The notes beneath the pieces were generated by a model. The model was not told where the DNA came from and made no database searches. It was given only the letters and a program-made list of their open reading frames with translations. From positions 26,481 to 90,480 of the forward strand of contig CAYYTC010000001.1 in NCBI GenBank assembly GCA_964474425.1: a stretch of 64,000 bases of DNA, given 5' to 3'. This document shows positions 1 to 64,000 of this stretch, in pieces. A program made the position numbers and the translations under genes. Positions within the stretch are counted from its first letter, which is position 1. Every line of letters begins with the position of its first letter. The DNA comes from an uncultured Acidobacteriota bacterium. GTDB lineage: Bacteria > Acidobacteriota > UBA6911.

Positions 1-703
1 GCAGGTCCATGGACAGGCCGTCGCTCAGGTCCATCATGCAGCGGACCAGGCCGGACTGAGCCAGCCATAGCCCGGCCTCGCAGCGCGCCTCCGGCCTTTG
101 ATGCGCTCGAACGGCCGCTTTTTGCGGCCCCGTGCGCACCCGTCCGAGGCCTTTCTCCAGCAGCTTAAAGCCTGCAGCCGACTGACCGAGGGTTCCGGTC
201 ACATACAGAAGGTCCCCCGCCTGCCCTCCTGAGCGATAGAGAATCCTCCGCCGCAGGGATTCTCCCAGGGCGGCAATGGAAATTGCTATGCCGCTTTCAG
301 AGCGCGAAAAATCTCCCCCGATCAGCGTTGCCCCCATGGAACCGCCCAGTTCCGTCAAACCGTCATAGAAATCCAGGATCCATTTCCGCGATATTTCCCC
401 GGGAAGCGCCAGCGAAACGGTATAGAAACGCGGCCTTGCGCCCATGGCGGCCAGATCGCTGAGGTTCACGGCGATCGATTTGCGACCCAGGTCTCCCGGA
501 GTCGTCCACCCGCGGCGGAAGTCGATATCTTCCAGCAGCATATCCGTGGTGATCAGCCAGTACTCCTCCGCATGCCTGGGACAAATTACGGCGGCGTCGT
601 CTCCGATCCCTTTCTTTACCAAAGGGTTTTTAGTCCGGTAGCGATCCTGCAGGAGGCGGATGAGCTCGTTTTCACTGTCGAGTTGCACTGGATTCCTTGA
701 CAT
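1..703 (-). CDS. thiL: thiamine-monophosphate kinase ThiL (C-terminus runs off the window edge)
   Basis: Manual minus-strand translation from the ATG at 703-701 gives MSRNPVQLDSENELIRLLQDRYRTKNPLVKKGIGDDAAVICP...LLEDIDFRRGWTTPGDLGRKSIAVNLSDLAAMGARP. The GDDAAV, DxxxEDxxF and NLSDLAAMGA motifs are typical of ThiL/AIR-synthase-related proteins. It is absent from the ORF track because it has no in-window stop. Confidence 0.7.
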   Translation of the reverse strand, partial: MSRNPVQLDSENELIRLLQDRYRTKNPLVKKGIGDDAAVICPRHAEEYWLITTDMLLEDIDFRRGWTTPGDLGRKSIAVNLSDLAAMGARPRFYTVSLALPGEISRKWILDFYDGLTELGGSMGATLIGGDFSRSESGIAISIAALGESLRRRILYRSGGQAGDLLYVTGTLGQSAAGFKLLEKGLGRVRTGPQKAAVRAHQRPEARCEAGLWLAQSGLVRCMMDLSDGLSMDL

Positions 704-853
704 TGGGACAATATAAATAAAGGGTCAGATTGCGGGCCGCGATGCCGGGGGACAAAAAAGCAGACACGAAATAGACGAAATCATTTGCTGCGCATTTCGT
801 GCATTTCGTGTTTGCTTTTTAAATCCGGCTGCCGCGCCGGGGCACACCCGCTG

Positions 854-1312
854 CTACTGTTTTTTTTCGAAAAGCTCATTGATCTCGGTCATGAATTCAC
901 TCACATCCTCGAATTCGAGATAAACAGAAGCGAAACGGAGATAAGCGACCTTGTCGATGCGTCTGAGTTCGGACAGAAGGATTTTCCCTATGTTCACCGA
1001 TTCCAGCTCGCGCTCAGGGCTTTCCTGAACGGTTTGTTCCACCTTGTCGACGATCTTCTCAAGCTGGGTGAGGCTGACCGGCCTCTTTTCGCATGCTTTG
1101 AGAAGCCCGTTGAGGATTTTATTGCGGTCGAACCTTTCCCTGCCGCCGTCCTTTTTCACCACCATATAGGGTATTTCATCGCTGCGCTCATAGCTGGTGA
1201 AACGACGCCCGCAGTTCAGGCACTGGCGCCTGCGCCGGATCGAATCTCCGTCGCGGCTCTCGCGCGAATCCACCACCCGGTCTTTTAAAAATCCACAAAA
1301 AGGGCATTTCAT
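854..1312 (-). CDS. nrdR: transcriptional repressor NrdR (Zn-ribbon plus ATP-cone)
   Basis: 152 aa, MKCPFCG...CLNCGRRFTSYER zinc ribbon followed by an ATP-cone. It matches the canonical NrdR length and motif. Confidence 0.9.
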   Translation of the reverse strand: MKCPFCGFLKDRVVDSRESRDGDSIRRRRQCLNCGRRFTSYERSDEIPYMVVKKDGGRERFDRNKILNGLLKACEKRPVSLTQLEKIVDKVEQTVQESPERELESVNIGKILLSELRRIDKVAYLRFASVYLEFEDVSEFMTEINELFEKKQ

Positions 1313-1724
1313 GGTGCGGGCCCTGGATTGAAGGTTCGGAAGCCGCCCTCTTTACTTCACGCCTGTTGCGGCACAAATTCTAGAATACAAAGATCTTGGA
1401 AGAATTCATAGGAAATTGTTTCAAAGGTCAAGAATAAACAAAGGCCCGGAGGTGCGGCGGCTGGAGACCGGGAGCCTGAATCCGTAACTCATCAAACTTC
1501 GAAGGTCCGGCAATCCGGTTGCTCAGGAATTATATGCACAAAGATTGCCGGCCATTCTGGCCATGTTCCTGCACTGCGGGCAAAATATGCCGGCAGGCCG
1601 GAAAATCCGTGCAGGCATAAATGCTGATTTTGTGCTATTTATTCATTAAACGATCCGGCTATGCAACACCGGGTACCCGGGACAAAGGCTTTTTGGGAAC
1701 TTTGATACATTCGATTTCGTTTCC

Positions 1725-2342
1725 ATGATTGAGAACAAGATAGTGGCCAAGGAGTTGCGAGTGCTCTCAGGCGATCACAAACTTGTAGAGCGCTGTATCC
1801 AAGGAGACGATGACGCCTGGGAAAGCCTGGTCAACTACTACGGGAAGCGTATCTATAACCTGAGCTACCGCTATACGAGCCGCAGAGATGAGGCCGAGGA
1901 TTTGACTCAGGAGGTGCTGATTCGAGTCTATCAAAACCTCCAGAGCTATCGTTCGGAGGCGGGAAGTTTTCAGAACTGGATTTTGAGAGTGGCGAGAAAC
2001 CTGGTCATCGATCACTACAGGCAAGGCCGCAGATATCCGCAGACGGCAGGGAGCGAAGAATTGGAAACCATGAATCTGAAGGATGAACGGACTCCAAATC
2101 CCCATCGCGCCGCAGAACAGTTGGAGGCGGCGAGTTTCCTTCAGGAAGGATTGCAGGCCCTCTCTCCCGAACTCAAAGAAGCCATTATACTTAGAGACCT
2201 GGAGGGGATGGCTTACCAGGAGATTGCCGACATGCTCGGTGTACCCGAAGGTACGGTTAAAAGCCGCATCAACCGCGGGCGTATCGAGTTGGCCAGGCTT
2301 TTGATGAAACGGCGCGCCCAACAGCAGGGCAGCCCCGTCTAG
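1725..2342 (+). CDS. ECF (sigma-24-type) RNA polymerase sigma factor
   Basis: 205 aa. Region 2 (DLTQEVLIRVYQNL) and region 4 (LSPELKEAIILRDLEGMAYQEIADMLGVPEGTVKSRINRGR) motifs of ECF sigma factors. Confidence 0.85.
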   Translation: MIENKIVAKELRVLSGDHKLVERCIQGDDDAWESLVNYYGKRIYNLSYRYTSRRDEAEDLTQEVLIRVYQNLQSYRSEAGSFQNWILRVARNLVIDHYRQGRRYPQTAGSEELETMNLKDERTPNPHRAAEQLEAASFLQEGLQALSPELKEAIILRDLEGMAYQEIADMLGVPEGTVKSRINRGRIELARLLMKRRAQQQGSPV

Positions 2343-2350
2343 GAGTCGTC

Positions 2351-2983
2351 ATGGATTGCCCAAGGGTTCAGGAACGGTTGAGCGAGTACATGGAATCCGG
2401 CCTCGCGGCTGAGCAAATGGATCAGGTTGGCGAGCATCTCAAAACCTGCCCTCAGTGCTCGGACCTGCTGGATGAAATGCGGGCCGTTGTCAAGCTGTGC
2501 CACAGCTTTCCATCCCTTGAAATAAACCTTGATGTTGTGGACAGAATCCTGCTTCGTACATCCGGACGTCCAAGGCGCCGATCCTTCCGTGAACAGCTGA
2601 AGCGCTATCTGGCGGGCCCGTTGCTCACCCCGCGGTTTGCGGTCGGCGCCGGTCTGGCGACCCTCTTCGTGGTTCTCCTGGCAAATTTCGCGGTTCCCCG
2701 CATTCCGGTGGCCTTATCGGGCATTTCCCCTGGGGAGGTGTTTCAGGTGATGGATCGGGGCGTACAGCGGCTATACGGCCAGGGGCTCAAGGCCTACGAC
2801 AAGACCAACGAATGGCAAGCCCAGTTCAACTATTTCAAAAACAATACGGTCAACAAACTGCGCTTCCTGATCGAGCGGATGGATGTGCCCATGGAGGGAA
2901 GAAAGAAATCGGAGGAGCCCGGACAGAGGAAAGAGCGGGCTCCGGCAGAAAAGAGGAGCGGTCTGCCGCTGTTGCCGGCATGA
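2351..2983 (+). CDS. anti-sigma factor, zf-HC2 type, single-pass membrane protein
   Basis: It begins 9 nt after the ECF sigma stop. It carries a putative zinc finger H-x3-C-x2-C (HLKTCPQC) and one TM helix (AVGAGLATLFVVLLANFAV). Confidence 0.6.
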   Translation: MDCPRVQERLSEYMESGLAAEQMDQVGEHLKTCPQCSDLLDEMRAVVKLCHSFPSLEINLDVVDRILLRTSGRPRRRSFREQLKRYLAGPLLTPRFAVGAGLATLFVVLLANFAVPRIPVALSGISPGEVFQVMDRGVQRLYGQGLKAYDKTNEWQAQFNYFKNNTVNKLRFLIERMDVPMEGRKKSEEPGQRKERAPAEKRSGLPLLPA

Positions 2984-3098
2984 CCGACACCCTATTGCCC
3001 GCGACTTCGAGCATTCCAGCAAGTCGCCCGCATTTTTCGAAGCGAAGATGCCCGGAGGAAAGACAGCGAGAAACAGAATCTCGGAGAGGAGATTGGAT

Positions 3099-3755
3099 AT
3101 GAAATGCTCATTTCACCCTGCAGCGGATTCCCAGGATTTTTGCAGCCTCTGCAACAAAGCCCTGTGCACTGAATGTGCGCACAGAGTGAAGAACAAGGTC
3201 TACTGCCAGAACTGCCTGACGGAAGGAGCCGAGTGGGCGGCTTCCATGAAGAATCTCCGGCTGCCGGCCGATGCTCCCAAAAGGGCCGCGCTCTGCGCCC
3301 TGATTCCCGGAATGGGCGCTGTCTACAACAGCGAATATATGAAAGGCCTCACCTATTTTGCCGTCTGGATCGGTCTGGTGATGATGGGCGACAAGGTGAA
3401 CGGAGTATTCGGTTTCGGCGCTTTTGCCTTCATTGTTTTTACCATGTTTGACGCCTATCGAACGGCCGAAACCAACGCCCGCAAACGACTGGAAGCCGGT
3501 TTCGCCTCCGCGAAGCTGCCGGGCCAGGACAAAACCAGCATCGGCTGGGGTGTCTTTCTGATAATTCTCGGCATCCTGTTCCTTCTGCAGAACCTCATTC
3601 CCTTTTACTTCCTGAACCGGTTGTGGCCCCTGATCTTCATCGCAATGGGCGCTTATCTGGTTTACCGGGCCATGAAGGAGCGGGAGAAGCGGAGCCGCGA
3701 TTCCGCCGGTCCGCTCACAATCCCCAAGGATTTCGGGCCGAAGGAGGATATCTGA
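3099..3755 (+). CDS. zinc-ribbon/B-box protein fused to a LiaF-like transmembrane module
   Basis: The internal ATG at 3099 has a GGAGAGGA ribosome-binding site 9 nt upstream; the track ORF 2883.. overlaps the anti-sigma gene in another frame. N-terminus: CSFHPAADSQDFCSLCNKALCTECAHRVKNKVYCQNC, two CxxC pairs. C-terminus: TM segments with the motif LIILGILFLLQNL...RLWPLIFIAMGAYLVYRA, shared with the next two genes. Confidence 0.55.
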   Translation: MKCSFHPAADSQDFCSLCNKALCTECAHRVKNKVYCQNCLTEGAEWAASMKNLRLPADAPKRAALCALIPGMGAVYNSEYMKGLTYFAVWIGLVMMGDKVNGVFGFGAFAFIVFTMFDAYRTAETNARKRLEAGFASAKLPGQDKTSIGWGVFLIILGILFLLQNLIPFYFLNRLWPLIFIAMGAYLVYRAMKEREKRSRDSAGPLTIPKDFGPKEDI

Positions 3756-3756
3756 A

Positions 3757-3972
3757 ATGTCCATTCGCACTCATAGCGGCGCACTCACTGCGGGCCTAAT
3801 ATTGATCGCCCTCGGAATAATTTTCCTGGCTGAAAATTTTTATGCGCCCTTCTCGGCGCTGCGGCTGATTTCCAAATACTGGCCGGTCATTTTCATCCTG
3901 ATCGGGGTGAAGAAGCTTGTGGAATATTTCACGTGGCCGGAAATCCCTCCCGCGCCTGATGAAGCGCCATAG
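3757..3972 (+). CDS. 71-aa membrane protein, minimal LiaF-TM-like module
   Basis: It starts 1 nt after the previous stop. LILIALGIIFLAENF...KYWPVIFILIGVKKLVEYF repeats the motif of its neighbours. Confidence 0.5.
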   Translation: MSIRTHSGALTAGLILIALGIIFLAENFYAPFSALRLISKYWPVIFILIGVKKLVEYFTWPEIPPAPDEAP

Positions 3973-3981
3973 GAGCGAACC

Positions 3982-5775
3982 ATGTCAAAGAGGCATCGTC
4001 CATCGCTGCTGGGAGCCCTGCTCTGGATCAGCTTCGGGGTTCTGTTCCTGCTGATGAATCTGGGAATCGGGCTCAACTTCTGGTCGGTTGCCAGCCGCTA
4101 CTGGCCGGTCCTGCTGATCCTGCTGGGCCTGGGAAAAGTGATCGATTACTACCTCAATAAGGACGCATTCTCGATCCGGATCGGGGAGATTTTGGGAATT
4201 CTCCTGCTGCTCCTTATCGGGTCGGCCATGACAAGAATGTCGGAAAGTCATTTCGTCCGCTTCGTCCGGGAGTTGCCCATAGAAATCGGCGGTACCTCCG
4301 TCCGGCCTGGCCAGTGGATAGGGGATTCCCACGCTTACACCGAGGAAGCCACATATCCGCTGGAACCTGCAAGGCCTATCCGCATCGAAAATTCCTACGG
4401 CCTGGTTGCCATAACCCCGGGAAACGACCGGGAGGTTCGCGTTCGTTTAAAAAAGGTCATTTATGCGGACGAGTCGCGCGCGAAAGACATTGCTTCGGAG
4501 ATCCGCCTGGAAACCGGAACGGAGGGTCAGGGCGGGCTTTCCGCAGACGCGAAGCCTGAAGCGAAGCCTGAAGCGGAGCCGGCTGCGAAACCGGATGCCG
4601 GCGTGTTCGTGTTGAGGACAAACCGTGAATCCCTAAGCTCGAAGCAATATGTTTTCAACACCGACATGGAAGTGCTGATCCCAAAAAACTCCGTGGTGGA
4701 AGTCAGAAATTCCTTCGGCGAGGTGCGGGCGGCAAATATCGACGGATCCATGAATCTCAGCACCACGCATCGCTCCCTTGAGATCCGCGACTGCATCGGC
4801 CAGTTCACCGTGTCCAACCGGTATGGGGAATCGCGTCTCACGAACCTGAAGGGGAACGTAGTCCTCGACAGCCGCGGCAGGGCTCAGCTCGAAGATATCA
4901 AGGGCGACGTAACCGTGACCAACGAATATTCGCCCCTGCAACTGCTCAACATCGAGGGAAAAGTTTCGATATCGATCACTGAAAACAATGTCCGGCTCGA
5001 AAAGGCGGCCGGACCCGTCACCATCGATGCCCGGGGCGCGGACGTCTATGTCGATGATTTGAAGGACAGCCTGAAAATCAATGCCAGCCACAGGAACGTC
5101 GAGATCTCCAATGTCGCCTCCAATGTCACCGCCGAGACGAGTTACGTCGCGCTCGTTTTGAAAAGCATACGGGGGAATGTCGAGATCCGCTCCAATTCCG
5201 ACAGCATCAGCGCCGCCGATATCGGCGGCTCCCTCAAACTGAAAGCCCGCGCCAGCGCCGTAAACGTCCATGAAATCCACGGGCCGCTCGACATCCAGAC
5301 CACGCTCAAAGACGTCGTCGTGACCGACGCATCCGATAACTGCGATATTACGAATGAATACGCCGATGTCAGCCTGACGGCGCGGAGCCTCGGCAAGAGC
5401 GGCATTCGTGTCGTAAACCGCAACGGCGCCATTGACCTGTCTCTTCCCGAAGGAGCTTCCTTCGTCATGGATGCCGTCTCCCGGAATGGGGACATCGAAT
5501 CCGGCTATTCGGGATTGGCTCCCGCCAGGAAGGAAGGAAATTCCTCGGTGCTCAAATCTACCGTGAAGTCGGGAGGGCCGAGGATCCTGCTGGAGACCGA
5601 ACACGACACCATCCAGATTACGCCTGCCACCGGTGATGAGGAGGATCGTGACGATCCGGAGGAGGAAACCAAAACCGTGCTGGAGTTGAGGCTGGGACAC
5701 GGTGAGAACTGGCCCGCAATTTTCGGGGCAATCCGCCGCACTGCGGACCGAATCCAGAAAGGAGTCGCGCGATGA
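3982..5775 (+). CDS. LiaF-like membrane protein with a C-terminal DUF4097 beta-repeat ('putative adhesin') domain
   Basis: 597 aa. The N-terminal TM motif (LLWISFGVLFLLMNLGIGLNF...RYWPVLLILLGLGKVIDYY) is followed by a long run of short beta-strand repeats (VEVRNSFGEV..., NVVLDSRG..., DVTVTNEYS...) typical of DUF4097/LiaF C-terminal domains. Confidence 0.65.
   Translation: MSKRHRPSLLGALLWISFGVLFLLMNLGIGLNFWSVASRYWPVLLILLGLGKVIDYYLNKDAFSIRIGEILGILLLLLIGSAMTRMSESHFVRFVRELPIEIGGTSVRPGQWIGDSHAYTEEATYPLEPARPIRIENSYGLVAITPGNDREVRVRLKKVIYADESRAKDIASEIRLETGTEGQGGLSADAKPEAKPEAEPAAKPDAGVFVLRTNRESLSSKQYVFNTDMEVLIPKNSVVEVRNSFGEVRAANIDGSMNLSTTHRSLEIRDCIGQFTVSNRYGESRLTNLKGNVVLDSRGRAQLEDIKGDVTVTNEYSPLQLLNIEGKVSISITENNVRLEKAAGPVTIDARGADVYVDDLKDSLKINASHRNVEISNVASNVTAETSYVALVLKSIRGNVEIRSNSDSISAADIGGSLKLKARASAVNVHEIHGPLDIQTTLKDVVVTDASDNCDITNEYADVSLTARSLGKSGIRVVNRNGAIDLSLPEGASFVMDAVSRNGDIESGYSGLAPARKEGNSSVLKSTVKSGGPRILLETEHDTIQITPATGDEEDRDDPEEETKTVLELRLGHGENWPAIFGAIRRTADRIQKGVAR
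4548..4600 (+). repeat. short tandem codon repeat encoding a KPEAKPEAEPAAKPDA low-complexity linker
   Basis: gcgaagcctgaa is repeated in tandem inside the 3982..5775 CDS, sitting as a linker between the TM and beta-repeat parts. Confidence 0.4.
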
Positions 5776-6635
5776 AAAGAGCAACCTGGATGATATGCAG
5801 CCTGCTGGTGCTTTCCGGATGCGGCTTTGACGAGCGTGTACCCATTGAAATGACATCGCTGAACCAGGCTCAACCTCTCGATAAGGAAAAAAGCCTGAAT
5901 TCAACGATCCGCTTTGGAATCGGTTCCCTGGAAATCACAGCCGGGGATAAAGAGTCCGAGCTGTATTCCTTCGACCTGGAATACGACAAGGCGAGCTATG
6001 CCCCGGATTTCCGCTTTGATACCGCCCTCGCGGGGGAGGAGGGCCGGTTTTCCTTTGACCTCCCAAGCACGCGACGATCAGGCGTGCGGAGGCAGAGTCA
6101 GAGCAACAGGCTTCGTCTGGAATTCAATGAATCCGTCCCCCTGGATCTGACCGTAAACGCCGGAGTGGGAGACGCCCGCCTTTCTCTGTCGGGGATGAAG
6201 CTGACCCGCCTCAATTTCGAGGCCGGCGTGGGAGGCGCAAAACTATCTGTTTACAAACCGAATCCGGTTCCCTGTGAACATATCAGCGTAAAGAACGGCG
6301 TCGGCAGCATTGAGGCGGTCGGCCTGGGAAATCTCAATTTTCGAGAGTTTGAATACGAGGGGGGCGTCGGCGGCGCGGATCTGGATTTCACGGGCGAATG
6401 GAGCCGCGATGCCGACATCCGCATCCAGGTCGGGGTGGGCGGAGTCAATATCAAGATGCCGCGGGGAATCGGAGTCAAGGTTGAAGCCGAAAAAAATTTC
6501 CTGAGCGGCGTGCACCTCGACGGCTTCAATCAGCGGAATTCCTCTTACTACAGCGCAAATTACGACACCGCGGCGATCAAGGTTTCCATTCGCGTCCAAA
6601 CCGGCATCGGCGGCCTGAAGATCAGCTGGCTCTAG
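5772..6635 (+). CDS. lipoprotein with a toast-rack/DUF4097-like beta-repeat domain
   Basis: ATGA overlap with the upstream gene. Signal peptide plus lipobox MKRATWMICSLLVLSGC. Repeated GVGxAxL/GVGGxxI beta-strand units. Confidence 0.6.
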   Translation: MKRATWMICSLLVLSGCGFDERVPIEMTSLNQAQPLDKEKSLNSTIRFGIGSLEITAGDKESELYSFDLEYDKASYAPDFRFDTALAGEEGRFSFDLPSTRRSGVRRQSQSNRLRLEFNESVPLDLTVNAGVGDARLSLSGMKLTRLNFEAGVGGAKLSVYKPNPVPCEHISVKNGVGSIEAVGLGNLNFREFEYEGGVGGADLDFTGEWSRDADIRIQVGVGGVNIKMPRGIGVKVEAEKNFLSGVHLDGFNQRNSSYYSANYDTAAIKVSIRVQTGIGGLKISWL

Positions 6636-6892
6636 CATCAGTCCCAAACTCTTGCCTTCAGACAGGCAACGATCCCGCATTTTTTAGTGAGGACGCCTCT
6701 CCGTTTTTTTTGTGAGGGCGGCTCTCCAGAGCCGTCCGAAGGGCGACTGACTGGTTATGGGCTTAGCCGGACCGGTCTGGAGACCGGTCCTCACCATTTA
6801 TTATTACTGGACGGGTCCCGGCGAACGGCCCTCGCCAAAACCTGGTGAAGGGTCGTAGCTGCCTGTTATTTTTGTGGGATAATACTATGTAA

Positions 6893-7840
6893 ATGAAAAT
6901 CTACGGTTGGGCCGGCCTGCTGCTCCTGATTGTCTCCGAATACTGCCTCATCCGCAAAATTGAACCTGTCTCCACATGGTTCTACTGTTTCGCCTGGTGG
7001 TCCTATATCCTGCTGGCTGATAACCTGCTTCTGAAGCTGCGTGGCCGATCGCTTCTTACCAACAGACGGCGCGAACTATGGTATATGCTGCCGCTCTCCG
7101 TTTTCATCTGGCTGCTTTTTGAAGCCTATAATTTCCGCATTCAGAACTGGTCCTACAATGTCGTCCCCATGCACCTTTGGCTGCGCTGGTTTGCCTATGC
7201 GCTGTCGTTCGCAACCGTGCTCCCTGCCCTCTTCATCACTTCGGATCTCGTGGAGCCGCTCTTCGGTACCTCGTCTCAATCCATGGCCTCGGAGTGCCGT
7301 CCGGCCCTTCCCGGCAACACGACGCGTTCGTCCGCCGTGTTTATTGCGCTCGGCCTGATAATGACGACCGCCCCCCTCGTGTGGCCGCGTTATTTTTTCG
7401 CTTCTGTCTGGCTGGGGCCCATTTTGCTTTTCGATCCTCTGCTGGAGAGGTCGGGGATGCAAAGCCTCTCGCAAAGCATAGTTTCCGGAGACCGCCGGCG
7501 CGTGTGGAGTCTGATGCTGGGAGGGCTTATTTGCGGCCTGATCTGGGAATTGTTTAATTTCTGGGCGGGCTCCAAGTGGATCTACACGGTACCGTTTTTC
7601 GGCAAATGGAAAGTGTTTGAGATGCCGGTCCTGGGATTTTTAGGATTTCCTCCTTTCGCCCTGGAATGCTGGATGCTGTATCATTGGATGCGGATCCTCC
7701 CGAGGCGCATGAACTCGCCGGCGGCACGCACGGCGTGGTGGATTTGCCTTGGGATTTTGTCCCTGGCGATATTTCGCGGGATAGACATCCACACCGTGGG
7801 CCGTCTCCCGGGGATTGCAGCGCCGGGTCTCTTCAAATAA
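6893..7840 (+). CDS. polytopic integral membrane protein of unknown function
   Basis: 315 aa with multiple hydrophobic, Trp-rich segments. No recognisable family. Confidence 0.5.
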   Translation: MKIYGWAGLLLLIVSEYCLIRKIEPVSTWFYCFAWWSYILLADNLLLKLRGRSLLTNRRRELWYMLPLSVFIWLLFEAYNFRIQNWSYNVVPMHLWLRWFAYALSFATVLPALFITSDLVEPLFGTSSQSMASECRPALPGNTTRSSAVFIALGLIMTTAPLVWPRYFFASVWLGPILLFDPLLERSGMQSLSQSIVSGDRRRVWSLMLGGLICGLIWELFNFWAGSKWIYTVPFFGKWKVFEMPVLGFLGFPPFALECWMLYHWMRILPRRMNSPAARTAWWICLGILSLAIFRGIDIHTVGRLPGIAAPGLFK

Positions 7841-7854
7841 AGGAGCGGTTGCCG

Positions 7855-8673
7855 ATGCGGTTCTTCATGATTTTGATGGGCTCCCTGTTGCTTCCGATGG
7901 TGCGGTCCCAGGAACCTGCCAAAACGCAGGTCCCCGAAGCACCCTATGTCGAACGCGAAGAAAAGCAATTCAATTTTTTCCCTGGCGGCAAGCTCGAGAT
8001 CACATCCGGGGTGCCGGGCAACATCACGATTGTGGGCTGGCAGAAGGGATCCATCCGCATGGAGGCGGAAAAAATCGTTTATTACCATTCCGCGGAGCGG
8101 GCCGTGCTCCTGCTCAAGGCTCATCCCATCAGGGTGCGCTGGAATCAGACCGGTTCCACGATCCGCATCGCGGAGCCGACGCAGCCGGACGCGACCATGG
8201 AATACAACCTTACCCTGTATGTCCCGAAGGAGAAGACGGACATCCGCAGCAGGATGAAGCGGGGTGATTTTTCCATCGAATCGGTGAACGGCTGGATTGA
8301 AATTTCGACCAGCGAAGGCAGTCTGGAAGCCAAATCGATGGAGGGATACTTTTCCGGCGAGACTTTAAGGGGAGATATTTCCGTCGAGATGTCCGGCAAG
8401 AACTGGCGAGGACTGGAATTTGCCGGACTGACCCAGCTCGGTTCGGTGGACGTGAAACTCCCTCCCGACTACTCCGCAGCCCTTCAGCTGGAGACGCGCG
8501 ACGGTACCATCACCATCGACTACCCTCCCCAAGTCGTCGAGGGCGAGCCCGAACCGCCGCAAATCGTCGTCCGGAAGAACTCGCAATCCTTGAAGGGCGC
8601 TGTAGGCAACGGCGGCGCGCCCATAAAGCTGGTTACCTATGCGGGAGATATCAGGCTGTCCCGGAATGAATAG
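7855..8673 (+). CDS. secreted DUF4097 beta-repeat protein
   Basis: The internal ATG at 7855 has an AAAGGAG ribosome-binding site; the track ORF 7666.. overlaps the previous gene. Signal peptide MRFFMILMGSLLLPMVRSQEP. DUF4097-like repeats (IESVNGWIEISTSEGSLEA..., ISVEMSGKN...). Confidence 0.6.
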   Translation: MRFFMILMGSLLLPMVRSQEPAKTQVPEAPYVEREEKQFNFFPGGKLEITSGVPGNITIVGWQKGSIRMEAEKIVYYHSAERAVLLLKAHPIRVRWNQTGSTIRIAEPTQPDATMEYNLTLYVPKEKTDIRSRMKRGDFSIESVNGWIEISTSEGSLEAKSMEGYFSGETLRGDISVEMSGKNWRGLEFAGLTQLGSVDVKLPPDYSAALQLETRDGTITIDYPPQVVEGEPEPPQIVVRKNSQSLKGAVGNGGAPIKLVTYAGDIRLSRNE

Positions 8674-10183
8674 CATGCACAGGATACCGGTAGACGGCGA
8701 ATCACTGACTCTCGAGACGCTAGCGCGCGTGGCGCTCGACTTCGCAGAGGTGGAATTGAACGCCGAAGCCCGCCGGAGAGTCCTCGCAAGCCGGGCGGTC
8801 ATAGACCGCGCGCTGGACAGCAACCTCCCGGTCTATGGTGTGACTACGGGATTCGGCAAGCTCAGCGATGTCCGTATACCTCACGATGAAATCCGTCAGC
8901 TGCAGCTGAACCTGCTGCGCAGTCACGCATGCGGCGCGGGGGAGCCCCTATCGGAGCCCGAGGTCCGGGCGGCGATCCTGCTACGCGCCAATTCGCTCGC
9001 CAAGGGCTTCTCCGGCGTCCGGCCCGAAATCATCGAAATGTTGCTCGCCGTCCTGAACAACAGGCTTTGCCCGGTCGTCCCTTCGCGCGGATCCGTGGGC
9101 GCCAGCGGAGATCTCGTGCCGTCCGCCCACATGGCGCTGGCGTTGATCGGAGAAGGGGAATCTTTTTACCGCGGGGAACGGCTCCCCGGATCCGCAGCTT
9201 TGCAGCGCTCAAGGCTTTCCCCGCTCGAGCTGCAGGCAAAAGAAGGGCTTTCATTGCTCAACGGCACTCAGTTCATGACAGCCGTGGGCGGGCTGGTGAT
9301 CGAGCGCGCGCGCAGCCTCATGGACACGGCAGATGTAGCGGCGTCTCTTACACTGGAGGTTCTGCTTGGCAGCGTGGTCGCCGACGACTCGCGTATCCAC
9401 CAGGTGCGGCCGCACCCCGGCCAGCGCAAGACCGCAGCCAACATCACCCGTATGCTGCGCAACAGCGCCATCGTGGAATCACACCACGATTGCGGGCGCA
9501 TCCAGGATGCCTACTCGCTGCGCTGCGTCCCCCAGGTTCACGGCGCCGTGCGGGACGCGCTGGGCCATATCCGGGAGATACTCACCCGGGAGATGAACAG
9601 CGCGACCGATAATCCGCTGGTTTTCGCGGACGGAGGGGCGATCCTTGCGGGCGGCAATTTTCACGGCGCACCCGTGGGCTATGCGCTCGACTACGCGGCG
9701 CTGGTTCTGGCCGACCTGGCAAGCATCTCCGAACGGCGCCTGGAACGCCTGGTCAATCCCGATTTGAGCGGCATGCCCGCCTTCCTGAGCCCGAGCCCCG
9801 GATTATCCTCGGGTTACATGATGCTTCAGGTCATGGTCGCTTCCCTGGTGTCGGAGAACAAAATCCTGGCGCACCCCGCCTCTGTGGACAGCATCCCCAC
9901 ATCGGGCAACAAAGAGGATCACGTGAGCATGGGCATGACGGCGGCATTGAAACTGCGGTCCGTGGCCGACAACCTGGAAACCGTGCTGGCCGCGGAAATT
10001 CTCGCTGCCTGCCAGGGGGTGGAATTTCGCAAACCGCTGGAGCCGGGCGAAGGGACCCGGAAGGCCTATGCCCTCGTCCGCAAGGCTATAGAGCCCCTTG
10101 CGAATGACAGGGATTCCTCGGCCGACATCGAAATCCTGCGCCGGCTGATCCGCCGGGGCAGTTTTGCGGAATTGCTTGCCTGA
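8666..10183 (+). CDS. hutH: MIO-dependent ammonia-lyase, histidine ammonia-lyase family
   Basis: About 505 aa with the SVGASGDLVPSAHMA MIO-forming Ala-Ser-Gly motif. The start overlaps the upstream stop (ATGAATAG). An alternative ATG lies at 8675. Confidence 0.85.
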   Translation: MNSMHRIPVDGESLTLETLARVALDFAEVELNAEARRRVLASRAVIDRALDSNLPVYGVTTGFGKLSDVRIPHDEIRQLQLNLLRSHACGAGEPLSEPEVRAAILLRANSLAKGFSGVRPEIIEMLLAVLNNRLCPVVPSRGSVGASGDLVPSAHMALALIGEGESFYRGERLPGSAALQRSRLSPLELQAKEGLSLLNGTQFMTAVGGLVIERARSLMDTADVAASLTLEVLLGSVVADDSRIHQVRPHPGQRKTAANITRMLRNSAIVESHHDCGRIQDAYSLRCVPQVHGAVRDALGHIREILTREMNSATDNPLVFADGGAILAGGNFHGAPVGYALDYAALVLADLASISERRLERLVNPDLSGMPAFLSPSPGLSSGYMMLQVMVASLVSENKILAHPASVDSIPTSGNKEDHVSMGMTAALKLRSVADNLETVLAAEILAACQGVEFRKPLEPGEGTRKAYALVRKAIEPLANDRDSSADIEILRRLIRRGSFAELLA

Positions 10184-10306
10184 AACAACCCGTCCTTTTT
10201 ACAATCTCGACGATTCCAGGCCGCTGAGGCCAATTTTTTTCTCTAAGAAAATCTGCGCTGAAACGTTGTTGCGTATAGGGAAGCCGGAAAAGCGAATGAG
10301 GGCCGC

Positions 10307-10825
10307 ATGAAGACTCCTGACTCAAGCTGGATTCCATCCGTTCTGGCCGAATTCGAAAAACCGCTGATACGCTATGCGGCTCACATCACCGGAGACAGGG
10401 AAAAGGCGCGCGAAGTCGTACAGGACACCTTCCTGAAGCTTTGTCTCCAGAAGCCGGCTGAAATCCGGGATCATCTGACGCAATGGCTTTATACCGTCTG
10501 CCGCAACCGCGCGTTGGATGTGCTTCGAAAGGAAAGAAAGATGACCGCAATCAGCGATGCGCAGATGCACTCCCGCTCCGGACCGGAGTTCCCCTCCGCC
10601 CTGGAGAAAGAGGAGCAGCTCACAGAAGTGCTGAAGGTGCTCGACACTCTCCCCCCAAACCAGCAGGAGGTCCTGAGGTTGAAGTTCCAGGGCGACCTGA
10701 GTTATCTGGAGATCAGCCGGATCACGAATCTTTCGGTAAGCAATGTCGGCTTTCTTATCCACACCGGACTCAAAAGCATTCGGGAGAGAGTCCGGAACCG
10801 GCCGGCCATAAGGAGGGTGAAATGA
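10307..10825 (+). CDS. ECF sigma factor (second copy in the window)
   Basis: 172 aa. Region 2 (REVVQDTFLKL) and region 4 (LPPNQQEVLRLKFQGDLSYLEISRITNLSVSNV) motifs. Confidence 0.85.
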   Translation: MKTPDSSWIPSVLAEFEKPLIRYAAHITGDREKAREVVQDTFLKLCLQKPAEIRDHLTQWLYTVCRNRALDVLRKERKMTAISDAQMHSRSGPEFPSALEKEEQLTEVLKVLDTLPPNQQEVLRLKFQGDLSYLEISRITNLSVSNVGFLIHTGLKSIRERVRNRPAIRRVK

Positions 10826-13191
10826 AGATGGACGCCAATGATCCGCGATGGACCGCCTACGCTCTCGGCGAAATTGCGGACGAGAAGGAAAGGGCCGAAA
10901 TCGAGGGCATCCTGGCAGAATCCCCTGAAATGCGCCGGCTCGTGGAAGAGATCCGCGAGACTGCCGGATTGTTGAGGGAGGATCTGCGGGCAGAGCCCGT
11001 CCTTCCGCTGACCCAAGCCCAGCATGAAAAGATCGAATCCCGCGCGGGCGCCGGCAGAAGCTGGCTCATGCGGAAGCCGGTATGGATTTTGGCCGGCGCC
11101 GCTGCTGCTCTGTTGCTGGCTTTTTCAGTGATTGTCCGCCACCCGGGACGCCAGGAAACAGCTGAGCTGCGGCAGAAAAGTAATCCGGTGATGACGGCTG
11201 AAGTAAAAGAACCTGCCCGAATCCAGGATCTTTCCGGGCAACTCAGAGAAAAAGCGCCTTCGTCCGAGCCCGCACAGAGTGCAAGCGCCTCCATGGATGT
11301 CAAAACCAACGAGCGGCATACGCCGGATCCCGCAGTCTCCAAAGACCGAAACGAAACATCCGTTGCCCCGCAAGGGACAGGTGCCTCCGCAGAGATAGGC
11401 CGTAGGGCCGAAGCGGAGCGGGCGAAGGGTGAAGAATATAAAGCCAAAGCGGACGCCATGCTGGCAGCCGCGGTTCCGGCGCCTGAAGGGCAGAAGAAAC
11501 AGCCCGAGAATGTCATAGCGGGTGAACTGTCTGAAGAACGGAAATCGCTCCCGGAAGCCTTGACGGCGGCTGCGCAGACCTCGTCCGCGCAGCGGCAGCC
11601 TCCAGGTCCAAATGCTCCTTCCCAAACGCGCGTAAAAGGGCTTGCCGCGGGCGTCGTCGCCGGGTCCCTGATGAGCAGCGTCGGCGGGGCATCGGCGGGC
11701 GAATCGATGCCGCCGAGACCGCGAAGGCGTCCGTGGGACGGACCGCCTCCAACCCCTCGTCAGCGGGGTTCGTTTAACACCGAAACCTATGACTACATCA
11801 GTGACAATCCTTTCCTGGATGCGGCGCAGAATCCGCTGTCCACTTTCTCCATCGACGTGGACACCGCATCGTATTCGAACGTGCGCCGCTTCCTGGAAAG
11901 CGGAAAACTGCCTCCAAAGGACGCGGTTCGCGTTGAGGAGCTCGTGAACTATTTTGATTACGACTACAAAGGTCCCAAGGACGAGAAACCATTTGCGGTC
12001 GATTTTGAACTCACCGAAGCTCCCTGGAAACCGGAGCACAAGCTTCTGCGCATCGGATTGAAAGGGCGCGAAATAAGCCCCGGCAAGCGTCCGGCGGGCA
12101 ACCTGGTATTCCTGCTCGACGTATCCGGATCGATGGCCGACGAAAACAAGCTTCCGCTCGTGAAGGAATCGATGCGCCTGCTCGTGGACCAGCTGACGGA
12201 ATCGGACCGCGTGGCGATTGTCGTCTATGCCGGAGACACGAGCCTTATTCTGCCCTCCACCAGCGGCGACCAGAAGGAGAAGATTCGCCGGGCCATCGAC
12301 TGCCTGCGGGCCGGCGGCAGCACCAACGGCGCCTCCGGCATCCAGCTTGCCTACAAAACTGCCAGGGAAAATTTCATGAAAGGCGGAACAAACCGCGTGA
12401 TACTGGCGACCGACGGCGATTTCAATGTCGGCGTCTCCAACCGCGGAGATTTGACGCGCCTGATCGAGGACCAGACGAAAAGCGGAATCTATCTCAGCGC
12501 CCTGGGATTCGGGATGGGCAACTATAAGGACGCGACCCTGGAATTGCTGGCAAACAAGGGCCGCGGCAACTATGCCTACATCGACACTCTGCGCGAGGCA
12601 AAGAAGGTCCTGGTCGAGCAGATGAACGCAACCCTGATCACGATTGCCAAAGACGTTAAAATACAGGTCGAATTCAACCCGCGACGCGTGAGTTCCTACC
12701 GTCTGATTGGTTACGAAGACAGGATGATGCCCAAGGAGGATTTCAACGACGACGACAAAACAGCAGGCGCGGTAGGGGCCGGTCATTCGGTGACGGCCCT
12801 TTACGAGCTTGTTCCCGCAGCTGCGGCGGCTTCCGCGCCGAGCGTGGATCCTCTGAAGTATCAAAAGCCGGCCCAGCCCTCCGCCTCCGCGGAAAGTAAC
12901 GAAATCCTGACGGTAAAAATCCGCAGCAAGGAGCCGGAGAAAGACAAGAGTATTCTCTCCGAGTTCGCGGTCAAGGATTCGGCGGAGAAATTCAGCAGGG
13001 CTTCGCAGGATTTTAAATTTGCCGCGGCTGTGGCCGCTTTCGGAATGGTGCTGCGCGACTCCCCGCACAAAGGGAGCTCCAACCTGGAAAGCGTGCTGGA
13101 ATGGGCAAAGGAAGGGCGGGGAACCGACAGCCAGGGTTACCGCCAGGAATTCATCCGGCTGGTACACCGCGCCATTTCAATCTCTTTCTGA
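10822..13191 (+). CDS. membrane anti-sigma factor fused to a YfbK-like von Willebrand factor A domain
   Basis: The ATG at 10822 overlaps the sigma-factor stop (ATGA) in the frame of track ORF 10483... N-terminus: MKMDANDPRWTAYALGEIADEKERAEIEGIL, an anti-sigma N-terminal domain, then one TM helix. C-terminus: VWA with the MIDAS motif DVSGSM and a YfbK/DUF3520-type tail. Confidence 0.7.
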   Translation: MKMDANDPRWTAYALGEIADEKERAEIEGILAESPEMRRLVEEIRETAGLLREDLRAEPVLPLTQAQHEKIESRAGAGRSWLMRKPVWILAGAAAALLLAFSVIVRHPGRQETAELRQKSNPVMTAEVKEPARIQDLSGQLREKAPSSEPAQSASASMDVKTNERHTPDPAVSKDRNETSVAPQGTGASAEIGRRAEAERAKGEEYKAKADAMLAAAVPAPEGQKKQPENVIAGELSEERKSLPEALTAAAQTSSAQRQPPGPNAPSQTRVKGLAAGVVAGSLMSSVGGASAGESMPPRPRRRPWDGPPPTPRQRGSFNTETYDYISDNPFLDAAQNPLSTFSIDVDTASYSNVRRFLESGKLPPKDAVRVEELVNYFDYDYKGPKDEKPFAVDFELTEAPWKPEHKLLRIGLKGREISPGKRPAGNLVFLLDVSGSMADENKLPLVKESMRLLVDQLTESDRVAIVVYAGDTSLILPSTSGDQKEKIRRAIDCLRAGGSTNGASGIQLAYKTARENFMKGGTNRVILATDGDFNVGVSNRGDLTRLIEDQTKSGIYLSALGFGMGNYKDATLELLANKGRGNYAYIDTLREAKKVLVEQMNATLITIAKDVKIQVEFNPRRVSSYRLIGYEDRMMPKEDFNDDDKTAGAVGAGHSVTALYELVPAAAAASAPSVDPLKYQKPAQPSASAESNEILTVKIRSKEPEKDKSILSEFAVKDSAEKFSRASQDFKFAAAVAAFGMVLRDSPHKGSSNLESVLEWAKEGRGTDSQGYRQEFIRLVHRAISISF

Positions 13192-13197
13192 AACAAA

Positions 13198-13255
13198 AAA
13201 CAGCCACGAATAAAAGCGAAGGGGATTCGCCATTTTCGTGGCTGTTGTATTTTAT
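13198..13255. terminator. bidirectional rho-independent terminator hairpin
   Basis: aaaaaaCAGCCACGAAtaaaagcgaaggggattcgccattTTCGTGGCTGttgtatttt sits between the convergent VWA gene and aspS. Confidence 0.5.
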
Positions 13256-15018
13256 TCCACTATTTTTATGTGGAGCTCGCGCAGATGTTTGGTCGCAAGA
13301 TCCGACGGCGCATCGAACATGAGATCGGTGGCGCTGGCTGTTTTGGGGAACGCGATGACCTCGCGAATGTTCAGCTCGTCGGCCAGCAGCATTATCAGCC
13401 GGTCGAGTCCGGGAGCCATTCCGCCATGGGGCGGGGCGCCAAACTCGAAAGCGTCCAGCATGTGGCCGAAACGGCGCTGGATCTCCTCGTCGCCGTAGCC
13501 CAGGCACCTGAAAATTCTGGCCTGGACATCCCGGCGATGGATACGGATGCTGCCGCTGGCCAGCTCGTACCCGTTGCACACAAGATCGTAGGCATTGCTC
13601 ATGACGGATCCGGGATCGCTCTCGAGCCTGTCCAGGTCTTCTTCCTTGGGGCTGGTAAAGGGATGGTGCGCCGAATCCCAGGACTTCTCTTCCTCGTTCC
13701 ACTCGAACATGGGAAAATCGACAACCCATCCGAAGGCCAGCAGGTCCGGCGGGGCCAGTTTCAGACGGTCCCGGAATTCCAGGCGCAGCGCGCCCAGCGC
13801 TTTGCAGGCCGCGGCCGCCTTATCCGCGATGATGCAGGCAAGATCGCCCTCTTTCGCCTGCGTGAGACGCGATATTTCGGACGCCTCCTCCGGTTTGAGC
13901 GATTTCGCCACAGTCCCTTTGAGTCCCTCCGCGGTCCACGCCAGCGTCGCAAGATTTCTGGCGCCCGCCGCCCTCACAAATTCGGTCAGTATGTCCAGGT
14001 CCTTGCGTGAGTAAGAAGCGCAGCCGGGCGCGAGGATGCATTTGACGGCGCCGCCCGATTGAATCGTCTCGGCAAACAGCCTGAGATCGGACGCCCGCAC
14101 GGCATCGGTCAGATCGACGATGCCCATGCCGAAGCGCAGGTCCGGCTTGTCCGTTCCATAGCGGGCCATGGCTTCCTTATAGCTCATCCTGGGAAACGGG
14201 CTGAAAATGCGCTTGTGGGGCGTCACGACGGGAATCAGGCCTGTTACCAAGCCTTCGACCAGGTCCAGGACGTCGTCCCGCTCGACAAACGACATCTCGA
14301 GGTCCAGCTGGGTGAATTCAGGCTGGCGGTCTCCGCGCAGATCTTCGTCGCGCATGCAGCGGGCAATCTGAAAATATTTCTCATAGCCGGCCACCATCAG
14401 AAGCTGCTTGAGCTGCTGAGGGCTTTGCGGCAGTGCATAAAACTTGCCCTGCTGCACCCTGCTCGGAACCACATAATCGCGGGCACCTTCCGGGGTGGAC
14501 TTGATCAGCATCGGCGTCTCGATTTCCACAAACCCCTGTTGATCCAGATAATCGCGTATGAACTTGATCGTTTTGTGGCGCAGCATGAGGTTTTTCTGAA
14601 GCCGTGTCCGACGGAGATCCAGGTACCGGTATTTCAGCCGCGTCGTTTCATCTGTCTTATATCCGTCGTCGTCAATTGGCATCGGGACCGTTTTGGCGGT
14701 ATTGAGGATGGTGATCGCCTGCGCCAGGACCTCTATCTCGCCGCTCGCCAGGTTGGGATTGGTCTTTCCCTCAAGCCTCGGACGGACCGTCCCGGATACC
14801 TGGAGCACATATTCGCTCCTGGCTTTCTCGGCGACCGCAAAAGCTTCCCCCACCGTCGGATCTGCCGTTACCTGGATCAGGCCGGAGCGGTCGCGCAGGT
14901 CCATGAATATCAAATTGCCGTGGTCCCTTCTTCCCTGCAGCCAGCCGGCGAGGTTCACGCTCTTTCCGGCATCCGCCAATCGCAAATCCCCACAATTATG
15001 CGTTTTCAACATATGCAT
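13252..15018 (-). CDS. aspS: aspartate--tRNA ligase
   Basis: 588 aa. N-terminal anticodon-binding OB fold, then class II synthetase motifs (FMDLRDRSGLIQV..., GGAPPHGGMAPGLDRL). Confidence 0.95.
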   Translation of the reverse strand: MHMLKTHNCGDLRLADAGKSVNLAGWLQGRRDHGNLIFMDLRDRSGLIQVTADPTVGEAFAVAEKARSEYVLQVSGTVRPRLEGKTNPNLASGEIEVLAQAITILNTAKTVPMPIDDDGYKTDETTRLKYRYLDLRRTRLQKNLMLRHKTIKFIRDYLDQQGFVEIETPMLIKSTPEGARDYVVPSRVQQGKFYALPQSPQQLKQLLMVAGYEKYFQIARCMRDEDLRGDRQPEFTQLDLEMSFVERDDVLDLVEGLVTGLIPVVTPHKRIFSPFPRMSYKEAMARYGTDKPDLRFGMGIVDLTDAVRASDLRLFAETIQSGGAVKCILAPGCASYSRKDLDILTEFVRAAGARNLATLAWTAEGLKGTVAKSLKPEEASEISRLTQAKEGDLACIIADKAAAACKALGALRLEFRDRLKLAPPDLLAFGWVVDFPMFEWNEEEKSWDSAHHPFTSPKEEDLDRLESDPGSVMSNAYDLVCNGYELASGSIRIHRRDVQARIFRCLGYGDEEIQRRFGHMLDAFEFGAPPHGGMAPGLDRLIMLLADELNIREVIAFPKTASATDLMFDAPSDLATKHLRELHIKIVE

Positions 15019-15101
15019 GAATTCCGTTCCAAAGGTTGTTTCTCCGAAAAATTATTAGGATACATCAGAAACCGGCCGTTAACGGCACGAATTATGAATT
15101 T

Positions 15102-16319
15102 CTAAGGGAGCCGGTAGCGGGAAGCGACGTACTCTTCGAGCATTTCGATGAATTGCGGAATAATGTCATCCCCTTGCAGAATTGCCGCCAGCCGGCCGTC
15201 CGCATAAACGGGCGCTTTTGGATCTTCTCCGGCTCCCGGAAGAGAGATGCCCAGGTTTGCATGCCTGGATTCGCCGGGACCGTTTACCACGCAACCCATG
15301 ACGGCAATTTTGAGCTCTTCAATCCCCTTGAGGCGGACTCTCCAAACCGGCATCCGGTTCCTGATGTGGTTCTGGATCCGGTCCGCCATCTCCTGAAAAA
15401 AAGAGGATGAAGTGCGTCCGCAGCCCGGGCAGGCGGAAACCTGGGGCATAAAGCTCCGGATCTCGAGGGACTGAAGAATCTGCTGCGCTACAAGAACTTC
15501 CTCGGCGCGATCGCCTTTGGGCGCAGGAGTCAGCGAAACACGGATCGTGTCGCCTATCCCTTCCTGCAGCAATACGGCCAGCGCCGCCGTGGATGCGACG
15601 ATGCCCTTTGCCCCCATACCGGCTTCGGTCAGACCCAGGTGCAGCGGATAGGAGCAGCGTTTCGCGAGTGCGCGGTAAACTTCGATCAGGTCCTGGACGC
15701 CGGAGAGTTTTGCGCTCAGGATTATGTGATCGGCGCGCAAACCGTATTCCTCGGCCATGGCAGCCGATTCCAGGGCGCTCAGGCACATGGCCTCAATCAT
15801 CAAATCCCGGGCATCTTTGGGAGCCGCGCTCTTATTGTTGGCATCCATCAGGCGCGCGACAAGCTCCGGGTCGAGGGACCCCCAGTTCACGCCGATACGG
15901 ACGGGCTTGTCCTGCCCGACGGCAATATCGATAATCCGCCTGAAGTTTTCATCGCGCTTTTTGCCGACGCCCACGTTCCCCGGATTGATGCGGTATTTTG
16001 CCAGAATGCGCGCGCATTCCGGATATTTCGCCAGGAGAATGTGTCCGTTGTAGTGGAAATCCCCGATGATGGGGATGCGTATCCCCCGGTCCTCGACCCT
16101 TCGGGCTATCTCAGGAACAGCCTTTGCCGCTTCCGGGGTATTGACGGTGATGCGCACCAGTTCCGACCCGGCGGCGGCAAGCGCGGCAACCTGGCTCGCC
16201 GTGGCGGCGGCATCTTCGGTGTCGGTGTTGGTCATCGATTGCACGACGACCGGGGCGCCGGCTCCCACCGGAGTGCTGCCGACATTCACGCCCAGTGACA
16301 TTCGTCTCGGAAGAATCAT
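15102..16319 (-). CDS. ispG: 4-hydroxy-3-methylbut-2-enyl diphosphate synthase IspG (GcpE)
   Basis: GcpE signature, with C-terminal CPGCGRTS and GCVVNGPGE cluster ligands. The ATG at 16319 has an AAGGA ribosome-binding site. The track's longer version starts at a TTG at 16349. Confidence 0.9.
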
Positions 16320-16517
16320 TCCTCGCGTCCTTTCGCTTAGCGGGCACAAGGCGTGAATTATACCAACAAACCGGGAGCCGGGATAACTCTGTCCGGCGGC
16401 AATATCTCCGGCTTTCCCGGAAACGCCGCCTCCGTTCCCGGCGCGGTTTGTTTTCAGGCTCTTTCCTATTCACAGATCCTATGGTAAAGATGAATCACTC
16501 ATCTAAAGGAAACAGCC

Positions 16518-17078
16518 ATGGAAGTCCAATGGGATAATCCAATGGATGCTTCGATCGAATCCATTCTGCTGGATTCCCGGACCATCCGAAGGCGCGTGCG
16601 CGAGTTGGGCGTTCAAATCACGCAGGACTACGGCGGGAAGACGCCGCACCTGGTCGCCGTCCTGAAAGGCGCCAGCATCTTTCACGCGGACCTCGTGCGG
16701 TCCATCGAGCTGGAGCTGTCCTACGATTTTATTGCGGCGGGCAGCTACGGGAACCAGACCCAGAGCAGCGGCGAGATTCATCTTCTGAAGGACGTGGACG
16801 AAAGGGTGGAAGGAAGGGATGTGATCCTGGTCGAGGATATCATCGACACCGGCCTGACGCTCCACTACATCGTGCAGAGCCTTCGGGCGCTCGGACCGAC
16901 GTCTCTAAAAGTTGCGGCGTTGCTCAACAAGCCCTCGAGACGCAAGATCCATGTGCCCGTGGAGTATATCGGATTCGACATCCCTGATGAATTCGTGGTC
17001 GGCTACGGCCTGGACTACGGCCAGCGCTATCGCAACCTTCCCGACATCTGTATCCTGCGCACGGGCGAAAACGCCTGA
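16518..17078 (+). CDS. hpt: hypoxanthine phosphoribosyltransferase
   Basis: 186 aa with the PRPP-binding motif VILVEDIIDTGLTL. Confidence 0.9.
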   Translation: MEVQWDNPMDASIESILLDSRTIRRRVRELGVQITQDYGGKTPHLVAVLKGASIFHADLVRSIELELSYDFIAAGSYGNQTQSSGEIHLLKDVDERVEGRDVILVEDIIDTGLTLHYIVQSLRALGPTSLKVAALLNKPSRRKIHVPVEYIGFDIPDEFVVGYGLDYGQRYRNLPDICILRTGENA

Positions 17079-17105
17079 AAAACCGGGCATATTCCTTCTA
17101 ATGAA

Positions 17106-18275
17106 TCAGCGCAGTTCGTTGAGGAATGACGTTCCGGCCGGCAGCCGCAGGCCGAAGTTTTCCGCGACGGTCTGCCCCATGTCCGCCAGTGAAGCCCGTG
17201 TCCCCAGATTCACGCCTCCGCGGAGCCGCTTGCCATAGACAAGAATGGGAACATACTCGCGGGTGTGGTCGGTCCCGCGAGCCGTGGGATCGCAGCCGTG
17301 GTCGGCGGTGAGTATGAGACAGTCGCCTTCGCGCATGCAGTTCTGGATCTCCGGAATCCGGCTGTCGCAGTATTCCATCGCAAGCGCATAGCCATGGCTG
17401 TCCCTGCGGTGGCCCCACAACATGTCGAAATCTCCCAAATTGACGAAGATGAGCCCCTCTGGAGCCGTTTCGAGGGCATGGATCGTCTGAGAAAGGGTCT
17501 CCGCATTATCATGAGATTCAAGATTTGCAGTTATGCCCCTGAAGTCAAAAATCGAGGCTATTTTGCCGACGCCGATCGAGGCCAAACCCCTATCCTTGAG
17601 GAGGTCCAGCAATGTCCTGGCGGGCGGAGGGACGGCGAAATCTTTCCGGTTTCCTGTGCGTGTGAAGCTTCCCGGCCGGCCGATAAAGGGCCGCGCAATG
17701 ACGCGTGCCGCACGGTCCGGACCGTCGAGCAGTTCGCGGGCAATTTTGCATATGCGGTAGAGTTCAGGGAGCGCAATAACCTGTTCGTGCGCGGCCACCT
17801 GGAATACGGAATCAGCCGAGGTGTATACGATGGGCTTCCCCGTCCGCATATGTTCCGCGCCCAGCTCCTGGATGATTTCCGTTCCCGAGGCCGGCATGTT
17901 GCCCAGCACATCCCGCCCGATGGAGCGCTTAAACGGCTCCAGGATATGGGATGGAAAACCTTCCGGGTAGGTGGGAAAGGGCTCCGGGGTGATCAGGCCT
18001 GCCAATTCCCAGTGCCCCACGGTAGTATCCTTGCCCCGTGAGGCTATGGCTGCTTTGCCGAAGGATCCCGCAGGTTCGGGGGAAGGCGGAAGGTTGGGCA
18101 ATGTACGTATATTGCCCAGGCCCAGTTTTTCGAGATTCGGGAGGCGCGGTTTTTCCGCAGCCAGCACATGGCCGAGCGTATCCACGCCGGCGTCCCCCCA
18201 ATCCGCAGCGTCGGGCATCTCCCCGATCCCTGCGCTGTCCAGCACCATCAGTATCATCCGCCCGAATTTTTCCAT
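17106..18275 (-). CDS. deoB: phosphopentomutase
   Basis: 389 aa. MILMVLDSAGIGEMPDA... metal-dependent alkaline-phosphatase-like fold of DeoB. Confidence 0.9.
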   Translation of the reverse strand: MEKFGRMILMVLDSAGIGEMPDAADWGDAGVDTLGHVLAAEKPRLPNLEKLGLGNIRTLPNLPPSPEPAGSFGKAAIASRGKDTTVGHWELAGLITPEPFPTYPEGFPSHILEPFKRSIGRDVLGNMPASGTEIIQELGAEHMRTGKPIVYTSADSVFQVAAHEQVIALPELYRICKIARELLDGPDRAARVIARPFIGRPGSFTRTGNRKDFAVPPPARTLLDLLKDRGLASIGVGKIASIFDFRGITANLESHDNAETLSQTIHALETAPEGLIFVNLGDFDMLWGHRRDSHGYALAMEYCDSRIPEIQNCMREGDCLILTADHGCDPTARGTDHTREYVPILVYGKRLRGGVNLGTRASLADMGQTVAENFGLRLPAGTSFLNELR

Positions 18276-18641
18276 AAGGCACCCGCTGTAGTGTAGCAGG
18301 GATTAGGGATTAGACCATAACGATACACAAAACGTGTCGTGAGGATCTTGGCTCCCGTGCCAATGAATCCTTTTTCTATCTTGATCCCAATAATGGCGGT
18401 TCGGCCGCAGTTCCGCCCTGACGAGTGAAATTCGCAAAGAATTGCTTATAAAAATCCGCTACAATAGGCGCATCTTCTTGGCAACTTGATTAACGCACTT
18501 CACGGATGGCGATGGTGGAAGGCGCGGGATGTACGTTTTCGCCGCATCTTAGCGATCAAGAAGGCAAAGAAGCCTGGAGCCGTGATCTTCTCTGCAATCC
18601 CGATTTGTTCAAAACCTGAAAGGTTTTCTTACAAGCTATCG

Positions 18642-19808
18642 TCAGGATTCGGCGAGCTCCTCCAAGGCTTCGAGGTATGGAAGGGCTTGGACTCCGTTGT
18701 CAAATAATTGCCGCCGGTCTCCGGCATACGCAATCCACTTCTTCAACGGCTTGTAGCACCCGATGATTTGTTCCAATGAAATCAGCCCGCGGCCATCCGT
18801 CCTCGATACGTTTCGCCCCGATTTGATTTCAAGGCCCAGAATGTCTTGTTCCCTCTCAACGACAAGGTCGACCTCAGCGCCCGCATTGGTGCGATAGCTT
18901 GAAAAATCCCATCCTTTGCGCAATGCCCGATTCAAATAAATGATCTGCAGAATCAGCCATTGCTCGAAGGCGGGTCCTTTCCGGTCTGGGGTAAGCGGGC
19001 GGCGGTGGATTCCCAGCAATGCATTGCGGACGCCTATGTCAAAGAAAAGAAATTTGTCCCGTTGGGCAACGCGTCGCGTGATTTTTCGGCGGGGGGCAAA
19101 GGGGGGTAACCGGAATATGAGAAGCGTGTCTTCAAGCACTGCTGTATATCTGCGGATTGTCTCTTTGGGAATTTCGGTTTCAGAGCTTATTTTCGAATAA
19201 TTGAGCCACTGTCCACTGAGAACTGCCGCCATATCCAGAAACCGGGCGTAATGCCCCATGTTCCTGACCAGGGCTTCGGTGCGGATCTCTTCTCGAAGAT
19301 AGACTTCTACATAAGTATCCAGCACGGAGATGGCCTCATCTCCGCCCAAATATATCCCGGGCAACATCCCTGTCTGCAAAGCGCGCGGCAAATCGAATGA
19401 ATCCTTTACCTCCGCATGGGTCAGCGGATCCATGTATTCCAGAATTATTCGCCCCGGCAGGAGATTTGCTCCTCCGCGTTTGAGCTTGCGCGCACTGGAG
19501 CCGGTAAGGATGAAGCGGAAGGGATTGCAGGGATCATCGACCAGCGACTGGACGGTATTCAGCATGGAAGGGAGCCGCTGCACCTCATCTATGACGATAA
19601 GGCCCATGCCTTGGGCTGCCGCGAGCTCCCGCCGCAGCAGACCTGCATCTTTTGCGTGAGAGAGAAACACCTGCTCGTCCGCCAGATCGACAATGCGGAG
19701 CGGGGCCATGGACCGGCATAGTGTGGATTTGCCCACTTGGCGGGGCCCCAGGAGCAGGACGTTTTTTTTCGACCGGCGAATTCTGCCTGATAACAGCCTG
19801 TCTCGCAT
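18642..19808 (-). CDS. AAA+ ATPase with a C-terminal DUF4143 domain
   Basis: Walker A LLLGPRQVGKST, Walker B IVIDEV. The C-terminal about 150 aa have the DUF4143 pattern. Confidence 0.8.
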   Translation of the reverse strand: MRDRLLSGRIRRSKKNVLLLGPRQVGKSTLCRSMAPLRIVDLADEQVFLSHAKDAGLLRRELAAAQGMGLIVIDEVQRLPSMLNTVQSLVDDPCNPFRFILTGSSARKLKRGGANLLPGRIILEYMDPLTHAEVKDSFDLPRALQTGMLPGIYLGGDEAISVLDTYVEVYLREEIRTEALVRNMGHYARFLDMAAVLSGQWLNYSKISSETEIPKETIRRYTAVLEDTLLIFRLPPFAPRRKITRRVAQRDKFLFFDIGVRNALLGIHRRPLTPDRKGPAFEQWLILQIIYLNRALRKGWDFSSYRTNAGAEVDLVVEREQDILGLEIKSGRNVSRTDGRGLISLEQIIGCYKPLKKWIAYAGDRRQLFDNGVQALPYLEALEELAES

Positions 19809-19948
19809 GCAGGTATTTTACATTGCATTTGACCTATATGCAAGACGTTTAGCTACCCTCAGAGCCGGGGCCATTCGGGTGAGAGATCCTATGTAGAATA
19901 GGCTGTTGAAGCCTGGATTATTTAAACACTCCAATATAGAGTATTAGC

Positions 19949-20239
19949 ATGACAGCCAAAGAACAGATAATGCACACTTTGCGAGAACAGCGGGAGCGAT
20001 TAAGTCGCCGTTATCCAATCCGGCGCCTGGCTCTTTTCGGATCGTGGGCTCGTGGTGATGCTCAGGAAAAGAGCGACGTTGATATCCTGGTTGAAGTGGA
20101 TCCGTCGATCGGCATTCGATTCGTAGAACTCGCCGAGGAACTTGAGCGAGCGCTGGGGAGACGTGTGGACCTGGTATCCAGCCGTGCCATTAAGCCTGCC
20201 TATTGGAAGCGGATCGAGCCGGAGTTGATTGATGCCTAA
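19949..20239 (+). CDS. mntA: MntA-type nucleotidyltransferase (antitoxin of a HepT/MntA toxin-antitoxin pair)
   Basis: GSWARGDAQEKSDVDILVEV minimal nucleotidyltransferase motif, 96 aa. Confidence 0.8.
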   Translation: MTAKEQIMHTLREQRERLSRRYPIRRLALFGSWARGDAQEKSDVDILVEVDPSIGIRFVELAEELERALGRRVDLVSSRAIKPAYWKRIEPELIDA

Positions 20240-20564
20240 GCGAGATCCGGATTTATTGGTACGAGATATGCTCGAAGCAATTCGAAAGATCGAGCTATAT
20301 ATTGCAGGCTTGGACCGGTCTTCATTCCTTGGCGATGAAAAGACAACCGACGCTGTGGTTCGGAATCTCGAAGTGCTGGGTGAGGCGGCAAGGCAATTGC
20401 CAGGCGATTTCACATCTCGACACTCCTACATTCCATGGAATGAGATCGCGGGATTGCGTAATCGAATCGTTCATGATTATTTTGGCCTGGATCTGGAGAT
20501 CATATGGCAAGTTATCGATAATGATTTGCCTTCGCTTAAGGCCGAGCTGGAGAAACTGGTATAG
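20229..20564 (+). CDS. hepT: HepT (DUF86) toxin
   Basis: It overlaps the mntA stop by 11 nt. RNRIVHDY (Rx4HxY) HEPN motif, 111 aa. Confidence 0.8.
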   Translation: MMPKRDPDLLVRDMLEAIRKIELYIAGLDRSSFLGDEKTTDAVVRNLEVLGEAARQLPGDFTSRHSYIPWNEIAGLRNRIVHDYFGLDLEIIWQVIDNDLPSLKAELEKLV

Positions 20565-20634
20565 GTGGGTCTCCGGTTGATCAAAAAATGAGTGAAGCTG
20601 CGGGCGGCATTTTCCCTCTTTCAGCGTGCTCCTT

Positions 20635-21456
20635 CTATGCAGCCGCGAGTCTCGGGATAATGCCGTCGAGGAGCGACGCGAAGCTTTCCTTCGACCGCTC
20701 GGTGGTGTCGATCACTTCCTGATGCGTGAGTTTTCGCGGAAGGATGCCGGCGGCCATGTTCGTGATGCATGAGATGCCGAGCACCGGTATTCCCATGTGG
20801 CCGGCTATGATGACTTCCGGAATGGTGGACATGCCCACGGCGTCGGCGCCGAGCATGCGCAACATGCGGATTTCGGCGGGCGTCTCGTAGCTGGGGCCGC
20901 ATAATCCTGCGTATACGCCTTGCCGCAGGGACATCTGCCTTTCACGGGCAACCTCCAGCGCGATTTTGCGCAGATGCGGGTCATAGGCTTCGCTCATGTC
21001 CGGGAACCGCGGACCGAACTCATCCGGGTTGGCTCCCGTCAGAGGATTCGCCCCCATCAGGTTGATATGATCGGTGATAAGCATCCAATCGCCCGGCCGG
21101 AAATCCTCATGGATGCCGCCGGCTGCATTCGTGACGATCAGCCTGCGGATGCCCAGGCAGCCGAGGACTCTGGCGGGGAAAGCGACGTCCGCTATGGAAT
21201 ACCCCTCATAAAGGTGGATTCTTCCCTGTAAAGCAACCACCGGGACGCCTTCCACGTCGGCGCTGATCAGGTTGCCGGAATGACCCGAAACCGTAGATAC
21301 GGCGAAATGAGGGATTTCATCAAAGGGCAGGGCCGTCCGCTCCTGGAGCGAGTCGGCATAGGAGCCGAGCCCGGAGCCGAGGATCAGGCCCACAGACGGC
21401 TGCACTTTGCAGCGGGTACGGATAAAGGCGACACTCTCGGCAATTCTCGAGTACAC
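20635..21456 (-). CDS. punA: purine nucleoside phosphorylase (PNP/MTAP family I)
   Basis: 273 aa with PNP-I signatures (GLILGSGLG, VTNAAGGI). Confidence 0.85.
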   Translation of the reverse strand: MYSRIAESVAFIRTRCKVQPSVGLILGSGLGSYADSLQERTALPFDEIPHFAVSTVSGHSGNLISADVEGVPVVALQGRIHLYEGYSIADVAFPARVLGCLGIRRLIVTNAAGGIHEDFRPGDWMLITDHINLMGANPLTGANPDEFGPRFPDMSEAYDPHLRKIALEVARERQMSLRQGVYAGLCGPSYETPAEIRMLRMLGADAVGMSTIPEVIIAGHMGIPVLGISCITNMAAGILPRKLTHQEVIDTTERSKESFASLLDGIIPRLAAA

Positions 21457-21600
21457 AGGCAGATTTTGAGGTTGCGGCAGAGGACTTCAGTTCTCTGGAA
21501 AAACAAAGAACATCATGGCAACTGCCGCGGGACAGGAAAGATCTCCCAGGCCGGATGGGATTATGGCCAACATCAGGCCTGGGATAGGCTGTTGTGCGGT

Positions 21601-21798
21601 CTAGAATCGCACCCCGCGCATTTTTTTGCGCAGACGCTTGCGGGCCAGGGCCTGTTTGATACGTTTCTTCTCGCCAGGCTTGAGGTAGAAGGAATGCTTT
21701 TTGACATCCTTGATGATGTCTTCCTGCTGAACCTTGCGTTTGAAGCGCCGGAGGGCGCTTTCAAGGGACTCGCCTTCGTTTAAAATGACTTCCGCCAA
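21601..21798 (-). CDS. rpsU: 30S ribosomal protein S21
   Basis: The C-terminal 65 aa of track ORF 21601..21894 match S21 (ESLESALRRFKRKVQQEDIIKDVKKHSFYLKPGEKKRIKQALARKRLRKK). A TTG at 21798 lies 9 nt after AAAGGAGG. The longer ORF is a read-through extension. Confidence 0.8.
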   Translation of the reverse strand: MAEVILNEGESLESALRRFKRKVQQEDIIKDVKKHSFYLKPGEKKRIKQALARKRLRKKMRGVRF

Positions 21799-22001
21799 AT
21801 CCAAACACCTCCTTTGCGGACGAGGGAGAAAGTTACTCTTGGTCCGGACCCCTGTCAAGGTCCTTTTTATCAAACATTTAACCTCGCTTCCCAAATATCA
21901 TGAGTCAGGTACCTTCGGCAAAGCCGGGGGTTTGCCAATGTAATTGTCGGCGTGCGTCAGCGTCCATTGAGATTGAGCCGGAATCGCGAATCCCAGGAAA
22001 C

Positions 22002-24449
22002 TTAATCTTCGGTCTTTTCGCCGTCTTCTTCGCCGGCGACGACAGTGACGCTGGCTACGTAGTCGCCCTCTTCGAGATCGATGCACTTGACGCCCACGGC
22101 GGCGCGGCTCTGGGTGTTGCGGATATCCTCGGCATTGAGCTGGATCAGTTTGCCCTGCGCCGTAATCAGCATGACCGACGAATCTTCCTGCACGTGACAG
22201 GTGTTCACCACGCTGCCGTTTTTCTCGCCTACCTTGACGTTGATGACGCCGGATCCGCCGCGCCCCTGACAGGGATACTCTTCCACATCCGTCCGCTTGC
22301 CAAATCCTTTTTCCGTAACGGTCAGGAACTGGCCGGGGCCTTTGAAGGCGGACATGGCTACCACCTTATCGTCTCCGGCCAGGCGGATGCCGATGACGCC
22401 CCGCGCCGTGCGGCCCATTTCGCGCGCGTTCTTTTCCGAAAAGCGGATCGCTTTTCCCATGCGCGTGGCCAGAAGGACATCGTAGTTGCCGTCCGTCAGC
22501 TGGCATCCGATAAGTTCATCATCGTCGGGTATGTAAATGGCGATGATACCCGAGCTGCGCGGATTGGCATATTCGCGCAGGGCGGTTTTCTTCACAATCC
22601 CGTTGCGTGTGGCCATCACCACGTTTTCGCTGGTTTCGAAGTCCTTCACGGCGATGATATCGGCGATTTTTTCGTCCGTGCCCAGGTTGACGAGGTTCAC
22701 AATGGCCTTCCCTTTGCCCGCGGTGCCGACATCGGGAATCTCATAGACCTTGAGCCAATATACCTGGCCCCGGTTGGTAAAAACGAGCAGGTAGCTGTGG
22801 GTGGAGGCGACGAACACGTGATCGATAAAATCCTCGTCCCGCGTCGTCATCCCGATGCGTCCCTTGCCGCCCCGCCCCTGCGGACGGTAGAGAGAAGCCG
22901 CCGTTCGCTTGATGTAGCCGGAGTGCGTGACGGTGATGACCACATCTTCGTCGGCGATGAGGTCCTCGAGCGTAATTTCCACTTCCTCGTCCACAATCTG
23001 GGTCCGGCGGGCGTCGCCGTATTTTTCCTGCACTTCCTTCAACTCCCCGACCACCACCCCTTCCAGCGCTTTCTCGCTGGCCAGGATTTCCTTGAGGCGG
23101 GCGATGAGCTTCAGCGTCTCTTCGTACTCGGCGAGGATTTTTTCGCGCTCGAGCCCGGTCAGCCGCTGCAGGCGCATATCCAGGATCGCCTGGGCCTGCT
23201 CCGTGCTGAACTGGAACCGCGTCATCAGGCCTTCTTTGGCCACGGCAGGCTCCTTCGACGCGCGGATCAGGGCGATGATTTCATCCAGCATATCCAGCGC
23301 GCGCTTGAGTCCTTCGAGGATATGAGCCCTGGCCTCCGCTTTGCCCAGTTCAAAGACGGTTCTCCGGCGGACGACCTCCTTCCGGTACTCGACGAAGCAC
23401 AGAAGGCATTCGCGCAGGGTCAGCACTTTGGGCTGGCTGTTCACGATGGCCAGCAGAATGATGCCGAAACTGGCCTGCATCGGCGTCATCTTGTAAAGAT
23501 TGTTCAGAACAACCTGCGCCGGCTCCTCTTTCTTGAGCTCGATGACGATGCGCATGCCTTCCCGATCGGACTCGTCGCGCAGGTCGGAGATGCCCTCGAT
23601 CTTTTTGTCCCTCACGAGCTCGGCGATGCGCTCGATCAGTTTTGCCTTGTTGACCTGGTAGGGAATTTCGGTCACCACGATCGCTTCCCGTTCCCGCGAT
23701 ATTTTTTCGATCGCCGCCCGGGCGCGCATGACGATGATCCCCCGCCCGGTCTCATAGGCTGTCCTGATGCCGCTTCGCCCGTAGATGAAGCCCGCCGTCG
23801 GGAAATCAGGGCCCGGAACCCGTGCCATGATTTCTTCCAGCGTAGCGCCGGGGTTCTCGATCAGAAGGATGGTCGCCCCGATGATTTCGGTAAGGTTGTG
23901 AGGCGGCACATTGGTCGCCATGCCGACCGCAATGCCCGAAGAGCCGTTGACGAGCAGATTGGGAAATTTGGCCGGGAGAACCAGGGGCTCGGTTAGCGAT
24001 TCGTCGTAGTTGGGGCCGAAATCCACCGTGTTCTTTTCGATATCGGCCAGCAGCTCCTCAGAAATGCGAGCCATGCGTACTTCGGTATATCGCATGGCGG
24101 CCGCATTGTCGCCGTCCACGGAGCCGAAATTCCCCTGGCCGTCAATCAGCGGGTAGCGGACCGAAAAGTCCTGGACCAGCCGAACGATGGTGTCGTAGAC
24201 CGCGACGTCGCCGTGCGGGTGGTATTTGCCGATCACATCGCCGACGATGCGCGCCGATTTTTTGTAAGGCTTGTTATACGCGTTCCCCAGGTCATTCATC
24301 GCGTACAGGACGCGCCGGTGCACGGGTTTGAGCCCGTCGCGCACATCCGGCAGCGCCCGGCCGATGATGACGCTCATGGCATAATCCAGGTAGGACTTGC
24401 GCATCTCATCGATGATATTGACCGGGATCTGTTCGAGAGCTTCATTCAT
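22002..24449 (-). CDS. gyrA: DNA gyrase subunit A
   Basis: 815 aa. Active-site region AAMRYTE, QRR region, C-terminal beta-pinwheel. Confidence 0.97.
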
Positions 24450-24464
24450 GGCAAAGGCTTTTGT

Positions 24465-26948
<2,484 letters not shown>

Positions 26949-27153
26949 TCATTGTTTCAAAGACTGGGCGATAAAAAATGCTGCAAGCTTTTTATTTACA
27001 ATAAATTATTTGATTAGTCCCAAAGTCAGAAGTATAGCACAAGCTGCCCTCAAAATGGAGCAAAAATAAGCGATTTAATTTAATATTAAGGTATTGATAT
27101 TATTGAACTTACATCGATGCTTCGGACGTCCCGGAACCGGCCGCCGTCGCCGT

Positions 27154-28266
27154 CTATTCGGCCGCCGTCGCCGGAGGGAAAACCACCCCGTTTTTTACCT
27201 CAAAATGACATGCGTTTTCGACGGCTCCGTCCATAAGAAAATCCTTGGCGGAGGTTAAAAACGTCTGGGTTCTCTGCGACAGATAATCCAGGAATGTTTG
27301 AAATCGATACCTGTCCAATTCGGCCTCGGCGTCGTCAACGAGGAAAACCGGATAGAAGCCATGGAGTTTTTTATGGATTTCCATTTGCGAAAAATACAGC
27401 GCCAGAAGAGCGGAGCGCTGCTGTCCGGCGGATCCGAAATCGGCGATGGATCTGCCGTCGACATACAGCCTGAGATCATCACGGTGCGGTCCGACTGAGG
27501 TTGCTCCCGTTTTCAGGTCACGGTCCCGCGCCTGCAGAAGGCGCTGACGGAAAACCTTCTCGATTTGAGGCGCGTCCGCGTCCTCGGCATGAATGGAAGA
27601 AACATAGTGCATTTTCAAAACTTCGTCGTCGAACAGTCCCAGGGGCAGTTCCCGTTTCATATTCTCGACGTAGCGCAGGCGGTTCCACAGGATGCGCGCC
27701 CCGGGCCCGATAAGCGCTTCATCCCAGCTTTCCAGCAGCCTCTCATCGATATTGCCGGCTCCCTCGCGCCCGGACGACAGGATCCTGTTTCTTTGTTTGA
27801 GGGACCGTCCATAGGCGGCAAGGCAGTTCAGGTGGCCGGGATAGAGCGTGACCATCGCCCGATCCAGAAATGCCCTCCGATCTGCCGGCGCCCCCCGAAC
27901 AACACGGAGGTGCTCCTGCGTGAACGCCAGCAAATGGAAATTCCCGACGAAGCCGTCCAGCGTCACGGGTTTGCCGAGCGCAAAAAGTTTTTTTTCATTT
28001 TTTGTAATCGATATTTGAAGATCGCGCGTCAGAGTCCCGTGCTCCACGGTTCCCTCGACGCGGCACTCGCTCAGGCCCTGCTGAATGCAATCCGCAGGCG
28101 TTGCAGTGCGAAAGCTCCTGCCGTAGGCCAAAAAGTAGATGGATTCGAGAAGATTTGTTTTGCCCTGGCCGTTCCGTCCCACAAACAGGCTTGTCCCGGC
28201 GGATGGAAAAATCTCCATTTCACGGATATTGCGGTACTGAAAGAGACGCAGTCTTTTGAGCTGCAC
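27154..28266 (-). CDS. recF: DNA replication and repair protein RecF
   Basis: Walker A GRNGQGKTNLLE, 370 aa, sited between dnaN and gyrB. Confidence 0.93.
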   Translation of the reverse strand: MQLKRLRLFQYRNIREMEIFPSAGTSLFVGRNGQGKTNLLESIYFLAYGRSFRTATPADCIQQGLSECRVEGTVEHGTLTRDLQISITKNEKKLFALGKPVTLDGFVGNFHLLAFTQEHLRVVRGAPADRRAFLDRAMVTLYPGHLNCLAAYGRSLKQRNRILSSGREGAGNIDERLLESWDEALIGPGARILWNRLRYVENMKRELPLGLFDDEVLKMHYVSSIHAEDADAPQIEKVFRQRLLQARDRDLKTGATSVGPHRDDLRLYVDGRSIADFGSAGQQRSALLALYFSQMEIHKKLHGFYPVFLVDDAEAELDRYRFQTFLDYLSQRTQTFLTSAKDFLMDGAVENACHFEVKNGVVFPPATAAE

Positions 28267-28268
28267 AC

Positions 28269-29378
28269 CTAGAGCTTCATCGGCATGACAACATAACGGT
28301 AATCCAGTTCGGATCCGCCGACGGGCCGGAACAGGCCCTGTGTCTCCGAATCCTTGATGGCGATAGAGACAGTATCCGAACCGCAGGCGCCGACAAAATC
28401 GAGAAGGTAGAGAGGATTGAAACCTATATCGACTTCATCGCCTTCAAAGTCCACCGGAACCACCTCGTGCGCTTCCCCGGCTTCCGCGCAACTGGCCGTC
28501 AGCTCCAAAGCCGCTTTTTTAAAAGAGAGACGGATTGCCCGGAGCTTCTCATCCGACATGACGGCTGCCCTGCGGATTCCGTCGCCCAGATTCCTTGTCG
28601 AGGCCACGATAAATTTGTCGTTATCCCGCGGGATCACCAGTTCATAGTTGGGGAACTGCCCGGCCAGGATGCGGGAAACAAGCCGTTTTCCGCCGGCAGA
28701 GAAGAACAGGTGGTTTTCATCGCGCCCGAATTCCAGCAGCACATCCTGATCCCCTATGAGCTTTTGGATTTCCACCAGTGTCTTGCGGGGAATGAGGGCC
28801 CGGACCTCCATATCCAGTCCGGGCATTTCCAAGCTCTTGCTCACCAGGGCCAACCGATGCCCGTCCGTGGCCACCATGCGGATTTCCCCAGGCAGCAGCG
28901 CCAGGAGAGCTCCGTTGAGCGAGTAGCGGGATTCTTCCTGCGTGATCGCGAACATGGTGCGCTGAATCATGCTTCTCAAAAGCCCTCCCGGGATCTGGGC
29001 CGTGGCGGGAGCGGATTCGGGAATGGATGGGAAATTTTCCTTGGGCAGAGCCACAATCTTGTATTTCGAGTTTCCGGACCGCAGTTCGACCCAGTCGTTT
29101 TCAAGCAGGGAAAACGAGATATCCGCCCCATCCGGCAGAAGCCGAACGATATCAAAGAGGCGCCGCGCCGAAAGAGTGGTCGTCCCCTCGGCCGAAACCG
29201 ATGCCTCGCAACCGCAGCGGATGGTCACATCAAGGTCCGTGGCCGCAATGTCGACATGTTCGCCGGCGCATTCCAGGAGAATATTGGAGAGAATGGGAAT
29301 GGTGCTTTTTTTCTCTATCACGCCCTGCACAAGGTTAAGCTCGTTCAGCAGCGAGTTCCTCTTAACAGTAAATTTCAT
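28269..29378 (-). CDS. dnaN: DNA polymerase III beta sliding clamp
   Basis: 369 aa, three-domain clamp, directly downstream of dnaA. Confidence 0.93.
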   Translation of the reverse strand: MKFTVKRNSLLNELNLVQGVIEKKSTIPILSNILLECAGEHVDIAATDLDVTIRCGCEASVSAEGTTTLSARRLFDIVRLLPDGADISFSLLENDWVELRSGNSKYKIVALPKENFPSIPESAPATAQIPGGLLRSMIQRTMFAITQEESRYSLNGALLALLPGEIRMVATDGHRLALVSKSLEMPGLDMEVRALIPRKTLVEIQKLIGDQDVLLEFGRDENHLFFSAGGKRLVSRILAGQFPNYELVIPRDNDKFIVASTRNLGDGIRRAAVMSDEKLRAIRLSFKKAALELTASCAEAGEAHEVVPVDFEGDEVDIGFNPLYLLDFVGACGSDTVSIAIKDSETQGLFRPVGGSELDYRYVVMPMKL

Positions 29379-29832
29379 GAAGGACGCTCCTTGGAGGAAA
29401 TAAGAGAGAACATTTGAAGTGAGGATTATACAGCTTTTCCCGCTTCCTGTTTCAAGCTCAATTCGGGGCTGCTGATGTTTTTATATGATTTATTTTAATA
29501 AAATATATCTAGTAGAAGTAGAAGGTCCTGTGAATATGTGGAAAATCCGGTCAATCCCCAATAGCTACAATGAATAGACGGTGCAAGAGGATAAAAGGGC
29601 CCTGTTCAAAGAAGGGACTTTTTGTGGAAAACTCCGGCTTCGAGAATATCCACAGCGAACGCAAACCGGCACGGTGTGGACAACTCCGATAATGCTATCC
29701 ATTGCTTCACATTGCATTGTGCAGAAGACAGTGGAAATCGGACCGCTCATGGAGTTCGGCTGTAACGCCGATGTGCGCTGACAAAAGCGCGGATATACGC
29801 TGGGAATCATTGCGGAAGTTTTTATATAAGGG
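29379..29832. promoter_or_regulatory. candidate chromosomal replication origin (oriC) in the dnaA-dnaN spacer
   Basis: Four DnaA-box-like 9-mers within about 150 bp: TGTGGAAAA at 29537 and 29623, ATATCCACA at 29646, TGTGGACAA at 29676. An AT-rich stretch lies at 29478-29520 (tttttatatgatttattttaataaaatatatctag). Confidence 0.45.
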
Positions 29833-31143
29833 TTAGCGCAGGGATTTTACGATTGCGGCCACGGCGGCGGAAATCTCGGCATCCTTTTTGCGCAGCGCAT
29901 CAATTTTGCGGACGGAATGCAGGACGGTGGTGTGGTGCTTGCCGCCGAAATCCTTGCCGATCTGGGGCAGGGACTGTTTCGTGAGCTCCTTGCAGATATA
30001 CATGGCGATCTGACGGGGCACCGCGATGGGCCGGGAGTTGCTTTTTGCTTTAAGCTGCGCCGGCTTCAGGGAGAAGAAAGTGGCCACGGCGCGCATCACC
30101 TTGTCGGTGGAAACGGGCGGCTCTTCATTGAGGGTGAAGCCTTTCAGGACATCCTTGGCATAACCGATGTCTATATCGGCTGAGTCCAGGCCGTCCAGAG
30201 AAGCGCGGGCACTGAGCCGATTCAGAGCCCCTTCCAGTTCGCGTATGTTGGAGCGGATGCCGCCGGCGATGTAAATGGCTACGTCGTTGCGAAGGCCAAA
30301 AGCGTCCGATTCCGCCTTTTTGCGGAGAATCGCGAGTTTGGTTTCAAGATCGGGCGGCTGTATATCGGCGATCAGTCCCCATTCAAAACGGGAATGAAGC
30401 CTTTCCTCCAGCGTGGGAATCTGCTTGGGAGGACAGTCGCTTGTAATCACGATTTGCTTCTGGGCGTCATACAAGGCATTGAAGGTATGGAAAAACTCCT
30501 CCTGGGTGCGTTCCTTGCCCGCGATGAATTGGATGTCGTCCATGAGAAGTACATCGATATTCCTGTACTTCTGGCGGAACTGAATCGTGCGGTCAAAACG
30601 GATGGCATTGACCAGTTCGTTCATGAATTTTTCCGAAGACATGTACGCCAGGCGGACGCTTCGGTTCCGCTTCTGGATGTGATTGCCGACCGCGTGCATC
30701 AGGTGGGTTTTGCCCAGCCCCACGCCGCCATATAGGTACAGGGGATTGTATGCCTTGGCCGGACGTTCGGCGACGGCCAGGGCCGCAGCGTGGGCCAGCT
30801 GGTTGCTGCTGCCCACAACGAAGGAATCAAAAGTATATTTCGGTATCAGGACCGGAGGCGAATCCGGGGAGTCCGGGGAAATCGGAGAAAGAGGTTCTCG
30901 GGAGGGTGTATTTTCCACGGAAACGCTGAGCTCAAAGGAGGTTTTGCCGATTTCGGCGGCGGCGGTCAGCAAAAGGTCGGAGTAATTCTCGAGCAGGCAC
31001 TTTTTGAAACTGTCCGTTGGGACCGTCAGGTGCAGGATCCCGTTCTCGCGGCCCTGATAAGCGATCGGCCTGAACCAGGTATCGAGGCATTGCCTGTTTA
31101 CACGCTTCTCGACAAGCGAGAGTACATGATGCCAGAAATTCAT
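29833..31143 (-). CDS. dnaA: chromosomal replication initiator DnaA
   Basis: AAA+ (GGVGLGKTHL) and C-terminal DNA-binding domain. The probable start is the ATG at 31143 (MNFWHHVLSLVEKRV...). The track ORF runs to 31215 through the DnaA-box pair. Confidence 0.93.
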   Translation of the reverse strand: MNFWHHVLSLVEKRVNRQCLDTWFRPIAYQGRENGILHLTVPTDSFKKCLLENYSDLLLTAAAEIGKTSFELSVSVENTPSREPLSPISPDSPDSPPVLIPKYTFDSFVVGSSNQLAHAAALAVAERPAKAYNPLYLYGGVGLGKTHLMHAVGNHIQKRNRSVRLAYMSSEKFMNELVNAIRFDRTIQFRQKYRNIDVLLMDDIQFIAGKERTQEEFFHTFNALYDAQKQIVITSDCPPKQIPTLEERLHSRFEWGLIADIQPPDLETKLAILRKKAESDAFGLRNDVAIYIAGGIRSNIRELEGALNRLSARASLDGLDSADIDIGYAKDVLKGFTLNEEPPVSTDKVMRAVATFFSLKPAQLKAKSNSRPIAVPRQIAMYICKELTKQSLPQIGKDFGGKHHTTVLHSVRKIDALRKKDAEISAAVAAIVKSLR

Positions 31144-31189
31144 GGATCCATACCTGGCGGCGACTGGAAAGAGATATGATTGCCTGTAT

Positions 31190-31226
31190 CGGAGTTTTCC
31201 ACAGCCCTTCCACAACTGTGGAAAAC
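31190..31226. promoter_or_regulatory. DnaA-box pair upstream of dnaA (autoregulatory site)
   Basis: gTTTTCCACAgccctTCCACAacTGTGGAAAAc holds convergent TTTTCCACA/TGTGGAAAA boxes around the palindrome TCCACAACTGTGGA, 50-80 bp upstream of the dnaA ATG. Confidence 0.4.
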
Positions 31227-31688
31227 GAGAGGACCCACTTGAGCAGCCATTCCCGGACCTTGTATGCTGCCCTCCGAAATTCTAAATGTCAGGATTTCGC
31301 GTGCCCCCGCGTTTAGTATTTTTTAAACAACGCGGCGGAAAGTTAGCACATGGAGTTTCAAACATTCAACAAAAAAATAGAAAAAGGGCTATTTTGTTGA
31401 ATAGTGAAAATTTCCAGTAATGGCGCGGGTTTGACGGCATGCAATGCAGGAAAACGCCCAAGAATAAAGGGGAAAAAAAGTATGGTAAAATATAAAAAGT
31501 CCTATCGTGATTGGTATAGGATATTTGATAAAATTATCACCCGAAAACCCGAGCGGAAGCGAAACAGCCAGCACCCAAGAGCGTGTCCCGAGGCCGGGCC
31601 CGGGCAACCTAAAAACTAAATCATATGTAGCCCGTTTGGCCGGCGGCGTGGCGAGGCCGCAATCGCTGTAATTTCGCGGAAAAACGCG

Positions 31689-32174
31689 TCAAAAATCCCT
31701 GAAATAGGGTTTTAATCGCTGATAGGTGGCGGGCAATTCCTCAGGCAGGACGCGGGTTTCACCGACAACGGAAACAAAATTCGAATCTCCAATCCACCGG
31801 GGAAGGATGTGCATGTGCAGATGGTGTTCCACCCCCGCGCCGGCCGCCCGGCCGAGATTCAATCCCATGTTGTATCCGTCGGGGTGATATTCCTGCCGGA
31901 GCGCGAGCTCGCATCGGCGGGCAAGTTCAAGCATTTCATGCAGTTCTTCGGGCTGCGCATCGCTCAGGGAAGCGATATGGCGGTTGGCCACGATCAGCAG
32001 GTGGCCGGAAGTGTAGGGATACAGGTTTAGGATGATAAACGTGTTGCGTCCGCGGCAAAGCACGAAGTTTGCGGGATCCTCGGCCTGCTGCAGGATCCCG
32101 CAAAAAACACACGAAGGCTCAAGATCGGCCTTTCGGAGATATTCGAAACGCCAGGGGGTCCAGAGACGGTCCAT
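31689..32174 (-). CDS. HIT-family nucleotide hydrolase/transferase
   Basis: Histidine triad HHLHMHIL near the C-terminus, 161 aa. Confidence 0.85.
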   Translation of the reverse strand: MDRLWTPWRFEYLRKADLEPSCVFCGILQQAEDPANFVLCRGRNTFIILNLYPYTSGHLLIVANRHIASLSDAQPEELHEMLELARRCELALRQEYHPDGYNMGLNLGRAAGAGVEHHLHMHILPRWIGDSNFVSVVGETRVLPEELPATYQRLKPYFRDF

Positions 32175-32449
32175 TACAGGTTGACGAGGTCCTTGATTTC
32201 TTTGCCGGGCTTGAAATACGGGACCTTCTTGGCCGGAACGCTGACGCCGGATCCCGTTTTGGGGTTTCGGCCCTGGCGGGACGAGCGGTTGCGGATCCGG
32301 AAAGACCCGAAGCCCCGCAGCTCAATTTTTTCGCCGCGCTGGAGAGATTCGGTGATGCTGTCCAGCACGGTCTGGACGATGACCTCCGCGTCCTTCTTGG
32401 TCAGTTCCGACTCATTGGCGACTTCTTCCACTAATTCAGCTTTTGTCAT
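32174..32449 (-). CDS. ihfB: HU/IHF-family DNA-binding protein, IHF-beta-like
   Basis: GFGSFRIRNRSSRQGRNPKTG...VPYFKPGKEIKD beta-arm motif. It lies downstream of rpsA, as ihfB does in E. coli. Confidence 0.6.
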   Translation of the reverse strand: MTKAELVEEVANESELTKKDAEVIVQTVLDSITESLQRGEKIELRGFGSFRIRNRSSRQGRNPKTGSGVSVPAKKVPYFKPGKEIKDLVNL

Positions 32450-32455
32450 GGCTTT

Positions 32456-33361
32456 CTATCTCCAGAGGTATGCAAACCGTATATGAGATTCCGAACGGTC
32501 CCGCTTCAGGGAAAGAACGGACCGGGAATCCCCGAGTACGAGGTCGAGAATAGAAATGCTTTTCTTCGAGGGGCTCACGACCCTGGGCGTGCCTGAAATT
32601 CCGGCCATTCTGGCCGCCGCCGCGACTGCGTCCTGATAAGTCCCGATTTCGTCCACGAGCCCGTCGCTCTTTGCCTGCTGGCCCGTATACACGCGGCCGT
32701 CGGCCAGCCTGCGCACGGTCTCTTCGTTCATATTGCGGCTTTTTGCGACCGTGGAAACGAACTGGCCGTACATGCTGTCGATGAGAGATTGAAAATAGGC
32801 CCGTTCCTCGGCCGTCAGCGGCCGGGTTGACGAACCGGCGTCCTTGAAAACCCCGCTCTTAATGACCACGTCTTCCATCTTTGCCCACCGCAGCAGGTCC
32901 CCGTAGTTGTACCATTCCGCGATGACGCCGATGCTTCCCGTAATGGTTCCCGGGTTGGCAAAAATCCTGTCCGCGCCGCAGGCGACGTAATACCCGCCCG
33001 AGGCGGCCACGGAGGCCATGCTCACCACTACTTTCTTTTTCGTCTCGGCGCGGAATTTTTTTATAGCTTCGAATATTTCCTGCGACGCCGCAACCCCGCC
33101 GCCGGGGCTGTTGATGCGGACGACGACGGAGCGGACGTTGGACCGGTTGCCGAAATCCTTGAGCTCGTCCACGAAATCCTTCGAGTCGGAGATGACACCC
33201 TCGATGTCCAGCGATGCTATCTGGGCGCCGGACAGGGAGAGGCCGGGGGAGCCTTCGCCGGAAAATTGAGCGGCCAGGACCAGAAGACAAAGGATGAAAA
33301 ACAGAAAGGCTCCCCCGCCCAGGATAAGAACGAGCAACAAACTGGTTCGTTTCTGTGCCAT
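32456..33361 (-). CDS. sppA: signal peptide peptidase SppA (36K type)
   Basis: The ATG at 33361 gives MAQKRTSLLLVLILGGG; the track ORF extends into the rpsA 3' end. ClpP/crotonase fold with catalytic Ser in ASVAASGGYY. Confidence 0.85.
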   Translation of the reverse strand: MAQKRTSLLLVLILGGGAFLFFILCLLVLAAQFSGEGSPGLSLSGAQIASLDIEGVISDSKDFVDELKDFGNRSNVRSVVVRINSPGGGVAASQEIFEAIKKFRAETKKKVVVSMASVAASGGYYVACGADRIFANPGTITGSIGVIAEWYNYGDLLRWAKMEDVVIKSGVFKDAGSSTRPLTAEERAYFQSLIDSMYGQFVSTVAKSRNMNEETVRRLADGRVYTGQQAKSDGLVDEIGTYQDAVAAAARMAGISGTPRVVSPSKKSISILDLVLGDSRSVLSLKRDRSESHIRFAYLWR

Positions 33362-33389
33362 CTCTGACCTCGCGGGCTGCGCCGGCCGG

Positions 33390-35186
33390 CTATTCGTTTT
33401 CGGTTTTCTTGAAACGCTGAAGCTGGTCCCCCAGGCGCTCGCCCATTGAGGCGTTCCCCGAGTCGGCGGAAGCCAGGTAAGATGTGAATTCGAGCCTGGG
33501 CTCATCCTCTTTCATCGCCTTCAGGCTCAGGCCGATCTTTTTCTCCTGAAGGTTCAGCTTGATGACCTTCATCTCGATTTCCTGGCCGATGTTGAGAAAC
33601 TCGGTAGGTTTCTCCACGTGCTTTTCGTCGAGTTCCGAGACGTGGCACAGGCCTTCGATTCCCTCTTCCAGCTCGACGAAGGCGCCGAAGTTTGTCATCC
33701 GCACCACCCTGCCGCGGACGGTTTCGCCCAGGTTATGACGGCTGAACCAGTCCTCCCAGCGGTCCGGCTCGAGCTGCTTGATGCCGAGCGAGAGTTTCTG
33801 GTTGGCGGCGTCGATGCTCAGTATGACCGCCTGCACCTCGTCGCCTTTCTTCAGAACCTCCGACGGGTGTTTCATACGTTTCGTCCAGGAGATATCCGAG
33901 ACGTGCACCAGTCCGTCGATTCCCTCCTCCACCTCGACAAAGGCCCCGAAATCGGTGATATTGCGCACCTTGCCCGTTATGACGGTTCCGGGAGCGTACC
34001 GCGTCTCGATAACGTCCCACGGATTCGGTTCGGTCTGCTTCAGCCCGAGGGAGATGCGCCGGGACTCCACGTCAATGTCCAGGACGACGGCCTCGACGGT
34101 ATCGCCGACGTTAAGAATTTTCGACGGGTGTTTTACCCTCTTGTTCCATGTCATTTCCGAAATGTGGATCAATCCCTCGACCCCGGGCTCCAGTTCCACG
34201 AAAGCGCCGTAGTCCGTCAGGCTGACAACTTTTCCCTGGACCCTCATGTTCTTGGGATATCGCATGTCGGCGTGAAGCCAAGGGTCTTCCGTCATCTGCT
34301 TGTATCCGAGGGAAACGCGGCCGTCTTCCTTGGTGAACTTGATGACTTTGACCGTGAGCTTGTCGCCTACGGAGAAGAGCTCGGACGGATGGTTCACCCG
34401 GCCCCACGACATGTCCGTTATGTGCAGCAGGCCGTCCACCCCGCCCAGGTCGATGAAAGCGCCGTAGTCGGTGATGTTCTTGACGACGCCTTCCATGACT
34501 TTGCCGCTCTCCAGGACCTCCATGGTCTTGGCTTTTTCCTCTTTCATCGATTCTTCGAGGACCGCCTTGCGGGACAGCACGATGTTGCCGCGCTTTTTGT
34601 TCACCTTGATGACGCGCATTTCAAATTCTTCACCGCGCAGGCTGTCGAGATTGCGCACGGGGCGAACGTCAATCTGGGACCCGGGCAGGAACGCGCGCAC
34701 CCCGATGTCCACGGCCAGGCCGCCCTTGATGCGCTCGATGACGCGGCCCTTGACAACCGTCCCTTCCCTGTAAGCGCGCTCAATTTCGTCCCAGATCTTC
34801 ATCCTCTCGGCCTTTTCCCTGGACAGGACGACGTAGCCGTTGGCGTCTTCCGTCTGCTCGAGGAAGACGTCGATAGAATCGCCCTCCTTGATGGTTATCT
34901 GGCCGCGGTCGTTCATGAACTGCTCGACCGGGATGATCCCCTCGGACTTGAAGCCGACATCGACAATCACGCCGCTGCCTTGGATGGCGATGACTCTACC
35001 CCGGATCACCTCGCCTTCCGAGAAACTCTGGGTTCTGCCTTCGTACGCCGCAAGGAGATTCTCGAAACTGTTTTCATCCTCCCGGGACTGGGCTCCGGCA
35101 GCCGGAACATTTTCCTGACCGGAACCGGCGTCCGGCTGAACGGATTTATCGGCTGCGGGATTTGTTTCGTTTACGTCCACTGACAT
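33390..35186 (-). CDS. rpsA: 30S ribosomal protein S1
   Basis: 598 aa, six S1 repeats. Confidence 0.95.
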   Translation of the reverse strand: MSVDVNETNPAADKSVQPDAGSGQENVPAAGAQSREDENSFENLLAAYEGRTQSFSEGEVIRGRVIAIQGSGVIVDVGFKSEGIIPVEQFMNDRGQITIKEGDSIDVFLEQTEDANGYVVLSREKAERMKIWDEIERAYREGTVVKGRVIERIKGGLAVDIGVRAFLPGSQIDVRPVRNLDSLRGEEFEMRVIKVNKKRGNIVLSRKAVLEESMKEEKAKTMEVLESGKVMEGVVKNITDYGAFIDLGGVDGLLHITDMSWGRVNHPSELFSVGDKLTVKVIKFTKEDGRVSLGYKQMTEDPWLHADMRYPKNMRVQGKVVSLTDYGAFVELEPGVEGLIHISEMTWNKRVKHPSKILNVGDTVEAVVLDIDVESRRISLGLKQTEPNPWDVIETRYAPGTVITGKVRNITDFGAFVEVEEGIDGLVHVSDISWTKRMKHPSEVLKKGDEVQAVILSIDAANQKLSLGIKQLEPDRWEDWFSRHNLGETVRGRVVRMTNFGAFVELEEGIEGLCHVSELDEKHVEKPTEFLNIGQEIEMKVIKLNLQEKKIGLSLKAMKEDEPRLEFTSYLASADSGNASMGERLGDQLQRFKKTENE

Positions 35187-35538
35187 GCATTCCTCCTGAA
35201 TGAGATCCGGGCACGCCGGAGGCGCGCCGAGGACCGTATTATTTTCGAAGCTATGATTGCGTATGGGTATGAAACAGGGAGAGAACTATCCGCGTTCTTT
35301 TGACTGATTCGGTGGGGCAACTCCAAAGGTCCACATCCCTATATTCACGAGAGATATAAACAAGTACTTATAGCCTTTTGGACCCTGAATGTCAAGGGAT
35401 TCACCGATGAACGCGCCTCCTCAAAACGGGGGCGCGGCCGCGAAAAAGCGGATACGCTGCGGGGAACTTCCGGCTGCTTTTTGTTTGATCCCGGACACGG
35501 CCGGAGATATCTTCGCTCTGAAGGAACGGGAGACGGCC

Positions 35539-37557
35539 ATGAAACGATACCAGTACCCATTTTCGGCCATGGTGGATCAGGAGGGATTGAAAACGGCGCT
35601 TTTGCTGAACGCGGTGGACCCGTCGATCGGGGGATTGCTGATACGCGGGCACAAGGGGACCGGCAAATCAACGGCGGCGCGAGCCCTGGCTCAGCTCCTG
35701 CCCTTGCTTGAAGTCTGGGAGGACAGCCCGTTCAATTCGGACCCAAAGGGTCCCGTAAGTGATGCAGATGCGGATTATATGGGTGGACCGGAGAAGCCCC
35801 GGCGGGCGGTTTCGCGGCCCATGCCCTTTGTCGAACTTCCCTTGAACGCGACCGAGGACAGGCTGGTCGGCAGCCTCCACATTGAGAGGGCGCTGCAGGC
35901 CGGAGAGCGCCGTTTCGAGCCCGGACTGCTCGCCCGGGCCAACCGGGGGATCCTCTACGTGGATGAGGTGAACCTCCTTGCCGATCATCTTGTGGATATG
36001 CTTCTGGACGCGGCAGCCTCGGGAGTCAACACAGTGGAGCGCGAAGGCATCTCATTTGTCCATCCTGCCCGTTTCATCCTGATCGGCACCATGAATCCCG
36101 AGGAAGGGGAACTCCGGCCTCAATTTTTGGACCGTTTCGGCCTGTCTGTAACGGTGGAAAGCGTGCTGGACCTGGCGTCGAGGAAAGCGATTGTGCAGCG
36201 GCGCCTGGCTTTCGAGCGCGACCCGGAAGGTTTTTGGGATGCCTGGGCATCCGCGGACCGGATCGTTTCGGATCAGATAGCCTATGCGCGCGGGCATCTG
36301 AACCAGGTAAGCATCCCCGGCGAATTGATGACAGCCGTGGTCGGGATGACGCGCGAACTCCAGCTTCAGGGGCACCGCGCCGATGTCACCATCCTCAAGG
36401 CTGCGCGCGCTCATGCAGCCCTGATGGAAAAAAGCAGGATCGACGCTCCGGATATATCCGAATCGGCCCAGCTTGCGATCCGGCACCGCATGAAATCCTT
36501 TTCTCTGGAAGCGCCGGAGACGCTGCGCGGGAAAATTGCGGATGCGTGCGAAAGTGCTTTTGGATCGGGCGCAAAGTCGGATCCCGGGCGGAGAAGGGAA
36601 ATCAGCCTCGAGGAAATGGCGGAAAGCATGCAGGTCCCCGGTTCCATGGCTGCGGGCAGCGTTCTGTTTTCGTTTCTCGGCAAAAAACATGCGGAGACGG
36701 TGCACGAACCGGACAGGGAGTATGGAGGGACCGCCGAAACTATTGAGAAGCTGCTGTCCGGGGGAGAACACGGGAAGAGGAAAGCCAGGACCGCGGCGGT
36801 CAGCGGTGGAGGCCGCTACCTGAGGGCCGAACGCATCCGGGCCGGCGACCGCGATTTCAGCCTTGCCGTTGACGCCACGCTGCGCCAGGCGGCCCTCCGG
36901 TCGGGCTTCGCAGGCGGCGGCAGCGAAGGAAGATTTGGCGTAAAAGAGGAAGACTTACGGAAAAAGCGGCGCGCCAAACCGTGTGAGAACCTGGTTGTCT
37001 TCGTGGTGGACTCCTCGGGGTCCATGGGCTCCGGACCCCTGGTCCGGATGAAAGCCGCCAAAGGAGCGGCCCTGGCGATGCTTCGCAATGCGAAGCAGGA
37101 AAGAAGCGAAGTCGCCCTGGTTGCGTTCGGGGGGCAGAGCGCCTCGGTGCTCCTGCCGCCCACCTCGAGCGTGGCCGTCGCCGAGTCGGCCCTCGAGAGC
37201 CTGCCGTCCGGCGGAGGAACCCCCTTCAGCGACGGATTGTTTCGGGCCTGGCAGCTCATACGTTCCGAGCGTTTGAAGAATGCAGGCGTGCGTCCGGTCC
37301 TCGTCATTATCTCCGACGGCGAGGCCAACGTGCCGATTTCCCCTGGAGCCGACCCGCTGGAAGAGGTTTCGCTGCTGGCGGAAAAGATCGCAGCCGACCG
37401 GATAGATGCGGTCTTCATCGATGCCGCGGGCGGGAAAAAGGGCAGGAGCGGGATGCAGCACCTCGCCGGCCGGATGCACGCCGCCTACGTCGCCCTGAGC
37501 GATCTCTCGGCTCCCTCCATCCTGAAAGCGGTTTTGGACCGCGGCGAGCCGGAGTGA
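35539..37557 (+). CDS. Mg-chelatase-like ChlI/ChlD-type protein (AAA+ ATPase fused to a VWA domain)
   Basis: The ATG at 35539 (MKRYQYPFSAMVDQEGLKTALLLNAVDPSIGGLLIRGHKGTGKST) is the ChlI-type N-terminus. C-terminus: VWA with MIDAS VVDSSGSMG. Confidence 0.75.
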   Translation: MKRYQYPFSAMVDQEGLKTALLLNAVDPSIGGLLIRGHKGTGKSTAARALAQLLPLLEVWEDSPFNSDPKGPVSDADADYMGGPEKPRRAVSRPMPFVELPLNATEDRLVGSLHIERALQAGERRFEPGLLARANRGILYVDEVNLLADHLVDMLLDAAASGVNTVEREGISFVHPARFILIGTMNPEEGELRPQFLDRFGLSVTVESVLDLASRKAIVQRRLAFERDPEGFWDAWASADRIVSDQIAYARGHLNQVSIPGELMTAVVGMTRELQLQGHRADVTILKAARAHAALMEKSRIDAPDISESAQLAIRHRMKSFSLEAPETLRGKIADACESAFGSGAKSDPGRRREISLEEMAESMQVPGSMAAGSVLFSFLGKKHAETVHEPDREYGGTAETIEKLLSGGEHGKRKARTAAVSGGGRYLRAERIRAGDRDFSLAVDATLRQAALRSGFAGGGSEGRFGVKEEDLRKKRRAKPCENLVVFVVDSSGSMGSGPLVRMKAAKGAALAMLRNAKQERSEVALVAFGGQSASVLLPPTSSVAVAESALESLPSGGGTPFSDGLFRAWQLIRSERLKNAGVRPVLVIISDGEANVPISPGADPLEEVSLLAEKIAADRIDAVFIDAAGGKKGRSGMQHLAGRMHAAYVALSDLSAPSILKAVLDRGEPE

Positions 37558-37773
37558 GCGCCTTCCTTCGGGGCACTGCAGCGCGAGACCGGGATCAACA
37601 AAGGCACGCTTTCCAGCCACCTGTCCCGCCTGGAGGAAGCAGGGTATGTGGAAATCATCAAAACCTACCGCGGTAAAGTGCCTCAGACGCTCCTGAAACT
37701 CACGCCTGCGGGCCGCAAGTCTTTCGGCCAATACCGCAGGGGACTGAAGTCGCTTCTGGGAGGGGCGCACTAA
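37558..37773 (+). pseudogene. N-terminally truncated winged-helix (ArsR-like) transcriptional regulator remnant
   Basis: The frame reading ...GALQRETGINKGTLSSHLSRLEEAGYVEIIKTYRGKVPQTLLKLTPAGRKSFGQYRRGLKSLLGGAH* has an ArsR-type recognition helix/wing. It has no in-frame start codon after the upstream stop and begins inside the 3' end of the ChlI/ChlD gene. Confidence 0.45.
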
Positions 37774-38096
37774 AGACTATGCGGGCATACTGCCTTCCGG
37801 GAAAGAAGCTATTGTCGGGAGGCAGCCTCAGTTTGACAAATACCAATATTGAATATCGAAGGTCGAACCGCCCGACTTCGAAATTCATCATTCTATATTC
37901 CTACTATATTCCTATATTCGACATTCTGCGGTTCAAAAAGTTTTACAGAGGGTTATTGCGCGTGAAACCGGTTTTATATTTTATCGGTTGCGACCAGGCC
38001 CCTTTGAGGGACCCGCAACCGTCAAGCCGGCTCTGCCGGAGGATACTTGCTTTGTGCCTCCTGCAATGGATTGTCGCCCATCACTACAAAGGTTTT

Positions 38097-38129
38097 TAAT
38101 TCGTCAATCGTCATTCGTAATTGCTCAGG
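38097..38129. repeat. solo arm of the CGTCAAT-heptad MITE-like repeat family
   Basis: ttaattcgtcaatcgtcattcgtaattgctcag matches the arms of the elements at 62351 and 63706. Confidence 0.4.
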
Positions 38130-38472
38130 GGACCCACAGGACCATGCGGGGCTTCTTCCCCAGTTCGGCGGCGAGATCCTCGACGCGACCGTATTTCATG
38201 CAGGCAGCCATGCAGTGCTTCACGCATGCCGGTTCAAGGTCCTCCCGGGTGAGATGCGGGCAAAGGACGCAGGTTTCGGTGGGAAACGGGAAATAGGACA
38301 GGTAGAGGCGGCCGTTGGGCAGCTTCTGTTCCGCCTCGAAGACCTTGATGCCGCGCACGCCGGGCGGATGGTTGTATTCCTGGGCACAGGCGATTTCGCA
38401 GCTGTGGCATCCTGTGCAGTATTCGTAATCGATCAGCAATCCGAATTCGGGCTTCTTTTCCATCCTATTCAT
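38125..38472 (-). CDS. 2x[4Fe-4S] ferredoxin-like electron-transfer subunit
   Basis: 115 aa. CTGCHSCEIAC and CVLCPHL...CVKHCMAAC cysteine clusters. 8-nt overlap with the upstream oxidoreductase gene. Confidence 0.7.
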   Translation of the reverse strand: MNRMEKKPEFGLLIDYEYCTGCHSCEIACAQEYNHPPGVRGIKVFEAEQKLPNGRLYLSYFPFPTETCVLCPHLTREDLEPACVKHCMAACMKYGRVEDLAAELGKKPRMVLWVP

Positions 38473-40927
38473 CCCGCCCCCGGGCTTTGTAAACCTTGCA
38501 CAGCAGATTTTTGATGGGCGCGCCCAGCCCGTCTTTTCCCTGGCTCCCCATCGGGATCAGCTGGTTGATGTTCGACTTCCACGCGCCGAACAGAGACGGC
38601 TCCGCGCCGTCCTCTTCGGGGAACCACCATCCGTGCGCCGCCATGACCATCTGCGGAAGGACCGCAAGAGTCACTTTGGCTTTAAACGTCTGCCTGCCCA
38701 GCCAGTTTTCAATCCACGCCCAGTCCCCGTCGGCGATACCAAGCGCCTTGGCGGTGTCGGGGTGAATCTCGACGGTCGGGTCCGGATCGAGCTCCCGCAG
38801 CCATGGGATCATGCGGTGCTCCGCGTTGAAATACGCGAACGAGCGCCGGCCGGTTGAAAGAATCAGGGGATACTCCTTTGCCAGGTCGGGCCTGCTTACG
38901 GGCGTAAACGGAGGCTCCTCGTAGTGAGGCAGCGGCTCCAGGCCCCACTCCTCGCGAAGCGCGGAATACAGCTCCATTTTTCCCGAAGAAGTGGCGAAGC
39001 CCGGCTGCCCGTCCTGGCGCAGCAGTCCCTTTTCGTGTCGGCGGTAGGGAGCGCTTGAATTCCCTTCAGGCGGCAGGGCCCACTCTTTTTCCTGCAGTTC
39101 CTTGAAAGTCATTCCGGAATTTTTCAGGATTTCGTCGAACAGTTCCTCCACGGATTTCCAGCGCAGGTTTGGATCGAACCTGCGGGCGAGCTCAAAATTG
39201 ATTTCGACGTCCGATTTGCAGCCCTCGACCGAAATCGCCTTGTTGATGGTCTGTAGCGGTACCCACCAGCTGCGGACGCCGTCCTTTTCAAGAAACGTGG
39301 CGGCGGGAAGAACAATGTCCGCAAACTGGGTTGTGGGGGTCATAAACAGGTCGACCGCCGCTACAAAATCGAGCTTCCTGAGAGCTTCGCGCCACTTTTT
39401 CGGCTCAAAACCAATGCCGGCGATCAGGTTGCCGGTTTGCATCCAGAGGGCTTGAATCGGGTACGGTTTTCCGCTGAAAATCTGATCCAGGACCGTGTCC
39501 GTCTGAGTTCGCCAGATGAACTTTCTGAACGGGCCGTATTTGTCGGTGCCGATCCGTGGCTGATCCGCCTCTTTGGAGGACAGGCGTATGATCCCTTGGG
39601 CGCCCGGCAAAGCGTACGATACGCATTCGAACGCGTTGCGGGCGATTACGTTGCCGCCGGGGACTTCCAGGTTGCCCGTGAGGCACCAGAGAGCCGTAAT
39701 CGCCTGGGCTGCCGGCGTAATGCCCGGGGTGGAATCTATCGGCAGGCCCCAATGAATCGACGCAGGTTTGCTTTCGGCGAAGAAGCGCGCGGCGGCCTGG
39801 ATTTCCTTTTTGGGCACCCAGGTGATTTCCGATACCCGGTCGAGGGTGTACCGGTCGACCTCAGCGCAAAACGCATCCCACGCAGTTCCGCATTCGGCCT
39901 CGGAGCCGTCCTCCAGCTCGATTGAATAAGCGCCGCGAAGAGCCGGCCTGGGATTCCCGGATGCGTATCGTGCTTTTCCGGATTCCCAAACAGCCGCCTG
40001 CCCTGCTTCGCGGTCCCATACCACAAAGTTATCCCGTGAACCGTTTTTCCGCACATCGGCTTCACGCAGCAGCTTGCCGGTATCCTTTCTGATGAGGAAC
40101 GGGGCGTTCGTCCATTTTTCCACGAAGTCGTGGTCGTAGAGGTCCTCGGCGAGGATCGTGTTCAGGAAACCCATGGCCAGGGCTCCATCGGTGCCGGGAC
40201 GGAGTCTGAGCCAATGCTTTGCGCGCGACGAAAACCACGTCAGGCGTGGATCCACGCAAACAATTTCGGTCCCGCGCTTCATCAGATCGATGAACCAGTG
40301 GCCGAAAATGTTGTCGGGGCACGTGTTGGGAATGTTGTAACCCCAGATCACGATGCACTGCGGCGCCCGGTAGCGCGGGTCCTCGTAACGAGTCTCAAAC
40401 CATTGCGCGGCATCCGGCACGCAGTAGTCGCCCATCACCGTTTCCACCGCGGCAATCCTCGGGCTGTAACAGGCGTTTCCGCTCAATGCAAACATGACGT
40501 TCGGGCTGCCGTAAGCGTAGGCCAGCATGCAAAGCCACGGGCTGATGTCGCGGCCCGTCCCCATGCTGAAAACGACGCTCTCAGGACCGTATTGCTTCCG
40601 GATGGCGACCAGCTTTTCTTCGATCAGGTCGAAGGCTTCTTCCCAGGATATCTCCTCCCATTTCCCTTCGCCCCGTTCGCCGGCACGCTTCAAGGGACGG
40701 GTCAGGCGGTCGGGGTGATATACGTACTGGGTCATCGCCAGGCAGCGGGCGCAAAGCCGCCCCTGGTTCCACGGATGATCCGGATCGCCTTCTATCTTGA
40801 CGAGTTTGCCCTTGCGCACGTGGGCGAACACGCCGCAAGTCCCGTGGCATCCGGGTCCGGCGGACCACACGGTAGTCCGCAGGATCTCAGTGTCTTTTGT
40901 TTTTGGCTTGATTTTCAAGCCGGCCAA
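38465..40927 (-). CDS. molybdopterin/tungstopterin (bis-MGD) oxidoreductase catalytic subunit, DMSO-reductase family
   Basis: 820 aa, domain order typical of the family. The N-terminal cluster region SAGPGCHGTCG...CARC is a variant in which the first Cys is Gly. Confidence 0.85.
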   Translation of the reverse strand: MAGLKIKPKTKDTEILRTTVWSAGPGCHGTCGVFAHVRKGKLVKIEGDPDHPWNQGRLCARCLAMTQYVYHPDRLTRPLKRAGERGEGKWEEISWEEAFDLIEEKLVAIRKQYGPESVVFSMGTGRDISPWLCMLAYAYGSPNVMFALSGNACYSPRIAAVETVMGDYCVPDAAQWFETRYEDPRYRAPQCIVIWGYNIPNTCPDNIFGHWFIDLMKRGTEIVCVDPRLTWFSSRAKHWLRLRPGTDGALAMGFLNTILAEDLYDHDFVEKWTNAPFLIRKDTGKLLREADVRKNGSRDNFVVWDREAGQAAVWESGKARYASGNPRPALRGAYSIELEDGSEAECGTAWDAFCAEVDRYTLDRVSEITWVPKKEIQAAARFFAESKPASIHWGLPIDSTPGITPAAQAITALWCLTGNLEVPGGNVIARNAFECVSYALPGAQGIIRLSSKEADQPRIGTDKYGPFRKFIWRTQTDTVLDQIFSGKPYPIQALWMQTGNLIAGIGFEPKKWREALRKLDFVAAVDLFMTPTTQFADIVLPAATFLEKDGVRSWWVPLQTINKAISVEGCKSDVEINFELARRFDPNLRWKSVEELFDEILKNSGMTFKELQEKEWALPPEGNSSAPYRRHEKGLLRQDGQPGFATSSGKMELYSALREEWGLEPLPHYEEPPFTPVSRPDLAKEYPLILSTGRRSFAYFNAEHRMIPWLRELDPDPTVEIHPDTAKALGIADGDWAWIENWLGRQTFKAKVTLAVLPQMVMAAHGWWFPEEDGAEPSLFGAWKSNINQLIPMGSQGKDGLGAPIKNLLCKVYKARGRDE

Positions 40928-41007
40928 TCCATCACCTCCCAGATAGAATTTTCAGAATAGATGATCGGGGGGATAATTGAAACGGCAAACATATCGATAA
41001 TCTCAGA

Positions 41008-41067
41008 GCTCTGCCGGGGGACTCAAAGAGTTTGACAGCTCCGTATTTTATAACGCTGTAAAAACGC
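41008..41067. repeat. about 60-bp conserved intergenic element, copy A, upstream of the Mo-oxidoreductase operon
   Basis: gctctgccgggggactcaaagagtttgacagctccgtattt (41 nt) is identical to 47328-47368, followed by a related aacgctg(t/a)taaaaacgc. Confidence 0.6.
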
Positions 41068-41116
41068 GGAGTAACGCTGGTTCTTGAGGCGCTGGTTCCT
41101 GAGGCAGAGGTCGAGT

Positions 41117-41761
41117 TCAGCGCTTTTGTTTTTCCAGAAGAGCGCGGGCGATAGACACCGCGGAGCCGGCGTTTTCCCCATACCCGTCGGCCCCGATTTC
41201 ATCCGCATAAGCCTGGGTGACGGGCGCTCCGCCCACCAGGATCCTTACCCGGTGGCGAAGGCCTGCGCGGCTGAGCGCCTCGATGGTCCTTTTCATTTCC
41301 GGCAGTGTGACCGTTAGAAGAGCCGAGAGCGCGAGTATGTTCGCGTTGCTGTTCCCGACCGCCTCGACGAACTTCTCGGCCGGTACATCGATCCCAAGAT
41401 CGGTGACTTGAAAGCCTGCGCCTTCCAGCATGGAGCCGACCATGTTTTTGCCGATATCGTGCAGGTCCCCTTTCACGGTCCCGAGGACTACCCGCCCGGT
41501 CGGCTGCTCTCCGCGCGCCGCGAGCAGAGGGCGCAAAGGCTCCATCGCTGTTTTCATTGCGCGGGCGGCCAGCAGGATTTCCGGGATGAAGTATTCCTGG
41601 GCTTCAAAGCGCCTGCCGACCTCATCCATGGCCGGGATCATCCACCGGCCGATCAGCTCGGTGGGATTGGCGGATTCCTGCAGAGCTTCCTGGACAAGCT
41701 GCAGCGCCAGTTTGTCCTCGCCGTTAAGGATCGCATCATAAAGCCGGGACCTATCGGGCAT
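41117..41761 (-). CDS. cobalamin-binding (corrinoid) protein, B12-binding domain
   Basis: DxHxxG motif GDLHDIGKN plus GG at the Rossmann end. 214 aa with an N-terminal B12-binding-2 cap. Confidence 0.8.
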   Translation of the reverse strand: MPDRSRLYDAILNGEDKLALQLVQEALQESANPTELIGRWMIPAMDEVGRRFEAQEYFIPEILLAARAMKTAMEPLRPLLAARGEQPTGRVVLGTVKGDLHDIGKNMVGSMLEGAGFQVTDLGIDVPAEKFVEAVGNSNANILALSALLTVTLPEMKRTIEALSRAGLRHRVRILVGGAPVTQAYADEIGADGYGENAGSAVSIARALLEKQKR

Positions 41762-41954
41762 AATTTGTCGACTCCTTTGCGCATCCGGGCTTTGGCCGGA
41801 CCGCGGAAGAGTCTAGCACGCCGGGGAAACCAGGGGCAAACAGACTTGCCTGCTTTTCTCACAGTCGCCCTGCAGCAAATGAAGTCCGAACATCATGGCG
41901 GTTTTATGCGCATCCGTGCTATATAGACATATCTTTTTCGCATGGGAGTGTCGG

Positions 41955-42794
41955 ATGAGCGGAATACCTGTTTTGCACGTTGAGGCGGACTGCATCGCGC
42001 GCGGCTGGGAGGACTCCCTGGTGGAACTGTATCGGCGCGGTTGCGACATCCGCACGCAATATGACAAGGACGGAGATCCGCCGAGCAAGGACTGCACCAT
42101 GATCCTGACCATCGCCGATCCGCTCCGGGAACCCATGATCCACAAAGACTTTCCGGGCGGGCCGGTGGAGCTCCAGGAATATGTCCTGGAGGTGTGCGAA
42201 GGCATCAAGGACCACCTGGTGCGCGATCCCGGCGACCCGGCGGATACGCGCTGGGAGTACACCTATCACCGCCGGCTTTTCGCCTACGACGTGCCGGGCT
42301 TACGGCCTTTCGACCAGATCAATTTAATGTGCCGGAAACTGGCTGAAATCCCGCACACGCGGCGCGCTCAGGCGATAACCTGGAAAGTCTGGGAGGACAA
42401 CGACTGCTTCGATCCCGCCTGTCTTCAAAGCCTGTGGGGCCGCATCATCGAGGAAAACGGCGAATGGTTCCTCAGCTTCAACACTCGTTTCCGCTCCAAC
42501 GATGCCTACAAGGCCGCTTTTATGAACATATTCGCCCTGGTGCAGCTGCAGAAGCTGATGGCCGGCCGTATTGCCGAGATGTCGGGCAAAGAGATAAAAG
42601 TCGGGCGATATTGCCACATTGCGGACAGCTATCACCTTTACGGGTCGTATTTCAAAGATTTCGAAGGCCGGTTCCTCGGCGCTCTCGCGAAGCGCACCTT
42701 CGAGCAGCGCACCCTGCGGTACGAAGCGCTGCGCGGCATGATGGAGGAATCGCGGCCCTCGATCCTGGATAAGGCCAGGCGCATGGGAAGGTAA
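41955..42794 (+). CDS. thymidylate synthase (ThyA)-fold protein
   Basis: [26 protein letters not shown] aligns with E. coli [38 protein letters not shown] aligns with APCHAFFQFYV (catalytic Cys). NIFALVQL...[16 protein letters not shown] aligns with NIASYALL...GDTHLY. Start taken at MSGIPVLHV. Confidence 0.7.
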   Translation: [279 protein letters not shown]

Positions 42795-42883
42795 GGATTA
42801 AGAGCATCGGCGGGAGGTCGATCTTCTTGACTGGCCTTTTCCCGCCGACTATAGTAGCGGTTTTTTCAAAAGGAGGATTTCAG

Positions 42884-44095
42884 ATGTCCGGGCCACTGAC
42901 AGGCGTTCGCGTAGTGGAAATAACCATGTTTCAGCAGGGGCCGGTCGCCGGAACAAAACTGGCGGACCTCGGCGCCGACGTCATCAAAGTCGAACCCAAG
43001 GAGGGAGATCCTGCCCGCGGCTTTATGCGCCTGATCGGAGCCACGGTGGGCCTGAGAGGCGAAAACTATTACTTTGAAAGCAACAACCGCAACAAGCGCA
43101 GCATCGCGCTGGACCTCAAGTCGCCCCAGGGGAAAGAAATCTTCCTGAAGCTGATAGACAAGGCCGATGTCTTCCTGACGAATATGAGCATCGACGCGCC
43201 GATCAAAATCGGCCTCGGTCCCGAAGACCTGATCAAGCGGAACCCGCGCCTCATCTACGGCCATTCCTCGGGATGGGGAAGGAAGGGTCCTGCGGCCGGC
43301 GATCTATCTTTTGACTACACCGGCATTGCCCGTTCCGGTCTGATGATGTGCGCCGGCGAAAAGGGGAGCCCTCCGGGGCAAATGCTGCCCGGCCTGGGCG
43401 ACCAGATCGGCGCCTTAATGCTTGCCTGGGCAATCACGGCGGCTCTGTACGCCCGCGAGAAGACCGGCAAAGGCCAGTTGATCGATACATCGCTGATGGG
43501 CAGCATTATCGCCCTGGAAGGCCTCATCCTCGATGCTCCTGCGATGCTGGGACAGGAATACCCCAGGGAATGCCGGAACGAGGCGGGCAATCCGATGTAT
43601 AACCATTATCCGTGCCGCGACGGCAAATGGATTGCGGTCGCGCACCTGCAGCCGGACCGGTATTGGCCGGCCTTCTGCAAGGCCATGGGCCTTGAGCATC
43701 TGGAACACGATCCCAGGTTCCACACCATGGAAGCGCGCGGCCAGAATTCAAAGGAGCTTATCCGCGTTCTGGACGAGAAGTTTGCCGCCAAAACGCGCGA
43801 TGAGTGGCTTGAGCAGCTGAAGAAAGGAGGCTGCATCTGCACTCCTGTCCAGTCTCTTGCGGAAGTCTGCCAGGATCCCCAGGCAATGGCCAACCAATAC
43901 ATCATAGAAGTCGATCATCCTGTCTGGGGACGGCGGGTTCGGGAAGTCGGCTTTCCGTGGGACTTCAGTGAGACCCCTGCATCCTGGAGAAAGCCGGCGC
44001 CTCAACTGGGCGAGCACACGGAAGAGATTTTGCTGGAACTGGGATACAACAGGGAAGAAATCGGCCGCCTGAAAAGCTCCGGCGCAACCGTGTAG
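42884..44095 (+). CDS. family III CoA-transferase (CaiB/BaiF/FldA/HadA type)
   Basis: The ATG at 42884 has an AAAGGAGG ribosome-binding site. MSGPLTGVRVVEITMFQQGPVAGTKLADLGADVIKVEP is the characteristic N-terminus. Active-site Asp region present. Confidence 0.85.
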   Translation: MSGPLTGVRVVEITMFQQGPVAGTKLADLGADVIKVEPKEGDPARGFMRLIGATVGLRGENYYFESNNRNKRSIALDLKSPQGKEIFLKLIDKADVFLTNMSIDAPIKIGLGPEDLIKRNPRLIYGHSSGWGRKGPAAGDLSFDYTGIARSGLMMCAGEKGSPPGQMLPGLGDQIGALMLAWAITAALYAREKTGKGQLIDTSLMGSIIALEGLILDAPAMLGQEYPRECRNEAGNPMYNHYPCRDGKWIAVAHLQPDRYWPAFCKAMGLEHLEHDPRFHTMEARGQNSKELIRVLDEKFAAKTRDEWLEQLKKGGCICTPVQSLAEVCQDPQAMANQYIIEVDHPVWGRRVREVGFPWDFSETPASWRKPAPQLGEHTEEILLELGYNREEIGRLKSSGATV

Positions 44096-44107
44096 GAGCT
44101 TATAAGC

Positions 44108-44170
44108 GAACCACGAAATACACTAAATACTCAAAATTTACATTCGTGTAATTGGTGTATTTCGTGGTTT
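44108..44170. terminator. long stem-loop (15-bp perfect inverted repeat) between convergent genes
   Basis: gAACCACGAAATACAC ... GTGTATTTCGTGGTT followed by tgttcgtcttt. Confidence 0.4.
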
Positions 44171-44190
44171 GTTCGTCTTTCCGCAATCGC

Positions 44191-45474
44191 CTATTTCACG
44201 GATGGGATGATAATGCCGCCTGAGGGGAGAATCGTTACATCGGCCCGGGGCATTTTCTTCTGAGCTTCGCGGATCGCATCGTCGAGCGAGGAGGCATATC
44301 CGAAATTCATCAGCTCCACCTGCTCCCGTGTTAATCCTTCCGTCACGTGGACCACGTCGTACTGCTCCGACATTTCCTTGAACGGAACACCGAGCATGAA
44401 GAACGAAATACCGTAAGGTTTGATGCTGTCCGGGATATCGCCGTTCAGAAGTCGGCGATGGTATTCGTTGGCGCTTTTGGCGGCCGCCATCTGCTCGATG
44501 AGGGCCATCAGCGGGCCCGCCTGCTTTTGCCCAGCCACCCAGATGATCGTGGAGTCTGTCCTGGCGGCGCTCTTGGCGTTGAGCAGCGATTTCGTCGCCT
44601 GGACGCCGACTTCAAGAGGCGATGCGGACGTGATCACGACATCCGCCGGTTTCGGCAGGGAAACCACGTAGAGGGAGGCGGCGTGATCGCAGGCTTGCCG
44701 GTGCTCCTCGACGGGGTCTCCCGCAAAGACCCTGATGACCTGGTTGGTTTCGTTCAGGAGGAAATCGATTTTGAAGGCCAGACAGCCCAGGCGGGCTATT
44801 TCCACGATTTCTTCGTAATAGGGATTCCCTTCCAGGACATTCAGTTTGCAGCTTTTGTTGCGAAGCCAGTTGTAGTGGTGATCCCCGATGGTGCGGTAAG
44901 AGGCAACTCCAGGCATGATGATCTTGCAGCCGCCCCCGAATCCGGCATTGGGATGGGGCATGCAAGCCCCGATGCCCAGAACCAGATCGGCTTCGGCCAC
45001 ATGCCTGTTGATCTCGACCACCGTTCCGCGGCGGGTTTTGCCTATCCACACGTTTTCCGGCGACTGGGATTCGTGGATGTGGATACGGCCCGCGAGCCGG
45101 CGCACGGCTTCCGTCCCGATTTTCTTTTCAACCTGCTCCGGCGTCGGCGCGGGATGAGTTCCCCGGGCGCAGATGGCCGTAATCCGTTCGTCCGGCACCC
45201 CGGCCTTGTTCAGGCGGTTCAGGACCGCCGGGAGAGCCAGATAGGCGGGAGTCGGCCTCTGCATGTCATCGAAAAGCACCACCGTTCTCATTCCCGGACG
45301 GGCGAGCTTTTCAAGGGGCGCAGTCCCGATAGGGTTGTCGAGAGCGCGCTCGACCTCTTTGACGGGGTCCTCAACCAAAGGCGCAGGCGCGCAATCCCGG
45401 GAGCTGATCACGTTCCATTCCGCCGGCAGGGAGAAATTCATTCTACCGCCGCCGTAGTTCAAATAGTAGTTCAT
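44191..45474 (-). CDS. LarA-family (lactate-racemase-like, DUF2088) Ni-pincer-nucleotide-dependent racemase/epimerase homologue
   Basis: The ATG at 45474 has an AGGAAGAGGA ribosome-binding site; the track ORF to 45903 is a read-through. MNYYLNYGGGRMNFSLPAEW...GTHPAPTPEQ...MPHPNAGFGGGCKIIMPG with His residues in LarA-like positions. Confidence 0.8.
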   Translation of the reverse strand: MNYYLNYGGGRMNFSLPAEWNVISSRDCAPAPLVEDPVKEVERALDNPIGTAPLEKLARPGMRTVVLFDDMQRPTPAYLALPAVLNRLNKAGVPDERITAICARGTHPAPTPEQVEKKIGTEAVRRLAGRIHIHESQSPENVWIGKTRRGTVVEINRHVAEADLVLGIGACMPHPNAGFGGGCKIIMPGVASYRTIGDHHYNWLRNKSCKLNVLEGNPYYEEIVEIARLGCLAFKIDFLLNETNQVIRVFAGDPVEEHRQACDHAASLYVVSLPKPADVVITSASPLEVGVQATKSLLNAKSAARTDSTIIWVAGQKQAGPLMALIEQMAAAKSANEYHRRLLNGDIPDSIKPYGISFFMLGVPFKEMSEQYDVVHVTEGLTREQVELMNFGYASSLDDAIREAQKKMPRADVTILPSGGIIIPSVK

Positions 45475-45571
45475 GGTTCCTCTTCCTGAAATTGATATCG
45501 TCTTACAACTATGCCACGAATCCGCGCAAATTTCACGGGAATCCGGCCGGAAATCCCGGTTGGCGGGACGT

Positions 45572-46333
45572 CTATCCCAGGATTGCCGCTCCGACTGCGG
45601 CAGAAACCTGAGGCTCCTCGGGAACCAGTATTTTTGCGCCCAGCTCTGTTTCCAGCGTCCGCACGAGGCCGATGTCTTTGGCGCCCCCGCCGGTGACGGC
45701 GCAGTCGGGAGCCAGACCGAGGCGGACGATGAGGTTGACGATTTTTGCCGCCATCGCTTTGTGCACTCCCGCCAGGATATCCGCCGGGCCGGCGCCTTCG
45801 GCAATCCGCGAAACCGCTTCAGACTCGGCAAAGACCGCACATCCTGTGGTGAATTCGACCGGATTTGCAGACTCCAGGGACAGGGCGCCGATATCCGCGA
45901 CATTCATATGGAGAATCCGCGCGATGACCTGGAGAAACTTGCCGCTTCCGCCCGCGCACTTCTCGTTCTGAACAAAATTCATCACCTTGCCGTCGTTCCC
46001 CAGCTTAATCGCCCGGCTGAACTGGCTGCCGATGTCCACCACGGTCCGGGCCGAAGGGAAGAAATGAAAAATCCCGGCAGCGTGACAGGAGATGTCGGCA
46101 ACGGTCCGGTCGGCAAAATCAACCGCCCCGGCTCCCCAGCCTGTCGCCACCGTCGTTGAAATTTCCGCGCGGGAGAGGTTTGCCTTTTCGAGTGCGGCAT
46201 CCGAGACTTTCCGGGCCGATTCCGCGTAGTTACCGCCCGAAGGCACTGTGGCATGCGACATTAGGCCGGCATCTCCCACGACGGCCGCCTTCGCGAAACT
46301 GGAGCCTACATCGATGCCCAGGTTGTATTTCAT
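45572..46333 (-). CDS. BadF/BadG/BcrA/BcrD-type ATPase (HgdC/BcrD-like activator/electron-transfer subunit)
   Basis: 253 aa. Actin-fold ATPase GIDVGSSFAKA; cluster-binding motif NEKCAGGSGKF. Confidence 0.85.
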   Translation of the reverse strand: MKYNLGIDVGSSFAKAAVVGDAGLMSHATVPSGGNYAESARKVSDAALEKANLSRAEISTTVATGWGAGAVDFADRTVADISCHAAGIFHFFPSARTVVDIGSQFSRAIKLGNDGKVMNFVQNEKCAGGSGKFLQVIARILHMNVADIGALSLESANPVEFTTGCAVFAESEAVSRIAEGAGPADILAGVHKAMAAKIVNLIVRLGLAPDCAVTGGGAKDIGLVRTLETELGAKILVPEEPQVSAAVGAAILG

Positions 46334-46451
46334 GCCGCGGTTCCTATCCCCTATCTATATCTATACCGGCGAAAAACATCAAACGCAAGCATATGGGACC
46401 GGGATTGGCGGCCATGATCCTGCGGGAGGTCGATCCCGAATGGGTCCCGGA

Positions 46452-47306
46452 TCATTGGAAAAAGCTTGCTTCGCCCAGCTGCCGGGGCTTTGTGGCGAGT
46501 TTGCCGCCGGTCTTTACGGCCTTTTCGTACATCTCCTGCCCTATGAGTGCCGCTCCGAGAGCGCCCGTGATGAGCGGCTCGCGGGGAACCTTAACAGGGC
46601 AGCCGAATTTTGCCTCCAGCGCTTTCACCAGCCCGATATTTTTCGCTCCGCCGCCCGTTATGGCTACATCGGGCCTGATTTTGAGCTTGCTGACGAGAGC
46701 GAATATGCGCGTCGCGATAGCCTGGTGAATGCCCGCCACAAGGTTGGGGATGGACTCGCCGTCCGCCAGCTGCGAGATAACCTCCTGTTCGGCGAAAACA
46801 GTGCACGTGTTGCCGATAACGGCCGGTTTCTCGGCGGCCAGGGACAGTTCCCCGAGTTTTTCCAGGGGAATGCCGAGAGCTTCCGCAATGATTTCCAAAA
46901 AGCGACCCGTGCCGGCGGCGCATTTGTCATTCATGACGAAATCGACAACCTTGCCGTTTTCCAGGCGAATCCCTTTGCTGTCCTGGCCCCCGATGTCCAC
47001 TACGGTGTGCGCCGAGGGGAGGAGGCTCGACAGGCCCTTTGCGTGACAGGTGATCTCCGTAACCTGCCGGTCGGCAAACGGCACATTTATTCTTCCGTAA
47101 CCGGTTGAAACAACATAGGTTACATCGTCGAAAGATATCCCCGCCCGGAGCAGGGCTTCCTCCATCACCCGGTTGGCCAGTTTCCTGTGCTCGGGCCCCG
47201 TAGGTCCAATGATTGAGGACTCCTCGCCGCCGCCCAGGATGACGACCTTGGTCATCGTCGATCCGATATCCACGCCGGCGAAGTAACTGTTGGCAACCTG
47301 CATCAT
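46452..47306 (-). CDS. BadF/BadG/BcrA/BcrD-type ATPase, second paralogue
   Basis: 284 aa. GVDIGSTMTKV; NDKCAAGTGRF. Clearly a different paralogue from 45572..46333. Confidence 0.85.
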   Translation of the reverse strand: MMQVANSYFAGVDIGSTMTKVVILGGGEESSIIGPTGPEHRKLANRVMEEALLRAGISFDDVTYVVSTGYGRINVPFADRQVTEITCHAKGLSSLLPSAHTVVDIGGQDSKGIRLENGKVVDFVMNDKCAAGTGRFLEIIAEALGIPLEKLGELSLAAEKPAVIGNTCTVFAEQEVISQLADGESIPNLVAGIHQAIATRIFALVSKLKIRPDVAITGGGAKNIGLVKALEAKFGCPVKVPREPLITGALGAALIGQEMYEKAVKTGGKLATKPRQLGEASFFQ

Positions 47307-47327
47307 AAATACATTGGTAAATCCCCG

Positions 47328-47387
47328 GCTCTGCCGGGGGACTCAAAGAGTTTGACAGCTCCGTATTTCGAAACGCTGATAAAAACG
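47328..47387. repeat. about 60-bp conserved intergenic element, copy B, immediately upstream of the ATPase/activator genes
   Basis: Identical 41-nt core to 41008-41048. It lies 22 nt upstream of the 46452..47306 start codon. Confidence 0.6.
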
Positions 47388-47550
47388 CTGACAACCGATT
47401 TGTTCGGCGAGGATCGGAAGCGCCCCATCGGCTTTTGCCCGCGTAGGTCAGCGTTCAAGACCGGCGTAACTCCTCCAACCGCTTTGAGGGGTTCAAATCT
47501 TTCAAGCCTCCGGCTTTGCCGGAAGTACCTGACCCGACACGGAGCTGCTA

Positions 47551-48876
47551 TTACTTCCCTTTCCTGGCCGCCAGGGTCTCGATGAACGCGTCGATCCTGT
47601 TATGCGTATCGGCCTCATTGTAGGAGCTGATGTCGACGATGTCCCCCTCCATGATAAGAGTGGGAACGTCGCCGTAGACCTTGTTCAGCACCTGGGCCTG
47701 CTGGACGATGCCCGCGTGCCAGCTGCGGCAGGAATATGCGGAGTGGAATACCACTCCGTCGCACCGGTAGTCTTCCATATATTCGATGATGCGCTCGACC
47801 TTCGGCAGCGAACCCGGCCGCTTGCGCGCCTTGTCGAACCAGCGGGTCCAGAGACGCACCCATCTCCATGCGAGGTGTTCGAGGGGATCGCTGGTTTTGG
47901 GCAGGTCGAGGCGTTCAATCTTCTCGGCGTTGCGATAGGTGACTTCAACCGGGAAAACGGCTCCCTTATCGTTGAAGTACTGGAAATCGCCCAGAGCAAA
48001 CCAGGAAGGCAGGCCGGCGCCCCAGACGAGCCGGTATTTCTCGTCCTCGGCCACGCCTTTTTTCTGAGCAATCTTTTCCTGGAGCTCGCTATAGAGTTCT
48101 TTATAAAAATCGAGGGCTTCCTGGGTGCCCAGATTGAAAGTCAGCGGCACCATCGTGTTCATGGCGTCGCCCGTATCCATAGGGGTCGGAATGGCTTTCC
48201 GCAGCTCATAGCTGTCGATAAACATGTCCCAGGTCCGGTCGGTCAAATCGACCAGCGCGGCGAGCCGGTCCCAGTCCATTTTTTTCCCCGTGTGCTTTTC
48301 ACAGAATCGCACCAGGCTCCGGAGTTCTTCGGTGGCGTACTTTACGTAAAGCTTCTCCTGCTCCTTGTGATCGATGGCCGGATCCCAGGGAGGATAGTAC
48401 ATGGTCCCCATCCAGACAGGGACGTCCTGGAGATAGTGCTGGGTTGCCTGGGGCCACTTTATCCTCGGGTCGCACAACTGCTGGGCGCTGCCGATAATCA
48501 TATCGGGCCTTCCCATCCCCCCCCACGGAGTATTCGGGGGAATCTCCCCTCCCAGTTCCTCGCGCCACATGTCGAAGCCGATGGTGCATGTCGCATAGGT
48601 GCACAGCGAGCGGGAGAAATTTTCAGCCTCCGCCTTCTGGAGAAATTTCTCCGCGTCTCTCTTGGCGGAACAAACGCCGGCGAAATTCTCGCCCCAGGCC
48701 GGGACGATATCCATGGCGCGGACGATTTCGTCCTGAGCGTTGTTGATATAGGTGTAGGCTACCTTCTTGCCTTCTTCCCTGGCTTTCAAAGTTGCGGCCA
48801 TGTTGGTCCTGCCGAATTTCCCTGCTTTCCCCGCCGCCTGTGTCGCCAGTGGTCTTGGTTTTCTGATTTCAGCCAT
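47551..48876 (-). CDS. BcrB/BzdO/HgdB-like subunit of a benzoyl-CoA reductase / 2-hydroxyacyl-CoA dehydratase family enzyme
   Basis: 441 aa. Conserved Cys/His pattern; C-terminus NRIDAFIETLAARKGK shared with the 50301 paralogue. Confidence 0.8.
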   Translation of the reverse strand: MAEIRKPRPLATQAAGKAGKFGRTNMAATLKAREEGKKVAYTYINNAQDEIVRAMDIVPAWGENFAGVCSAKRDAEKFLQKAEAENFSRSLCTYATCTIGFDMWREELGGEIPPNTPWGGMGRPDMIIGSAQQLCDPRIKWPQATQHYLQDVPVWMGTMYYPPWDPAIDHKEQEKLYVKYATEELRSLVRFCEKHTGKKMDWDRLAALVDLTDRTWDMFIDSYELRKAIPTPMDTGDAMNTMVPLTFNLGTQEALDFYKELYSELQEKIAQKKGVAEDEKYRLVWGAGLPSWFALGDFQYFNDKGAVFPVEVTYRNAEKIERLDLPKTSDPLEHLAWRWVRLWTRWFDKARKRPGSLPKVERIIEYMEDYRCDGVVFHSAYSCRSWHAGIVQQAQVLNKVYGDVPTLIMEGDIVDISSYNEADTHNRIDAFIETLAARKGK

Positions 48877-48888
48877 GTATCTCTCCCG

Positions 48889-50046
48889 TTACGCAATCAT
48901 TTCCAGGAATGCTTCTATCCGGGTTTTCACCCGGCCGAGGCTGGACGTGTTGTATTCATCCTCAATATAGAGGACCGGCGTCCCGGCGGTTTCAATGAAG
49001 CTTTTTATCGCGGGGACTTCAAAGCCGTATGGATCGCAATATTTGTAGATGAAAAGGATCGCCCCGTTCACCCGGAAGTCTTTGATGTACTGCCTCATGT
49101 GGCCGAAGCGCGCTTCGAGATTTTCCGAATAGGTGTTTCCCCCGGAGACGAACGTCGTGGGGAATTTCAATTTTTTGAGGTACCTCTCGGTGATGCCCCG
49201 GACCGGATCGTCTGTCGGATCCACGTCGCCCCAGTACATTTTGCTGCCTGTCGAAAGGTCGTCCATGACCATGCACGCACCGGCATCTTCTATGGCCCTG
49301 ACGATCGCCACGTCGTCGATCTGGTCCCCCACGAGCATGATCCGCGCCGTTGGACTGCCGTTTGCGCGAACCCGATTTTTTGCTTCTTGGGTAACGCTTT
49401 TTATCAGGGCGGTGGACTCGTCGACGGGGAGGCTCATGGAGGCTATGAGGACCTTCATCATTTCGGCGCCGGAGATGCGGGGCGCATCTTCTTTCCGAAG
49501 CTCGTAAAGCTCTCTCATGGCCCGCCGGTTTTCGTTATGAGCGCGGACGGCTTCCGTGAGTGCCTGATCGGTGATGCTTTTCCCCGTGAACTTTTCCAGA
49601 GTCCTCAGGAAAATTCTCAGGATCTCGTCCGTAAACTCGATCGATGGATCGTCCGTGACATGAGGGTAGTTGATAAAATGCCAGTACGGGAGTTCCAGTT
49701 TTTCACTCCACACATCAAAGGTTCTTTCGACGCTGTCGCATTGATGCGGCAATACCATGCCGTCCAGGTAAGCGTATCTCCCCTTGAGAGCCGCATCGAA
49801 GGCATTCCGGACAAAGGGGCATATCATCGTCTCCATATAGGCATCGGCCTTCGTCACCGGTTCCGATACGTAGCCCTTCAGCCGGACCGGCACGACGCCC
49901 GCCGCCGTGAGGATCTCCACGGGGCAGAGAGCGGACATATACCCGATGACTTTTCTGCCCGAGCTCCTCAGTTCCCGGGCTCTCGACCCATAGTCGGAAT
50001 AGTATTTTTCAACCGTTGCCAATCCGCCCGATTGCGCTTCTCCCAT
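48889..50046 (-). CDS. BcrC/BzdN/HgdA-like subunit of the same enzyme family
   Basis: The ATG at 50046 has a GGAGGTG ribosome-binding site; the track ORF to 50274 is a read-through. 385 aa, MGEAQSGGLATVEKYYSDYGSRAREL... Confidence 0.8.
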   Translation of the reverse strand: MGEAQSGGLATVEKYYSDYGSRARELRSSGRKVIGYMSALCPVEILTAAGVVPVRLKGYVSEPVTKADAYMETMICPFVRNAFDAALKGRYAYLDGMVLPHQCDSVERTFDVWSEKLELPYWHFINYPHVTDDPSIEFTDEILRIFLRTLEKFTGKSITDQALTEAVRAHNENRRAMRELYELRKEDAPRISGAEMMKVLIASMSLPVDESTALIKSVTQEAKNRVRANGSPTARIMLVGDQIDDVAIVRAIEDAGACMVMDDLSTGSKMYWGDVDPTDDPVRGITERYLKKLKFPTTFVSGGNTYSENLEARFGHMRQYIKDFRVNGAILFIYKYCDPYGFEVPAIKSFIETAGTPVLYIEDEYNTSSLGRVKTRIEAFLEMIA

Positions 50047-50300
50047 CTTTTCACCTCCCCGGCTGGCCGCCGATATGAAACTGCGCATGCCGAAAAAGAC
50101 TAAGTGTAACATTGGAAGCAGCAAGCCAAAAGCCAGAAGACAGCATGAAGAAATTTGACATTCGGGCTCGAGGCAAGCCATATTTGGGATTGAGGACAGG
50201 TGTGTCCGATGAACAGCAACCCCATAGATACAGGAGCGAGGGAGTGAAAACGGAACAAAGCAAGCCGCAGGCATTCAAGAAAATCCAAGCAACCAACAAG

Positions 50301-51503
50301 ATGAAAGAAATCATGGAGCAGCATTTCCGCGAGCTGGATGAAGCCGCCAGGACCCAAAGCAGCAAGATCGCCTGGTGCACCAGCGTCGGGCCCGCCGAAC
50401 TGTTGCGCGCAGCGGGATTCCTGGTTTTCTTTCCGGAAAATCACGGCGCCATGCTCGGATCGACCCGCATGGCTACGGATCTTATTCCTTTAGCCAATGC
50501 CCTGGGCTACTCTCCCGACATCTGTTCGTATCTGACCAGCGATATCGGGTCCTACATCAAGGGCGAAAGCCCCATAAGCAAGGCGTACCCCGGCATCAGC
50601 GGCCCGCCCCGGCCCGACGTGCTGGTTTACAACACCAACCAGTGCCGCGATGTGCAGGACTGGTACAACTTCTATGCGCGGGAATTCAAGGTGCCCGTTA
50701 TCGGCGTTGAGACGCACCGCGGCGTCGGCGACATTACCAAGGCGCATGTGGATTCCATCTCAGCGCAGATCCAGGGGCTTGTGCCGAAGCTGGAGGAGAT
50801 CTCCGGCCGGAAACTCGATTACGAGGAATTCAGGCGCGTGGTCGGCCTTTCCCGTCAATGCACGGACCTGTGGAAACAGGTGCTGCAGATCGCCTCGAAC
50901 GTTCCGTCGCCCTTGACATTCTTTGACGGCACGATCCAGATGGGACCCGCGGTGGTTCTCCGCGGCGAGCAGAGGGCGGTCGATTATTACAAACTCCTTC
51001 TTGCGGAACTGCAGCAGCGGGTCAAGGACGGGGTTGCCGCCATCGACAATGAGAGGTTCCGCCTATACTGGGAAGGCATGCCGATCTGGGGCAAGCTGCG
51101 GGAACTGTCCACTCAGTTTGCGAGCCTGGATACCTGCGTTCTGGCTTCGACCTACTGCAGCAGCTGGGTTTTCCCCGCTCTGGACCCGGACGATCCCTTC
51201 GACAGCATGGCGCGCGCTTACATCGAGCTGTTCATCGTTCGCAATGAAGCGTACAAGGAGAACTATTTCGAGAGAGAGATCGATCTGTACAAGATCGACG
51301 GCATGATTTTTCACGATGCAAAAACCTGCCCCAACAATTCCAACAACCGTTACGGCCTGCCGGAACGTCTCTCCCAAAACTACAGCATGCCGATGCTCGT
51401 GCTGCACGGGGACCTGAACGACCTGCGCTGCTACTCGGAAGAACAGGCCCGCACCAACATCGAGGCGTTCATCGAGCAGCTGGCGGAGAGGAAGGGCCGT
51501 TGA
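50301..51503 (+). CDS. second BcrB/HgdB-like subunit paralogue
   Basis: The ATG at 50301 gives MKEIMEQHFRELDEAARTQSSKIAWCTS... C-terminus NIEAFIEQLAERKGR. 401 aa. Confidence 0.8.
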   Translation: MKEIMEQHFRELDEAARTQSSKIAWCTSVGPAELLRAAGFLVFFPENHGAMLGSTRMATDLIPLANALGYSPDICSYLTSDIGSYIKGESPISKAYPGISGPPRPDVLVYNTNQCRDVQDWYNFYAREFKVPVIGVETHRGVGDITKAHVDSISAQIQGLVPKLEEISGRKLDYEEFRRVVGLSRQCTDLWKQVLQIASNVPSPLTFFDGTIQMGPAVVLRGEQRAVDYYKLLLAELQQRVKDGVAAIDNERFRLYWEGMPIWGKLRELSTQFASLDTCVLASTYCSSWVFPALDPDDPFDSMARAYIELFIVRNEAYKENYFEREIDLYKIDGMIFHDAKTCPNNSNNRYGLPERLSQNYSMPMLVLHGDLNDLRCYSEEQARTNIEAFIEQLAERKGR

Positions 51504-52291
51504 TTTCCGACGCGATTTACGGCGGTGTGGATGTCGGGGCTTCGGCGACCAAGGTCGCCATCATCGACTCCCGGAAAGAGCTCCTGGCTTCCGACGTGAG
51601 GAAGACCGGGGTCAATTTTGAAACCTGCGCGCAGGAGGCCATGGATGCGGCTTTGGCCTCCTGCGGCAAAAGCCTGTCCGATCTCGCGCGCATCCTCTCG
51701 ACCGGCTACGGCCGCCACAACGTCGCTTTCGCGCAGGCAACCCGGACCGAGATCGCCTGCCACTCCCGCGCCGCACACCACTTCTTCCCGCGCAAAATTG
51801 CGGTCGTTGATGTCGGAGGCCAGGATAATAAGGTCATTCATGTGGACGCCGAAGGCAGGCGCATCAATTTCAAGATGAACCGCAAATGCGCTGCGGGAAC
51901 GGGCGCCTTCCTCGAAGAGGTTGCCCAGCGCATGGACGTGCCGATGGACCAGATTGAACCCCTGGCGCGCCAGGCCCAACACATCGTCCACATGGGAAGC
52001 TTTTGCACCGTATTTACCAAAACGGAAATTTTGGCCCATTTGCGCGCGGGCGAGAAGGTGCCTGAGATCGTGGCCGGGCTCATCGAATCGGTCGTGAAGC
52101 GGATTATAGAAATGGATCCGCTCTCGGGCGATGTCGTCATCAGCGGCGGGGTGGTGGCCCACAATCCGGTGCTCGCGGAAATGCTGTCCCAGCGTTTGGG
52201 CCGCCCGGTAAACATTTTGCCTCACGCGCAGCTGGCAGGCGCTTTTGGAGCCGCCCTGCTTGCCGCCGATGATCGGGAGAATGAACCGTAG
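51500..52291 (+). CDS. BadF/BcrA/HgdC-type ATPase (third activator paralogue)
   Basis: The TTG start overlaps the upstream stop (GTTGA) behind a GGAGAGGA ribosome-binding site. GVDVGASATKV; NRKCAAGTGAF. 263 aa. Confidence 0.8.
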   Translation: MISDAIYGGVDVGASATKVAIIDSRKELLASDVRKTGVNFETCAQEAMDAALASCGKSLSDLARILSTGYGRHNVAFAQATRTEIACHSRAAHHFFPRKIAVVDVGGQDNKVIHVDAEGRRINFKMNRKCAAGTGAFLEEVAQRMDVPMDQIEPLARQAQHIVHMGSFCTVFTKTEILAHLRAGEKVPEIVAGLIESVVKRIIEMDPLSGDVVISGGVVAHNPVLAEMLSQRLGRPVNILPHAQLAGAFGAALLAADDRENEP

Positions 52292-52300
52292 GGGCGGCCT

Positions 52301-53578
52301 TTATGCAGTAAGTTTGGGAAGCGCGCTCGAACCTTGAGGCATGAGGTAGATTTTCTTCCCTCCCCTGGCGAGGGCCATCTCCAGAGCTTCCTCCACGGTC
52401 CTGGCGGTCTTCAGCGCAGTCCGCTTCAGCAGCGAAGGATCCCCGCCGCCCACAATGATGATGTTCCACTTTTCTGCGGCGGTGCACATGTAATAGCTCA
52501 CGTATTTGGCCACCGTGAAGAGACTGCGGACCTCTTTTTCCCTCTCCGCGTTCGTGCCGCATCCCAGGAATATCGTGTTTGCGTCCGGCGGCCCGATGCC
52601 TTCCGAGCAGTCGCTCAGGATGATCATGGTGCCGCCCGGCTTCGTCGCTTCCTGCGTATGGTAGATGCCCTTGCCGGTCTGGCAGACGTCGATATCCTTC
52701 GGGTACCCGCCCTGCGACGAGATCGTGATGTCGGCAAGCTCTTGGATCGGCACGGCATAGAGATCGTCCACGATTTTTCGTCCCACGGCGTGCGCCTGCT
52801 CATAGTGCCCGCAAACGGCCTGCGCGATTTTTCCGTCGTGTCCCATGATCACGTTGAACATGAACGAAGGATTCACAATCGAGGCGACTTCGAGCATGTC
52901 CAGGTGCATCGGGTTATCCTGGATATTCCCGCTCCTGACTTCAGGACGTTGTTGTCCCCTTTCATCCATCACCATCAGGTGATTGTGCTGGATGGATTCG
53001 ATGGAGGAAATCCCGGGCAGAATCGACTTCTTCCCTCCTCCCCAGCCGACCCACGGGTGATAGGTGCAGCAGCCGGTCAGGATCAGGTGGTCGGCCTCCG
53101 CCGCAATTCTGTTGATGGTCACGGGTGTTCCGCGGCTGGTTTTGCCCAGAGGGACCAGGTTGGCCTTATCCATGCAGTCATGGTCAATGATTCCAAAACG
53201 CTCCAATAGCGCCTTACCCAGCTGCTTTTCGTGCTCCTCCGGAGTCTGACCGCGGTGGTAGCCGAGAGCGCACAGGAAGCGTATATCCTTGTCCCTGACA
53301 CCCGCTTCATTCAGTTCGTTCACGATATGCGGCAGATAGACGTGCATTCTCTGCCAGGCGCGGGTCACGTCGGATACGACAACGCAGACGGTCTGACCGG
53401 GCTTGACGATCTCCTTCAGCCTTGGAGCGCCGATCGGTCTGGCGAGCGCGGCCAGGATCGCTTCATCTTCGGTCATTGTGGAGGGGGGCACCTCCTTGAG
53501 GATCACGCCCAGCAGGTTTTCCTCCGGGACGGATACATCTACGTAGCCATGGCCGAGCTTCATTTTTATGGTCTTCAT
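52301..53578 (-). CDS. LarA-family racemase/epimerase homologue, second copy
   Basis: The ATG at 53578 has an AAGGAG ribosome-binding site. MKTIKMKLGHGYVDVSVPEEN...CALGYHRGQTPEEH...HPWVGWGGGKKSILPG. Confidence 0.8.
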   Translation of the reverse strand: MKTIKMKLGHGYVDVSVPEENLLGVILKEVPPSTMTEDEAILAALARPIGAPRLKEIVKPGQTVCVVVSDVTRAWQRMHVYLPHIVNELNEAGVRDKDIRFLCALGYHRGQTPEEHEKQLGKALLERFGIIDHDCMDKANLVPLGKTSRGTPVTINRIAAEADHLILTGCCTYHPWVGWGGGKKSILPGISSIESIQHNHLMVMDERGQQRPEVRSGNIQDNPMHLDMLEVASIVNPSFMFNVIMGHDGKIAQAVCGHYEQAHAVGRKIVDDLYAVPIQELADITISSQGGYPKDIDVCQTGKGIYHTQEATKPGGTMIILSDCSEGIGPPDANTIFLGCGTNAEREKEVRSLFTVAKYVSYYMCTAAEKWNIIIVGGGDPSLLKRTALKTARTVEEALEMALARGGKKIYLMPQGSSALPKLTA

Positions 53579-53816
53579 GCATGGGCTCCTTCTGTGACCG
53601 GCATATGGGAAGGGGGAAAATGCCACGCATGGACGCGAATGTGAGAACTTCCCGGAAGAGAACCCATGAAATCCGTGGCGGTCGCCTGCATTGCATCGGA
53701 GACCTCAGAGCCTGTCACATCTGGAATTTTACACTGAAAACAGGGAATCGGGGCCATAAAATCGGGCCTCTCCCTGCGCGGTGTGAAGCCCGTTTAATAT
53801 TTTGCAGCGGGCACCG

Positions 53817-54806
53817 TCACCGAAGCACGATGCTGCCGGACCCGGTGCGCACCTCCACCAGGTTGCCGCCGCCGCGAAACTTGCCGCTGGCCACCTTCGA
53901 GCTCAGCGCGCCGTTAAAATCCGATGCTCTTTCGAAATTTATCCGGCCCGAGGCTGTGCGGGCATTGAGATCAAAAGCCGCGTCCGGCGGCACATCGAGC
54001 GCGACGCTTCCGGATGAGGCATGGATGCTCCAATTGCCCGCGGGATTTCCGCCGGCCTTGATGCTTCCGCTTCCCGTGCTTGCGCGAAGGGATCCTGAGA
54101 TTCCGGAAATTTCGATGCTGCCCGAACCGGTGCGGGCAGCCACGTCCATGGCCGAACCCTGTTCAGCGGCCGTCAGGTCCAGCGTTATGGCGCCGCTACC
54201 GGTGCTTGCGCTGACGGATCCGGCAATCCCCATAGCCTTGATGGAACCGCTGCCGGTTCTCACCTCGAGCCTTCCGGTCAAACTGCGGGCTTCGATGCCG
54301 CCCGAGCCGGCCTGTGCGTTCACATCACCCCGGATATTGTCTATGTTGATGGATCCGGAGCCGGTAGCAAGTTCCACGCGTCCCTGCAATCCATAAATCC
54401 GCTGGCTTCCGGACCCGGCACGGCTGCTCAAGCTCGTTTCGGGAGGCGTTTCGATCTCGTATCTGATTGAGACATTGTTCCTGTAGTCGTCCTCCTCGAT
54501 CCGGCCGACGCGGATCACATTGCCGTTCTGTTCGATCGGCGGCTGCGATTCCAGGTACTTGATCTTCTCTTCCGCGGTCGCGTGCCGGTCATCCCGGGCT
54601 TTGATTATGCCCCGAATCCTGAGGAAGCCGAAATTTCCGGCCTTTACATCAACACTCCCGGATCCGGTTATGACATCCAGGGTGACCGGGCCGGCCACAG
54701 TCAGAGTGCGCTCAAATGTTCCTTCCACGGCCGGGAATGCCGCCAGGCATCCCGTAAGGCTGGTCAAAGCTATAATTGTTGAGATGCGCAACAGGTAGTG
54801 TCTCAT
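53817..54806 (-). CDS. lipoprotein with a DUF4097 beta-repeat domain
   Basis: Lipobox LTSLTGC. Repeated TGSGSI(D/E)(V/I) strands. 329 aa. Confidence 0.65.
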   Translation of the reverse strand: MRHYLLRISTIIALTSLTGCLAAFPAVEGTFERTLTVAGPVTLDVITGSGSVDVKAGNFGFLRIRGIIKARDDRHATAEEKIKYLESQPPIEQNGNVIRVGRIEEDDYRNNVSIRYEIETPPETSLSSRAGSGSQRIYGLQGRVELATGSGSINIDNIRGDVNAQAGSGGIEARSLTGRLEVRTGSGSIKAMGIAGSVSASTGSGAITLDLTAAEQGSAMDVAARTGSGSIEISGISGSLRASTGSGSIKAGGNPAGNWSIHASSGSVALDVPPDAAFDLNARTASGRINFERASDFNGALSSKVASGKFRGGGNLVEVRTGSGSIVLR

Positions 54807-55022
54807 GGCGAATAGCCTCCCTGCCCGTTAAAACGAAATAGCCGGCCCGGATGTTCCATCCCGTTTTGCAATTGTTTCAGGATCGGCCCGGCCGGCCACC
54901 GTTAGCGTGGCGGTCCGGCGGATCCCTGTGATATATTGGCCATCGGGTTGCCGGGGGCCAGGTTCCATACAGGCATCCCCAGTTGAAAGATTTTTGGAAA
55001 TTAATTCATCGGGAGGAATGCA

Positions 55023-56234
55023 ATGTCAGAAGGACCGCTCTCAGGGATCAGGGTCATAGAGATTTCCACATTTCAGCAGGGACCGGTGGCCGGCATGAGG
55101 CTGGGGGACCTGGGGGCCGACGTGATCAAGATCGAAACGAAGGACGGGGATCCCGCAAGGCGCCACTTCCGGACGATCGAGGCCGAATTCAACGTCAAGG
55201 GTTATAACTATTACTTCGAACATGCCAACCGCAACAAGCGGGGCATCGTCCTGGACATGAAAAAGAAGGAGGGCATGGATGTCTTCCTCAAGCTCATCGA
55301 TACGGCGGACGTTTTCCTGAACAACATGAGCATTGCGGCCCCAATCCGTCTCGGGATCGGTCCTGAGGCGCTTCTTGCACGCAATCCGCGGCTCATCTAC
55401 GCGCAGGCATCCGGCTGGGGACGCAAAGGTCCGTCCGCCAACAGCCTTTCCTTCGACTACACCGGCATCGCGCGGTCCGGCCTGATGATGGCGGCCGGAG
55501 AAGACCAGACGCCGCCCTGCATGATGCTTCCCGGCCTCGGCGACGAGATGGGCGGGCTCGTAAGCGCCTGGGGCGTAAGCCTGGCGCTCTTCGCGCGCGA
55601 GCGGACGGGCAAAGGCCAGGTGGTCGACACCTCGCTGATGGGCAGCGTCGTCGCCCTGATCGGGCACCTCATGTCCGGCACGGCAATGCTGAAGCAGGAA
55701 TTTCACAGATTTGTGAGAACAAAAATGGGAAATCCCATGTACAACCACTATCGCTGCAAAGACGACAAGTGGATTGCCATCGCCCACCTGGACCCCGACC
55801 GGTGGTGGGCAAAGGTTTGCGGCGCCCTGGGAGTCGAGAATTTGATTAATGACCCGAGATTCAGCACTTTTGCCGCCCGTTCCGCCAACCGCGAAGAACT
55901 GATTGCCATTTTTGACGGGCTTTTTGCCAGCAAGACCCGGGACGAATGGATGAAGATCCTGGAAGAACACGGCTGCATCTATACTCCGGTTCAAAACATC
56001 CCCGACGTTGTGGAGGACCCGCAGGTGCTGGCGAACAATTACATGATCAACATCGATCACCCTGTTCACGGGCCCACAAAAACCATGGGTTTCCCCTGGG
56101 ACCTCAGCGAAACGCCGGCGTCCTGGAGAAGGAAAGCGCCGAATCTGGGCGAGCACACGGAAGAGGTGCTGCTCGAAATCGGCTACAGCAGGGAGGGAAT
56201 CGCAAAGCTCAGAGAAGCCGGGGCAATCCAGTAG
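55023..56234 (+). CDS. family III CoA-transferase, second copy
   Basis: MSEGPLSGIRVIEISTFQQGPVAGMRLGDLGADVIKIETKDGDP is paralogous to 42884..44095. Confidence 0.85.
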   Translation: MSEGPLSGIRVIEISTFQQGPVAGMRLGDLGADVIKIETKDGDPARRHFRTIEAEFNVKGYNYYFEHANRNKRGIVLDMKKKEGMDVFLKLIDTADVFLNNMSIAAPIRLGIGPEALLARNPRLIYAQASGWGRKGPSANSLSFDYTGIARSGLMMAAGEDQTPPCMMLPGLGDEMGGLVSAWGVSLALFARERTGKGQVVDTSLMGSVVALIGHLMSGTAMLKQEFHRFVRTKMGNPMYNHYRCKDDKWIAIAHLDPDRWWAKVCGALGVENLINDPRFSTFAARSANREELIAIFDGLFASKTRDEWMKILEEHGCIYTPVQNIPDVVEDPQVLANNYMINIDHPVHGPTKTMGFPWDLSETPASWRRKAPNLGEHTEEVLLEIGYSREGIAKLREAGAIQ

Positions 56235-56300
56235 ATCGGGCTGCCCGTTCGCGAGCCGCTATTTCCACAGAACACCCACTTTTCCTTTTAAGGAGCTATT

Positions 56301-58352
56301 ATGCTTGATTCACTGTTCCGGCCCCGCGGCGTCGCCGTCATAGGGGCTTCCAACAATACTTTTTCGATCGGAAACCGCGTCGTTAAGAACCTGCTGGACC
56401 ACGGCTTCAAGGGCCCGATTTTTCCGGTTCATCCGAAGGAGCCCGAAATCCTTGGCCTGAAGGCATACCCGAGCATCCTGGATGTGCCCGGACCGGTGGA
56501 TATCGCGAGCATAGTGGTCAAGAACACCATGGTTCCTCAGGTGGTCGAGGATTGCGGCAAAATGGGCGTCAAGTTCGTCATCATCCACACTGCCGGGTTC
56601 CGCGAGATGGGAGAGGAAGGCGCAAAACTCGAAGATGCCCTGCTCGACGCGGCCCGCCGATACGGCGTGCGTGTTTATGGCCCGAATTCCCAGGGAGTCA
56701 TGAATTCGGATCCGGAAATTTCCGTCTACGCCAACTTCACCTTTACGCCGATGCGTCCCGGCAAGGCCTCGATCCTGGCCCAGAGCGGCGGCGTGGCGGA
56801 GATGCTCAACCTGAACCTGCGCAGGATGGGCTCGGGTTTCCGCATCTATGCATCGCACGGCAATGCCACCGATGTGAATACCAACGAACTGCTGGACTAT
56901 CTCGGCAATGATCCGGAGACGCGGACCATCATCATGCATATCGAGAGCATGAAAGATACCCCGGGATTCATCGAGCGCTGCAGGCGCATTGCCCGCGAGA
57001 AATCCATACTGGCGATCCGGACCGGGCGCACCGCCGCCGCCGCCAAAGCGGTCAGCTCCCATACGGGATCGCTCATGCAGAAGGATTCCCTCACGGACAC
57101 GATATTCGAGCACGCCGGCGTGATGCGGTTCAACACGACGGAAGAGATGATTTCCGCGGCATACGCGTTCGCCACCCAGCCGGTGCCCGCCGGTCCGAAC
57201 GTTGGCATCATCGCGAACGCCGGCGGTCCCGGCATCATGGCCGTGGATGAGTGCGTAGGCCGCGGGCTCTCGCTGGCCAGGTTTACCGAGGAAACGAAGA
57301 GCAGGCTGCGCGCCGGGCTGATTGCGGAATCCTACGTGGAAAACCCCGTCGATGTGGCTGCAACGGCCAACGCCGACCATTTCGCCTTGGCTCTGTCCTG
57401 CCTGAACGATGACCCGGGCGTCGACTCCATACTCATTCCTATGGTTACTCCGTTTTTCGTGGATTGCGAAGCCATTGCCCGCAGCATCGCCGAGACGGCG
57501 CGCAAAGCGACCAAGCCCATCATCGCCGTCGTCATGACCAACGAGAATTGGGCAAAAACAGTCGAGACCATCAAGAGCGCGGGAATCCCGGTCTTCGACT
57601 TCCCGGAGACAGGCGCGCGCGTCCTGGCTGCCATGGTGCGTTACGGTGAGATCCGGAAACGCCTTGCCGAACAGCCTGCTATAGTTTCGGGAAACAAGAC
57701 CGAGGCGCAGGAGATACTGGCCGGACAGCCTTCCGGATTCGTTTCGCAAACTGCTGCCTTCAAAGTGCTGGATGCCTATAAGATTCCCAGCGCCCGCACG
57801 GTTCCGCTGACCGGGACGCAGCTGCCCCCCGGGTTAAAATTCCCCGTGGCTGTGAAAGTCGACAGCGCCGAGGTCGTTCACAAGAGCGATGCGGGGGGAG
57901 TTGCTCTGAACATCGCCCGCAAGGCAACGCTTCAGAAGGCAGTCGAAGAAATGTCCGGCCGGTTTCCGGGCGCGAATCTGGTCGTGCAGGAGCAATGTCC
58001 GCAGGGAATGGAATTCATCATAGGCCTCAGACGCGAACCGGGCGTCGGCCCGGTTGTCATGTTCGGAATGGGCGGCGTTCATGTGGAATCGCTCAAGGAT
58101 GTCTCGTTCCGGATGGCGCCGCTCTCCGAGGCAGGCGCCGCGCGCATGGTCCGGGAAATCCGGTCGCTCCCGCTGCTCAAGGGCGGGCGGGGACTCCCTG
58201 CCGCCGATCTGGCTGCTGTGGAGCGCCTGTTGATCACTGTATCTCAGATAGCCGTCGATCTGCCCGAAATCACGGAAATGGACCTGAATCCCGTTATCGT
58301 TTATCCGGAGGGACAGGGAGCCAAAGTAGCAGACGTCCGCATCAAAAAGTAA
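56301..58352 (+). CDS. ADP-forming acyl-CoA synthetase (NDP-forming acetate/acyl--CoA ligase, fused alpha-beta)
   Basis: 683 aa. N-terminal CoA-binding domain (VAVIGASNN...), succinyl-CoA-synthetase-like His region, C-terminal ATP-grasp. Confidence 0.85.
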   Translation: MLDSLFRPRGVAVIGASNNTFSIGNRVVKNLLDHGFKGPIFPVHPKEPEILGLKAYPSILDVPGPVDIASIVVKNTMVPQVVEDCGKMGVKFVIIHTAGFREMGEEGAKLEDALLDAARRYGVRVYGPNSQGVMNSDPEISVYANFTFTPMRPGKASILAQSGGVAEMLNLNLRRMGSGFRIYASHGNATDVNTNELLDYLGNDPETRTIIMHIESMKDTPGFIERCRRIAREKSILAIRTGRTAAAAKAVSSHTGSLMQKDSLTDTIFEHAGVMRFNTTEEMISAAYAFATQPVPAGPNVGIIANAGGPGIMAVDECVGRGLSLARFTEETKSRLRAGLIAESYVENPVDVAATANADHFALALSCLNDDPGVDSILIPMVTPFFVDCEAIARSIAETARKATKPIIAVVMTNENWAKTVETIKSAGIPVFDFPETGARVLAAMVRYGEIRKRLAEQPAIVSGNKTEAQEILAGQPSGFVSQTAAFKVLDAYKIPSARTVPLTGTQLPPGLKFPVAVKVDSAEVVHKSDAGGVALNIARKATLQKAVEEMSGRFPGANLVVQEQCPQGMEFIIGLRREPGVGPVVMFGMGGVHVESLKDVSFRMAPLSEAGAARMVREIRSLPLLKGGRGLPAADLAAVERLLITVSQIAVDLPEITEMDLNPVIVYPEGQGAKVADVRIKK

Positions 58353-58354
58353 AA

Positions 58355-58448
58355 AAGATGGGGACAGTCACCTGTGTCCCCATTCCTACAAAAAGCAGGG
58401 ACGATTTACCAATCGTGGAATGGGGACACAGGTGACTGTCCCCATCTT
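58355..58448. repeat. perfect 32-bp inverted repeat separated by 30 bp, directly after the acyl-CoA synthetase stop
   Basis: 58355-58386 aagatggggacagtcacctgtgtccccattcc is the exact reverse complement of 58417-58448. Each copy is also an internal GGGGACA(N8)TGTCCCC hairpin. Confidence 0.7.
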
Positions 58449-58628
58449 TGTCCCCATCTTTCAACTTATTCCCTTCAATTCTCTTATTGAACGCCTGGGA
58501 TTGAACGCGGTTCGGGCGATGGGGGACAAGCTGTCAAGCGAGATATAGCAGGAAGAGCTGCTGGCGATATTTGGACACCCGCAACACCGCATCAATTCCC
58601 CGTGGCATAAGGATATAGATTTCGCTGA

Positions 58629-58943
58629 ATGAAACCGCAAAACCCCCGGTCGGCCAGGAGGATTTCCACACGAACCATTACCCGACGCAGTCCCGAGGAC
58701 AAGAGGAAGAAGAAAACCTACGGGCCCCATTATCAATGGACTTATAGGATTCAAGGGAAAGCAGTCACCGTGAATCTGACAAAGAACCAGGCCGTGGAGT
58801 TAAAAAAGGCAATCGATAACAATCGAAGACTCGAGTCTATCCTCAGCGATAATTATTTGGAGGGTGGAACAATCGGCGGCGAAGCTTGCGGTACACTTCC
58901 AGTCTCCAGCAATTTTCCACACACAGCTTTTAATCCGAGTTAG
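58629..58943 (+). pseudogene. short ORF resembling the arm-type DNA-binding N-terminal domain of a tyrosine integrase (truncated)
   Basis: TYGPHYQWTYRIQGKAVTVNLTKNQAVELKKAIDNNRRL follows the W-x-Y/R-x3-GK-x3-L-x6-A-x2-A pattern of lambda/P4 Int arm-binding domains. Only 104 aa, with no catalytic domain. Confidence 0.3.
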
Positions 58944-59413
58944 TGATTTGAGAGTATGTGGAGCAAGCGGCTGCCGAACTGCGGAACCAGGGCGAGCATG
59001 CCGAAGTGTAGCAATCGCCCGAACGTTCCCACCGCGATGAACCGACTGAAGCGCAAGCGGAATGCTCCCGAGAGAATTGTAATGACATAAAAGGGAGGGA
59101 TGCCGAAAACGGCGCTGACAAATACGAGGCTCAAAGATTTTTTTGGGGATTGCTCAAAGCGCGCCCGCCAGAGGGTCAATGCCTTGCCGATGCGTCCTTC
59201 TCTGATCGGGACAGCTCCACGGCCCACCCAATACAGAATGCACTTTCCAATCATCTGCCCTGCGCTTGCCAGGATAACGAATCCCGCGAGGTAAATAGGA
59301 GAAGGTGCAAACGCAGAATGCGTCAGAAGCAATAACTCTCCGTTTACCCATGGGCACAGCGCACTCACAATGGATGATAAAAAACACGTGACCAGTAATG
59401 CCGGCCCACTCAT
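58940..59413 (-). CDS. YqaA/DedA-superfamily small membrane protein
   Basis: 157 aa, collinear with E. coli YqaA (…SALCPWVNGELLLL…; …VFVSAVFGIPPFYVITILSGAFRL…). Confidence 0.6.
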   Translation of the reverse strand: MSGPALLVTCFLSSIVSALCPWVNGELLLLTHSAFAPSPIYLAGFVILASAGQMIGKCILYWVGRGAVPIREGRIGKALTLWRARFEQSPKKSLSLVFVSAVFGIPPFYVITILSGAFRLRFSRFIAVGTFGRLLHFGMLALVPQFGSRLLHILSNH

Positions 59414-60022
59414 TTGTCGCCTGCTTTCCTGGCCAGGTGCTCTACATCGGCCCCTTCATCCAGCAGTAGTTCTGCCTGAAACCACCAACGGGGCTGATAC
59501 GTGATGCGAACGGGTATCTTCGAGAGTTCATCGTCGGTTCCATAGGTGACGGTGAAACGACTTGCCTTGCCGGTTTCAGTGTTGAGCGCCTCAAACTGGC
59601 TCTCGATGAGTTCATGGTATTCCCGGCCATTTACGGATATTTTTTTTCAAATGCCGCGAGGATTGCAGCGACAGAGTGAAAAGAGAAGCGTTATAAACAT
59701 ACTTTCGAGGTTTTATACGGCTCAGATTGCCGGACGCGCGGTACTGGGAGACGCTCTCGCAAATCAGCGCCTTCACTGCATAAAGAAAACCGGGATCCGT
59801 GCCTGGGGAAATCCGCAATTTTCGTGTGAAGGATGCAGTTTCCGGGATTTGTCCCAGCAGCAGCGAAGCATCCCTGTAAGTGAAATTCGGATCGGATTGC
59901 AGTGGGAATACAAATACGGCGGCATCCGGTTCCATAGATTGAAATGGCGACAGAATCGCCTTATAAATCCATACTGTGCAGCCGCCAAAACAGTATGTGT
60001 AAACGGGCGTATAACTGCACAA
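59410..60022 (-). pseudogene. ORF interrupted by a frameshift at an A8 homopolymer, translationally coupled (ATGA) to the yqaA-like gene
   Basis: Track ORF 59612..60022 ends ...SSRHLKKNIRKWPGIP*. Removing one A from aaaaaaaa (plus-strand T8 at about 59640-59647) joins it to ...SVNGREYHELIESQFEALNTETGKASRFTVTYGTDDELSKIPVRITYQPRWWFQAELLLDEGADVEHLARKAGDK*, which stops at 59410. Function unknown. Confidence 0.35.
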
Positions 60023-60370
60023 TAAGTGCGTCCAATAAAGATTTGGCGCTTGCCATTGGCTTCGAGCGCCCTATATTGGGTCCTAGTAGAGGAGTCAGAA
60101 CTCTTCAAACTGTGAAGAGCTCCAAATGGACTGCGGCGAGGCCATTTCTCGGACCCGTAGATGGACACCGTCGGCGGCGGTGCTTCCGCACGATCGATCT
60201 GGCTCCTGCATGTCATGGCCTCATGACGGCCGGCAATGCGCCCATAGGCCACATATTTTCTCCCGCCGATTTTTTCGCTGGTTGTGTTTCAGGCAAAACG
60301 GGGTCGTAGCTTCGCCAGCCATCTTTTCGCGAAGCCTGGGTTCAGGCGGCAAGCAGCAGGGAGAGATTCA

Positions 60371-60973
60371 ATGAATGCGAAGACCCAAAACGATAATTTA
60401 GTCAGCGAGTCAAACAAAGGGATGATTTTTCTCGACAAGGCTCAGATATGCTTTGAAAAAGTGCAGCATGGCATCGCCACGGGCGGACTCCCGGACTTTC
60501 ATGCAACCATGCGGCCGCACCAGCGGGAACAGGTTTGTCGGTTTCAAGTATCCTTTAAGGATGATGGATACGCGATAATATCTGCCGATGAGCTGAATCC
60601 GCTTGAAGCTACGCCGGTCCTGGGGAAACTGGCTCATTATCTCGCCTCCGAAGCAGGCCGCGTCAAACGGGACAAAGAGGACGATCCTTTTGTGCCGTTT
60701 AAGGACACCGAGGAGATCATTGCCTACATGACAAGTTCCGAAAAGGAATTCACCCGGCGAGCGCTCAAACAGGCAATCCATCGGCTGCGTCGTCTTCTGG
60801 CGTTCAATGGCTGCCGGGATATACTTCAAAGCCACCGCCCGAGGAGGGCGTACCGAATCCGACTGCGTCAAAAAAAATTTTGTGATCTGGCCAAACCGAA
60901 TGCGGCTTTATTGGGCGTATCCGCGAGTACCAATCCGCCGTCTCCAACTCAAGGGCGGGGTTACGAAAGGTAG
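60371..60973 (+). CDS. hypothetical protein (200 aa), no recognisable family
   Basis: The ATG at 60371 has a GGGAGAG ribosome-binding site. It ends 35 nt before repeat copy 3. Confidence 0.5.
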   Translation: MNAKTQNDNLVSESNKGMIFLDKAQICFEKVQHGIATGGLPDFHATMRPHQREQVCRFQVSFKDDGYAIISADELNPLEATPVLGKLAHYLASEAGRVKRDKEDDPFVPFKDTEEIIAYMTSSEKEFTRRALKQAIHRLRRLLAFNGCRDILQSHRPRRAYRIRLRQKKFCDLAKPNAALLGVSASTNPPSPTQGRGYER

Positions 60974-61007
60974 GGATGGGGCAGATCCATCAACAAAGAG
61001 GAAGCAG

Positions 61008-61042
61008 AATGGGGACACTGGTGACTGTCCCCCATCTTTCCT
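61008..61042. repeat. third copy of the GGGGACA-hairpin repeat (direct orientation relative to 58417-58448)
   Basis: gaatggggacactggtgactgtcccccatctttcc versus ggaatggggacacaggtgactgtccccatctttg. Confidence 0.6.
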
Positions 61043-61104
61043 CGCAAAATTCCGCAAACTTATTCCTCCCGATTTTCGTATGGGAAATTAGCGATGGAGG
61101 AATC

Positions 61105-62346
61105 ATGGCCAAAAAGCGTCTATTTACCTTTTCCTTCCTGTCGATTGTCGGGCTCCTGCTTCTGTTTGGCGGATATTGGCTGTTTGGCGCCCTGTTCGAA
61201 GTCGACAAAACCATTCCGCCGGAAAAGCTGGCGAAAGTCGAATCGGGTTCCATCGCCCGATCGGTCGTGGCCACAGGGAAAGTCGAACCGCTCTCCAAAG
61301 TGGATATCAAGTCGAAGGCAAGCGGACTCATCAAATACCTCTATGTCAACGCAGGAGATCGCGTTCGCGAAGGGCAGCTTCTGGTCGAACTCGACAAGGA
61401 GACGCTGGAAGCGGAGCTGAAAGAGGCGGAGGCGGTTTTGAGGTCCGCTGAAAGCAATCTTCAGGAAATGGAATCCCAGGGCAAAACACTGCGAGCCAAC
61501 CTGAAGAAGTCGCAGCTTGAAGCCGAAAACAGGGACTTTGAGTTCATGAGCGCGGAATACCGGCGCCAGCAGCAGCTCTTCGGCCAGGGTTTGATCTCGA
61601 AATCCGACTTCGACAGCATGGAGCAGAAAATGATATCGGCGGAGGTGACCCAGAAAACCCTGAATGCCGCGGTGGGAGTGCGGGAGGCGGAAATAGAGCA
61701 GAACAGCCGGACGATCGAGAAAGCCAGGTCGGCGGTGATCCAGGCGCAGGCGCAGCATGAAAGGGCCGTGGAAAACCTGAAATACGCCTCCATCCGCTCC
61801 CCCATAGATGGCTTGGTTTTGAGCCGCGAAGTGGAAGTGGGCGACGCCGTTTCGTCGATTCTCCAGCTGGGATCCAACGCGACATTGATAATGACGCTGG
61901 GCGATGTGCGGGAGCTTTATATAAAAGGCAAGGTCGACGAGACGGACATCGGGCTGGTGAAAGTGGGCCAGCTCGTGCGCGTGACGGTCGACGCATATAA
62001 AAACCGCTCTTTCCAGGGGAAAGTATTCCGGATAGCTCCCATGGGAGTCGAGAAGGACAACGTCACGCGCTTCGAAGTGCGCGTGTCGATCCTGAATGAC
62101 CTCGATCTCCTGAAAGTCAACATGAGCGCCAACGCCGAGATTATCCTTGAGGAGCATCACAACGTGCTTCTCATCCCGGAGAGTGCCCTGATCTACAACG
62201 AAAAGCGCGAGACTTTTGTGGAGGTGCCGGACGTCTCCGCAAAAACAGGCCGGCGCCAGGTTTCCGTAAAAACGGGACTGGGCAACGGCTCGCGCGCCGA
62301 GCTTCTTTCAGGATTGAAACCCGGAGACTCTTTGATCCTCCAATGA
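61105..62346 (+). CDS. HlyD/MacA-family periplasmic adaptor (membrane fusion) subunit of an efflux transporter
   Basis: The ATG at 61105 has a GGAGG ribosome-binding site. TM anchor, coiled-coil (LEAELKEAEAVLRSAESNLQEME), beta-barrel/lipoyl domains. Confidence 0.85.
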   Translation: MAKKRLFTFSFLSIVGLLLLFGGYWLFGALFEVDKTIPPEKLAKVESGSIARSVVATGKVEPLSKVDIKSKASGLIKYLYVNAGDRVREGQLLVELDKETLEAELKEAEAVLRSAESNLQEMESQGKTLRANLKKSQLEAENRDFEFMSAEYRRQQQLFGQGLISKSDFDSMEQKMISAEVTQKTLNAAVGVREAEIEQNSRTIEKARSAVIQAQAQHERAVENLKYASIRSPIDGLVLSREVEVGDAVSSILQLGSNATLIMTLGDVRELYIKGKVDETDIGLVKVGQLVRVTVDAYKNRSFQGKVFRIAPMGVEKDNVTRFEVRVSILNDLDLLKVNMSANAEIILEEHHNVLLIPESALIYNEKRETFVEVPDVSAKTGRRQVSVKTGLGNGSRAELLSGLKPGDSLILQ

Positions 62347-62350
62347 CTAT

Positions 62351-62458
62351 TTTCGATTTACGATTGACGATTGGCAACAAACGGTGAGGGTCATGAGTAT
62401 TCCCATGCCTGAACGCATGTTTCAAATCGTCAATCGTCAATTGTAAATCGTCAATTTG
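62351..62458. repeat. MITE-like element with inverted arms built from AATCGTC/GACGATT heptads (short core)
   Basis: Left arm ttcgatttacgattgacgattggcaacaaa; right arm tttcaaatcgtcaatcgtcaattgtaaatcgtcaatt. It fills the whole MFP-permease spacer. Confidence 0.55.
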
Positions 62459-62462
62459 CACC

Positions 62463-63707
62463 ATGGCTCTACTGAAACAGACGCTTTTGAATCTGGCCGC
62501 CAACAAGACCCGGTCGTTCCTGACCATGTTCGGAATCGCCTGGGGCCTGGTCTGCCTCATTCTCATGACGTCGATGGGCGAGGGGATGTGGGTCGCGCAG
62601 AGGCAGAAGGCGCGCGCCCTCGGCCAGAATATCCTGATTGTCTGGGGCGGGATAACGAGCAAATCCGCCGGGGGAATCCGGGCCGGAAAGACCGTCAGGC
62701 TCATGCTCGACGATTACTTTCTGCTCAAGGAAAAGGCCACGTACCTCCAGCGCTCCAGCCCCGAGATCCGGAGATCGCTGGCAGCGCGTTCCAGCATCAA
62801 CAACGGCACGTTCAGCACTCATGGCGTATTTCCCGACTATATGCAGATGCGGACCATTGAGTTGAAACCGGGGGGCAGGCCCATCAATCATGGCGACAAC
62901 CAAAACGCCCTTCGCGTCTGCATCCTGGGCGATGAGGTCAAAGACCAGCTGTTCAGCAAAGAAAATCCCCTCGGCCGGACAATCATGATCGGGGAATTTC
63001 CCTACCTCATCATCGGGGACCTGATCCCCAAGGATCAGAACTCCAACTACAGCGGTCCGGACAAGAAGAAGATTTTTGTCCCTTTCTATTCGATGTCGCG
63101 GGATTTTCCGCTGCCCAAAGCCGCCGGCGGCAAATTCGAGCTTACCAACATGATTCTGCAGCCGCGGAGCGCCGATCTGGGAGAGGCGGCCGAACTGCAG
63201 GTGCGCCGGATCCTCGCCGGCGAAAAGAATTTCGACTATCTGGATGAAGACGCCGTGGGCATCTGGAACACTGTGCAGCAGGCCAAATTTATCAAGAAGG
63301 TGTTTGATTCGCTCCGGATTTTTCTCGGGGCGGTTGCCGCCGTAACCCTGATCCTGGGCGGAGTCGGGGTTATGAACATCATGCTCCTCTCCATCGGCGA
63401 ACGGACACGGGAGATCGGCGTCTGCAAAGCCGTCGGGGCCACGACGCGCAGGATCCTGCTGCAGTTTTTTGCCGAATCGATGGTGCTGACAATGTCCGCC
63501 GGCCTGGCCGGCATTGCCTTCGGCTGGGGGATTTGCGCCCTGATCAACCAGCTGCCGAAGATCGACTTCTTCGCGGGCATGATCGTGACCCCCGGAATCG
63601 GGCTGTTCGCTTTCGGATTCCTGACGGTGGTGGGCGTGCTCTCGAGCATTTACCCGGCCTTTATGGCGGCCGTGGTGGATCCGATAGAAGCCCTCAGACA
63701 TGAATGA
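62463..63707 (+). CDS. ABC-transporter permease, MacB/FtsX-type (MacB-like periplasmic domain plus FtsX 4-TM)
   Basis: 414 aa. N-terminal TM, large periplasmic domain, C-terminal FtsX helices. No ATPase domain fused. Confidence 0.85.
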   Translation: MALLKQTLLNLAANKTRSFLTMFGIAWGLVCLILMTSMGEGMWVAQRQKARALGQNILIVWGGITSKSAGGIRAGKTVRLMLDDYFLLKEKATYLQRSSPEIRRSLAARSSINNGTFSTHGVFPDYMQMRTIELKPGGRPINHGDNQNALRVCILGDEVKDQLFSKENPLGRTIMIGEFPYLIIGDLIPKDQNSNYSGPDKKKIFVPFYSMSRDFPLPKAAGGKFELTNMILQPRSADLGEAAELQVRRILAGEKNFDYLDEDAVGIWNTVQQAKFIKKVFDSLRIFLGAVAAVTLILGGVGVMNIMLLSIGERTREIGVCKAVGATTRRILLQFFAESMVLTMSAGLAGIAFGWGICALINQLPKIDFFAGMIVTPGIGLFAFGFLTVVGVLSSIYPAFMAAVVDPIEALRHE

Positions 63708-63934
63708 CGAATTACGATTTACGATTGACGATTGGAAACAAAAGGCCTGGAAAGAGGATGCAGCATCGCCTTGACCGGCAAATTTCTTTTGGCCTTATAG
63801 GATATTTTTTGGAGCGGGGATCAATCGGATTTGGATCTATGGGAATGAATGTCGACTGGAAGACGATGGTTCGGCCAATGAAGATGCCCCTATCGGGGCG
63901 TATGTTTCCAATCGTCAATCGTAATTCGTCAATG
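63706..63934. repeat. second MITE-like element of the CGTCAAT-heptad family (about 33-bp terminal inverted repeats around a 157-bp core)
   Basis: Left arm tgacgaattacgatttacgattgacgattggaaacaaa; right arm tgtttccaatcgtcaatcgtaattcgtcaatga, a near-perfect reverse complement. Confidence 0.55.
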
Positions 63935-64000
63935 AGTTCATCATGGTTCTCGAAATAGTTCGGCGGGTCATCGAAAATCTGGCGGCGTACGGGAAGCGCT

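Follow-up and report, generated by a model that had tools for sequence, protein, structure and literature searches.

In a 64,000-nucleotide stretch of DNA from an uncultured Acidobacteriota bacterium (here, the window), four co-directional genes on the minus strand encode an N-like subunit, an O-like subunit, and two ATPases, A1 and A2. Together they make up a member of the oxygen-sensitive benzoyl-CoA reductase (BCR)/2-hydroxyacyl-CoA dehydratase (HAD) family that is widely conserved and uncharacterised, and we propose that they encode one enzyme system of this radical family. The build is reductase-like, with two different ATPases, but the neighbouring genes indicate 2-hydroxy-acid fermentation, so that the "benzoyl-CoA reductase" labels given to the module in databases are probably wrong. 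The reading we prefer, to which we give about an even chance, is that of a ketyl-radical enzyme of the 2-hydroxyacyl-CoA dehydratase type, with an asymmetric heterodimeric ATPase built in.

Table 1. Genes of the four-gene module, its flanks, and the adjacent second system, in window coordinates.
Feature	Coordinates	Strand	Details
CoAT_a, family III CoA-transferase, convergent with the operon	42827..44095	+	PF02515 1.8e-117
LarA_a, LarA homologue, nickel-pincer 2-hydroxyacid racemase family	44191..45489	-	PF09861 1.8e-52, PF21113
ATPase A2, divergent partner	45572..46333	-	253 aa; PF01869 4.6e-48
ATPase A1, canonical activator/alpha-type ASKHA ATPase	46452..47306	-	284 aa; PF01869 1.3e-66
O-like catalytic subunit	47551..48876	-	441 aa; PF06050 4.1e-53
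N-like subunit, gamma/beta-type HGD-D protein	48889..50046	-	385 aa; PF06050 8.6e-85
Second system (alphaX + A3), divergently transcribed	50301..52291	+	outside the four-gene module
alphaX, single HadB-like HGD-D subunit	50301-51503	+	NCBIfam HadB model 214 bits
A3, canonical activase	51500-52291	+	PF01869 6.1e-52
Accessory genes of the second system	52301..58352	mixed	four genes
LarAH10-like racemase	52301-53626	-	second-system accessory
DUF4097 protein	53817-54806	-	second-system accessory
CoA-transferase CoAT_b	55023-56234	+	62% identical to CoAT_a
ADP-forming acyl-CoA synthetase	56301-58352	+	second-system accessory

The longest open reading frame of N reaches 50274, yet GGAGGTG precedes the ATG at 50046, and orthologues of 384-386 aa are consistent with a start there. 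The genes are separated by 12 nt (N-O), 244 nt (O-A1), and 118 nt (A1-A2), and their Pfam matches are far beyond chance. The anatomy given in the initial annotation (four co-directional genes, their sizes, the motifs NDKCAAGTG and NEKCAGGSG, and a BCR-like order) is thus borne out by the open reading frames and Pfam. Both ATPases are intact and full length relative to their orthologues, and neither is a pseudogene.

The order N-O-A1-A2 recurs in 55 of the 57 informative loci, meaning those with enough sequence, across Acidobacteriota, Syntrophorhabdales/Syntrophus, and Dehalococcoidales (three phyla); two loci have N-O without adjoining ATPase genes. In module loci the third position is always A1-type and the fourth always A2-type, the A2 clade is monophyletic, and the internal trees of the A1 and A2 clades run parallel. 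Because this order is kept across all three groups, the ATPases are ancient paralogues, each retained in three phyla, and not recent tandem duplicates. In trees whose references were limited to the few recoverable from PDB alignments, N and O fall beside BzdN and BzdO, not inside HadBC. The initial annotation is right that the variant is poorly described and that its two ATPases are truly different from each other and stand in a BCR-like order.

A1 carries the motifs DIGST, GGQD, NDKCAAGTG, and TCTVFAE and scores 268 bits against TIGR00241; its nearest solved structure is MbdQ (249 bits, 48% identity), followed by HadI (225), HgdC (209), and MbdP (139). A2, which is 43% identical to A1, scores 201 bits against HadI and 197.5 against MbdQ. 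It has NEKCAGGSG, GxQF for GGQD, with Phe invariably replacing the Asp, and GS(S/G/A) for GST. Each ATPase retains the second cluster cysteine, and both cluster cysteines are present in every A2 orthologue. Natural fusion proteins join a canonical and a degenerate ATPase domain in one chain, in P0362 in that order. An asymmetric ATPase heterodimer is also found in the 3-methylbenzoyl-CoA reductase MbdONQP of Thauera chlorobenzoica (PDB 9G87, 9GAI), where MbdQ is canonical and MbdP, like A2, lacks the GGQD Asp (GGQT). A2 is not an MbdP orthologue (31% identity) and is sister to A1 in an NJ tree, which suggests that the two asymmetries probably arose independently.

The best structural-database matches of N and O are BzdN (198 bits, 32% identity) and, in a sequence search, BzdO (81.5 bits, 27%), from the BzdNO reductase system of strain CIB (PDB 8S02; PMC11971306), which has the same order of an N-like gene, an O-like gene, and two different ATPase genes. 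N scores 124 bits against HadC (25% identity), 94 against DCCP, and 84 against MbdN; O is 22% identical to HadB, and identities to MbdN and MbdO are only 23-24%. By profile, O is about equidistant from BzdO (104 bits), MbdO (91.5), and HadB (85). Every curated family cut-off is missed by the module proteins, including those of the equivalogs bzdN (204 bits versus 454), bzdO (96 versus 449), and bzdQ (175 and 145 versus 380), that of the NCBIfam model "double_cubane" (204 versus 350 for N), those of the HadB and HadC equivalogs (107 versus 750 and 142 versus 700), and those of TIGR03190, TIGR03191, and TIGR03192.

The three cluster ligands of BzdO and HadB correspond in O to Cys92, Cys135, and Cys383, and BzdO Glu65 corresponds to Glu63; O retains equivalents of BzdO Cys95, Cys128, Cys380, Glu65, and Tyr97, among them the three cysteines and the glutamate common to BzdO and HadB. 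N has cysteine in only three of the six columns common to BzdN, whose six cysteines serve an [8Fe-9S] cluster, and DCCP, with Ser38, Ser265, and Phe295 at the remaining double-cubane columns. HadC and MbdN retain the same three, and in N these residues, Cys76, Cys103, and Cys337, are the predicted ligands of a single [4Fe-4S] cluster. DCCP and its reductase DCCP-R (PDB 6ENO, 7YYL) share the fold and ATPase type of the module, but DCCP is homodimeric, as is its ATPase, and has six cluster cysteines in each subunit. Since O keeps the three cysteines and the glutamate and N only the three cysteines of HadC and MbdN, the cluster sites match HAD chemistry, which we count in favor of a dehydratase. 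The O pocket also departs from that of BzdO, with Arg at the His131 position (Arg138), Trp for Leu383, and Arg for Glu381; Arg138, Arg384, and Trp386 are invariant across the O family, and the Leu302 position is an almost invariant Glu (at least 90% of members). Owing to these charged or bulky replacements of benzoyl-pocket residues, the pocket is charged rather than hydrophobic.

The gene neighborhoods point to 2-hydroxy-acid metabolism in independent lineages. LarA_a comes closest, among NCBIfam models, to that of the malate racemase LarAH6 family (276 bits versus a cut-off of 500). It is encoded on the same strand as A2, 82 nt further downstream, and probably belongs to the same operon. A LarA gene takes the same position in loci L007 and L011, and in these loci, as in the window, CoAT_a lies beside the operon. 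The closest solved structure to CoAT_a is succinate-hydroxymethylglutarate CoA-transferase (186 bits), and in 18 of the 20 Dehalococcoidales loci that are informative here an orthologue (62-69% identity) stands directly upstream of the module, at most 1.6 kb away. In Dehalococcoidales the next gene downstream is GlcD-like in 7 of 11 loci, followed by a GlcF/LdhH-like gene, and some loci have IorAB-like (indolepyruvate:ferredoxin oxidoreductase) genes and an aminotransferase nearby. In L030 and L053, two Syntrophorhabdaceae loci, N and an IOR alpha gene (678 bits versus a cut-off of 651 in L030) are divergently arranged, with AMP-ligases adjoining. Most Syntrophorhabdus and several Acidobacteriota loci have function-neutral neighbors, such as a sigma-54 regulator and housekeeping genes. 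None of 80 loci has a small CxxCxxCxxxCP ferredoxin gene within 2.5 kb, and no benzoyl-CoA lower-pathway genes (dch/had/oah-like) occur among the annotated neighbor clusters; nothing here points to a stoichiometric electron supply or to a ring-degradation pathway. The 2-oxoacid and 2-hydroxy-acid enzymes and the CoA-transferase instead mirror known HAD pathway logic, in which a 2-oxoacid is converted to an (R)-2-hydroxyacid that passes through a CoA-transferase to the dehydratase (PMC11574389).

Taken as a dehydratase, the enzyme would comprise an N/O heterodimer with one [4Fe-4S] cluster per subunit, the O cluster having a free iron site towards the acyl-CoA pocket, and an A1/A2 heterodimer bridging a third [4Fe-4S] cluster by two cysteines per subunit. 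Reduced ferredoxin or flavodoxin would load the A1/A2 cluster, and ATP would be bound and hydrolysed, probably for the most part at the canonical A1 site in a one-site mode of working, to push one low-potential electron via N to the O cluster. At this cluster an (R)-2-hydroxyacyl-CoA would be reduced at its thioester carbonyl to a ketyl radical, the alpha-hydroxyl would depart, the beta-proton would be removed, and the electron would return to the enzyme, for a net dehydration to the enoyl-CoA. The substrate may derive from a 2-oxo or 2-hydroxy acid of amino-acid or organic-acid fermentation, with a LarA-type racemase or GlcD/GlcF-like dehydrogenase supplying the correct enantiomer and the family III CoA-transferase forming the thioester.

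Like the module, HadBC/HadI-type dehydratases have two PF06050 subunits, each showing a single-cubane pattern of three cysteines, together with a PF01869 ATPase that carries a bridging cluster; their pathway context likewise includes a family III CoA-transferase and enzymes for making or racemising 2-hydroxy acids. FldABC/FldI phenyllactate dehydratase is an analogous aryl system. Several features argue against a dehydratase. HAD operons generally have the order activator-alpha-beta, whereas the module runs beta-like, alpha-like, ATPases (in BCR terms gamma-like, beta-like, ATPase, ATPase), which is the BCR order. Among solved structures N and O are closest to the reductase BzdNO, not HadBC, and the reductase subunits MbdPQ likewise form a conserved ATPase pair in which one partner is degenerate. 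Characterised HADs, moreover, use one homodimeric activator (PMC11574389), not two different co-conserved ATPases.

These same features make an ATP-stoichiometric class I BCR-type reductase with a substrate other than benzoyl-CoA the next candidate, though an unlikely one. Such an enzyme might remove the alpha-hydroxyl reductively, with two electrons, from a non-dehydratable 2-hydroxyacyl-CoA, or act as a reductase on an enoyl-, dienoyl-, or aryl-acyl-CoA produced by a 2-hydroxy-acid pathway. Each turnover would take two electrons from the A1/A2 heterodimer, at a cost of one ATP apiece. The proximity of A1 to MbdQ and the MbdP-like lack of the GGQD Asp in A2 agree with this, and a 2-hydroxyacyl-CoA substrate would be in keeping with the 2-hydroxy-acid context. 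Against it, N has only the single-cubane pattern, while the [8Fe-9S] cluster of BzdN is believed to serve as a store for two electrons (PMC11971306); this argument is weak, since MbdN also has only three cysteines. Ferredoxin genes are not linked within the 2.5 kb surveyed at the 80 loci, and one ATP per electron would probably be costly for hosts that are energy-limited anaerobes. We also know of no reaction of this type, which we count against it.

A genuine Bzd-type reductase of benzoyl-CoA or a substituted aryl-CoA, as in JGI and some MAG annotations, is improbable. Source names such as "bzd-type benzoyl-CoA reductase N subunit" and "Benzoyl-CoA reductase subunit B" favor it, as do the closest structures, BzdN and BzdO, and the presence of the module in Syntrophorhabdus and Syntrophus, known aromatic-compound degraders. 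The bzdNOPQ-like genes of marine Dehalococcoidia single-cell genomes, which may belong to the present family, have likewise been read as a class I BCR (PMC5736913). Against this reading, N is without three of the six Bzd-type double-cubane cysteines, the Bzd equivalog cut-offs are missed widely, O has a charged pocket and stands about equally far from BzdO, MbdO, and HadB, and the linked genes are racemase, CoA-transferase, and GlcD/F-like genes, not ferredoxin and dienoyl-CoA pathway genes. Of the two alternatives in the initial annotation, the dehydratase with a heterodimeric activator is the better match to the context. The N cysteines, the missed Bzd/Bcr cut-offs, the position of O, and the conserved 2-hydroxy-acid neighbors lend no support to a class I aryl/dienoyl-CoA reductase.

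It is equally doubtful that A1 is an ordinary homodimeric activator and A2 a second homodimer with a regulatory, repair, or scaffold function or as an alternative activator: all characterised activators are homodimeric (PMC11574389), A2 may be no ATPase given its degenerate nucleotide-site motifs, and two loci have N-O with no ATPase genes adjoining, but A1 and A2 are strictly co-conserved and adjoin in 55 of 57 loci, A2 keeps its cluster cysteines throughout, fusion chains such as P0362 exist, and BCRs have such heterodimers (PDB 9GAI).

The adjacent alphaX/A3 system occurs in other loci without the N-O-A1-A2 genes. In the window it has its own CoA-transferase and LarA paralogues around a HadB-like subunit, which we count in favor of the dehydratase reading of the four-gene module.

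The four genes of the module are all present and co-directional on the minus strand, with the lengths that the initial annotation had assigned to them (see the table). Their products are the BzdN-like and BzdO-like subunits, here N and O, and two BcrAD/BadFG ATPases, A1 and A2. As had also been proposed, two nonidentical ATPase genes follow two catalytic subunits, the order of class I benzoyl-CoA reductases (BCRs), and both ATPases are intact, each full length with both cluster cysteines. The longest open reading frame (ORF) for N extends to position 50274; the ATG at 50046 has GGAGGTG upstream and relatives are 384 to 386 aa long, which sets its true length at 385 aa. Counts from a promoter and terminator scan of 44 to 52.5 kb did not exceed those of shuffled sequence, an Rfam scan of the whole window gave zero matches, and the 244-nt and 118-nt spacers of the module contain no recognizable element. 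A long ORF that overlaps the N and O genes on the opposite strand has a noncoding-like composition (GC3 < GC1), and we regard it as an artifact of high G+C content and not as a gene. The presence of dnaA, dnaN, recF, gyrB, and gyrA indicates that the window is chromosomal; its cumulative GC skew has no clear turning point within the window.

Coordinates of the module genes and other features of the window
Feature	Position (nt)	Strand	Length (aa)	Remarks
N-like subunit	48889-50046	-	385	PF06050 (HGD-D), 8.6e-85
O-like subunit	47551-48876	-	441	PF06050 (HGD-D), 4.1e-53
ATPase A1	46452-47306	-	284	PF01869 (BcrAD_BadFG), 1.3e-66
ATPase A2	45572-46333	-	253	PF01869 (BcrAD_BadFG), 4.6e-48
alphaX	50301-51503	+		Single HadB-like HGD-D subunit, divergent from N
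A3	51500-52291	+		Canonical activase, beside alphaX
Antisense ORF	47602-50103	+	833	Antisense to N and O genes
dnaA, dnaN, recF, gyrB, gyrA	22002-31215	-		Typical chromosomal replication-origin region
Thymidylate-synthase-like gene	41895-42794	+	299	32 nt upstream of CoAT_a
Molybdopterin oxidoreductase	38465-40927	-	820	Nearest PhsA and DMSO-reductase families, all below cutoff
Methyltransferase-type corrinoid protein	41117-41761	-	214	
Aromatic amino acid ammonia-lyase family gene	8639-10183	+		PF00221, 655 bits

An exact-sequence lookup of O returned no identical recorded protein. The nearest locus, in an uncultured Acidobacteriota MAG, encodes the four module proteins at 94 to 99% identity and has the same gene order over 20 kb. 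A scan with one genome per species yielded 80 loci, which fall in Acidobacteriota (N identity, 75 to 95%), in Syntrophorhabdales, Syntrophus, and other "delta" MAGs (about 61 to 75%), and in Dehalococcoidales (about 52 to 57%); relatives of N at E ≤ 1e-30 numbered 1,799. The order N-O-A1-A2 occurs in 55 of the 57 informative loci, that is, those with at least 2.3 kb of sequence 3' of O. The other two, both "delta" loci of Syntrophorhabdales type (L015 and L049), have N and O alone with more than 8 kb of sequence downstream, and their ATPases may be encoded elsewhere in the genome.

In a neighbor-joining (NJ) tree, the A1 and A2 orthologs form two distinct clades with parallel internal branching, which argues that the pair represents an old, family-specific duplication maintained under selection. 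A recent tandem duplication, the outcome that the initial annotation had named as counting against its reading, is ruled out, as both clades extend across three phyla and A1 and A2 are only 43% identical. The A1 clade is sister to the A2 clade, with MbdQ next and HadI/HgdC, the reductase of the double-cubane cluster protein (DCCP), and MbdP outside; this deep branching is tentative, since the tree includes only five reference sequences, taken from PDB alignments.

The two ATPases are also asymmetric in their motifs. Those of A1 are all canonical (DIGST, DIGGQD, NDKCAAGTG, and TCTVFAE), whereas every A2 ortholog has GxQF for GGQD, GS(S/G/A) for GST, and NEKCA(G/A)GSG; both cluster-bridging cysteines are conserved across all orthologs of both proteins. 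Besides A2, the only reference that lacks the Asp of GGQD is MbdP, a delta subunit with GGQT. We infer that A1 and A2 would form a heterodimer in which a single ATP site is fully competent. Functionally, it would be analogous to the alpha and delta subunits of class I reductases, with a probably independent origin. A 2-hydroxyacyl-CoA dehydratase (HAD), in contrast, has a single homodimeric activator (archerase), whereas the module has two co-conserved ATPase genes, one of them with degenerate nucleotide-site motifs. A library-wide search with A2 further identified fused two-domain proteins of 570 to 600 aa (P0361, P0362, P0364, P0368, and P0371), each combining a canonical BcrAD_BadFG GGQD domain with a degenerate one; in P0362, the canonical domain precedes the degenerate one, just as A1 precedes A2. 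The other top representatives in this search mostly carry a canonical GGQD (102 of 150). These natural fusions suggest that, in the BcrAD_BadFG family, an asymmetric pair of ATPases is a design that recurs.

To place the four proteins among characterized enzymes, we scored them against solved structures (phmmer bits). N is closest to BzdN (198), followed by HadC (124), DCCP (94), and MbdN (84), and O scores 81.5 with BzdO, 67.5 with MbdO, and 61 with HadB; a profile of the O family is nearly equidistant from the three (104, 91.5, and 85 bits, respectively). A1 is closest to MbdQ (249), then HadI (225), HgdC (209), and MbdP (139), and A2 to HadI (201), then MbdQ (197.5), HgdC (173), and MbdP (132). 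The initial annotation had noted that a position of the subunits inside HadBC would speak against it; a joint NJ tree places N in a group with BzdN and O in one with BzdO (32% and 27% identity, respectively), and alphaX, the HadB-like subunit of a separate system, in one with HadB.

None of the proteins reaches an equivalog cutoff of either enzyme class, and all fall far short. Against the Bzd models, N scores 204 bits (TIGR03190 bzdN; cutoff, 453.8), O 96 (TIGR03191 bzdO; 448.6), and A1 and A2 175 and 145 (TIGR03192 bzdQ; 380.2). Against the HAD models, which are specific for the isocaproate enzyme, O scores 107 (NF052455 HadB; 750) and N 142 (NF052456 HadC; 700). Both ATPases exceed the cutoff of 125 bits for the activase family TIGR00241 (A1, 268; A2, 221). 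The DCCP model NF040772 (cutoff, 350 bits) is likewise missed by N (204) and O (70); DCCP is homodimeric, and each of its subunits has six cluster cysteines, of which N has three. An AlphaFold2 model of O has a mean pLDDT of 67.9, falling below 50 around the active site, and Foldseek gave TM scores of 0.70 to 0.72 for BzdO, MbdO, and HadB alike, so this predicted structure is informative on fold membership only.

The cluster sites depart from the Bzd pattern. In BzdN, six cysteines ligate an [8Fe-9S] double cubane, of which the N-like subunit of HADs keeps a mere [4Fe-5S] remnant (PMC11971306). In a residue-level alignment, N has Cys in three of the six columns common to BzdN and DCCP (Cys76, Cys103, and Cys337); the remaining three columns hold Ser38 and Ser265, both invariant, and Phe295, present in at least 90% of family members. 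The retained cysteines are those that HadC and MbdN also keep. Thus, N combines a BzdN-like scaffold with the cysteine pattern of a single cubane and lacks the six-cysteine double cubane of the N subunit of Bzd-type BCRs. As in the alpha-beta heterodimers of HADs (HadBC, HgdAB, FldBC, and LcdAB), the module has two PF06050 proteins with three cysteines each aligned to those of HadB/HadC (predicted [4Fe-4S] sites).

In BzdO, a [4Fe-4S]-OH2 cluster is held by Cys95, Cys128, and Cys380, with Glu65 and His131 beside the water ligand (PMC11971306). O keeps the ligand cysteines (Cys92, Cys135, and Cys383) and the equivalents of Glu65 (Glu63) and Tyr97 (Tyr94). The position of His131, which MbdO lacks too, is taken by an invariant Arg138, and Arg384 and Trp386 replace Glu381 and Leu383 (BzdO numbering). 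A near-invariant Glu318 (at least 90% of family members) aligns with Leu302, although the alignment there is less certain. With these replacements, the pocket of O looks charged, compared with the hydrophobic benzoyl pocket of BzdO.

We next examined the gene neighborhoods. LarA homologs racemize free 2-hydroxy acids, which for the LarAH10 family are hydrophobic, phenyllactate being an example (PMC11770544), and HAD pathways proceed from a 2-oxo acid to an (R)-2-hydroxy acid, a CoA-transferase, and the dehydratase (PMC11574389). In the window, a LarA homolog (LarA_a) lies 82 nt 3' of A2 on the same strand, and a family III CoA-transferase (CoAT_a) is convergent with the module; this linkage is kept in two related loci, L007 and L011. 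In Dehalococcoidales, 18 of 20 informative loci have a CoAT_a ortholog (62 to 69% identity) upstream, no more than 1.6 kb away. The next gene downstream there encodes a GlcD-like FAD dehydrogenase in 7 of 11 (510 bits on TIGR00387; cutoff, 568), followed by a GlcF/LdhH-like CCG iron-sulfur protein, and some loci add IorA/IorB-like genes, an aminotransferase, and an AMP-ligase. The HAD pathway context of a CoA-transferase with an (R)-2-hydroxy-acid supplier is thus found at the window, at L007 and L011, and in Dehalococcoidales. Two Syntrophorhabdaceae loci (L030 and L053) have an indolepyruvate:ferredoxin oxidoreductase (IOR) alpha gene divergent from N (678 bits in L030; cutoff, 651) and AMP-ligases 3' of A2. 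Most Syntrophorhabdus loci have no such CoA-transferase/2-hydroxy-acid-supply context, and in many other loci the neighbors are uninformative on function (sigma-54 activator, PAS/HD-GYP proteins, and housekeeping genes).

Known bcr and bzd clusters are linked to ferredoxin and dienoyl-CoA pathway genes (dch, had, and oah). No such linkage appears near the module: a small ferredoxin ORF (CxxCxxCxxxCP) within 2.5 kb was found in 0 of 80 loci, and the annotated recurrent neighbor clusters include no benzoyl-CoA lower-pathway hydratase, dehydrogenase, or ring hydrolase.

Other genes in the window were also noted. The molybdopterin oxidoreductase and corrinoid protein genes adjoin the cluster, and both keep this position in L007 and L011. 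The thymidylate-synthase-like gene (88 bits on TIGR03283, with a cutoff of 175, and 28 bits on PF00303) stays by CoAT_a in the same two loci. The ammonia-lyase family gene is about 35 kb from the module.

Taken together, the architecture and nearest relatives of the module say "Bzd-like," while the cofactor pattern and, above all, independent neighborhoods in two phyla point to 2-hydroxyacyl-CoA chemistry. Of the two alternatives in the initial annotation, a dehydratase with a heterodimeric activator fares better: a dehydratase-type ketyl-radical enzyme with a dedicated asymmetric ATPase heterodimer is the best-supported reading, and we give it about an even chance. It is doubtful that the module is instead an ATP-stoichiometric reductase of a thioester derived from a 2-hydroxy acid, which would share the 2-hydroxy-acid context. 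It is improbable that the reaction type is new to the BCR/HAD family, namely, a heterotetrameric, ATP-stoichiometric ketyl-radical reductase with a 2-hydroxyacyl-CoA substrate. Such an enzyme might, for instance, remove the alpha-hydroxyl reductively from a substrate without an abstractable beta-hydrogen, and its asymmetric A1/A2 ATPase would consume one ATP for each electron; with its BzdN-like scaffold and HAD-like single cubane, it would be an evolutionary link between Bzd-type reductases and dehydratases. The other original alternative, a true class I BCR, has the gene order and nearest relatives in its favor but is unlikely given the missed cutoffs, the cysteines of N, and the neighbors.

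For the favored dehydratase-type enzyme, the substrate hints conflict. A dicarboxylate is suggested by CoAT_a, nearest to succinate-hydroxymethylglutarate CoA-transferase (SUGCT; 186 bits), by LarA_a, nearest to malate racemase families, and by the invariant Arg138 and Arg384 of O. The IOR gene and a LarAH10-like neighbor hint at an aryl or hydrophobic acid.

The module thus belongs to a distinct, widespread clade in which BCR-type architecture is mixed with a HAD-type cluster pattern and context. The literature that we searched contains no characterization of this clade, no heterodimeric HAD activator, and no LarA-HAD linkage. Public names conflict, with "benzoyl-CoA reductase" at JGI and "2-hydroxyacyl-CoA dehydratase family protein" at NCBI. 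Its members are widespread among uncultured anaerobes from soils, sediments, and digesters; should the enzyme not be a ring reductase, reports of anaerobic degradation of aromatics that are based on such "bzdNOPQ/bcr" matches in metagenomes would be overstated. HADs need ATP only in catalytic (substoichiometric) amounts for the syn-dehydration of an (R)-2-hydroxyacyl-CoA, whereas class I BCRs couple ATP stoichiometrically to the two-electron reduction of an aryl-CoA. A dehydratase whose asymmetric ATPase heterodimer is fixed would blur this textbook split between catalytic activation (HAD, homodimeric activator) and stoichiometric ATP coupling (BCR, heterodimer) and, if true, would offer a tractable system for the role of a degenerate second ATPase subunit.

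AlphaX and its activase A3 were considered as well. That alphaX might be the module's third subunit is ruled out, since its type occurs elsewhere with its own activase and without N-O-A1-A2 genes. In other genomes, the pair is accompanied by an ApbA/PanE-type 2-oxoacid reductase and an ADP-forming acyl-CoA synthetase (L087, 4730-11147; L089, 5243-10415), a family III CoA-transferase is a companion in L087 and L088 only, and a beta/N-type partner never occurs beside it, which indicates an independent system. Relatives of alphaX at E ≤ 1e-20 made up 7,901 of the 8,000 candidates scored. AlphaX with A3 is a candidate one-subunit, perhaps homodimeric, 2-hydroxyacyl-CoA dehydratase. In the window, the two genes are followed by those for a LarAH10-like racemase, a DUF4097 protein, a CoAT_a paralog (62% identity), and an ADP-forming acyl-CoA synthetase, and the system is thus a parallel case of CoA-transferase and racemase paralogs around a HAD-like enzyme.
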